Assembly (NCBI RefSeq): GCF_964194025.1
Contig: NC_134478.1
Span: forward strand, 49,352,001 to 49,416,000
Direction: 5' to 3'
Source: Convolutriloba macropyga
Taxonomy: Eukaryota
DNA length: 64,000 nt
The translations under genes and the position numbers were made by a program. Shown here in pieces: positions 1 to 64,000 of this stretch; within the stretch, counting starts at the first letter, position 1, and every line of letters starts with the position of its first letter. The notes below the pieces were generated by a model. It was not told where the DNA came from, made no database searches, and saw only the letters and a program-made list of their open reading frames with translations.

Positions 1-320
1 TCTCCAACAAAATCAGATCAGACAAAGCTTTAGTGTGTGAAATCTGATATGACGAAGTTTTATCGAGTAAGAGCTGCTAAGGCACCATTTTCTGGAGTAA
101 CAAATATTAGGACTAAATTTTTAACGATTTAGACCTAATTGGACAAAATTTTATCGAGCGTAACCTGAGGACACGACAATTTTTCGAGTGAGATATAATA
201 GGACAATATCCTACTCATAATGATCGGATAAGACAAAATCTCAACGAGTAGGACTTAATCATTCAGTTTTTATCGACTGAGATCTGGTAAGCCAAGCTTT
301 ATCTTGTTAGACCTAATGAG
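1..320. repeat. Degenerate ~30-bp tandem repeat (two ~15-bp subunits), consensus near TTTTATCGAGTAGGATCTAATAAGACAAAA
   Basis: Variants of TTTTATCGAG and GATCTAATAAGAC recur at about 30-bp spacing (e.g. 57-68, 149-158, 266-277). Confidence 0.7.
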
Positions 321-1184
321 TTTATGAAATTAAACATTTCTACTTAAGCTTCGACAACACAAACAAACAAAGTTACTGGTCAAATGTACTGGTATTGAAC
401 GATTTGAGAACATTTTCTAATGATAAAGTCAAGACCAATGTCTCCATTAACACAACCGCTGTCTCTTATGTCTAGACTGCCAAAAACGCCAATGTCATGG
501 TAGTTGATCATTGTCCCCCGATTGATACAGGTCTTTATGTAAAAATAGGTCTCTCCTTCAAACAAGCGAGTTCAATCGTAATGTTAATCAGCATCAATGC
601 TCATCAAAAAGCTAAACATTGCATGCTTTTACAGCACATATCACAAGATTTGTTAAGTCTAAAACTCACACATTTTAATTGTTTTTTTTTTCAAAAAAAC
701 TTCATTCCTACTCATCAAAATGGACGCTGAGTTAATTTACAACAAGTAGTAAAAAAATATCTTGAAGATTTCATAAACAAAAACAAATAAAAATTAGATA
801 GTTGTTCGGATAAAAGGTTCTTATCTCCATTGTCATCAGCCCAAAATTAGATTAATCAGCGAATTTGCGTTCAATAAATCAAATCATAAAAAATACCAAA
901 TACCAATTGATAACAACCCCGTAGGTACATTTTGACATGTCTGCATGAATATTCACCTAAAGAAACGACTTATCTCTAATCTTATATTAGATACGCATAA
1001 ACTAGACTTTTTTAGACCAGCATACGTCGGGCAATTGCATTTCTTTAAGAAAAATAAGATTCGAATATACTGGTACTTATAGATTTTTTAAACCCATTTT
1101 TGCCGTCTCTCTCATAAGCCAGCAGCATTTCAAAACGCCAGGGATTATACGTTAATCGGATAGAAAAGCACACAATATACCTAT

Positions 1185-1790
1185 AGCTATATCGAGTAAC
1201 ATCCAGTAAAACGATTTGCTGAGTAAAATCTAACAAGAAAATGTTTCAACGAGGGAGACATAATAAGGTTTTTGTCAATTAAGATTGGAGGCGACAAAAT
1301 ATCATCGAGTAGAATCCGATAAGAGACGGTTTTTACAATGTAGATCTGATAAGACGAAGAAATATTGTATCGGGTGTAATACCACTAAACCTTGTCGGGT
1401 AAAATCGGGTGAGGCAAAAAAGGGCTGAATAAGATCAGATATATTGAGTTCAATAATATGGTTTGATGACTTTTGGTTTAGTAAGAACGACTAGCACAAA
1501 ATTCTGTCTAGTAACTGAACGATGGAGTAGGATCTAATAAAGCAAAGTTTTTTTCTAGAAAGATGTAAATAGAAAAAGTTTTACTGAGTCAGATTGGAGA
1601 ACAACTTTTCACTTAGTAAAAACTGATCGTTATAACGTTTCTCGGAAAAAGATATGATAATACGACGTTTTATCGTATGAGGTATGACAAGAAGAATTTT
1701 TAATGGATAAATTTTTATAGGACAAAGTTTTATCGAGCAGGTTCTAATAAAACAGAGCCTTATTGAGTACAGTTTCATAAGACCATTTTC
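1185..1790. repeat. Second block of the same degenerate 30-bp tandem repeat
   Basis: ATATCGAGTAACATCCAG, ATCATCGAGTAGAATCCGATAAGAG, GAGTAGGATCTAATAAAGC, TTTTATCGAGCAGGTTCTAATAAAAC. Minus-strand ORF 1581-1778 shows the resulting 5/10-aa periodicity. Confidence 0.7.
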
Positions 1791-1827
1791 CCCGAAAGAT
1801 GAAGTAAGGAAGTACTGACTTTTGTTT

Positions 1828-1913
1828 CAAATAACTTCAAGGTCTTTATCATCGTGGTTCTTGTCGTGGTTCATCCAAATAACTTCAAGGTCTTTATCAT
1901 CACGGTTCTTGTC
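1828..1913 (+). repeat. 38-bp direct repeat, two copies 48 bp apart
   Basis: CAAATAACTTCAAGGTCTTTATCATC(GT/AC)GGTTCTTGTC at 1828-1865 and 1876-1913. Confidence 0.9.
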
Positions 1914-2484
1914 AGTTGTGTAAATATATAAACTATAGTTTTTCTTGATTGTTTGTTAATTATTTTTTGCAATTAGTTCATATAGGTCTCACACTAAGGG
2001 TTTCCAACTGTAATTCTTCTAACCTAATCATTAATCAGCGACACAAATTGGAAGCAAATGACGAGCTTTCATTTTATTCTCAAAACCATTACAAATAAAC
2101 TAAATTTTGATTTTTATTTACGAAAAAAAAACATAATCTACACATTTTTTTTATGTAAGGACAACTTTTACGGCACTTAAGTACTTTTATAAGTGGATAT
2201 TGGAGCACCGTCTTTCAGTTTCTATTGGTCTTCGCCCAATTTCCACAAACCTCTAGTTAAAAATTTTTGCCTAATGGCTACCAGAGTTAGTTTTGTCTAA
2301 TCGAGCTTTCACCTAACATCCTACGCACTAAATTATCTTTATATAATTACAGCTATCGACGGGATGGAGTGCCGTCTCACAAGAATGAAAGGAAACTTCT
2401 GGTTCTAAACTTCTCAAGCTATATAAATGGTTTATTATGTCTTGACAAAAGTAAACCAGCATTTGAAACCAAGTAAAATACAAA

Positions 2485-2540
2485 AAATTTAATATGATTT
2501 GGAACAAATCAACTGCATAAGAACTAAATATGGTATAACC
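2485..2540. repeat. 56-bp direct repeat near the Gypsy 3' end (partner 8860-8915)
   Basis: AAATTTAATATGATTTGGAACAAATCAACTGCATAAGAACTAAATATGGTATAACC; 53/56 identical to 8860-8915. Confidence 0.9.
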
Positions 2541-2997
2541 TCGGCTTCAACAAATTTTAATCTGCACAAGTATAAAATTTAGGATATTAATAATATATGT
2601 ACTGTTTATTATATATAGTAGATAAATGGGAACAATAACAAGCCAATAGATAAGCGCAGTGTAGATGAAGAACTTATACCAGGTAAATTAATTCAATGTA
2701 AACTCGTTACATTTACGTGCAACCGTATTCATAAAAACCAAAATTAATGCACAATTGAGGTGCGAATACAATAAATTTACTGATTAAGAAGTACTGCACC
2801 AAAAACGAAATTTAATTTAATGTCTGCAAATTAAACACGTTCACAAATAAATACTGAAAGCTAACAGAAAAGTTTGCTGAATAGTTGCACAAATCCAGAT
2901 CTAGATTAAATAACTGACAATTGAATGAACAATTTAAACTAAAGTTTTAATGAATGCAAAGAATTATTCAGTTTTAATGACAGTTTTATTCAGAGTT

Positions 2998-3426
2998 TTA
3001 AATTTGATTCTCAGCGTCGAAGACGCTCATGCTAATTTCCCTTGCACAATCATCATATTCGTAGTCTTCTGGGGTATCAACTGGCGGAGTTGCAGGAGGG
3101 CAGACAAAAGGCATTTCAAAGGACGTTTCAGTAGAAGGTGGTTGAAGCGCCTCTTCTTGAATCACCGTCTCGATGACAGGGTTGGTAGCTTTGTGTCTCC
3201 TTGGTGCAGGAGCAGAGTCGTCGCTAACCAAACCTACGTAATTTTCAAAGCCAAAATAGTTTGGCGCTTTGCGGTTTCCTTTCGATTTCGACGTGGAAGG
3301 CGAGGCGGTTGACGAGGTGACCGATGACGCAGCAACTGATGAGGCATTGGATGTATTCAACGTGGTCGAGGATTGCCGCGATCGATTTCTTCCAGATTGG
3401 GGTTTTTTGGGTTTGCGAAAAGACAT
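2998..3426 (-). CDS. S/T/P-rich, acidic-tailed ORF at the 3' end of the Gypsy element (likely frameshifted C-terminal extension of pol, or an extra ORF)
   Basis: 142-aa ORF in GC-richer element sequence directly downstream of the integrase fragments; no recognisable domain. Confidence 0.45.
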   Translation of the reverse strand: MSFRKPKKPQSGRNRSRQSSTTLNTSNASSVAASSVTSSTASPSTSKSKGNRKAPNYFGFENYVGLVSDDSAPAPRRHKATNPVIETVIQEEALQPPSTETSFEMPFVCPPATPPVDTPEDYEYDDCAREISMSVFDAENQI

Positions 3427-3682
3427 GGCCTTAGAAAGATTGCTGTTAGCAGACGATATTCCGGTGGCAGCATCTGTTTGGGTTGGTCTCTGTCTAATTT
3501 TGATTTCCCCGATATTTTTTCTTTAGGTCTTTAGTATGCTGGGCTATTTTTCTTCGGTTGTCTTTTCGTACGAGAGGGGACGTTGCTGGGCATATTGCCA
3601 AAGGTCAGTGTTACGCTCGGCACAGGTTCCAAACTTGGCGATGTCACTATCCCTGATCCTGACTTCAGGGACTCCGGATTCC

Positions 3683-4870
3683 TTAATTACAGTCGTAGTG
3701 GGCGAGATTCTCACGACAGTACAGCCTGGGGACAACGTTTCCCAGAGTCCTCGGAGGTCCCTCTTTGACCGTTCGGACACTTTGAGAGCTAGTTTGATGT
3801 CTGACGATTTTTCTGACCCCGGTATCGGGTTGTTTTAATTTGGGATGCATGATAAATCGTGCTACTGATTTATTTTTGTCCCCATTATACCTGCGTCCTG
3901 CATCCATATGAGCCTTCTGCCTTGCCTTCTCTTTCAAGATATCGCTGCGGTCACCGGTCACCCATCCGTTGTCGTCAAGATAGTCCTTCACGGGAACCGT
4001 GTCTGCGTCTAAATAGTGATGAAGAATGTTGTCAAATGATAAATTTGATGACTTTGGTATTATACTAATATTACTTAGTGGTGTGTTTGGCTTTCTTCCA
4101 AAATGTGCTTGGAAAGGTGTTACATTTGTTGTCTTCTGTTTGCATATACGTAATTGATATACTATTGACTTTATTGCTTCTTTAATAGTGAATGTGTTAT
4201 TTCTATTGTCTAATTTCATGCAGCTTAGATGTCTTTTAATTGTTTGTATCAAACACTCCACTAATCCAATGGTTCTATGGTCAATAGCAGGGCAGTGTTA
4301 ATGTTAACATTATGTTTTTTACAGAAGTTGTTTACTTTATATGCAATTAAACAACGTGCTTGATCTAACCTAATGTTTCGGGGAACACCGTGTATTTGAA
4401 TATATTCATCTAAAAATTTAATTACAATAGGTCCATTTGCTTTTTCGAAGACTTCTACTGTAGGGAATTTGGAAAAACGGTCAATACATGCGAGAAAATG
4501 TATATCTTGACCTTTTTCATTTGTAATGGAGCCAACAAAATCAATCTGTATTTCTTCATTAGGTTCTGAACAATTTAAAAAAGGCATTCATTTCAACGCC
4601 GGAGTGATGGGTTTGAGGTTCTTACCAATATCAGTACAAGGCTTGCACTGGGCAGCCTTGTTAAGGATCTCCAGGTGCATGTATGGCCAGAACGCATACT
4701 GCCCAAGGGTAATCAGACCCCAACTGCCAGGGTGAGTGAGGTGAACGCTTTCTTACACAGCGTCCTGGATTGAGTGTGGTATTGCCACACGTTCGTCTAC
4801 GCAGACGCAGCCGGACCGAGCATGGAGATCCCTCCAATAAGAGAAGAGGTAGGGGTTCACCTCCTGACAT
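3683..4870 (-). pseudogene. Gypsy integrase remnant (H2C2 + rve core + C-terminus)
   Basis: HPGSWG...CKPC around 4630-4740; ORF 4261-4587 IQIDFVGS...CIDRFSKFP...HGVPRNIRLDQA; ORF 3683-4261 TPFQAHFGRKPNTPL. Confidence 0.92.
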
Positions 4871-5459
4871 CGTTATGCATCATTTTGGAGGATACAGTCT
4901 CGCACTTCTTTGAGGACTGCATCCTTGCTTGTGAGTACAGCCAAGAACACTTTGGTGATTAACTGTGTCAAGTTATTCTCGAACACCTCTTCTTTGGACA
5001 GTTTAAGGTTTGGAGAATTTTGGGCTTCATTAGAAGAGTGTGTTGAATTCACTGCTGAATTCGGTGTAGATTGAAATGTGACCCTGCTGTGGGTAGGAAG
5101 GTTTTCTGGATTTGACCTCGGGTTGCTCATATTTGCTTGAGAAGTTGGGTATTTTTGCGTTGTATTTGTTTGCAAATTAGAATGAGGTTGTAATTTGAAT
5201 TTTTAATTGAGTTTTTGTGCAAGTTGGAATTTGATTGGGTTTGAGCTGCGTTTGCAGAATTATCAAGGAGCAACTGAGTTGTGTTACGATTAATGGCAGA
5301 GAGCAAAATGGAATAGTTTGTTGAGTGACGATGTGAGGCACGTGTGGAATGTGTGTGATTGACGCTTCTAAAGTGCTGTGATTGACAGTTTTGCTGTGTG
5401 GTATTTACATAAATTGCTGCAATAGCGTTACGAATGCGGGTAAACGTTGCTACCGCAAT

Positions 5460-6800
5460 TTCGTCATCGTATTTGTTTGTGACTTTTGCTTCTTGATTTG
5501 GTTGGCGCGAAATGTAATCTACCAGCCCCATTCTTGCGCCTGGTATATGTTCAATATTTAAATCAAAGGGTAAAAAAAGATCTACCCAACGGGTTAAACG
5601 ACTATTATATGATTTGTAAATTGGTGTTCTGTCATAATAGAAAGTAGTGCTCGATGATCTGTTATGATTCTGAATGAATTGCCGAATAAATAATTTTTGA
5701 AATATTCTACGGACCACACAACCCCTAATAATTCTAATTCATTAATACTGTAACGTTCCTCATTTGAACTCAGGAAACAAAACGCGAATGCAACCCTATG
5801 CCAACCTGTCGGTGAACGTTGTTCTAATGCTGCTCCTAATCTGGCTCCAGATGCACCGCATTTGGTCCGCGTTTCCAAGTGTGGATTATAATGTGTGTTT
5901 TCCGTTGCGTTTGCAACTTTATTTTTTAATTGATTGGAAGTGAGTTTCAAGTTCGTCATTGCAGATGAATTTTGTATTCTTTTAAGCACTGGCCGAAGTG
6001 GATGATATAATTGAGATAAAATAGGGATGAATTTACCTAGATAATGAACTGAACCTAGGAATGAGCGTAGTTGCTTTAGATTTTTAGGTGCTGATAAGTT
6101 TAATATTGCTGCTGTTTTAGATTCAAGTGGGGCGATTCCTGACTGAGTAAATTTATGGCCTAACCATTCTATTTCAGTTTTAACGAAATGACATTTAGGT
6201 AAAATTATTCTCAAATTATCGTCGTCCAAATTTTTTAAACATTTGTAGACTAACTTCAAGTGATCTTCTTTAGAACCTCGACTGACTATCATAATATCAT
6301 CTAAGAAACAGTAAGTATTATTTAGTCCCAATAAATTATGGTCCATTACTTTTTGGGTTGCTGCTGGCATGTCAGTTAATCCGTAAAATCCTGTAATAAA
6401 GTGATATGTACCAGTGCCTTTACCACTAATAATATTGAACTTGCAATGCCTAGCCGTTTCCGGGTCTAAATTAAGTTGACTGTATGTGTACTTCAAATCC
6501 AGTGCTGAAAAATATGCTGTTTCCTCTGACGCATTTGTCTTTAGTTTTTGTTGAATTGTGTCAATTAAGTAGTCTATATTCGTCATTTGATATTTATTTT
6601 TATGGATAGATTTATTTAAGATTTCTGAATATAAGGCTATTTTAACTGTTTTGCCTCTTTTTACTGTGATAACAATAGGTGAAATGAACTTTTATCTGAA
6701 CAACTATTTACCTTTATGATTTGTTTTTCTGCAAGTAATTTTTTAAGTTCATCATTAACTAAATGTTGTAAATTAATTGGGACCCTACGACCTTTTTGGT
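5460..6800 (-). pseudogene. pol: Gypsy reverse transcriptase-RNase H remnant
   Basis: ORF 5594-6586: YFSALDLKYTYSQL, GFYGLTDMPA, YCFLDDIMI, KCHFVKTEIEWLGH, LRSFLGSVHY. ORF 5127-5717: RLTRWVD...IEHIPGARMGLVDYISR. Confidence 0.95.
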
Positions 6801-6901
6801 GTGTAGGTGTAAAGTTTTATAAGGTATAAGTTTTAAGGTGAAACTTAGATTTAACTGAGTGTTTTAATGATTTACCGATTCTTACGATTAGAACTGCGAA
6901 G

Positions 6902-7270
6902 TTAAAAGCTATCTGTTTTATTGATTAAGCGTTGGTTTTGATCGACATTCGCAACTTGTTTTATATGGGTGAGTGAAAAGCCACGTTTCGGGTGGAGATC
7001 TCGTCCGATTATGGGTCTATGGCCATCTTCCACTGCTGCCACATTAACACCCGTAGCGACCCAACCGTTACACTTGGTTGAGGTTTTGATCACTCCAATT
7101 GTTTTGATTAGATCATTAGAGAAAGTTTTAAGATCGTGCATCTCTGGTGATTGTACCAGAAGCTTTATTTACATTCTGACACTACTGTAGTTGCAAGGCT
7201 TTTATTAATTTTAGTGCACACGCCTCCCGAATCCACTAGAGCTTTTGCACTGGTATTCCCGATGTAAATG
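6902..7270 (-). pseudogene. Gypsy aspartic protease remnant
   Basis: Reverse strand near 7215-7260 reads GNTSAKALVDSGGVCT; ORF 6902-7141 has the C-terminal PIIGRD motif. Confidence 0.85.
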
Positions 7271-7278
7271 TCTAAATT

Positions 7279-8504
7279 TTATGGTTCCACTCCTCTAGTA
7301 TCATTATAAAAGGAAATTGTAGCAACACAGTTGTCATCATAGTCATCATAATCTGAATCGTAATTTCCAACGTAGATACTTTGTTTTTGCAGCAGTCTAT
7401 CTATATGGTTAACTTGCTCTCCGACTGTGGCTGAAGTACCCACAATTTCCGCCTCGGAAATAGAACCATCTACATTGTTTACTCTGGGTTTTGGCTTATA
7501 TTGGTGTTCAGGTTTTCTGCAAACTTTCGCAAAGTGGTTGGCAATACCGAAGTTTTTGCAGTTCTTCCCACGGGCAGGACAGTTTTGTCGATGTGCGGCT
7601 GACCATCCACAGCCACAGTTAGGACAAATTGTAGGTTTCACAAATTGGTTTGTTGGAGATCGCGATCTATTCCAAGATCCTTGTATATTGTTTACAGATG
7701 TAGTTGTGATCTCATTGGTTGTCGAATGCATGGTGGTTCCAGGTATTTCCAACTGGTTCTGTATGCCCATCTCAATATTCATGTCGACTTCTAATGCCTT
7801 TTTAACCGTTCTCGTCTCCATTAGCAGTTCTCTCTAGATCTCGCCGTCCAGCATATTGGCTATAAAAACGTCACGAATGATTGATTCCTCATGACTTCCT
7901 AAGTCGCAGTTCAAAGATAGTTCCCGGAGACAACCATAAAACTTTTCTACAGGCTCTCTTTTCAATTGTTTTCCTAGTTGAGAAGGTATGTCGATCGAAG
8001 GTGGTATTTCGCTGTTTTGTAAACACCTGATCTAGACTCTCCCAAAGATCCTTTGTTGTTACACGATCAATCTGGATATTTGGTTCTTAGGAACCAAATA
8101 TTTGTCCTTCTTCCATCCCTAGGCTAAGATAAGTCAGAGAGACAGCTTTTTTGTCGCAAAACTTCCAAGGTTTATCGCTTCACAATATACCTGCAAGTTC
8201 TATCTTCCGACAACGATTTAACCACGCATTCTTGAGTTGCTCGTTCCGAATTTTTCGATCTCTCTCGCTCTGAGACGTACTGTTCTCAACATTATCCTCG
8301 TAAATAGGTTCTGGAGGGAAGATGACTTTGTTCGTGGGATCTTCGCGGAGGGTGTCGATCAAAATACCCTATTTTGCCAGGATGTTCAACTTTAACATTA
8401 TCTGCCAGCGATCCTATCTTAAAGGTGGTTCTAGTGTTGGTTTCTCCCAAAAGGGTTCGATTCCAACGAGTACACGTTCTTTGACTGCTGACTGCACCAT
8501 GTGA
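7279..8504 (-). pseudogene. gag: Gypsy gag remnant with zinc knuckles
   Basis: ORF 7279-7821 contains CPNCGCGWSAAHRQNC and CKNFGIANHFAKVC. Upstream fragments, including ORF 8180-8362, are interrupted by stops. Confidence 0.85.
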
Positions 8505-8859
8505 TACCTCTGACTGTGGAGCTTTGTATATGAGCCACGAATACGCCTTAGACTATCTCAATTGGATTCGAGGCGCGAATCCAATGTATTAATAAATTGT
8601 TGGATTACCACTTTTAGCTTTGTTCTGCAATAGAGCTACGAATGTAGTCTTAATCTGACAACGTGGAAATCCTTCTCAAATCCAGATAGGATTATTTTGA
8701 CTGCAAATTTAAGAAGATTGAGATCCACTGAATTATTTGAGATAAGTTAAGCGAAGGAAATATCAACAAAGTGGGAGATGTGAACAAACTCAAAAGTCGA
8801 CTTATTAGTCGGCGGCAAACTTAACTTACGTGAAATATGACTTTTACTAAGACAAAGGC

Positions 8860-8915
8860 AAATTTAATATGATTTGGTACAAATCAACTGAATATGAACT
8901 AAATATGGTATAACC
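8860..8915. repeat. 56-bp direct repeat at the Gypsy 5' end (partner 2485-2540)
   Basis: AAATTTAATATGATTTGGTACAAATCAACTGAATATGAACTAAATATGGTATAACC, followed by GTACCACA (TG start on the minus strand). Confidence 0.9.
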
Positions 8916-9181
8916 GTACCACAGACTCCATTGATTGAAACCTTAAAACAGATATCACTTTTCTGCATAACTTACGGGTGACGTCAAAAAGTAATCAGTG
9001 TGAAAAAAGAAGTCGCTTGATTGAAGTTTTATCTATTCTGACAGGCACTCTGATGAACTTTCAATGCCGTCAATGAGCAATTCATACACAAAAACTGAAC
9101 AAATTTTTTGACAACTTGACAGTATATCAAATTTACAAAAAAAAAACTGACGGCAAAAATAGTTACGATGTTTGCTATAGA

Positions 9182-9545
9182 CCCGGGTCTGGATGTCAGC
9201 GCAGTTTCAGCGAACTTTTTTGAATGAAGTAGTATAGAAAATGCACTTAGGGCGCTGAAATACGCTGAAAAATTGAGAATGCTTTAAAATTCCAGCGCAT
9301 TTCAGCTCAATTCTTACATAATTTCAGCCTCATTTCAGCACATTTTTAACATAATTCTTGGTATTTTTGCAGCGGATTTCATACACAGTTTCAGCGAATT
9401 TCAGCTCATTTTTATAGGAAGTTTATACCGTGACGCTCTTATAATTTGTGAAGGAATGCCCGTAAATGCGCTGAAAATAACATTTTTCAGCGCATTTCTA
9501 ACAAAATTTCAGTTCATTTCAGCATATTTCAGCGCATTTTTTACA
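9182..9545. mobile_element. One end of a CCCGGGT-terminated non-autonomous DNA transposon with TTTCAGCG subterminal repeats
   Basis: CCCGGGTC at 9182 followed by many TTTCAGC(G/T)/CGCTGAAA motifs in both orientations; other end not found. Confidence 0.6.
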
Positions 9546-10187
9546 TAACGGCTAATTATTAGAGAACCAAATAAAATGAGAACAATTTCCGGAACTAATG
9601 GCACAGGGAATTGGGTGACAACTAATAAACATTAGAGCAATTTTCGAGACTGAGACAACACCAGAAACGCACATCTCTAAATTGTAAAGAGCTTCAAACA
9701 GTTAGAGACTCCAAAAGAACTAGAAAAATTAGTTGTTAAAGAGAATCCAAATGATTATAGAGATACGAATAAACAAGAGGGAGTGCTTCACTAAACTTCA
9801 CACAAAGATTTCGATCTTTGTAAATAATTCTATATGATAAATAACTTTGTTATGACAGAACAAACAAAAAAAAACAACAAAAAAGTGAGACACTTATGGA
9901 ATCAAATTTGTGCACTCTATGTGCTAGGTTTTAATTTTTCTTTGCTTTTGCTGGCTGCTGGCTAATTACAGTAGTTTCTCAGTTGTCCTTTCAGTTGTTT
10001 CAAAAAATCAAAACAACACATTGGAATTGTTGGCGAATCATAATAAATAACAACATCACAAACAGAGATGTTATTTAATTATCTAACAAAATTTTTGATC
10101 AAGTTTATCTCGTTGTAGCCGCCGATACGAATCATTTGAGTCATCAATGAGAGATAAAGGCGCTTTCAAAACTCAGGAAAAGGTATT

Positions 10188-10234
10188 TTGATTCCAACGC
10201 ACAGAACCATAAAGATTCTGTGCGTTGGAATCAA
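10188..10234. repeat. Perfect 19-bp inverted repeat with 9-nt loop
   Basis: TTGATTCCAACGCACAGAA-ccataaaga-TTCTGTGCGTTGGAATCAA. Confidence 0.95.
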
Positions 10235-10540
10235 CAAAGTGAGAAAGTGAATCAACCTAACTTTCTATGGAATGCTTTCAAAAAATGCATTATCAATTTT
10301 CTCAATAATAATAGCTAATTTTGCTTTCCAAAATTAGCTATTAAAATAAAGGAAAATCTCACAAAAAATACCAATTTTCAAACTCTACTTGCAAACTCAA
10401 AACCAAGACTCCTTAATTTTTATCGAAAACTAAAACAGATCAGTCTTGAGATATTCCTTTTTCATGTGACGCGATGGACAGGATCTTCTAATTGGAGCGT
10501 CTAAGAGAGTGATTGAGTGAATTGAGTTTGAACAACATCG

Positions 10541-10724
10541 NNNNNNNNNNNNNNNNNNNNNNNNNNNNNNNNNNNNNNNNNNNNNNNNNNNNNNNNNNNN
10601 NNNNNNNNNNNNNNNNNNNNNNNNNNNNNNNNNNNNNNNNNNNNNNNNNNNNNNNNNNNNNNNNNNNNNNNNNNNNNNNNNNNNNNNNNNNNNNNNNNNN
10701 NNNNNNNNNNNNNNNNNNNNNNNN
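10541..10724. other. Assembly gap flanked by inverted copies of the same repeat terminus
   Basis: N run; left flank GAGAGTGATTGAGTGAATTGAGTTTGAAC is the reverse complement of right flank GTTCAAACTCAATTCACTCAATCACTCTC. Confidence 0.95.
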
Positions 10725-11590
10725 TCGTTCAAACTCAATTCACTCAATCACTCTCTTATCCCTTAAATTTTCGGATCAAAACATAGTTACCAGGTACAAC
10801 CATGTAAATTAAACCTATTGTTTTATTCCTATTTGCAGATGCTCCAAGTAGAGGAAGTTGTCCACCGCTTCACATGAATTAGGATTATACCATGACTGAA
10901 TTGTTTTTGTTGTCAATGAAAAGTTTTTTTACTTTTCTAGTATTGCGCTTTGAAAAAATGTTGCCTTTGAATTTGGAAGGAGTGTTTGAAAACTCAACAG
11001 TTTGTGCAAAAAAATTTTTCAACAGTTGATTTCAAAAAAAGATTAGGTCAATTTGCTTTTTAAGTTATATTGCTGGCGAAAAGATTGGAACAAAAAACAA
11101 ACTATTATACGAAGATGAAATTTGTCTCTTGCTAGTTATTTGATGTTTATCAAACGTAATTACCTATAAAATTTCAGAAAAGGAGAGTGAACGAAGTAAA
11201 ACAAAAAAAAACTTTATATTTTTTTTAATTGATTTTCGACTTTTTTCATGGAACTAATATTGATTTATTAAAAAATGGAAACATTAAAAAAACAATTTTC
11301 TGTTTCTAAAAATGACCTTGATATCTGGCATGTATTTGTCACCTAACAGTAGATGTTTACGTTTTTTAGGTATTTACTAAAAGTTTAGGTATATATTCTA
11401 GATGATCAGAAAATTCACGAAGTTTTTTATTAGTGAAAGGATTCCATCAAAAATTAGGTTATTTCTCACATTGTTTTAACTTCAATTTTTCTGGGCATCC
11501 GAATCAAAACAATGTGTCTTGATCCCGAAAATTAAAAAGAGTGATTGAGTAAAGCGATTTTGTACAACATTGTTGAGTTTGAATTATATA
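10725..11590. mobile_element. Non-autonomous TIR element (TTCAAACTCAA...TTGAGTTTGAA) ending in (TA)n; diverged direct copy of ~12010-12950
   Basis: Imperfect inverted ends including CTCAATCACTCT / AGAGTGATTGAG; interior aligns by eye with 12010-12915; both copies end GTTGAGTTTGAATTATATATA. Confidence 0.65.
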
Positions 11591-25168: not shown

Positions 25169-26436
25169 AATGCACACACGAGCGCACTAAATTTCCCATA
25201 CATAACAAAAACGTATAAGTGCACACCTCATAATGTGAACCTTGACCTTTGCTGTTATTGTTTTCTCATACCATAGTTGATGGGACGGCACAAAAACGGC
25301 CAAAAGATTGAAAGAAAGCGGTACGTTCGATTTGATTGGTATTGTTGATTTCTAACGTAAGAAAGATTCGGTATCGTCGTTTTTGGACGCAAGAGAGATT
25401 CGGTATGTTTGGTTTTAGAAGATTTGGTTTGTTCCGTTTCTAAATATAGGAGATTGTCTGTCTGTTTGGTTTTTGACGTAAGAAATTGTTGGTATTTTTA
25501 TTTAAAAATTTCATTTTTCTGTTTATACTGTAGTCATACGTTATGAAAAGGCTTTTTTTCCAGGAAATTCAAAAGTATTTCTTGAAAAAATATTCTGAGA
25601 ACAGTTCTAGTTTACAAGCAATTTTTTCGACGTGTAGTTAAGTTTGAAACCCAACAAGCCAACCGTTTTTGTTTGGTCTGCTGGACTAAATTAATTTTAA
25701 AACCCCGAATATTAAAACGGCGCGTATTCCTTTCAATGATACCAAATATCTCTTACGTTTAAAAATCACGACTCAAAGTCTTTCTTAAGTTTTAAAAACA
25801 ACAATACCGAATCTTTCCTATGTTAAAAATCACGCTAAAGCAATGATACCGAAAAAAGGAACATCAGATTTTCTGTCGATTTTCGCTAGAAGACAACAAA
25901 ACCGGCGATATCTCATAAAAAATATGTTCAACTAGGGTGGTCCTGTAGAAACAGTTTGAAGTATTGTTTTTGACTGCTGTCTTATCCTTTTCCATGTTGC
26001 TTGTTTTCAAAAGAAAAAAATCAAAATGGAAAATTTGTTCAACTTTTATTGTTAAAGCTAAGGAAATATTGTCTATTGGTTTCAACGCTTGACTAAATCA
26101 TAAACAAATAAACTTAATTTGTTCTAAGACGAACTAAAGTTTCCTTCGCCTCCGTTCATCTGAAATTAAATACTAGTTTCAAAGGAAATTGCCACTACAG
26201 GTTTTGCCAAGTGTATGTAAGTCACGTCTGTCCACGTGCGGCTGGCTAATTTTTTGCAGTACAAATACCATATTTCAAAAAGAGATAACGTTAATGAAGG
26301 AAGATCAAACAATTTGAGGAAAACCAAATAGAGGCTGAGGTCTATATGTTCAATATTCTGAAAATAGGGACGCATCACCAAAACGAGAAATACAGAAGAA
26401 ATAAACACACACACACAAACACACACACAAATGCAC

Positions 26437-26467
<31 letters not shown>

Positions 26468-27504
26468 AATGCACACACGAGCGCACTAAATTTCCCATAC
26501 ATAACAAAAACGTATAAGTGCACACCTCATAATGTGAACCTTGACCTTTGCTGTTATTGTTTTCTCATACCATAGTTGATGGGACGGCACAAAAACGGCC
26601 AAAAGATTGAAAGAAAGCGGTACGTTCGATTTGATTGGTATTGTTGATTTCTAACGTAAGAAAGATTCGGTATCGTCGTTTTTGGACGCAAGAGAGATTC
26701 GGTATGTTTGGTTTTAGAAGATTTGGTTTGTTCCGTTTCTAAATATAGGAGATTGTCTGTCTGTTTGGTTTTTGACGTAAGAAATTGTTGGTATTTTTAT
26801 TTAAAAATTTCATTTTTCTGTTTATACTGTAGTCATACGTTATGAAAAGGCTTTTTTTCCAGGAAATTCAAAAGTATTTCTTGAAAAAATATTCTGAAAA
26901 CAGTTCTAGTTTACAAGCAATTTTTTCGACGTGTAGTTAAGTTTGAAACCCAACAAGCCAACCGTTTTTGTTTGGTCTGCTGGACTAAATTAATTTTAAA
27001 ACCCCGAATATTAAAACGGCGCGTATTCCTTTCAATGATACCAAATATCTCTTACGTTTAAAAATCACGACTCAAAGTCTTTCTTAAGTTTTAAAAACAA
27101 CAATACCGAATCTTTCCTATGTTAAAAATCACGCTAAAGCAATGATACCGAAAAAAGGAACATCAGATTTTCTGTCGATTTTCGCTAGAAGACAACAAAA
27201 CCGGCGATATCTCATAAAAAATATGTTCAACTAAGGTGGTCCTATAGAAACAGTTTGAAGTATTGTTTTTGACTGCTGTCTTATCCTTTTCCATGTTGCT
27301 TGTTTTCAAAAGAAAAAAATCAAAATGGAAAATTTGTTCAACTTTTATTGTTAAAGCTAAGGAAATATTGTCTATTGGTTTCAACGCTTGACTAAATCAT
27401 AAACAAATAAACTTAATTTGTTCTAAGACGAACTAAAGTTTCCTTCGCCTCCGTTCATCTGAAATTAAATACTAGTTTCAAAGGAAATTGCCACTACAGG
27501 TTTT
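23609..27504 (+). repeat. Tandem triplication of a ~1299-bp unit
   Basis: Unit starts CAAGTGTATGTAAGTCACG at 23609, 24909 and 26208; identical 73-aa ORF at 24565, 25864 and 27163; only a few substitutions between copies. Confidence 0.97.
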
Positions 27505-29348
27505 CAAAAATGTTTCTCCTACAACCATTCAACTCTCCTTTTTGTTGGTGTGTGTTCTTACAGACAAGAATACAATTAGCGGCACTATAGAAAGAAATAT
27601 AGTAATAATAATTAATTTTTTTAATCAAAAACAGAGTTCTAATTGCTGATAGATTAATTTATTCCAAACATGTTACTTCATTTTATGTTAGTAAGATTTT
27701 GGAATTGATCAATCCCATGGACAAATAAGTTTAAAGTTTCATCGCAAAAATTTCTTTGGAAATAAAATTTTGAAGTAAAATTCGGTATTTCATTTTAAAT
27801 ATTGTGCGAAGGGTTTTTATCTAATATATAATCTTGCCTGGAAAAATTATGCAGACTCGATTCAACGTATCATTCACAATTTTTCGTAGAACAGATTTTA
27901 AAAAACAGTTTGATTTATTCAACTTTTTAAATATTAGTTTTTTATTGATATTAAAAAAAATGTCAAAAATCGTCTATTGAATTTTGGTTCTATTATTTTT
28001 CTGCATTTCCAACTCGAGTTGCATATACTTTCGCAGTAACTGATTTTTTGAAACCATTTTGAGAACAAAGTTCCTTCTCCATGGGCAATTTTACTGATCA
28101 TTTGTTTGTTTTTGATTGCTGCCGTTTATCCCGTACCTAACTCCAAGTGCGTTTCAATACTGGACCAGTATATATGCAATTCCTCATCATTGCTGAATCG
28201 TAGAACGTTTCATGTCATTTCTGACTTGTCAGACTTGCGTTCAGTCTGATTTTACAATGGTCGGACTTGTGCCAAGTGCGAAAGCAAAGTTCTGCACGGT
28301 GATCGAACCCACGCTCTCCTGCGCTACCGTCTTTGCTGTACTTTTGTCTTTTACGCCTTTAAAATTCGCTTGGAAAAAGCAAATTTCAAGGGAGAAAACG
28401 AGCATAATATATTACATGGGAGACTTGCATTTACAATTGCCCAGTACTGATTTACAGTTGGAGTTCGGCAAGGGATTATGCTTCTGAACAAAAAATAAAT
28501 TATCGTGTTGAGGTTGAGCGTTCAGAAAACTTGTTGTGTTTTTAATCTAAGCCTCATTAATTATTCTGATTGAACTTTAGAGTGCCTTAATCCTTATAAA
28601 TTTTAAACAGCACTTGTTTTCAAAAGCTTATTTTCCCTCGATTGAAACATTAAAAACATTAAAAAGCTGTTTTCATTTTAAGAAACTGCGTAATTATATG
28701 GCAACTTTTCTGCCTTTCTGTTTTTAGATACTTTTCATTTACAGCAATATCTTTTACAGCCCGAGATATAGCTGTATATGAAAATTAATTCAAACCAACT
28801 GTTAAAAATGTTCATCAAGCTTAATTTAAAAAATAATGAAGGTTCGTAATTGTTTTTATGTTCAAACAATTAATGCTTCAATGCAATTCTTGTTCCAACA
28901 TTTTCCTTATTTCGATAATTTCTCCCAAATGAAAGAAGACAATGTATAAGAAAACCAAAAAAGAACAAGAATTAGAAATTGTAAGTTGTTTTTTGCTCTT
29001 ACGTGACAAAAACGATTTCGAGTTCAAGATTGGTTTGATTGGCTAAAAGATGAAACATACCACAGTTAAAAAAAAAAGAAAAATGACGTCAATATAGCAT
29101 CGTTATCAATTTAAATCCTGTTTAGTCGATGCGAGAGGCAACAAGAAATATTCTTTGTAGTCGTGAAACTCACTTAAAAAGCTGATGTATTAAGCTTCCA
29201 ATTGATACTTAACATGATGGTGCTTTCATTAATTTAATCACAAATGTGCATAACAGTATTACCAAGTGCGCTAATACGTGTTGTCAAAACAAGCCAAACT
29301 CGAGCAGTACTCAATTCCTCAAAACCTCTCCAATCGAATAACAAAAGG

Positions 29349-29505
29349 GGATCTATTCTGTGCCCCCTCTCCCCCAGTGCTTTTAGGCAACCCTGTATTA
29401 CAAATTATGTGTGTTAGCACATAATTATTTGAAACCTGGCACGAGCGACTCGGGCTGTAAAAGATATATACCCACTAAGCTGGGGGTGGCGGACAGCATA
29501 GATCC
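29349..29505. mobile_element. GG-ended MITE (GGATCTATTCTGT...ACAGCATAGATCC)
   Basis: TIRs with C/G tracts and the family motif CACTAAGCTGGGGG; same family at 45827, 46105 and 54153. Confidence 0.8.
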
Positions 29506-31302
29506 CAAAAATGTGTAATGTTTTCCAAAATAATGTTTGCATGTTAAGACAATCTGCTCGAGCTATGCTAGTTATAACAGGCGCAAAATGGTTTAACAAA
29601 CTTATAACGAACCCACTAAGAGTTCCTTTCCCATTCTGATATGTTCCAGTTCGTTTTTGCAATCGTGACGCAGCATTTGACACATCGGTTGAATTATTAT
29701 GTCCCTCAGAATGCAAAAATATTGTAATTAAGTTGCAATTGATCCGTATATTTTCAAAATTATTCAATGGAAAGTGCTCGTTTTTGAAATCCTTGCTGAC
29801 TATATACACAACTCACCAATAATATTTAGTAATATTAGCAAGAATCGAATCAGAATTTATCGAATTTAGAACAATTCAAAAAGTGTCGGAGGAGTGACAA
29901 CTTTTAAACAATAAAAAAGGAACACTGAATTCAATCCATTATTGCTGTGCAAAAACAAATGAGTAGAATGCGCAAAACAAAATGCTAGTGCAAAAGTATT
30001 AATAATAATAATAGCAATGTCAATACTGAAAAAATTTTACTCGTTCATATTGGAACAAAAAAAAAGTTAGTTTTAAACCTTACATGTTTCCAAGATAAAC
30101 AATCTGACGACTGTATACAAGGGTCTCCTCTTTCAAATTCCTCAATAATATGATTGAAGATTCGTTTTTTGAATTTTTTTATTTTCAATTTTTCTTAAGT
30201 GACAAGGTAAAGAATTCCAGACCTGTAAAGCTTTTCTAACGAATGAATATTCCAGTTTAATCTGGTATATGCTTTCAATCTAAACTATAGAGTTGTAAAA
30301 GATTTTTTAGAAAATAAACTGGTGAAATGACTACACAAAAAACTAAAAATTCAATGGTTTTGACAAAAACTCTTAAAATACATGCCAGAGAGACCTCATG
30401 TACGCTTCATAGCGGTAATCCGAACTAACATTTTAATCTTTGTCACGAAAACGTTTGGCAAAAATGTTTTCCATCTTAAAAAAATGCTTTTTAATCTCAA
30501 AGCAATAAACACCTTAAATGATGCTTCATTAGAGGGCCGATGATACCTGCCATAGAAAAGACTCACAGACAAGACAAACAACAAAATCAAATATAAACAA
30601 CAACAATAATTACGGCCAACACTTGATATCTATCTATTTTTTTAAAAAGCATCAAACTAAAAATCAAAAAATGAATTGCATTTCACCAGAAAGAATTATG
30701 GACCTGTCTTTATTGAGACGAATCAATATGTAGACAAAGAAAGGCAAAATTTAAAACAAAAGAAACAATTTAAAAAAAGTCATGACAATTGTCAGCTATC
30801 AATAGAAATATTTAAATCGCTCTATTTATAGCTGCAAAAACAATCAATGAAATCGGTCATTACCCCGAGATTCATACAACTACAAAACAAATGCAGGCAA
30901 AAATTGAAAAATTACTTAGTTTTTGTGAGAAAACGGTGTCGAAGCCTTTGAAATCATAAACTTTTTTACCTAAATCATTGAAACTAGAGCATTTTCACCT
31001 TCTTTCAACGCCATTATATTGATATAGAATTTGCAATTAATATGTTAATTGGACAAGATAGCAGAAAAGAACCTAAAATTTTGTATTATGACCAAAAATT
31101 TTAATAAAACAAATAAAAATTCGTTGTATAAAAGTCAAAATTTATTATTCAAATGGTGAAAAATCACAGAAGACCACATCCTAAATCCCTTGAGAGTCAA
31201 GCTGACCTCACTTTTTGCTCAAAATAAGCTATGTGTTGGCAGAAATAACAATAAAAGATGCAAATCTAAAAAAAACTATGTTTTTTATAAACTGATTATT
31301 TA

Positions 31303-33950
31303 AAACCAAAAATCGTAACATCCGTCAATTTTCAACGTAGAAATTGTCAAAATACGATAATTTTTACTGCCTGGGAAGCAAACTAGACTTGTCATTAGAC
31401 TAAAACAAAAGACAAATTAACAACAGATAATGGCAGAACTCTCAATTTGGCGAGCAGTTTTACGCAAACTGTGTTTGAGCCAACACTGCCCTAAGCTTTT
31501 CGCTAAAAGTCTACGATATGTTTATTAGTCGTTATTTACCTGTAATTTTGTTTTGACAATTTTTGAGCTCAGATTTGAAATCATTCTGTTCTCTAATTAA
31601 CACAAAGAAAGTTTTTGAAAAAAAGCAAAAACATTTTTAAAAAGAGGTAAGGGCCCCATTACAATCCGAAAATTTTTTGAATGGTACAAAAGGCAATTAG
31701 AACAAAACCAATTTGGTACTGCTGCTTTCCTACTAAAAGAAGTATTTATTCCAATTGTCCCTAAACAACAAATATGACAAAAAAGTTATTATAACAAAAA
31801 TAAATTATGATTTTTTGATGATTTTAGGGCAATAATATTTTCATTAATGATAGCAAAAAAAACCAGTAGTTATCAACCAAAAGTGTTAGATTTTGTTCCT
31901 CCCCAACTAAAATAGGTCGAAATAATTAACTATGCTTTTTTACGAAAAAATTTTTGTAGAAAATATATTTTAAAACTCATTCCTTTTTCTTGTAGCGCAC
32001 AATATTTAGAAAAGCTTTTGAAACAGAAAAAACGAAAACTCAGAATCCAATTGGAGATAAGATTTTCATATTGATTTTAATTAGTAAAAGAGCTTGTCAA
32101 AAGTGGACAAAAATGAATTCGAAAGGGTGTTTTGTTTCATGAATTTCAATTTTATTTTAAAACTACTGCAATAAAAAATTATTTGTTTCTAGCTCTTATA
32201 TTTTTTGTTTTCCTTTTCAGAGCAGCTAAGCCAATCAATAACTACTCTATATAACTGTGAAAATAAAAAGAAACATCAGAAATTGCAAATACTAACAACT
32301 ATGGCGTAAATGTTTTTTTAAACGTGCAATAGCATATCTGCCAACTGCTAATTATGCCCTAACACAATTGCATGAAAAAAATTAAGGTGAATAACTTTAG
32401 ATCAGTTAAAATTTTCTCTGTCGATGTTCTCTATGTGTTATTGAGTGATACTTAAATAGTTTTATCCGATTTGAGCTACAAAGAAAGCAAAATGTTGGTG
32501 TACCTATCACTGATTTTGTTGTCGAAGTGATCTCTCCAAGTTCAATTTGGTATTGAGTTTCATCACCTCAAACTGTACAGGCGAGATAAGAGAAACCACT
32601 TCGAGCATGTAAACCTCAGTATCCAAAAAACCAAAAATCGTAACATCCGTCAATTTTCAACGTAGAAATTGTCAAAATACGATATTTTTTACTGCCTGGG
32701 AAGCCAACTAGACTTGTCATTAGACTAAAACAAAAGACAAATTGACAACAGATAATGGCAGAACTCTCAATTTGGCAAGCAATTTTACGCAAACTGTGTT
32801 TGAGCCGACACTGCCCTAAGCTTTTCGCTAAAAGTCTACGATATGTTTATTAGTCGTTATTTACCTGTAATTTTGTTTTGACAATTTTTGAGCTCAGATT
32901 TGAAATCATTCTGTTCTCTAATTAACACAAAGAAAGTTTTTGAAAAAAAGCAAAAACATTTTTAAAAAGAGGTAAGGGCCCCATTACAATCCGAAAATTT
33001 TTTGAATGGTACAAAAGGCAATTAGAACAAAACCAATTTGGTACTGCTGCTTTCCTACTAAAAGAAGTATTTATTCCAATTGTCCCTAAACAACAAATAT
33101 GACAAAAAAGTTATTATAACAAAAATAAATTATGATTTTTTGATGATTTTAGGGCAATAATATTTTCATTAATGATAGCAAAAAAAACCAGTAGTTATCA
33201 ACCAAAAGTGTTAGATTTTGTTCCTCCCCAACTAAAATGGGTCGAAATAATTAACTATGCTTTTTTACGAAAAAATTTTTGTAGAAAATATATTTTAAAA
33301 CTCATTCCTTTTTCTTGTAGCGCACAATATTTAGAAAAGCTTTTGAAACAGAAAAAACGAAAACTCAGAATCCAATTGGAGATAAGATTTTCATATTGAT
33401 TTTAATTAGTAAAAGAGCTTGTCAAAAGTGGACAAAAATGAATTCGAAAGGGTGTTTTGTTTCATGAATTTCAATTTTATTTTAAAACTACTGCAATAAA
33501 AAATTATTTGTTTCTAGCTCTTATATTTTTTGTTTTCCTTTTCAGAGCAGCTAAGCCAATCAATAACTACTCTATATAACTGTGAAAATAAAAAGAAACA
33601 TCAGAAATTGCAAATACTAACAACTATGGCGTAAATGTTTTTTTAAACGTGCAATAGCATATCTGCCAACTGCTAATTATGCCCTAACACAATTGCATGA
33701 AAAAAATTAAGGTGAATAACTTTAGATCAGTTAAAATTTTCTCTGTCGATGTTCTCTATGTGTTATTGAGTGATACTTAAATAGTTTTATCCGATTTGAG
33801 CTACAAAGAAAGCAAAATGTTGGTGTACCTATCACTGATTTTGTTGTCGAAGTGATCTCTCCAAGTTCAATTTGGTATTGAGTTTCATCACCTCAAACTG
33901 TACAGGCGAGATAAGAGAAACAACTTCGAGCATGTAAACCTCAGTATCTC
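31303..33950 (+). repeat. Tandem duplication of a 1325-bp unit
   Basis: CCAAAAATCGTAACATCCGTC at 31306 and 32631; copies near-identical through AACCTCAGTATC (32622 / 33948). Confidence 0.97.
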
Positions 33951-36849
33951 TCCAAAAAATCGAGAGTAAACAAAAAAAATAGAGAAAAACCCTCGTCGGC
34001 AACTAATTCAATTTTGTCATGGGCTTTGCGATTACTTTGCGATTGTCACTTTTGCATGTCTCCGAAAAAGATATCAATCAATCAAATTTGACTCAACAAT
34101 TAAATTGAGCTGGTATAATTTTGAAAGGTTGGATCAAAAACTTCTCCTCTATATGCAAAAAAATAGAACCTTTCTATATTATTTGAAACTAATCACAGAA
34201 CTCGGTATCGGATCTGCGAAAAATTACTAAATACTAACGTAACATAAAACTTCAAAACATCCCTCCAATGTTTTTCATTTCTTAAAGTGAAAAAGTACAA
34301 ACAAGCAGACCGAAATACCGGTCACTTTCTTTGATATCTCTTATACAATGAATAAGCCAGGTGTCAGAAAACAAACTGATTGAATGATTTGAATTATAAC
34401 AAACAAAGAAGCTCGGTAATATGAGTGCGCACATAATATTCCGACCCCGCATACCCGCTTAGTTTACTTAATAGTCTACTAATTGAGGAATGGATAGAAA
34501 ACTTTCAAAAATTAACATATTGTTTGGAAAAAATGGTGTTTTCATTAAAAGAATTTCATTAGGCTCAACCCATTAGAGGGCTGGTGATATGGAGACTAAG
34601 AGACAGGAAAAAAACAACATCAAACAAAAAGAAAACGCTTTAATTACGGCTAAAGATCAAATTTCATCTATTTTTTTTAAATTAGTGAAGAAACAAAAGC
34701 ATCAAATAAAATTTCAACTACACCAATTAGTTTGCATTTCGCTAAAAAATACTTTAATTATAACCAGTGCTCAATGTCTTTATATTTTTTTATTTATTGG
34801 ATGAAATAAAAGCGTCAGATAAAAATGGAACCAATTGACTTGCCTTTTGTCCGAAAAGATATGTGATCTGTCTTTACTAGGATTAATGAACAAGTAGGCA
34901 AGAACAAAAAAGACATGTCATGATACATAAAGTAAAACGACTACATAAAGGACGCATACAGGAAAAAGCAAAAACTTTGGTGAGGAGACTTTGTCAAAGC
35001 CTATAAAATCAAAACTTATACACACCAAATTTTTTTTAAAAAGCAATTCTGCTTTATTCGAACGCCATTAATTTGCTTTTGGCTGGTCAATAATGTGACA
35101 GACGATTGAAATAGGACAGAAGAACCTCAGAAACCGGATATTGTGCAAAAAAAATTTTATGAAATTTGTATTATCAACGCCAAAACATCATTATTCAAAT
35201 GATAAAAAAGCAAAGAACATCATCTTTTAATTCACTGTATGAGTATTTCAAACTAATTTTTGTCAGACTACAATAAAAGCGGCGAACTTGACAACAAAAT
35301 TGGAAAACCTAATTGGAAAACCTAAAAAATTTAAAGTGAACTATTTAAAATTATAACTTAAATTAACCATAATTTTTCAATTTAAAGACAATAATTAGGA
35401 TAACTTTTCACGGATGAAGAGACCAATTAGACATGTATTTAGATTAGTGGGTCTTTGTTAAAATACAACAAACGTATAGAGTCCGAACTCAAAATTTCGC
35501 AAACATTTTTACGTAAACTGTGTTTAAGTCAAAAAACGACAAAATTTTCTCTGAATTTATCATGTATGTTTATCGGTTTTTACTTGAAAATAAATTATAA
35601 ATCTCGTTTAATGATTTTGATTTGGAGTCTTTCTGGACTGTAATTAACAGTTAAAAAAACAAATGAGAACCCAAATTTTTTTTAAGTATAACCGAACAAA
35701 AATTCTTTTGTTAAAACTGCTCCTCCATTGAAACAAAAAATGTTCGAAATGTTACAGAATTAGGTAAATTTACAAAAAATTTATTACATCAGAAACAAAA
35801 TATTAATTTTGGCTTGTTTCGAATTGTATTTGCAAAAAAAAACCATTATGGGCAAACTGAAAGCATTAGATGGTTCATCTAATAGCTAATTTTAATACCA
35901 AGTTAGACAATCAGTTAATTCGGTTTCGAATTAGACCTCTTTTTAATTGAAAATTAATTAAGCTCGTTAAAATATTTTCCTATTATCGGGATGATTAAAA
36001 ATCCATAAAATAATTTTTATGAACGACACACATCCGATTCTTTTCATTGTAATAATTAAAAATCGGATTAAAAATGAAACTGCAATCGCTTCACGGCTGT
36101 CTAGATCTGTAGAGTTTGATATTTCCTAACTGTTGCTTGGTAAAAGCTTTATGGTGAACGGAAATCTCATTATATTAAAAACAAATTATGCATTTTTATA
36201 TGTAACGTATTAAATTAGCGAATGAGCTAAGATCAGGAACAACTTCTTCCGAACCGGAGGTTAAAAAAACCTTACTGTAAAAAAGATAAAAACTTCATCT
36301 ATGTAAACGAAAAATGTGTCAGCAGTTTTCATTTCAGCACAACCGTCAATGCTGTAGAAAGTGGGCCAAGTAAGCTTATTTGATTCCATTTTTATGGAAA
36401 AATAGATTATTCAAAAATTTAGACAGCATTTTAAACAAAACAGTTGATTCAAACAATTCTGCAAATCTCTTTCACTTTTAATGTTGAAACCAATAAGACT
36501 AATATTAACAATTTTCTCAAATTTATAGCAAAAGTTGATAGCATATATAGCAAGAATTACTGAAAATGTGCACAAAACAATGAAAATTTTGCTAAAATTC
36601 ACAAATTTTAAGCCTCCGCAGCTCCTAAAAACCCGCTGAATTCAACCAAAAACTCTTTTTCTATCAAAATTTAACGCTTGACAAGCTTTTTCATGATACC
36701 AATCACATCTATGTCCAAAAAATTTATCGAAAATTGACTGATTAAAAAACCCAGTTTAGCTAAAGTAGGTCGCAACGAAAATCACTGCTGATCATTTTTT
36801 ACTTGCATCGCTTTATCCTCCAGAAATTATATAATGTGTTTAGCTATCA

Positions 36850-37890
36850 CTCAGAGAACAACAGTACTGATTCAGAGCGTTTTCAGAGAAATTTTGAAAT
36901 TCAGTGCTCTTTCAGAACGATTTCAAAATTGTTTATGTTCTGATTCTGAATCCTCTCTGAATCACAGGAAACAGCAAAATGCGTTTCTGAATTGCCTCTG
37001 AATCAGAATGAAATTCAGAATTTTTTTAAAACATAATGAGAGACACAGAAAAATTTTCATCAACTTTTCAACCGTTTTTATTAGCTTTGGGAACAAAATG
37101 CCAAAAAATTTTAGCCGGAAAGAAAGGAATAGGATCTTTGCTGATATTTTTTGCTATTGTGAAACAAAATGATATTGGATCTTTGCAGAGTTCCCGGCTT
37201 TTTTTGGATTAGGGCCGACTGTAGAGGTTATATGAACTGTGAATCTGCATAAAAAAATTTTGGTAGTATACGTTTATTTGAAAAAAAAGTTGTCGTTATT
37301 TAACTAAGTTGCAAAATTTTTCATGATCTGGTCCATAATAGGTCGTACTGGTTTATTAACATATAGCTTTTGCTGTAATTTTTTGGTTTGATAACAATCT
37401 CTGAATCTACAAAAGATATTGTCAGAATGTTTTTCTTTGAAATTTTTTGAAGAAGTGTACAGGCGCGGTTTTTTTGCCGTGCTTCATCAGTACTCCTCTG
37501 GTTTATTTCCCTATCTCCGCACCTTCCGGTCCTAAGACCGAAATGAAAAAAAGAAGTTAAAGCCACACAGAACATACTGAAAAATCTTAAAGAGTCAAAA
37601 TTTTAGCTTGAGTTGACAACATTTCTGACAACTTATTTTTAAAAAATTTTAATAAATTTCTTTTATTTCGAAAGGTATTATATGAATTTTATTTTTAAGG
37701 ACCTAAGAGGAAAAACAATGGTAAAACATAGCCTGGCTTACAGACATAGATATGATTTTAACCTCATGAAGAGATAAATCATAGACTGAATCAGAGAAAG
37801 TCAGTGTCTCAATCAGAGTCTGAATCAGTGCTGATAACTTCTATTTTTACTCTGATTCAGTACTGAATTTGCTTTTGAGCAATGTACGGG
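36850..37890. mobile_element. Probable non-autonomous DNA transposon with TCAGAG/CTCTGA subterminal repeats
   Basis: CAGTACTGATTCAGAG near 36862 mirrored by CTCTGATTCAGTACTG near 37850; TCAGA repeat clusters at both ends; right end ...TACGGG. Confidence 0.5.
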
Positions 37891-37980
37891 TTCCTTAGAT
37901 TCATTTTTCTATTGGTGAGCTGTCAACTCAACATCGGCAACATACTTTTGTAGTAGTTTCTCCTGTTAAGTAATACAGTT

Positions 37981-37986
37981 TTTATT
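37981..37986 (-). promoter_or_regulatory. Polyadenylation signal AATAAA of the minus-strand prohormone gene
   Basis: TTTATT on the plus strand, about 50 nt downstream of the TGA at 38037-38035. Confidence 0.5.
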
Positions 37987-38034
37987 GCTGTTGTTGGTAT
38001 CGTTATTTTCTTTGGTGTCTTTTTTGGGCTGTTG

Positions 38035-38196
38035 TCATGGCTGGACGAAGAATACCCCGAAAGAGGGGTTAGTGAAGTGACACTTTGCCTCCGAGAACTG
38101 ATTCGCTGCCCAGCACACACTGCTCACAGATGAACACTTACACGCAAAACTGTTCGAGTTTGGACGTTTGCAAGGGGCTCCAAAGCGACATGGAAT
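38035..38196 (-). CDS. Last coding exon of a putative CART-like six-cysteine neuropeptide precursor
   Basis: Acceptor TTTAATAAATTTGTTTTAG|ATT, phase 0. Translates IPCRFGAPCKRPNSNSFACKCSSVSSVCWAANQFSEAKCHFTNPSFGVFFVQP* (53 aa, 6 Cys); the other two frames stop earlier; GC-rich island in AT-rich surroundings. Confidence 0.75.
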   Translation of the reverse strand: MPCRFGAPCKRPNSNSFACKCSSVSSVCWAANQFSEAKCHFTNPSFGVFFVQP

Positions 38197-41100
38197 CTAA
38201 AACAAATTTATTAAAAAGACCTATGTGTAACTCAAACATTTGAATCTATTCTGTATCTATATCCCCCCATCCCCCTTTGACAGCAATGTAATGAAATAAT
38301 TAAATCCTAATCACTGGTAGTGAGTGACCAACAACTTTTCATTAATTTTAATAGAGTGGCATTACACAGTAAGTCAACTAATTTCTTTTTTGCTTTTCAA
38401 TTTTTGTATTTTGAATGTTTTTGATCATCAAATTAATTTTCAAATGCTTAACTATACTGGATTTTATATTGATAATGCCATTCACTTCAAATGATAAATT
38501 TGGTCGATTAAACTGCATTATTTTACTCATCACAAAAGAACGAATAAAACTATGTCTTAAAACGTTACGCTTCTGTTTTTTCTAATAACTATGTAACAAA
38601 CTCTGCAAGAGATACCAAACACGTTTATCTCGTTCAATTTTCTCAAAATTTTACTTCGTTTAAAATGAAGAAAAGGCAAATTGATGCCAGCTGCTATCAA
38701 GCATATCTTTTTACGTGTTTTTTCCATGTTATCGTAAATTTTTGCAAAAAGTTGATGTTTGTACGAAAAGTGTTGACGGAATGATGAATAGAAGCGAAGA
38801 CTTATCTTATTGGTGAAAAGTTTAACGATTTATGTTAATAAACCTGTGTCAAAACTTGCTGGTAGAAAAAAAACTCAGCATAGGGTCCAAAAAGGGAAAA
38901 ATCTTCAAATGTAATTCTGCTATTAATAGCAGTTTATCGTCAAATTCTCTGCATGTGGTTGGTAAACTTCTCTAGCAAAAAATTTATTTCGCTTAGATTT
39001 CAATATGTATGCCGTTTGTCGAACGCAATTTGACATTGCACTGATTTTTGTCAATTGTTTCTATTCTTTTGGTTATATCCAAATTTGGATTGCGGAAGAA
39101 TCGAATAAAACAATTTATCATTAGTAGACTTTTATGTAATAGTTAAACCGGACCAGTTGTTGATTTATAAAAAAATGAAATAGAATCATTTGATGAATAG
39201 ATGAACGGCAATCATTTTTTATTCTGTTTTCTGTTTTTTTCCTACGAAAAAGTCTTCTATTGGAAAAAAAATCTTGAACTACACATCTATCAAAGTTCAG
39301 CTGTCTTTAGTGTAGAAATTGCTCTGATCATAAATAATCCTTTATATGGAACTTCTGGTATAAATTTTGTTTTTCAACTGAAAAACTGCCAACTTATTCA
39401 GTTACTTTATCACTGATTAATAGCAAATTTTTTCTGCCATTAGAGAGTTAAGTGCTATCAGTTAAGTGTCAATAAGTGTCAATAAGTGTCAATCAATAGA
39501 GAACATGTCTATCGATAAATGTTTTACTTGGGCTTTTCCTTCGAGCATTTATCGAAGATTAAGATTTCGAGGAGGACAAGTTGACTGAATATCACTAGTT
39601 TTCTTCAGTTTTTGGATCATTTTGAGGTAGTTTATTTAAATTTGTCATGTTTTGTTCATGTTAAAACCATTGCAAAAGTTTTTCTCTTTTTGTCACTTTT
39701 TATTGCCTGCCGAACAGTTATTGCAATTAATGTAGTTAAAAGTTCTGCGAACATTTGGCTGCATTTAATTGTTTTTCTGCCTTTTTTTATAAGAATTAAC
39801 GTAATTTTTGCTGGTAAATATTTCAACATATTCAATTTAGCGTGCATTTTATTTTTTCATATAAAACGTAGTTGCTGAATTGCTTTGTGCAAATGTTTTT
39901 CGAATCTAAACACTTTCTTTGCTAAAGTTCTGTTTTTATGAGAAAAGTGTGTCAAATAAAAATTTCTACCATTTTTCTCCAGTAGATGAATATATTTACT
40001 AAAGAAACTTGTTAGAATCTTTTTATAGATTGGAAAAGGCAATCTGTACTTCATTATAATGAACTGGGATAAATTTCGCTATATTAGGTTTTTCGCTAAA
40101 TTAGACTTCTTTATTACCAAGTTGTAATTGTTTTCAGCCATTGTTGGGCTCACAGCAAAAAATTCATAATGAAATTAATTTTAGTTTTCCAAAAATTTTA
40201 CTGCAATTAGTTCCCAGAATACTTTTCAGTTATAATAAATTTGTTATGCTACGATTTTCCTCAAAATTCTTAACAAAAAGTACTTTGCCAAAGTTCAACT
40301 GATTTTGAAAATGTTCTTTCAATCTTCTTATCTGCTGAAATAGGTTTACTTTCCGTATAAAACAAACCTCAATTATTCTTGTGCTTGCCATTTTTCCAAA
40401 TTAAATACTTTTTCTTGAAATTTTGTGAACTTAAATTTTTGGCAAGTTACTTCGTGAGAAAGAACTGAAGCAAGATTTTCCATTTTTTTGCTACTTGAGA
40501 CTCTGAATCAAATTCTCGACTTAAAGAGCTTTTTTCTAAATGGTTCTCACAAACGATGTTTAATTAAGCAATCAATTAGCTGGCAGAGGCTATCAAGATA
40601 ATAAAAATCGTTTTGTGAGAAAACGTTAAGACTCAAATAAACACAAAAAATTCTCCATATAAATCAAGTGACTTTTAATACTTTTTTATATTTTTTTCCA
40701 CACTGAAAAATTTGCTCTATTTTTTTAGAAAGTATTTTTTCAAACGGTGATTGAAAAATTGTATTGGTCGTTTTCCTCGAGTAGAACCAATGCTCCTATT
40801 AAAAAGTCTTCTAATGTTGTTCTAAGCTTTTTTTCTCGTTTTTTGAGAGTTATCGTTTTGTTATCCTTTGTTTATCATTACAGGTTTTTGGTTCATTTTA
40901 CTCACATGGGCGTACAATAACTCACATAGCTGCCTGTTTGCTAAATGTTCTGATGTGCTCACTGTTCTGAAGTTTTATATTTCTGTAGGTCATTTCAATA
41001 TATCTGTTTTTTCGATAATTTTCGGTTTTTCCTGGTTGTTTCACATGTCTAAATATGTCATTTTCAGTTTATAAAACTAATATAATTAAACCATTTAAAT

Positions 41101-44100
41101 GAGTTGTTTTCCAGTTATAAAATATTTTAACGTTTTTGTGTATTGGAGGTCATCTGTAATCCAAATTGAGCACTAAGGTGGGCATAGATCTTCATAAAGG
41201 GGGAGGCTGATCAAAACCTAGCTCACGTTACAAAGGTTTTGTGCCTGTGGACTTAGGGTTTCGAGACCAGCGCGGACTAAAAGCACACAAAATGAATCTT
41301 TTCTGATTTTTACTCTATTTCGTAATGAGATTTAATTCTTCTTGGTTGCTCTGTATTTGAGCTCATTACACAAAATTCTCTTGTTTTTACTCCGGTTAGT
41401 TTTGTTTTATTATTCTTATTATGCTCACTAAAATCATTGGCCCGGATCACTCTGAATAAATTATTTAACCGGAATTTAACTGTGGGCCAACTAAGTATAT
41501 ATATCGTATGTATTGTCATTTTTCTTTGATTTAGAATCAAACTAATATCTTCTAGTAAGGGAAAGCACTCATTTCGCCTGAAGAAATAGTCGCTTTGTTA
41601 CCGCCATACGGTATTAAGACAAACTGAAAGGCAAAAGAGGGACAATTATCAATTAACATCAAAAGCGAGCTAGAGAATGGAAATTGACCATTAATATAGA
41701 CATCAATTTGGGTCATATTGCAACCATTTATTTTTTAATTGGGTACTGGCCTATAAAATAAATTTTATTTGAAAAGTTCGTTCTAAAACGCCGACGGCAT
41801 TGTAAGCTTTGATATTTTCAGGAGCATTTAGTTCAAAAGGCCTACAATGTATTTAGATATAACTAGTCTTTTTCTGTCAATGTAGACCTCAAAGAGGAAA
41901 GAACTATCAATTATAAATCAATAATAGCCTCTTTCTTCATAGAATCAAGATAATTCACAAAGATGATAATTATGTTGCGTTTTATGTCATGGCAGTGACG
42001 TCCATTAAAGATCGGAATTCTGGCTGCTAATTTGGGAAGAAATTGAAAAATTTACAATCTGTAAACAATTTAGTAAATTTAAATGGGTATGAGGGAGCCA
42101 ACGCGCAATGATGGCAGCAACCGAGAAAGGAGTGAAAATAATTAAATTCATTCTCACTACTTTTCAACCTTACTTGAGAGCCAAAATCCCCGTTTTCCCT
42201 GTTTTTCGCAACCATTTTATATTAATAAAATGAAAAGCGGGATGGGAAAAAGTCGCAAATTGTTAATTTTCCTCAAAGCTGAATTATCCGTTAATATTAT
42301 TCAGAAAAGCCATTTTTAGAGCAGATCGAAAACCACTGACCATTTCAAGTTAACTTTTTTCCGCGAATAGTGGTAACGCGTTATAATACTAGAGTAAAAC
42401 TCACATCCGACTGCATAAGATCAAACTCAGAAACCAGAAATTCTCTGATCCATGATATAACTAAAAAGCTAATCTGCTTTTTCTCGCTTTGTCTAACTGA
42501 ATTAATGAAAAAAGTTATGACTTTCGAAACAGTTGAACATTCCCCTTGCTTTTGCAAAAGTTAGTCCCTAATCCCTCTATTCCAAATTCATAGTCGTTCA
42601 TTTTAATTTTTTGTCCTCAGACCATAAGTTATTTTAGAAATTTTTCAAATACCCTCTGTGCCGAAATTGTTGAAAAAAAAGCAAGATAAAATTGTCTTTT
42701 TTCAAGTTTCCTATCTACACTCTAACACGTTTTAACTAAATGCCTTATAGGACGAGGAAGTTAATTATACTAGTTGAGAAATTTGTTCACAAAATAATTA
42801 CAAAATTATCAGTGTCTCATTATACGAATACAATTCACTTTTAATGCATTAATTAAAAACAGTAACGTAAATTAAAAATTAGAGATGAAATATTTGCAAT
42901 TCAATCCAGAGACCCAAAGACAGCTGTTTTTCAACTGAGAAGACTTATTCAGTCAGCAGTTTTCTGAGTTTGGAGCACTATTTCTCAAAACCTATTTGAT
43001 TAATCTAAACACTGCTTATTTTCAAAAAGTTCCTTTCTGAAATTAGACCTTATCTACTGTTTCGTTCGTTATTTTTTAGTTCGTCTTTACGGTTACGGTA
43101 CAAATTTGTACTGAATTTTAATTGCGGTTAGGTGCAAGGAATTGAAGATTTCTGGCCTTTATAATTTTTCACAGATATTCGTAAAAGATGGTAGATTTTC
43201 ATTCCCTCGCTCAAACTGAAACCAGTTTGGATCATGAGTTGTTTACATAGTTTTTTTCAATATGTCTCCTTGTAATGACTCCGATAGTCACACATATGAA
43301 AGATGTAGTATTAAATCATGCTTCGTTTGTATTTCCTTTTTACATATTTTGTTATGATCACCAATAAGATGTCATAATACCAAAGCACTGATGCCAAATA
43401 TCGGCATGATGAACTTCAGGGTTCTGAAATTACGTGTCAAAAGGTCGAAAAGTATTTCACCGCTTAAATTTGCATGTGATAGAAAATTTTGCCAATCGAA
43501 CTGTGAATTTTTTACCTACGTAGGACAAGTTTGTATTTTGCTGGTTTACGAATACTTGACGCACTTCATTGCAGTTTTATTTTCGAGTGGTTTAGATGAA
43601 AAAATATCCTGGCGCTCACTGTTAATCTCGGCAAATCCTCGAAAGCAATTTGTTCCTTAACTTCAGTGTCTTAGCTTCAACATTCGCGGCAGACATTTTT
43701 TGAAACCATTTAAAGTAATATGAAGATCTCTTCTCTGCTGCCGCTTGAACTTAGTCTTGACACATTAGCTCCAATGCAGAAGACGGAAGACAAAAGAGTC
43801 ATTTTTTATATTTTATTTTTGAAAAATATCCTGAAAAACTTTGATTAGTAAAACGGCTGGTCATTTACAATGCAACGAGCTTCATTTTTAAATTTTGCTT
43901 TCTAGGATATCAGAAATCGAAAAATGTGTATCCAGCTTTGAAACAAAATCAATATAATTAATTTATTTTTGAGTTCTCCGCAGAATGTTGGGTTTATGGT
44001 AAGTTTTGCTAATTGTGATGGTTGAAAATGTGCAACGAATAACTCAAAAAAAGTAAGTTTTATCAGCAACCACGTTTTAGAATTAGATGGTGGTCAGCAC

Positions 44101-45455
44101 GCCATGACAACTGTGACGGTTAGGAAAGCTAGTTCAGACTTGCTGCAAAATGGGAGATATCAATCCCATTTGTCCCTGATGCATGTTTTTGGGTAAGCGC
44201 AGACAACAGTGACTAGTTTTTGTAGCTGCTACCCACACTCAGCATCACTGTTTGCCAAACCAACCACTGTTACCCTTGCTGACAGTATTTACTTTCCACG
44301 TTAGTTAGCAACGTGCCAATTAGATTGAAATGAAAGGGAAGCTATATGGAAGCTAAATGAAAAATTAGCAGTTTCTCCACCCTTCATATTAGGTCTCACG
44401 AGAACAATTAACTCTTAATAATGAATTAGGTCTAATTAATTAAAATTATTTTCAAGAATTAATTAAAATTCTATTCAAGCAAGTTTTAGGCTAACTGTAT
44501 AGTTTTGTGACCAATTTAGTGGCTCAAAATTGTCGTGAATGCTTGCGTTTTCCATGGTTACAAGAATTAAAATTCGTACAATTTTGTCACTGATGTCCAC
44601 AATTAACGTATCACTTTTTGATCGTGGACAAAATTTTCCGTAAAATGGAAATATGTGACGAGGTCTTTTCACTGTTTTCCTCGCCAAGCCCAAAAGTTCT
44701 CAATATTTCAAAATGTTCCTTTCACTAAGTAACTAAGTAGATTAATTTTATTCGCAAGTGAGAGATGAGAGTGATAGTGTTTCGTTAGGGCATTTTTCTT
44801 TTTTATCACACTTTTTTAGTTCTCAAATGCATGTGAACAAACAACTTGTGTTTCGTTGCACCTCAACATAAAAATAATCCAATTTTTATTTTCAATCATC
44901 TGAAATTGATCAATTGTAAAATCCAAAAGTTCCTACTTAGTTTGAAATTTTAAGCATCATGAGTTATCTTAACTTCTGTTTTGTCAGTTATTGGTAGCTA
45001 TAAACTGTAAGTGGTTGTAAATTGTTGGTGTAATAAACTGTTGAGCACTCTATAGCCCTGGAAAAGGTAGATAAAAAATAAATTATGACTTCAAAGAGCC
45101 TGTTTCATATTCACACTTATTCAAAGTGTCTAACATGTATTAAAAAATTGAACCTGTATGAAATTTTGCGTCTCCCCCCATTCTCAAATGAATAAGAAAT
45201 GTAAAGTCAAGTAACTCTACGGCGATAAAAATTTGATAGATGATAACAAATTTGAACTGCAAAAGAGCAGTTCTACTTATTTCCACTCCGATTAGAGTTT
45301 AAACATCATATTTACCCCTGCATTAATCACCGCCGCTTAATTCAAAACCTCAAATGTTTCACCCCAAACCCCTTTTGCAGACCAGAAGACCCTGTTAGTA
45401 TCGCAAAAAGATCCTAAAAGCACTGTCAAAACGCAGTGCCGGTAAGACATAGAAC

Positions 45456-45574
45456 GGTTAAGTGACTCTGCTTGAAGTCACTGAGATCGAGAATCTGGCG
45501 TTTATCGAGAACCGCGAAGCGGTTCGAGATATTAAGTCAGAATTTCGAAGTGACTTCTACGGAGTCACTTAACC
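45456..45574. repeat. ~120-bp imperfect palindrome with central GAACCGC-GAA-GCGGTTC hairpin
   Basis: GGTTAAGTGACTC...GAAGTCACT pairs with AGTGACTTC...GAGTCACTTAACC. Confidence 0.85.
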
Positions 45575-45826
45575 ATGCTTAAAACACGAAACGCGCACGT
45601 TTTAAACTGACGAAAGTCAATGAAAGTCAACTTCTGGTTAAGTAACAGTTTCTGGCATTTTGACTTCTGACACTCAAGACTTTCGGCATTTTAAAATGTG
45701 CACGTGAGTGTTTTAATTAAAAAAATTTAATTGATTCCCTCGCAGTCTATTACCTCGGATAATTACAGCTGCCACATCATCAGTATGGTATCATACTACT
45801 ATTATCACTTCATTTGAAGAAACATG

Positions 45827-45973
45827 GGATCTATTCTGTTTTACCCCCGGCAGATGTTTTAAGACGCCCTGGCGCACGTGCACTATTTTTACATATAGTA
45901 ACGAGCTATATAACAACTCATAATTTGTAACTGGGGGTCATAAAAACACTGGGGGCCGAAACAGAATAGATGC
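45827..45973. mobile_element. GG-ended MITE with 8-bp TSD (GAAACATG / GAATCATG)
   Basis: GGATCTATTCTGTTT...AAACAGAATAGATGC; flanks match 7/8. Confidence 0.8.
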
Positions 45974-46104
45974 GAATCATGTACCTTATTCCATCCAAAA
46001 CCGTTAATTTAATATTGGATTTCAACTCAGAAGATCATATCCAACAATTTTTTATCTGTCAAAGCAGATTTCTAACCCCCCACGAAAGAGAATAAAGAAA
46101 AATG

Positions 46105-46264
46105 GGATCTAATCTGTTTCGCCCCCCCCCAGTGTTTTTATGACCCACAGTTACATATTATATGTTGTTATATAACACGTTACTATGTAAGAAAATAGCA
46201 CGTGCGCCTGGGGGTCATACAAGATTTATGCTCACTAAGCTGGAGGGGGGGACAGAATAGATCC
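46105..46264. mobile_element. GG-ended MITE with 8-bp TSD (GAAAAATG / GAAAAGTG), inverted relative to the 45827 copy
   Basis: GGATCTAATCTGT...ACAGAATAGATCC; interior is the reverse complement of the 45827-45973 interior; flanks match 7/8. Confidence 0.8.
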
Positions 46265-46334
46265 GAAAAGTGCATTGTAGTAAAAGAGAGTTTACTTTAC
46301 TTTCTTCCTCATTCTCTGAATACAAATTCCGGTT

Positions 46335-46505
46335 GCGGAAAGAAACCCCCACGGAAAAAATCCCCGCTTCATTTTAGATAGGAATTAAACCCCCACGGAA
46401 ATAAACCCCCACGCAAATAAACCCCCACTTTACTATTAAAGAGCTACGCATTTAGCGCGTTTGGCCATGCTTCGCGGGCCATGGCCATGCCTCAGCGGCC
46501 CGTGG
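46335..46505. mobile_element. Probable DNA-transposon end with AAACCCCCACG subterminal repeats
   Basis: Five AAA(C/T)CCCC(C)AC-type motifs followed by a GC-rich GGCCATG repeat. Confidence 0.45.
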
Positions 46506-49149
46506 GACTTGATATGAAACTATCACAACTGAACAAATTATCACGACCGAATATCAATTATAAAGTTACAATTGTTGTGACTGTGTTAGGGCCCGTGGTA
46601 ATTGTTGGTTACATGTTTTGTTACAACTAGAATGATAATTTAACCTTGAATATTCTCTTTCAGGGTGCTCAGCAAAAATTCAAATTGCCTTAGACACACT
46701 GGAGACAAAGTTAATCTCGGTTAAATCAATCTCAATATAAAATTATTTCTCGCGTAATTTTAGTTTTCTTCGTACTGATTTCAGCTGAAGAGTCAGGTCA
46801 CGTCTGCAAAGGAAATTATTTAGGCATCAACTTTTTATAGGCAACTTTTCAATTCAAAACCTGATTACCAGAAACAGGGAAAATTAGCTATGGTTTTTAA
46901 AGAAAACAGGAGGCAATTTTGTTTGCTGAGAACAACCTCAAAAAGGGACAAAAATCAAAGCAATTTTAAGACTTCCATATCAGAAAGTTTCCAATTCAAA
47001 AGTCTAAAAAACCAAAATAAACTCAGAAAATTTCTTGACAGATTTTGTCAAGAATTTTCCATCGGGTAGTTTTGAGCTCTTGGTCAACAATTTGTTGTAC
47101 TGCAATCAAGTCCATGAATCCACAATTTCATTCATAAAGAGAGTGGCAATAATATTGGAACTACTTGAAACAATGCAAATACTTTTAATCAAATACTTTA
47201 AAAAACATAATATCAGCTGAATTCCAAATACAAATTTTCCTTCAAATTTGAACGAACTGATATCAGTTCAAATTAATTCAAGTTAACTTTTTTATAATAT
47301 TGCAGCGGTAAAGTTGCTTCAGAAAAAATTGTTTGTTTTTGTCACACGAAAAAATGTGGAAAATTTTATAATTATATACACTATAAAACTTTTTAGATGA
47401 ACCAAATTTAAAATTACTATAAAAATTATTTGCTAAATCATGGGACATTGTTGAAATTGGGTTGAGAGGGAGAGAGAGAAAGAGTTCTCATGTCGAAAAA
47501 AAATTCTTTGAGTCTCATTCCTCTGAACAATCAAATATCTATTTAGAACCGGAACCTATCACCAATTAAAACGAGCACAAACCATCTAAGAACAACATAA
47601 ACCAATCTAAAATGACATTTGAGGCTTAAATTTGGTGCCATAAAATGTTATACAATTTTTGATTAACGATGCTTTGCCTGAGTAATTAATTTCATTATTT
47701 TAAACAAAAAGAGGGACTACCCGTATCGAGACCGAATGGTTATCTTGTAAGAACTTGCAAGTTTCTTGCAAAAAATGGTTAACTTGTAAGAACTTGCAAG
47801 TGAATGGTTAACTTGTAAGAACTTGCAAGTCGAATGGTTAACTTGTAAGAACTTGCAAGTCGAATGGTTAACTTGTAAGTTTCAGTCCAAACTGAAAAAC
47901 ACACTGAAAACCGAATTTTTGATTAACTTCATCTAAGATTATTGGCAGTTATATCAAAGTTTCTTGAATTCAAGTTCATTTGACGAAAAAGGACTCCTCT
48001 TAAGCTGCACTAGCGAAAAAAATTCCAAAAAATTTTGACTGTTCAAAGTTTCTGACTTTATTAACTTTTATTGAGAAGAAGTTGAGAAGAATATGTTGTG
48101 GTCCATATTATGAATTTTCGCGGGTGGTTAAAATAATAATAATAAATTTGTTATTGTTGTCTGCCATTTTATGAAAAAATAAGTAAAAATTATCACTTGA
48201 ATGTTTTTCTTTGTACTTTCATCGTAATTTTTTAAACTTTCTTGTTGACATTCTCTACAAAGAACGTTAAAACTGCACATATTGGCCAACTGATATCTCA
48301 ATGATTGTTGTGATTTAACACGAGTTTGAGGGTCCTGCTTTCCCTTTGAGAAATTGCTGCTTAGCCGAAAGGAAACAAAAGTATTTTTTGCAATTTTTGA
48401 GGCGTTCAACGTTCTGTTTCGATCCGGGGCGATTCAAACTTCATAAAGCAGCTCTAAATCTTTCTTGTAAAGACGAAACTATTCCAAGTAGAAGGAAATG
48501 CCAAAAAACGTCAAATATCATGACTGTTTTACTGTAAATTAAACGACTTGTTCATATTTTACATTTTTTCTCAAACTTATTTGCCTAAAAATATTTGGTC
48601 TCTTAATTTTGTGCAAACTATACTAGTGTTTAAAAAAGCTCATTTAGTGGGGAATATTGAACATTGTACCAAAATTGTGAGGTTCTATGAAATACCAAAA
48701 AGAAGAGCAAAACTTTGACAAAACTCCGAAAAAACTACGCTTTTTCACTGAAAAAACCTCAAAAAATAACCATTTTAACAGTCAGCTGCAGGTTGTTTGT
48801 GATCAAAATGTCGCTCATTTCCTTGCCGTTCCAAATCAATACTTTTTCGGTTAAATTTTATGTTATTTTTTTCTAAGGGTCCAAAACTTCCTGTAACTTC
48901 CAATGCAGCAGAAAATAGGAAATTTGATAGTCGTAAAATTTTTGTCAATGAAATGTTTCAGAATTGCACAATCGGATTTCTGCTACCAAAAGCAGAATGG
49001 CTGTTCCTGAAAAACAGAAGGACATCAAATGATAGGCTCTCTTGGTAGAAAAAGTGAAGTGCAAGGACCATTATTTAAAAGTCAACACGTGATTCAATTT
49101 CTCTGTACTTTCAAGGATTACTTTTTAAAACTTTCTGGTTGACATTCTC

Positions 49150-49358
49150 NNNNNNNNNNNNNNNNNNNNNNNNNNNNNNNNNNNNNNNNNNNNNNNNNNN
49201 NNNNNNNNNNNNNNNNNNNNNNNNNNNNNNNNNNNNNNNNNNNNNNNNNNNNNNNNNNNNNNNNNNNNNNNNNNNNNNNNNNNNNNNNNNNNNNNNNNNN
49301 NNNNNNNNNNNNNNNNNNNNNNNNNNNNNNNNNNNNNNNNNNNNNNNNNNNNNNNNNN
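49150..49358. other. Assembly gap
   Basis: N run. Confidence 0.99.
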
Positions 49359-49826
49359 ATGAAAAATTTCTCTTTGTTATAGCCAGGACTTCAACCCGTC
49401 GACAACCCTTTGGCAACCCATCGTCAGCCCATTGGCAACCCATCGGCAACCCATCTTCATTCAACCCAAGAAAACAGAGAGAAAAACCCAAGAAAATCAA
49501 GAAATTTGAAAAAAAAATCAAGAAAATTGAAAAAGGAAATGAAAAAAAGAAGATGAAGAACACCTTTTCTGATGCTTTAGATTAATAATTTTGATGATTT
49601 TTTTGTTCTTTTGTCGATGCGCAGAATATGTGTACATTCATATCTTGCGACGTTTTACTGTTTTTTTACACCATAGGCAGAATGGTTATCTTGTAAGAAC
49701 TTGCAAGTTTCTGGCAGAAAAACTTGCGAGGCGATGCATCGCCTTGTAAGTTTCTGCCAGAAACTTGCAAGTTCTTACAAGATTAACATTCGCAAGATGA
49801 AGAGTTATCTTGTAAGAGCCTTGTAA

Positions 49827-50043
49827 GTCGAATGGTTAACTTGTAAGAGCCTTGTAAGTCGAATGGTTAACTTGTAAGAGCCTTGTAAGTCGAATGGTTA
49901 ACTTGTAAGAGCCTTGTAAGTCGAATGGTTAACTTGTAAGAGCCTTGTAAGTCGAATGGTTAACTTGTAAGAGCCTTGTAAGTCGAATGGTTAACTTGTA
50001 AGAATTTGCAAGTCGAATGGTTATCTTGTAAGAACTTGCAAGT
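49827..50043 (+). repeat. 31-bp tandem array GTCGAATGGTTAACTTGTAAGAGCCTTGTAA (7 units)
   Basis: Unit starts at 49827, 49858, 49889, 49920, 49951, 49982 and 50013; related array at 47735-47880. Confidence 0.95.
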
Positions 50044-51629
50044 TTTTGGAAGAAAAACTTGCAAGGCGATGCATCGCCTTGTAAGTTTCTGCCAGAAACT
50101 TGCAAGTTCTTACAAGATAACCATTCGGACTCGACCCGGGTATAGAGCTATTGAAAGAGTAGAACTGAATTAGTTTCATTAAAGAACAGTTTGCAGATCT
50201 TATATCTGAGCCCAATATGTAACAAATCTTCTATGCAATTAACTTTAAAAACTAGGAGTTTTAACTGGAAAATTAACAGTTTTCGTAACAGGATAGTAAT
50301 TTGACAAAGTTAACCTCACTTACAAAAATTCGTTTAATTTCAATTTCACACGCTTAAAATGTCAGAAAATCGACTTTCATCTTCAATTTAACAACATCTG
50401 TTTCGTCGTCTCTTCCATTAGAATCGCGCAAAATTATTGCACAAACTCCATCAGGATGTGTATGGTTTCTATGCATTACCACTATTGACGTAAAACTCGA
50501 CTCTTTAGGTTTGAAATTACCTAATTTTATACCATTATTTGTAAAAATTATATCTAGAAGTAGCAGTCTGCGCAATTTGAGAGTTGAGTGGCAGATTAAA
50601 TCAACAAATTCAAAAACCAACGATATGAACAAGTACCATGAACTGAAATAAATCAAAGTTTACGCAACGGAAATACTGTCGCAGATAATACCTCTGAAAC
50701 CAGTTAATTTCGCTCATCAGATTGGAAAAGTCAGTCTCATGAGTTATATATTTCTGAGTTCGAAGAATCAAGGGATCTACTTGAAGCTCTCTCAGTGACA
50801 GATACCAAACAATCAAGCAAAACTTTTATCTGGTCCTCGGACGACACTGGATGGAATTTCTCCTCAGTGAGCAAAAATAGAACCGTAGTTCTTGTTATCT
50901 AGTATATGTAAATACTTGTGATAACTTCAGATAACAAATAATAATGAACCGGATATATCAACAATCTCTGATTTGCTAAATCGCTTAAATGAAATCTAAT
51001 TACAAGACTAAGAATAAAATTCTTGTTTTTAATCGTGGAACAAGGAACTAATTAAAGTTTTTGGTCAATGGACACTCACGTTATATTTAAAACAAAAAGA
51101 CTTAAATTTTAATACAAAACCGTTCAATTATTCAAAGTAATTTTTTCTGGAGAGACATTAGGTCGGAAAACAGATTTAACGTTCACATTACTTTGACTGC
51201 CGTTATGTTCGGAAAATGAAAAAGTACTCTACAAAATCTGTTATATGCAACAATTTAATTTTATTTAAACAAATCAAGAGCCCCGTCTCTGGATTATAGA
51301 GTTTTTAATTCATTCACAATCTTTTTTAAAAAATGCATGAGTCAAATACTAGCTATTGGCTATTTTGGCCTAAAATTGTCTTTTGATAGGGCACAAGAAA
51401 ACATGAATTTTGTCATAGAATGGTTTTTTGATAGAGCAGTTTAAAATATAACATTCGTCAGCAGTCCAGATCACAGGGGATGTGGTCTGGCTGGGCATTT
51501 TTATACATCAATTGAACAGACTCATAATCTTATTCAAAAAATATTAAGGGTGAAGAGTTTTCTACGACAATAATATCTATGCATTACAAGATGCATCCTC
51601 TGACAGAACCTTACAGAATGAATGAATGA

Positions 51630-52045
51630 TTGATTAGAATTTATAATACCTATATTCAACCAGTTCTTCAGTACGGTGTGTTGAACTACGGAACAACAAA
51701 TAAAACATAGATCATGAAAATTAAAATTTACTAAAGATTCAATCTTTTGTCTTCAGTTTGAAGAGAAACGATTTTGTCGAAAAATTACGAGTGAAACGTA
51801 AACTATGCATTGTGAACGAACTCCAAGTACACTGATAAAGTATTAAAAGGAGAAATAGGCGGAACCAAACAATTTTGAACGGGAATTTTTTTGAAGAAGA
51901 GGTGAGGTTGTTTGCATGGGATAAAAGAAGAGTCCAGTTGAAACTAAGCAAAACAACCAAAGGAAATACAAAGATGATACGGAGCAGAGTGAGGCGACTA
52001 ACTAATAAGGTTGTAAATATAGATAGAGGCATAATAAACAATTTT
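51630..52045 (+). mobile_element. CR1/L2-type LINE 3' remnant
   Basis: Plus strand from ~51637 reads EFYNTYIQPVLQYGVLNYGTTNKT*, typical of the post-RT region of CR1/L2 ORF2; ends with AATAAAC. Confidence 0.65.
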
Positions 52046-52462
52046 TAACCCCAAATTCTGATACCGCCAACTCATTTTGAAATAATAATCAAGACAATTA
52101 CATATGCGGTACCGAAGATCTTTTTTGCTACTTTTTATGGTTTGAAACAGTTGATCCGAGGGTGTGTTAGCTCTTAATTTGTATTTCATTGTCAAAATGC
52201 CAAAAAGATTCAACAAGCAAACCGCTCCGTGAAACCTACGCTTCAAAGATCCAATAGGGAGGAATTGGGGCTGTGGGGGGGGGGTTGAAAAGTTAGCATC
52301 CAACCAATTCTGACTATCTTCTACGGCATCAGCTCGATGATCTTCAGCCTTGCAACATCCACCCCAGAATGTAACAGACAAAAAAGGAGGGGGCTTTAAA
52401 ATTGGTCTTACAGATGCAAAATTTTTAATAATTCCTAGTATACTTGCAACCATGTATCTTAC

Positions 52463-52832
52463 CTTCGGATTCTGAACATATCTGTTAACTGAAGTGTCCA
52501 CAACTGCCCTTTTATAAACTGTCATCTGGTCTTGATACGATTCCAATCTCTTCGCCATTTCCATCGTAGGACTGTCAACTCCTGGTTCCAGGTCTCGTTT
52601 GAAATCCAGAGGATCCAGATCAGCCGGAGCCCCGTCTGCAAACGCTATTGTTAAACATATAAATGAAATAATCATGGGAAGGAAATGTAGCAAGGGTCCT
52701 TTTTGAGTGATAGAAGCTGTGCGCGAATGTTTGGATCTATGCGAGGTGTGGCTCAGAGACGCTGAGATGGTTGTTGATGCATTCTGATTGGATGATTTAT
52801 GTTCCTTGCAATGTCTGTCATATTTATTGAAC
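52463..52832 (-). CDS. Exon encoding signal peptide and KR-punctuated propeptide of a secreted prohormone (putative CART-like)
   Basis: Acceptor TTGACTGTCTGTTTTACAG|G at 52833/52832; donor CCGAAG|GTAAGA at 52463/52462 (phase 0). Translation ...GPLLHFLPMIISFICLTIAFADG-APADLDPLDF-KR-DLEPGVDSPTMEMA-KR-LESYQDQMTVY-KR-AVVDTSVNRYVQNPK; in-frame ATG at 52675. Confidence 0.8.
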
Positions 52833-54152
52833 CTGTAAAACAGACAGTCAATCGATAGATCAGTCAGCATTTTTCAGATCAGAGGTGTTTGATAACCCAA
52901 GTTTAGGCTGCGAGTTATGAGTTATGAAAGGGTCGTACTCGACAAGGAGTTTGTATATGAAAAGAACCCGTTGAACTCCAATAGTTAATGATAATTCTTT
53001 ACTTGATTATAATAATGATCATAATGATTGCATGAACATTAGCTCAAGTCAAGTTGTTGACGCTCGATTTCAACTTGACCCAAATTAGATACTGATCGGC
53101 TCAACTCTAATTTTTTCAAGCTGGACTAAAAAATTTGACGTGAAACCCGCTAAAGCATCTAACGTAGGCAACGGTTATGACCATTCAAAATTTTTAATGT
53201 TCAGGAATTTTCATGTTCATGAAGAATTGTACATGTTTCTAATGAAATGGCAATCGTAATATCTGTGCTACATGGTTCCATACAGTCTAACAACTTCGCA
53301 GTATAGCTAATTTGCGCCAAAGAATAAATGCTAGTTTTGCTCGAAGAAATATTAGTTTGGTGATGCTCGTGGTATTATAATTCCAAAAAAAATCAAATCC
53401 GCGGAATATGAAAAGAGCAAGCTCGACAATAAAGTGCAGGTATGAAAGGTCATGCTAGATCAGAAAATGATCAAAAGACATCAAACTCGACGCATGAGAA
53501 GAAATAAGACTGACTTTAATTGTAGTGCCGTATAGTTATAGTCACAGTTAAGCAGGACAGTCATTATTGACAGTACTTGGAGAACAATATAAATAGGAGA
53601 GCAATTTCATAAGCGTGAATAAGAACCTTACTGATAAGATTGTTCTCAAGACTAAACAGTAGACGTACCAGAAGGCACATTCCATATAAAGATCTCTTCC
53701 ATCCTAATTATGTAACATTTTTCTCAGTTCTTTCCTTCTGAGTAGAAATTGTCAGAAAAAAAAATCTTGTGTAAAAAATAACCTTTAAAAAACTTAAGTT
53801 GTACTACAAGCTATCGATGAAGGTGAAAATTGATTTTCCTCTCAATCTTTTCTTAAACTGTTTTAATGAAATGAAGTATCATATATAAAATAACAATAAC
53901 AATATCAAATAACAAACGTGATCTCTGAGCTAAGTTTCTGAATTCTTTGATTTAAATTAAAACTAATTAAGATTAAAACAAACACTTGGTTCAAAAATTG
54001 TAATACAGAATATCTCATGTATATTCTTGAGTTTAAATGGTTTAACTTTGAAAAACATCGAAGGGATTTTCTCATTCAGCAGCAGGCAGACTTTAGAGAA
54101 TAACTGTTGTATCTGGTGAAACATATACCGATGTCTGCTCATATATCTATCA

Positions 54153-54355
54153 CATCTTTTCCGTTTGTGCCCCCCCCATCCAGCTTAGTGGGTGCATATT
54201 GTATTTATTTGCAACTCCGAGCACAGGATAATATACTGATACCTGCTCTGCAAGAAAGATAGTTATAGTTAATTAATAGTTAATAATTATCATTGTTATT
54301 TAAGATAGGCATAACGTAGTTGGGGAGGGGGGACGGGGTGGCACGGAAAAGATCC
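54153..54355. mobile_element. Diverged GG-ended MITE of the CACTAAGCTGG family
   Basis: ATCTTTTCCGT...CCAGCTTAGTGGG ... CACGGAAAAGATCC. Confidence 0.65.
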
Positions 54356-54947
54356 CTTATTTCTTAACATAATTTTTACTAATCCAAACGTGCTCGCTAT
54401 TTCATCTCAGCATTTTGATGAAATAGCTCTACCAAAAACGTTCCATAAATATTAGGTATTTAAGAATTTCTTTAAAATTCCGAAATTTACTTACTTTTCA
54501 GAATTTCGAGTTTTAATGTGGCGTTCCGAGAGTAATTGCATGGTTTTTAAATAAAGTTTCGACTCATTAATTTTAATGTATTGTTTTGTGTGATTTCTGT
54601 AGAAGGTACATTTTTATTCAACTTTCAAGTGCTATTTGGTCAGAAAATTGATTGTTGATTGAATTGTCTTCAAAAAGACTTCATAACTCTTGTGAGTTAT
54701 GAATTATTAATGAAACCCAAGACGTTCAATTTCTAGTCTCACATGGCGGAATGCTCTTATTGTATTTTTTCAGAAAAGGGAGTTAAGTTTTGCTTATTGG
54801 GAGAAATTTCATTGTTTATGCAAAAATTTACAATTGAAGAATAATTCAATCGGAATAATTAAGGTCCATCTTAAAAAATGCCAAAAATTTTTACCAATGA
54901 AGTCCAGCCCTGTTGATTTAACAAAAATAATTCGCGCACAAATTTGG

Positions 54948-55069
54948 GGTCTTTCCCATTATAGCCCCCCCCCATGAAATTATAGCCCCCATTATGGTAT
55001 AATTACCATGTTTGGGGGGGCTATAGGTTATCTGACCACTAAGCTGGGGGGGCTATAATGGGAAAGACC
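54948..55069. mobile_element. GG-ended MITE (GGTCTTTCCCATTATAGCCCCCC TIR)
   Basis: Near-perfect ~25-bp TIRs, CACTAAGCTGGGGG motif, CAAATTTG on both flanks; a further partial TIR at ~55080. Confidence 0.8.
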
Positions 55070-56387
55070 GCAAATTTGTGGGGTCTTTCCCATTAAAGCC
55101 ACAAACCCCCCCCCCCCACCCCCAGAGGTTTTTTCTCAAGTAAATCTTAAAATCTCAGACTCAAAGTCTTGCCTAAATTCTTAATGCACAGACAATGCTG
55201 ATGCCCCAAAGAGTGTGGGGTCCTGGACCTATTAAACAGTTTGGCGCAACTATTAGACAATTTTCCATTCTGTTTTCAATACTTAACCCGCCTGTGATGA
55301 TGACAAAGTTTGGCGAACGTGTAAATCAGAGTTTCAGCGCTGTTTTGTTTTCTTTTCAATTGATTTTGGCTGTATGTGTGATAATGGGGAGGTTCATGGT
55401 TTTTATGGTTTTTGTCCCTTTATGATTGCGTTTGCGTTTGTTTCAAAACAACAAATCAATTATTAATTATTCAATTTTATTCCATTTTGACTCATTTCGT
55501 GTTTCTTATTTGTTTTGTTGCTGTTGTTATTTTTGGCCCATGATTCAGAAAATCACGTAACGTTAATTAGGTCGATAAAAGCATTCACCGATATCAATAA
55601 AAACCAGCGCAAATTTTTCCAAAAATCAATTCTACAAAATTTATTTTGCATAAATAGAGTAAACATCTTCCCACCGCTCATCGGAATCAATAAAACGTCA
55701 AAATGTTGGCTTAACAATCATTTGCTACCCAACAATTATCACTAGTTAAATATGTCTCTATATTGGCTTCTGCGGCCGAAAACATTTTCGAGCCTTTTCA
55801 TCCCACCTCTTATTGGGGTAAAAAAATGCCCCAAAAATAGAAAGACAACTATCCCAATAAACAAAATTGAGCCCAGCGGGTCATCCACAATTAATCAAAC
55901 ACAAAGGAGTCAATATTTGACTTCCGTAACAGTGCTGTCCTCGTATATACCTATACCTATACACAGCTCATTTGGTCAATTTTTCTCAGACTAATGGTAT
56001 ATATTACAGCACGTCACGCAGGGCGGCCATGTTTGATGAATTTACTCTGCAGAGAGGGTCGCGACAGCATACCGTCATCTTTAAAATGAAAATTGATTAG
56101 CTTTGCAAAGAATTGTAGATATTATAGAAGTCTGAACAAAGTAAGAAAGTTCAATATCCGGCGTGTACTAAGGATGTCTTAGAGTCAGTAGCGTAGGCGT
56201 TATTTGAAAATTTTATAAATGTCGATAACTGAATGAAGAAAATGGCTCGATCTGTAGTGCTACTAACATCGTCTAAACAATTGTGCGATCATAACTTTTT
56301 TCCGAATCTGTAATTTGTTGCACTATATAACGTAAACCTCTCGTTTGAGAACCATTCATAATTTTCCAGGCTTATTCGTTTTTTTAT

Positions 56388-56935
56388 CCCGGATAGAAAT
56401 TTCTTTGTATTCATACAAGGATTATATATGATTTCATAATGTCCATTCATGGTTTCTTAGTACGATCTTTGTATGAAATCATATATGATCGTTGTACGAT
56501 TCCCACGAAATCATGTAGGATCCTAGTATGACTACCAAGAGTCATGCATCCATTTTCCATAAATCCTTTACCATTTATGTTTTTTGTAAGAAATCACCTA
56601 TGTGACTCCGCGGCATCACTTTGTGATCCACCAAAAGATGCTAATGTACAACATTATTTGCAAAGTTGGGCACTAAATAAAAAAGTAACCCTAAATAGAT
56701 AAGTAAAGGTTTGCACTGGGATATTAAAATTTAATATGTCCTCTGACCACATTTTACAAGAATTTATGTTTTATGTGTCATATATGAACTTGTAGGATTT
56801 CCAAGAAATTTTATCAACTTCAATAGAAAATAAAAATTATACAGTTTTTAGGCTTTGAAATTTTTTGTGTGCTCCCTTTATGATTTCTAGGAAATTATAT
56901 ATGATTTTGTATGACTACCAAGAATACATACAAAT
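56388..56935. mobile_element. One end of a CCCGGAT-terminated element with ATATGATTT/GTATGA subterminal repeats
   Basis: CCCGGATAG at 56388, then repeated TATATGAT / GTATGACTACCAAGA motifs; other end not found. Confidence 0.45.
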
Positions 56936-59900
56936 CAAGGTACCTACAAAAGGCAGTCGCTGTATAAATAACACTAGCACTTATTTCACAATAGATTCCT
57001 GCGCTGCAAGTTGATCAATTTCTTTGAGTAAAAAATTTTCATTCCTTTAAAAATCTATAGTAGTTTTGCAGATTAAATATTCGGTGTAAAATTATTTGCA
57101 AATTTTAGACAACAACCTGTGGATTACAATCTCAGATCTAAAAAAATCATTGCGATTACATTGCACTCAAAAAAAGTATTTAATTGGCATAACTGTTGAA
57201 TCGTCATCCGATATAAAATAGTTTTGTTGTATACGCAAAAATAGTTTTTATGGAAATCAACGGGATAAATGGGGACCTTTTTAAATTGATTATGACATTT
57301 TTTTACGTGTTACGTGATCTGAATGCAAATGGAAGAAGCAAAAAAAGTCAAAGAATTTTTTTTCCTAATGATCGATACTGTGCATTCAACTGTAGATTTT
57401 TGGGACACCTGAGATTTGGGTATTGGCAACTGACATTTGTTGCAAACACTCTGACAAAATGAAATATTTTTAGTGAATTTTTGGAATAACATATAAATAT
57501 AACTTTTTTAGTTTCTGTATTATTGAAGTGGATTAGAATACGGACAACAGTGCACTGATCACTCTGCTCTTATTGTTCTCCAAATACTTCGTTATGGATA
57601 GGTTCAAAATATGATATTTTAGACTTTTTTGCCACATTATTTTCAATTTTGAATCAAGCCACTCCTTAAGCTGAATAATTTTAGTTTTACTTTTTTTACC
57701 ATGATGCAATGTTGGTGGCTGTAAATTATCAATATAACCGAGAGGTTAAAGTTTACATGCCTTGAGAATAATCTAAACTAAATATTGAAATACTCAAAAT
57801 TAGGCGTTATTCTATTTATTATCTGGTTCTGACTAGTTTTACCCTTTACACATTAAGTTGTTCATTACTATATATAAAGCTATGTTTGCCAAGAGTTTAT
57901 TCGTCTATTTGGAATGACTTTAAAAACATCTTTTAGAGAACAATTGAAAAGAATAATAAAAATTGTACAGTATACTCACTTGTCTTCCATTAGAATAAAA
58001 CTTTCTTTCGTACGGTACCTGACTGTTAAATGGGGCCTGATTCCTCGATTTCAGTTCACGGATAATTTAGCTGATCATTTTGTGACAATCTTTTCTTACA
58101 TTTTCAGTTCGAGGTATTTATATGAAATTAAAATTCATCGCTTTTCAAGAGTTTTCCTTTCGGAGCTTTCTTCTCTCATTTTATAATATTTTCCATTGCT
58201 TTTTAATGCTGCAAGTTTTTGCTAAGAGTTCCTTGAAAAAAAAAACAAAACTCTTGCCTAGACATTTTAATGGCTCTCTCCCTCTCTCGCACTTATTTGT
58301 AAGTTTATTATTATCTCCTACAGAAACAAAGGGATGTTGCTTTCATCATTTTTCTAACACGAGGGTCATTAACGGGAAATATATAAAATTAACGGGAAAT
58401 GGTAAAACATTGCTGTTTAAGGATTGAGCAATTTTCATATCAGTTTTGATGCAAATTTTGGAACAAAGGCGCCTCGACAGCAATATATACGAATATCAAA
58501 GCAGTAACACTCGATTAAAAAAATCGATCGTCATTTATTTTACTTATAAACAAAAAGTTTCCATAGACCGAAAAGGTGCCAGTTATTTGAGTAAAAATTA
58601 ATGTTGATTTACTTTGAAACATTTTAAATCATAATGAAATTTGTTTAAGCGAAAAAAGAACTTGGAGATGACTTAGCTAATTTGTAGCCTTTTCCTTCAA
58701 AGGACACCCGCCATTGATAACTAAAATTTGAGTGGCGGAACATTTCTCCGTGAAATTAAAATTAATTACCTGCTAACTTTTTGCAACCTCGCTTAGTGGA
58801 GAAACTATACACTCTACTAGTTTTTTTGTTGGGTCAATTTTGTCCCATCGATAAAACATAGAAAGACATATTTAGTAGCATAAAAAAGGCCATCAAGCTT
58901 AGAATATTTTAATGCAGGTTTTTTTTTAATTTCGTATTTTTCTAGAAAAATTGAGGTTTGAAAATTTGGAAATAATCGGCCAATTCCCGTTGTTTTTTGC
59001 TCCTTTTCTCTGTATTTTTTCATATCTTGATCAAATTTTGCTCAATTATTTAAAAATGTTAACAATAGTGTTATTAGTAAAAACTTTACAGATAGAGTAG
59101 GGTTTGTAAACTCTTTGATCCAAATTTTTTGCAATAAGAAAACTGTTTGAAAAGTTGACAATTCAGTTTTTTTTCTTGAAAAATGGCACCAAAAACTTTG
59201 TTTTCGACTATTTTTTTCCAAATTGGCCAAACCTTAGCAAACTAAAATAAGGCTTATTTCCACTTCTTTTTTCAAAGAGAGTAATCTGGGATTAAATATT
59301 CTCCAATCATTGGTGGGAACTCATACTGGAGAAGAAATTTTACTCAGACTTCAGTAATAAAGAAATCAAAAATTTAAACCATGAAATTATTTGAAAAGGC
59401 TTTTAAGTAAAGTGCAAAACTGATTTTGGGCCAATTTTACGTTTTTAGAGAAAATTTTGGCTATTTCACTTCTGTTTTTCCTGTTTTTCACTTCCTTCAT
59501 TGGAGAGTGCTGCTCACGCTAACATCTTTTTAAATTAGGCTATAGTTTTATGTTCTTTTTGTGTTATTTCGTACATTGATCTTCTAAAAAAGGAATCAGT
59601 GTTAATTTGCAAGTAAAATACTTCCTTAAGATTACTTTTTTGAAAAGTTTTTTTTTGAAATTTTCAGTCTTTTCGGGATTTTAGCGTTAATCTTATTAAT
59701 GAGAATTGTTATATATACTTCCCTTGAAATAGTCTAATCATTTTCTCGGAATTACTTTTGGGTTAATCACTTTTCTAACCACGATTGTTTTTTAGTAGCA
59801 ATATGAATAAGTAAATCAAAAAATGATTAAACTGATGACAAAACTGAGAAGGCGATTAATCTTCTCAACACACTAAAGACAAAAATTAGTTCATTAAGTG

Positions 59901-62063
59901 ATTTCAGACAGAAGGGTTTTTCTGACCCAGACAAATTTGTTTTCTACTTTGTCTTCGTGTTCCTTTGTCTTCGTGTTCGCCCCGTGAAAATTGATAAAAA
60001 GTTTTTGTGTAGTGTTGCCTTGTTGCTTGGCCGCGGGTTTCCTTCTAGTGAAATGTTTTTAAATCTATGAAAAGAGATTCTAGTGAATTTCTTGACACCA
60101 AGAGATTTTTTTTCATATCCATTGGTTTCAGGAAATTTAGCACTACTTGTTTCTATTGAAATTGAAACTATAATTGAATTATTTCAGCTTTTGAACCTTA
60201 GTGTCCTGTATCATTATCCGGTTCAATTTAAATTTAGCAACTTCGCCGCTTTTTTATTTGTCTGTATAATAACCGATTTTTGAGATTCGCCAGGTCTCTT
60301 TATCCTTTGTCTTCGTGTTCGCCCCATTAAAGGCAGCTCCCATCAATTTGTTAACTGAATCAGAATCAGTCTTTAAAAGGCAGTTGTTTGAACACTTAAA
60401 AGAACATTCAACTACTCGAGTGCCACTCTTTTTCTTAACAACATGCAAAAAAGTTATGTTTGAAACTTCTGCTCTTCTAATGAACACGATAGCGAGGTCA
60501 TTAGTTTATCCAAGTATTTTTTTTTGTGTGTGACCGATTTTCTTGCTGTTTTAAATTGTGCTCCTTTTCGATATGACCGTCTGAAAAGCACCAAGAGATC
60601 AAAAACTGAACTTTTTGGTGATTGTTGCCGTTTGGCAGCTGAATAAATTGCTAATAAAATCAAGTGTCAAGTGTTTCCTAAATAAGGTGTTTTTTAATGA
60701 GAGTTGCGAGCCAAACGGTTTTGAGCAGTTCAATTTCTGTCTACTTTAGTAAACTAAACAAAATAACAACACTGGTATTGACTTCAATGTTTACCGTCAA
60801 CTTTTAAATTGCAAAGCAAGAACTACATTTTGTCATATTGAATTTTAATTCTCTTGTTTACTCAGGTTTTACATCATTCAAGTTTTACAGTAAAGTCTGC
60901 AGAGGATGAGTATTTTAGTATTTTTTGTGAAACTACGAGAAAAACAGCCACACTCCATTTCATTGTTTTTCTTGTTGGATATCTGCAATCAAAGGTATAC
61001 GAGATATAATGTTTTAAAAAATACGGTTTCAAAAAAAATCGAGTAGTATTGTCAGTTATATATAAAACAAGGAATCTTGGTAAGGTGCTTTTGCACAATT
61101 TTCCCTGTTGTTCCCTTTCGTCCACTTCTTCAAACGAAAAAACCAGTACAACTAATAACAACGAGCTAGACTAACCGTGATTTTGTTCGCTGTGTATCGT
61201 TTTTGTACAAGCTATACTGTTTCTCAAAAAAACTCAGAAAAAAGAATCAAATTAGAAATGAAAGGTCAAATTATTAGCTAGATGTTGAAATTCCATGACC
61301 TCACACACTCATTCGTGTTTGCTGATTGTCTTAAGTCAAATGCTATTAACTGACCTAATGTTGTTAATGAACAAAAGCTGAAGAAAAATGAATTACAGTT
61401 TAAAACAATTAATTCTGTCCAAATTGCCAATAGCTCTTTATTTTGCCAACTTAACGACAGGTTTTTGAAGAAAAAATCTTAGGGAAGATTGATTAAATTT
61501 TGTCCAATTTAGATAACTGCTGCATCTTTCAAGAATTTTTGCAAACGGAGTGATAACTTAGATAACTGACTTTTTAAAAACGTCCTCTGATTAACTGGTT
61601 CCATTTTAGACTTCACGAACAAAAATACTTAAATGACTGATCTTAGCCATTAGTTTTAAGGAACAAGAACAGACTGAATATCTTCTTTTAAGGTTTCCTC
61701 AATAAAAAATTGTGTGAGCAACTTCTTGTTCAATGTTCATGTAAACGATATGACAAAGCAATTAAAACTAACTGTAGAATTGTTCAATAACAAGACAAAA
61801 CATTCTTTTTCCCTCAAAAATTTTGACAGTGAGTGAAAAAAATAAAGGAAACATTGAAATCGAGATACCGTATATTTTTCTCAAATACCTAGACCCATTT
61901 AAAATTAACCTAGGGCAGAATTTAAAATTTTCCCCAAAAATCTGCACTAGTCAAAAGATTCAATTAAAGTTGATCACTAAAAAATTAGATCTATTTTGTT
62001 TGGGCCGTGCCCACCGGTAGACATTCTCTTCACCCACCGGCGCGCGTGGTATTTTTTACATAA

Positions 62064-62607
62064 CCCGGGTCAAGGTTTGGCCAAAAAATGTGAGATTAGC
62101 GGTGAATAGTGGTGAAAAAAAACTATTTTCACCGCAAAGCGCCCGCATCTCTTAGCGCTGAATGCGGTGAAATTTTGCGGTTCTTTGGCGGTTAAAAAAT
62201 TTTTTTCACCGCATTTAACTAAGTTCTTACAAAAAAGATACTGCCGTACAATGGTTCGAATCTCTGCCTCCTGCGTGTCATCAACTTCGTAAACCACAGC
62301 GCCATCTTTCACTTACTGCAATGATATTTCCTGTGAATATAAGATAAGCGTTGAAATTAGTGCGGTGAAAATTTGTAAGATTCGCAACTTTAGCAGTGAA
62401 AAATTGTTTTTTGCCTCATTCTGCTGGTAGTGCTGAAAATTTTTTTTTTCACCGCATCCTGCTGATAACGGTGAAAAAAAAATTCACCGCTTGAAAGTTT
62501 TTTTTCACCGCATTCATCGCATTGAACGCAAATCTTACACTTTTACTCAAATTCACCGCAAATCTTACATCTTTTAGCAATTTTTAGCGGTTACAGCTTG
62601 ACCCGGG
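62064..62607. mobile_element. Complete CCC-ended MITE (EnSpm/CACTA-like), 2-bp TSD AA, TTCACCGC repeats
   Basis: AA|CCCGGGTCAAG ... CTTGACCCGGG|AA; more than ten TTCACCGC/GCGGTGAA motifs. Confidence 0.85.
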
Positions 62608-63054
62608 AAAACAGTGTTACTATATCATATAATGTGTATCAGTGAGACAATAAGAAACTTGAAGTGGAATCAGAATAGATTGACAAAATTTAAATTGACT
62701 CTCAATTATTCTCAAAATGTGTCAATTAATAACAATTTATGAAGTCAGGATGCGATTGATAACTTTCTCAAAGAAATGGACTGTGATTTTAAAATAACTG
62801 CAGCGAGGAATGCTGTAAAATTTTTTAAAAAAAGTTTTTTAATTCAATAAAATGAGGTCACCATCACGGCCGCGCAGTTTTTCTCCGTGAAGTTCCAAAT
62901 AAGATAATAATCACGCTTGGAAAAATCAACGGTGGAAAAAAGTTAGTCTCTATTGATAGCTTTTTTCTCTTTGTTTGACCTGAAACAAAAATTTTTGATT
63001 CTCCTCATACTACACTATGCTGATCTCAGATTCCGATGCTTTTTAGGAATTTTA

Positions 63055-63135
63055 TAATAATGATAATAATAATAATTGTGGTTCCTGCGTAATCGCAGCG
63101 GAGCAGCATTAGGCCACAGCGGCCTGTTCTCAACT
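63055..63135 (-). mobile_element. 3' tail of a LINE/SINE: stem-loops followed by (ATT)n
   Basis: Minus strand AGGCCGCTGTGGCCT and CTGCGATTACGCAG hairpins, then ACAATTATTATTATTATCATTATTA. Confidence 0.5.
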
Positions 63136-64000
63136 GTCCTTTTTTTTATTATTCCCCACATTTCAGACTGATCTTTTTATGAGCAGAATTGCTATATTTT
63201 TGGTGACTATAGACACTTCTTTTGCGTCTGAAACTTTCACGTGGTACCATTATTGCAGCCATCATTGGCCAGGCTATGGTCAACCTGAAGCTAATTTTAA
63301 AGCCAGAAAGCTCCTTGATTGCCAAAAATTGACAATTGGAACGATGATCTCAGATATCATAGAAGAAGTTTTAGTTTTTAATTTTAATAAAATTCTAGAA
63401 GCTGACATTGGACAAGAAAACTTGAAAGTAAAGAATTTTATATTGTACGAAATTGGGGGGAAAAGCGGTTAAGCGACCCTCCAGAGACCCACATACCGGA
63501 GCTGGACTAAATAAAAGCACAAATGGTAAAAATGACTTGGTGCAGTGCTCATTAAAATTGTATTTTTTCTGGTTCTTTTCTGTTTCTTTTCTAATGATTC
63601 TATGTTCAGTTTTCGTTAAACTATAGCGGGACAAAGTTTTTGAAATACACTGCATACCCACTGTCCCACTTCTAAAGATATATTTTGGCGCATATGGCTA
63701 TCAGAAAATTTAAACGCAATTAAGATTTTTTTCTTGGTTTTACTTCTAGTAGTTAAAAAATATATATGACGTTAATCGACGGTGTTATAAAAGTGCATTT
63801 ATTACAGCCAATTAGTATTCAGAATTGATTAATTGTCTCCCGATTGGCCGACAGAGATAACGGAAACATGCTTGGGGGCATAAAACAACCAGGACGAAAT
63901 CAAAGATATGCAAATGAACACAACACGCAGTTAAATATCGCTGCTTTGATCAGTCAGGTCGTAAAAATTGCACAATTGATCAAAGTCAAGTTTCACATTT

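What the first reader, a model, noticed from the sequence alone, without database searches (positions are those of the whole stretch)
38035..52832. Hidden spliced neuropeptide gene: a CART-like six-cysteine prohormone in an invertebrate genome
Seen in sequence: two GC-rich minus-strand exons with canonical, phase-compatible splice sites (52463 AAG|GTAAGA; TTTTAG|ATT 38196) join across 14.3 kb. From Met 52675 they give a 124-aa protein: MIISFICLTIAFADG / APADLDPLDF KR DLEPGVDSPTMEMA KR LESYQDQMTVY KR AVVDTSVNRYVQNPK|IPCRFGAPCKRPNSNSFACKCSSVSSVCWAANQFSEAKCHFTNPSFGVFFVQP*, followed by AATAAA. Established knowledge (recalled, not searched): the human CART precursor is 116 aa, with signal peptide, acidic pro-region, KR site and then [38 protein letters not shown] (C-x5-C-x11-C-x-C-x5-C-x6-C); as I recall it has a phase-0 intron just before the Cys domain. 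Here the spacing is C-x5-C-x9-C-x-C-x6-C-x10-C, with the same CxxGxxC, basic residues in loop 2, K before the last Cys, hydrophobic-Pro before the first Cys, and a phase-0 intron two codons before Cys1. Inference: a CART-like three-disulfide peptide hormone outside vertebrates, where CART is generally not recognised. Alternatives are a half colipase/prokineticin-fold peptide or a lineage-specific knottin or toxin. The ORF track misses it entirely.
Basis: partly seen in the sequence, partly recalled or inferred. Interest (0 to 1): 0.92.

Follow-up and report, generated by a model that had tools for sequence, protein, structure and literature searches.

The report
Acoel six-cysteine secreted peptide gene
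The two exons form a real, already annotated gene of the acoel worm Convolutriloba macropyga that encodes a precursor of a conserved 68-residue six-cysteine secreted domain; that domain belongs to an unnamed family also seen in arthropods and rotifers, and no test tied it specifically to vertebrate CART.

Summary
**Observation: confirmed.** The two minus-strand exons (52675-52463 and 38196-38035) read as stated. Their junction NPK|IPC is the one used in RefSeq models XP_075257037.1 and XP_075257036.1 (uncharacterized LOC142349392, Convolutriloba macropyga). Intron-free transcript contigs of relatives show the same join. So the gene is real but not hidden.

- The RefSeq models add alternative 5' exons (ATG at 57990 or 54541).
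- An upstream motif, FN[KI]YDRHCKE, is conserved with synonymous-only changes, so the true start probably lies before Met 52675.
- The N gap lies inside the intron and does not touch the coding sequence.

**What the product is.**
- The conserved part is a 67-68 aa C-terminal peptide that follows the only conserved dibasic site.
- Synonymous differences are near saturation (pS 0.75) while pN is 0.19.
- A paralogue on chromosome 1 has the same phase-0 intron.
- At least 12 shorter relatives (signal peptide plus domain) cluster at C1:44 Mb.

**CART homology: not supported.**
- No Pfam CART hit at E ≤ 10, and hhalign probability is 1%.
- CART structure 1HY9 ranks only eighth (Z 2.4-2.6), tied with generic knottins.
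- The clear matches are unnamed arthropod and rotifer proteins (Foldseek E 4e-6, TM 0.82-0.85, 26-29% identity over the whole domain).

**Function.** A convertase-released secreted ligand is an inference. No RNA reads could be laid.

The parts
57980..57990 (-). Coding part of the alternative first exon of RefSeq isoform X2 (ATG GAA GAC AA|gtgagt). Its 5' UTR extent is unknown.
   Evidence: locates the MED(K) of P0002 here, followed by a GT donor. P0002 is XP_075257037.1.
54495..54541 (-). Coding part of the alternative first exon of RefSeq isoform X1 (MQLLSERHIKTRNSE + AA|gtaagt).
   Evidence: P0010 is XP_075257036.1.
52463..52832 (-). Main coding exon. The acceptor is ttttacag| before 52832 and the donor is AAG|gtaaga after 52463. 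It encodes the N-terminal motif FNKYDRHCKE, a Ser/Thr/basic linker, the hydrophobic segment, the pro-region, the KR site and the first 15 residues of the mature peptide.
   Evidence: The frame is open from the acceptor. The motif is conserved in the orthologue, and 4 of its 5 codon differences are synonymous.
52673..52675 (-). It is probably internal.
   Evidence: The orthologue has no usable Met before its hydrophobic segment except the upstream one, with an in-frame stop further up.
52637..52693 (-). Hydrophobic segment LLHFLPMIISFICLTIAFA, followed by DG|AP. It is either the h-region of a signal peptide or a type II signal anchor.
   Evidence: Its mean Kyte-Doolittle score is 2.28 over 19 aa. 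The net charge N-terminal of it is +5 to +8.
52508..52513 (-). Conserved dibasic site (K-R) immediately before the conserved peptide. This is the inferred convertase cleavage site.
   Evidence: The alignment shows KR, KR, RR and KR at the same place in P0002, P0004, P0003 and P0005. The C. macropyga paralogue has RR.
52463..52507 (-). First 15 codons of the predicted mature peptide (AVVDTSVNRYVQNPK). In the model they form the N-terminal strand of the domain.
38197..52462 (-). Phase-0 intron of about 14.3 kb. It contains the assembly gap at 49150-49358 and high-copy repeats at about 49.6-50.2 kb.
   Evidence: Searches show the splice sites. One search shows even genomic depth and the repeat peaks.
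38035..38196 (-). Last coding exon: 53 codons plus TGA. It holds the six-Cys core C-x5-C-x9-C-x-C-x6-CW-x9-C (ten residues between Cys5 and Cys6, counting the Trp) and the conserved tail FGVFFVQP.
   Evidence: There are paralogues in the same genome. Purifying selection is shown.
37981..37986 (-). AATAAA polyadenylation signal, 49 nt after the stop.
   Evidence: Read directly.

Best explanation
LOC142349392 of the acoel Convolutriloba macropyga is a real gene of at least three exons.

**The precursor (165-192 aa)** consists of:
- a short conserved N-terminal motif;
- a basic Ser/Thr-rich linker;
- one hydrophobic export or anchor segment;
- a fast-evolving acidic pro-region;
- a single conserved dibasic site;
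- a strongly conserved 67-68 aa C-terminal domain with six cysteines.

**The domain** folds (AlphaFold models) into a small all-beta, disulfide-stapled, knottin-like core. It is extended by an N-terminal strand and a C-terminal G-x-x-F-x-Q-P tail.

**The family** is unnamed and has no Pfam model.
- In C. macropyga it has two prohormone-type genes (this one and C1:35.42 Mb) and at least 12 short 'signal peptide + domain' genes.
- Unnamed arthropod and rotifer proteins of 91-191 aa are its structural relatives.

**Inferred mechanism.** The precursor enters the secretory pathway. A furin or prohormone-convertase-type enzyme cuts after KR/RR. The free 68-aa three-disulfide peptide is released and acts outside the cell, most likely as a ligand.

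**Shown:** gene structure, conservation, family, predicted fold class.
**Inferred:** cleavage, secretion, ligand role.

It is not demonstrably related to vertebrate CART.
For: **Gene and junction.**
- Sequence reads.
- RefSeq proteins containing the join.
- 5' exons located in the window.
- Organism: RefSeq names, and the 1175.98 Mb assembly described in PMC13650328 matches the size of G000.

**Orthologue and paralogue transcripts.**
- L030, L031 and L032 carry complete ORFs with in-frame stops upstream.
- The C. macropyga paralogue has the same phase-0 intron two codons before Cys1.

**Conservation.**
- The mature part is 70% identical to the orthologue while the pro-region barely aligns. Only the last dibasic site is kept.
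- pN 0.19 against pS 0.75.

**Family size in the genome:**

**Fold.**
- Model 1 has pLDDT 86, but only one of its five models is confident.
- Model 2, of a different family member, has all five models at 81-86.
- Both give the same top matches: knottins in the PDB and two arthropod clusters in the ESM Atlas (TM 0.83 and 0.70, then 0.75 and 0.66).
- AFDB clusters: E 3.7e-6 to 1e-3, TM 0.73-0.85, rmsd 1.3-2.1 Å, 25-29% identity over 63-68 residues.
Against: **No RNA evidence from this species.**
- Support comes only from the RefSeq models, relatives' transcripts, and a small third-specimen run (X6) that holds 90% of the last-exon words. X6 is only inferred to be the RNA-seq run.

**Unverified steps.**
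- Cleavage at KR, secretion and any signalling role are untested.
- The 19-22 residue hydrophobic segment after a 50-68 aa basic N-terminus could be an uncleaved type II anchor rather than a signal peptide.

**Alternative functions remain open.**
- The tandemly expanded short relatives look more like defence or gland-secretion genes than hormone genes.

**Limits on the arthropod and rotifer link.**
- Their sequences could not be fetched, so that link rests on predicted structures and Foldseek identities.
- An exhaustive HMMER search with a 53-position profile did not reach them.

**Disulfide connectivity** could not be read because no coordinates are returned.
Confidence: 0.6

Rival explanations
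1. True but very distant homologue of vertebrate CART. The 68-aa peptide would be an invertebrate CART-type satiety or neuroendocrine peptide with I-III, II-V, IV-VI disulfides.
For: - Six Cys with a shared C-x5-C ... C-x-C layout, and a precursor with a dibasic site before the Cys peptide.
- 1HY9 aligns over 38-39 of its 41 residues at rmsd 2.3-2.7 Å and 20-21% identity, Z 2.4-2.6, with both models.
Against: - No Pfam CART hit at E ≤ 10 for six family members.
- 1HY9 is absent from the PDB profile search at E ≤ 10.
- hhalign probability is 1%, with only 23 columns aligned.
- CART is absent from the top 30 Swiss-Prot AFDB matches.
- In the structure lists it ties with unrelated spider, sponge and cactus knottins.
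- Three of the five loop lengths differ.
- The family-defining Y, CW and G-x-x-F-x-Q-P tail have no CART counterpart.
- The best relatives are arthropod and rotifer proteins, not chordate ones.
Confidence: 0.06
2. A defence, toxin or gland-secretion knottin (an antimicrobial, anti-predator or mucus/adhesive component) rather than an endogenous signal.
For: - The top PDB matches are ICK toxins and antimicrobial knottins: purotoxin-1 (Z 3.3), tachystatin A and B, Ep-AMP1, ALO3.
- At least 12 tandem and segmental copies of short 'signal peptide + domain' genes lie at C1:43.99-44.14 Mb, a pattern typical of effector families.
Against: - All Z values are at most 3.3, so they indicate a fold class only.
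- This gene and its paralogue are single-copy.
- They are under strong purifying selection.
- They carry long pro-regions with a conserved convertase site, unlike the cluster genes.
- The acoel immunity paper held no mention of such peptides.
Confidence: 0.2
3. A divergent EGF-like domain on a type II membrane-anchored precursor. It would act as a shed or cell-bound ligand of the growth-factor kind rather than as a stored neuropeptide.
For: **EGF-like sequence signals.**
- Weak EGF hits: P0004 PF00008, E 0.0099, 16.6 bits; exon 2 EGF_3, E 0.085.
- The best PDB sequence matches are Notch1 and DLK1 EGF modules over x-P-C-x2-G-x2-C ... F-x-C-x-C.
- Multi-EGF proteins follow the family in the exhaustive search.
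- Some AFDB relatives are auto-named 'EGF-like domain-containing'.

**Membrane-anchor signals.**
- The N-terminal extension is conserved and positively charged.
- It precedes a 19-22 aa hydrophobic segment.
Against: - All EGF scores are below the Pfam gathering cut-offs.
- The domain lacks the first EGF cysteine and has a different C-terminal half.
- No EGF module appears among PDB chains with Z ≥ 2 for either model.
- Small residues (A-x-G) after the hydrophobic segment fit signal-peptidase cleavage.
Confidence: 0.14

Closest known systems
Unnamed arthropod and rotifer small secreted proteins: AFDB cluster representatives A0A834P9N3, A0A226EJH9, A0A6A0HDW2, A0A7R8ZXS6, A0A1L8DP62, A0A7R9B6F8, E2AW68, A0A3M7QFK2; two ESM Atlas arthropod clusters of 74 and 92 members
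   Same: - The whole 63-68 residue domain superposes: TM 0.73-0.85 for the six clear AFDB matches, falling to 0.70 (E2AW68) and 0.51 (the rotifer A0A3M7QFK2); rmsd 1.3-2.1 Å for the clear matches, 25-29% identity throughout, Foldseek E down to 3.7e-6.
- The match is reproduced with a second, independent model.
- Their overall size (91-151 aa) resembles the short acoel relatives, which are a signal peptide plus the domain.
   Different: - They have no described function and no Pfam family.
- Their sequences could not be retrieved, so residue-level conservation is unchecked.
- HMMER did not link them.
- The acoel gene here adds a long pro-region, a dibasic site and an N-terminal extension.
Vertebrate CART (CARTPT; Pfam PF06373; structure 1HY9)
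   Same: - Six Cys in a C-terminal peptide that follows a dibasic site.
- C-x5-C and C-x-C elements.
- A small beta-rich, knottin-class fold: Z 2.4-2.6, rmsd 2.3-2.7 Å over 38-39 residues.
   Different: - No profile similarity.
- Loop lengths are 9-12, 5-7 and 9-11 here against 11, 5 and 6 in CART.
- CART ends one residue after Cys6, whereas this domain continues with a conserved 13-22 residue tail and begins with a conserved strand 8 residues before Cys1.
- The invariant Trp after Cys5 is absent from CART.
Inhibitor-cystine-knot (knottin) peptides, e.g. purotoxin-1 (2KGU), Hc3a, J-atracotoxin, tachystatin B, AGRP
   Same: They are the best solved-structure matches for both models, and they cover the Cys core: Z 2.0-3.3, rmsd 1.7-3.2 Å over 32-40 residues.
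   Different: - The Z scores are low and the sequences unrelated.
- Most have 8-10 Cys with a CC doublet.
- None has the extra N- and C-terminal strands.
- Disulfide connectivity here is unknown.
EGF-like domains (Pfam PF00008, PF12947)
   Same: A local motif P-C-x2-G-x2-C-x(7-10)-F-x-C-x-C corresponds to EGF Cys2-Cys5.
   Different: - Scores are below the gathering cut-offs.
- The first EGF Cys is missing.
- The C-terminal half differs (C-x6-CW-x9-C).
- There is no EGF module among the structural matches.

Membership tests
CART (Pfam PF06373) | Significant match to the CART family profile or sequence | tested here: not met
   - hmmscan at E ≤ 10 gives no CART hit for exon 2, P0002, P0010, P0004, P0003, P0005 or P0001.
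- The family profile against PDB sequences does not list 1HY9 at E ≤ 10.
- hhalign against the 1HY9 sequence gives probability 1%.
CART (Pfam PF06373) | Cys spacing C-x5-C-x11-C-x-C-x5-C-x6-C, with the peptide ending just after Cys6 | tested here: not met
   - This gene has C-x5-C-x9-C-x-C-x6-C-x10-C. The family range is x9-12, x5-7 and x9-11.
- A conserved 13-22 residue tail follows Cys6.
CART (Pfam PF06373) | Fold of 1HY9 | tested here: inconclusive
   Z 2.4 and 2.6 at rank 8 in both searches, tied with unrelated knottins. It is absent from the Foldseek PDB and Swiss-Prot lists.
CART (Pfam PF06373) | Disulfides I-III, II-V, IV-VI | not testable with these tools
   Model coordinates are not returned (one search shows no model files).
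Unnamed acoel/arthropod/rotifer six-Cys domain | Whole-domain structural match with detectable sequence identity | tested here: met
   - AFDB clusters: E 3.7e-6 to 9.7e-4, TM 0.73-0.85, 25-29% identity over 63-68 residues.
- ESM Atlas: TM 0.83 and 0.70. With the second model: 0.75 and 0.66.
Unnamed acoel/arthropod/rotifer six-Cys domain | Shared invariant residues (Y, six C, F-x-C-x-C, CW, G-x-x-F-x-Q-P) at the protein's C-terminus | tested here: inconclusive
   This is met among 11-14 acoel sequences. It is not checkable for the arthropod proteins, whose sequences could not be fetched.
EGF-like domain (PF00008/PF12947) | Score above the Pfam gathering threshold, and six Cys in the EGF pattern | tested here: not met
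   16.6 bits against a cut-off of 21.5, and 13.5 against 28.5. The first EGF Cys is absent.
Knottin / inhibitor cystine knot fold | Three-disulfide knotted beta core | tested here: inconclusive
   Knottins are the top PDB matches for both models, but Z is at most 3.3. Connectivity is unknown.
Neuropeptide / peptide-hormone precursor | Export signal, a conserved convertase site flanking a conserved peptide, and a variable pro-region | tested here: met
   At the sequence level only.
- Hydrophobic segment.
- KR or RR conserved in five of five A/B-type genes.
- Mature part 70% identical, while the pro-region barely aligns.
Neuropeptide / peptide-hormone precursor | Expression in neurons or endocrine cells, and detection of the processed peptide | not tested
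   - No RNA run could be laid.
- The sequence is not in the main text or the six held supplementary files of the xenacoelomorph neuropeptidome paper PMC6188537.

The most novel reading that the evidence does not exclude
The 68-aa six-Cys domain is the ligand of an ancient, so far unrecognised bilaterian peptide-signalling family shared by acoels, arthropods and rotifers. In acoels it is made from a convertase-processed and possibly membrane-anchored precursor. A very deep relationship to vertebrate CART, whose invertebrate counterpart has never been found, is not excluded.
Probability: 0.15. Interest if true: 0.75.

Novelty: new variant of a known kind. Interest (0 to 1): 0.35.

Why it matters
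Acoels have few recognisable bilaterian neuropeptides. The published xenacoelomorph neuropeptidome (PMC6188537) does not list this precursor, at least in its main text and the six supplementary files held as text.

Here is a conserved, convertase-type precursor whose mature domain has structural relatives in arthropods and rotifers. It would make a testable candidate for an old secreted signalling or defence module that has no Pfam family or name.

The claim that would have mattered most, CART outside vertebrates, found no support in the profile tests and only non-specific support in the structure tests. That headline should not be carried forward on present evidence.

Tried and rejected
**RNA evidence.**
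- Runs X1-X4, found with exon 1, turned out to be genomic. Depth was an even 23-45x through the intron and flanks (X4 only about 3x) and there was no joint at 52463.
- That used the single read-laying run, so the junction could not be seen in reads.
- A second run search found X6, a small run from a third specimen that holds the last exon.

**Sequence searches.**
- Word-indexed protein search with exon 1 alone: nothing.
- With the domain alignment A3: only C. macropyga's own genes.
- One search was a parameter slip, corrected.
- ESM Atlas feature searches: no usable hit for the mature peptide. For P0001 only sub-threshold EGF-type leads.

**Paralogue first exon.** A crude signal-peptide and donor scan of the 30 kb upstream of the paralogue's last exon found nothing. 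The exon was later located with P0003.

**Structure searches.** Foldseek against the PDB and Swiss-Prot AFDB gave nothing below E = 1.

**Literature.**
- No paper links CART to invertebrates.
- No paper cites the AFDB accessions.
- The acoel immunity paper has no Cys-rich peptide section.

**Readings rejected.**
- Chance ORF join.
- The internal GTAAGT at 38141 as a donor.
- Extra Cys-rich exons giving a 10-Cys prokineticin-type protein.
- A hidden exon in the N gap.

All four are contradicted by the RefSeq models and the colinear relatives' transcripts.


Full report
**1. The observation**

Reading the minus strand confirms the finding letter for letter.
- ATG at 52675 opens a 71-codon stretch ending ...CAG AAT CCG AAG|gtaaga at 52463.
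- ...ttgttttag|ATT CCA TGT at 38196 opens 53 codons ending at TGA (38037-38035).
- AATAAA lies at 37986-37981.
- The assembly gap (49150-49358) lies inside the intervening 14.3 kb and touches neither exon.

**2. The gene is real and the junction is right**

An exhaustive HMMER search used a profile of the Cys domain (alignment A1) against 1.84 billion representatives. It returned only five family clusters.

One of them, P0002, is the product of this locus.
- An exact look-up names it XP_075257037.1, 'uncharacterized protein LOC142349392 isoform X2 [Convolutriloba macropyga]'. A second isoform is XP_075257036.1 (P0010).

The organism is supported independently. G000 has 1,175,981,408 bases in 4,694 pieces, and the C. 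macropyga genome note reports 1,175.98 Mb in 4,694 scaffolds (PMC13650328).

Relatives supply transcript-level evidence.
- P0004, P0011 and P0012 are orthologues. One sits on the 1,265-nt intron-free contig L030, assembled from run ERR1719499. From the accession I take this run to be a Tara Oceans metatranscriptome (my own reading; the tool gives only the accession). It reads ...IQNPRIPCRSG... straight through.
- P0003 and P0005 (contigs L031 and L032) are orthologues of a second C. macropyga gene at C1:35.42 Mb.
- In that paralogue the first exon ends ...YQRNTN|gtgagt and the last begins ctacag|ATT CAT TGT. The intron is therefore in phase 0, two codons before Cys1, as here.

Between C. macropyga and the orthologue, the 67 mature codons have pS 0.75 (near saturation) against pN 0.19. 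This is strong purifying selection.

- No extra Cys exons are spliced in.
- The GTAAGT at 38141 is coding.
- The exons do join.

**3. Corrections to the gene model**

The RefSeq isoforms start in alternative upstream exons.
- ATG at 57990, with donor after 57980.
- ATG at 54541, with donor after 54495.
- Both are spliced to the acceptor before 52832.

Several observations suggest the extension is translated.
- The orthologue mRNA has an in-frame stop upstream. Its first Met precedes the same motif (MW-FNIYDRHCKE against ...K-FNKYDRHCKE).
- It has no usable Met ahead of its hydrophobic segment.
- Within the 10-codon motif, four of five differences are synonymous against a background of saturated synonymous sites.

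The hydrophobic segment is 19-22 residues long and follows a net-positive N-terminus. It could be a long-n-region signal peptide cut after A-x-G, or a type II anchor.

Only the last dibasic site is conserved: KR, KR, RR, KR, RR in five genes.

**4. The family**

The same C-terminal domain occurs at least 14 times in this genome.
- The paralogue at C1:35.42 Mb.
- At least 12 copies in a cluster at C1:43.99-44.14 Mb, partly a 17.6-kb segmental repeat.
- Copies on two unplaced scaffolds.

RefSeq models the cluster genes as proteins of 103-112 aa consisting of a signal peptide and the domain (P0001, P0016, P0017).

The shared pattern, always at the protein's end, is V-x3-[VI]-x2-Y-x5-7-C-x5-C-x9-12-(F-x-C-x-C)-x5-7-CW-x9-11-C-x8-11-G-x-x-F-x-Q-P.

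Exon 1 of the window gene has no paralogue.

**5. Is it CART?**

The tests were as follows.
- Pfam at E ≤ 10 reports no CART match for any of seven family sequences. It reports only sub-threshold EGF hits.
- A 71-position family profile against all PDB sequences lists Notch1 and DLK1 EGF modules (E 0.6-1) but not 1HY9.
- hhalign of the family against 1HY9 gives probability 1% over 23 columns.

Two AlphaFold models were made.
- The window peptide: best model pLDDT 86, the other four about 50.
- P0001's domain: all five models at 81-86.

Full-PDB structural alignment gives the same list for both models.
- Knottin toxins come first: purotoxin-1, Z 3.3, rmsd 1.7-2.0 Å over 35 residues.
- CART is eighth: Z 2.4 with rmsd 2.3 Å over 38 residues, and Z 2.6 with rmsd 2.7 Å over 39 residues.
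- All rows are tied within one Z unit and far below the level at which the tool's own notes allow a specific claim.

Foldseek against the PDB and Swiss-Prot models finds nothing below E = 1, and CART is not among the 30 best Swiss-Prot rows.

What the tests support is a knottin-class fold, the same broad class in which CART's solved structure turns up in these lists. No test ties the domain specifically to CART.

**6. What it does resemble**

Foldseek against the AlphaFold DB fold clusters gives clear matches over the entire 68 residues, including the N-terminal strand and C-terminal tail that CART lacks.
- E from 3.7e-6 to 9.7e-4.
- TM 0.73-0.85.
- rmsd 1.3-2.1 Å.
- 25-29% identity.

The matches are uncharacterised proteins of 91-191 aa. 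One row is auto-named 'putative conserved secreted protein'. Two further, weaker rows (E 5e-3 and 4e-2) are auto-named 'EGF-like domain-containing protein'. The tool gives no organism for these rows. From the accession series I judge most to be arthropods and A0A3M7QFK2 a rotifer (my own reading).

The ESM Atlas gives two unnamed clusters of 74 and 92 members whose commonest phylum is Arthropoda. TM is 0.83 and 0.70 with model 1, and 0.75 and 0.66 with model 2.

I could not fetch these sequences, and HMMER alone did not reach them. The link is therefore structural plus Foldseek identity.

**7. Mechanism**

Shown:
- a selected, spliced gene;
- a precursor with an export segment, a variable pro-region and one conserved dibasic site;
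- a conserved six-Cys domain of knottin-like predicted fold;
- an acoel gene family with arthropod and rotifer structural relatives.

Inferred:
- entry into the secretory pathway;
- cleavage after KR/RR by a furin or PC-type enzyme;
- release of a three-disulfide 68-aa peptide that acts extracellularly.

I favour a ligand role for the two single-copy, pro-region-bearing genes. A defence or gland-product role is a serious rival, especially for the tandem cluster. So is a shed ligand on a type II anchor.

**8. Evidence I could not get**
- The runs found with exon 1 were genomic: even depth across the intron and no splice joint.
- A small run from a third specimen (X6, 80 M letters) holds 90% of the last-exon words. 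The genome note lists exactly three specimens: HiFi, Hi-C and RNA-seq. X6 is therefore probably the RNA-seq run, but that is inference.
- The xenacoelomorph neuropeptidome paper does not contain this precursor in its main text or its six held supplementary files.

**9. Verdict**
- The prohormone-like architecture holds, with a revised N-terminus and a single conserved cleavage site.
- The CART reading is not supported.
- What remains is an unnamed six-Cys secreted-domain family shared by acoels, arthropods and rotifers. This is of moderate interest and easy to test.

Noticed in passing
window 52802-52831 (-) and L030:308-337: The N-terminal motif FN[K/I]YDRHCKE is conserved between C. macropyga and the orthologue from run ERR1719499. 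Four of its five codon differences are synonymous. It lies upstream of the hydrophobic segment, and its role is unknown (a cytoplasmic tail motif?).
   Followed up: partly
G000 C1:43,993,000-44,142,000 (loci L003, L005, L006, L017-L027): A cluster of at least 12 copies of the same six-Cys C-terminal domain, partly a 17.6-kb segmental repeat. RefSeq models them as proteins of 103-112 aa with a signal peptide and the domain (LOC142349346, LOC142349334, LOC142349299).
   Followed up: partly
L028:1309-1686 (+) and L029 (unplaced scaffolds C1543 and C547): Two near-identical copies in which the domain is preceded by a C-x-C-x-C-x-C-rich stretch (..CAENCNCDCSCV..CSCACDCEGE..). This may be a larger Cys-rich protein.
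   Followed up: no
window 5594-6586 (-), and more broadly about 3000-8000: Retroelement remnant. One ORF carries RVT_1 and RT_RNaseH Pfam domains (E 7e-13 to 2e-19). The neighbouring ORFs gave no Pfam hit.
   Followed up: partly
window 23517-26525 (-): Three tandem copies, about 1.3 kb apart, of the same 119-136 aa ORF containing a (TG)n-derived CVCVCV tract. This is a tandem repeat, not obviously a gene.
   Followed up: no
window 49600-50190, 54128-54324, 54916-55112: Summed contig depth in the genomic runs reaches 1e3 to 2e5, against about 30 elsewhere. These are high-copy repeats inside the introns of this gene, next to the N gap and between the alternative first exons.
   Followed up: no
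P0014 (ENA genomic contig, 27 kb) and P0015 (ENA contig, 217 kb): Prokaryote-style ORF calls on genomic contigs of close relatives. They read exon 1 of this gene (92% identity) and of the paralogue's orthologue straight into the intron. So other acoel assemblies hold the genes unannotated.
   Followed up: no
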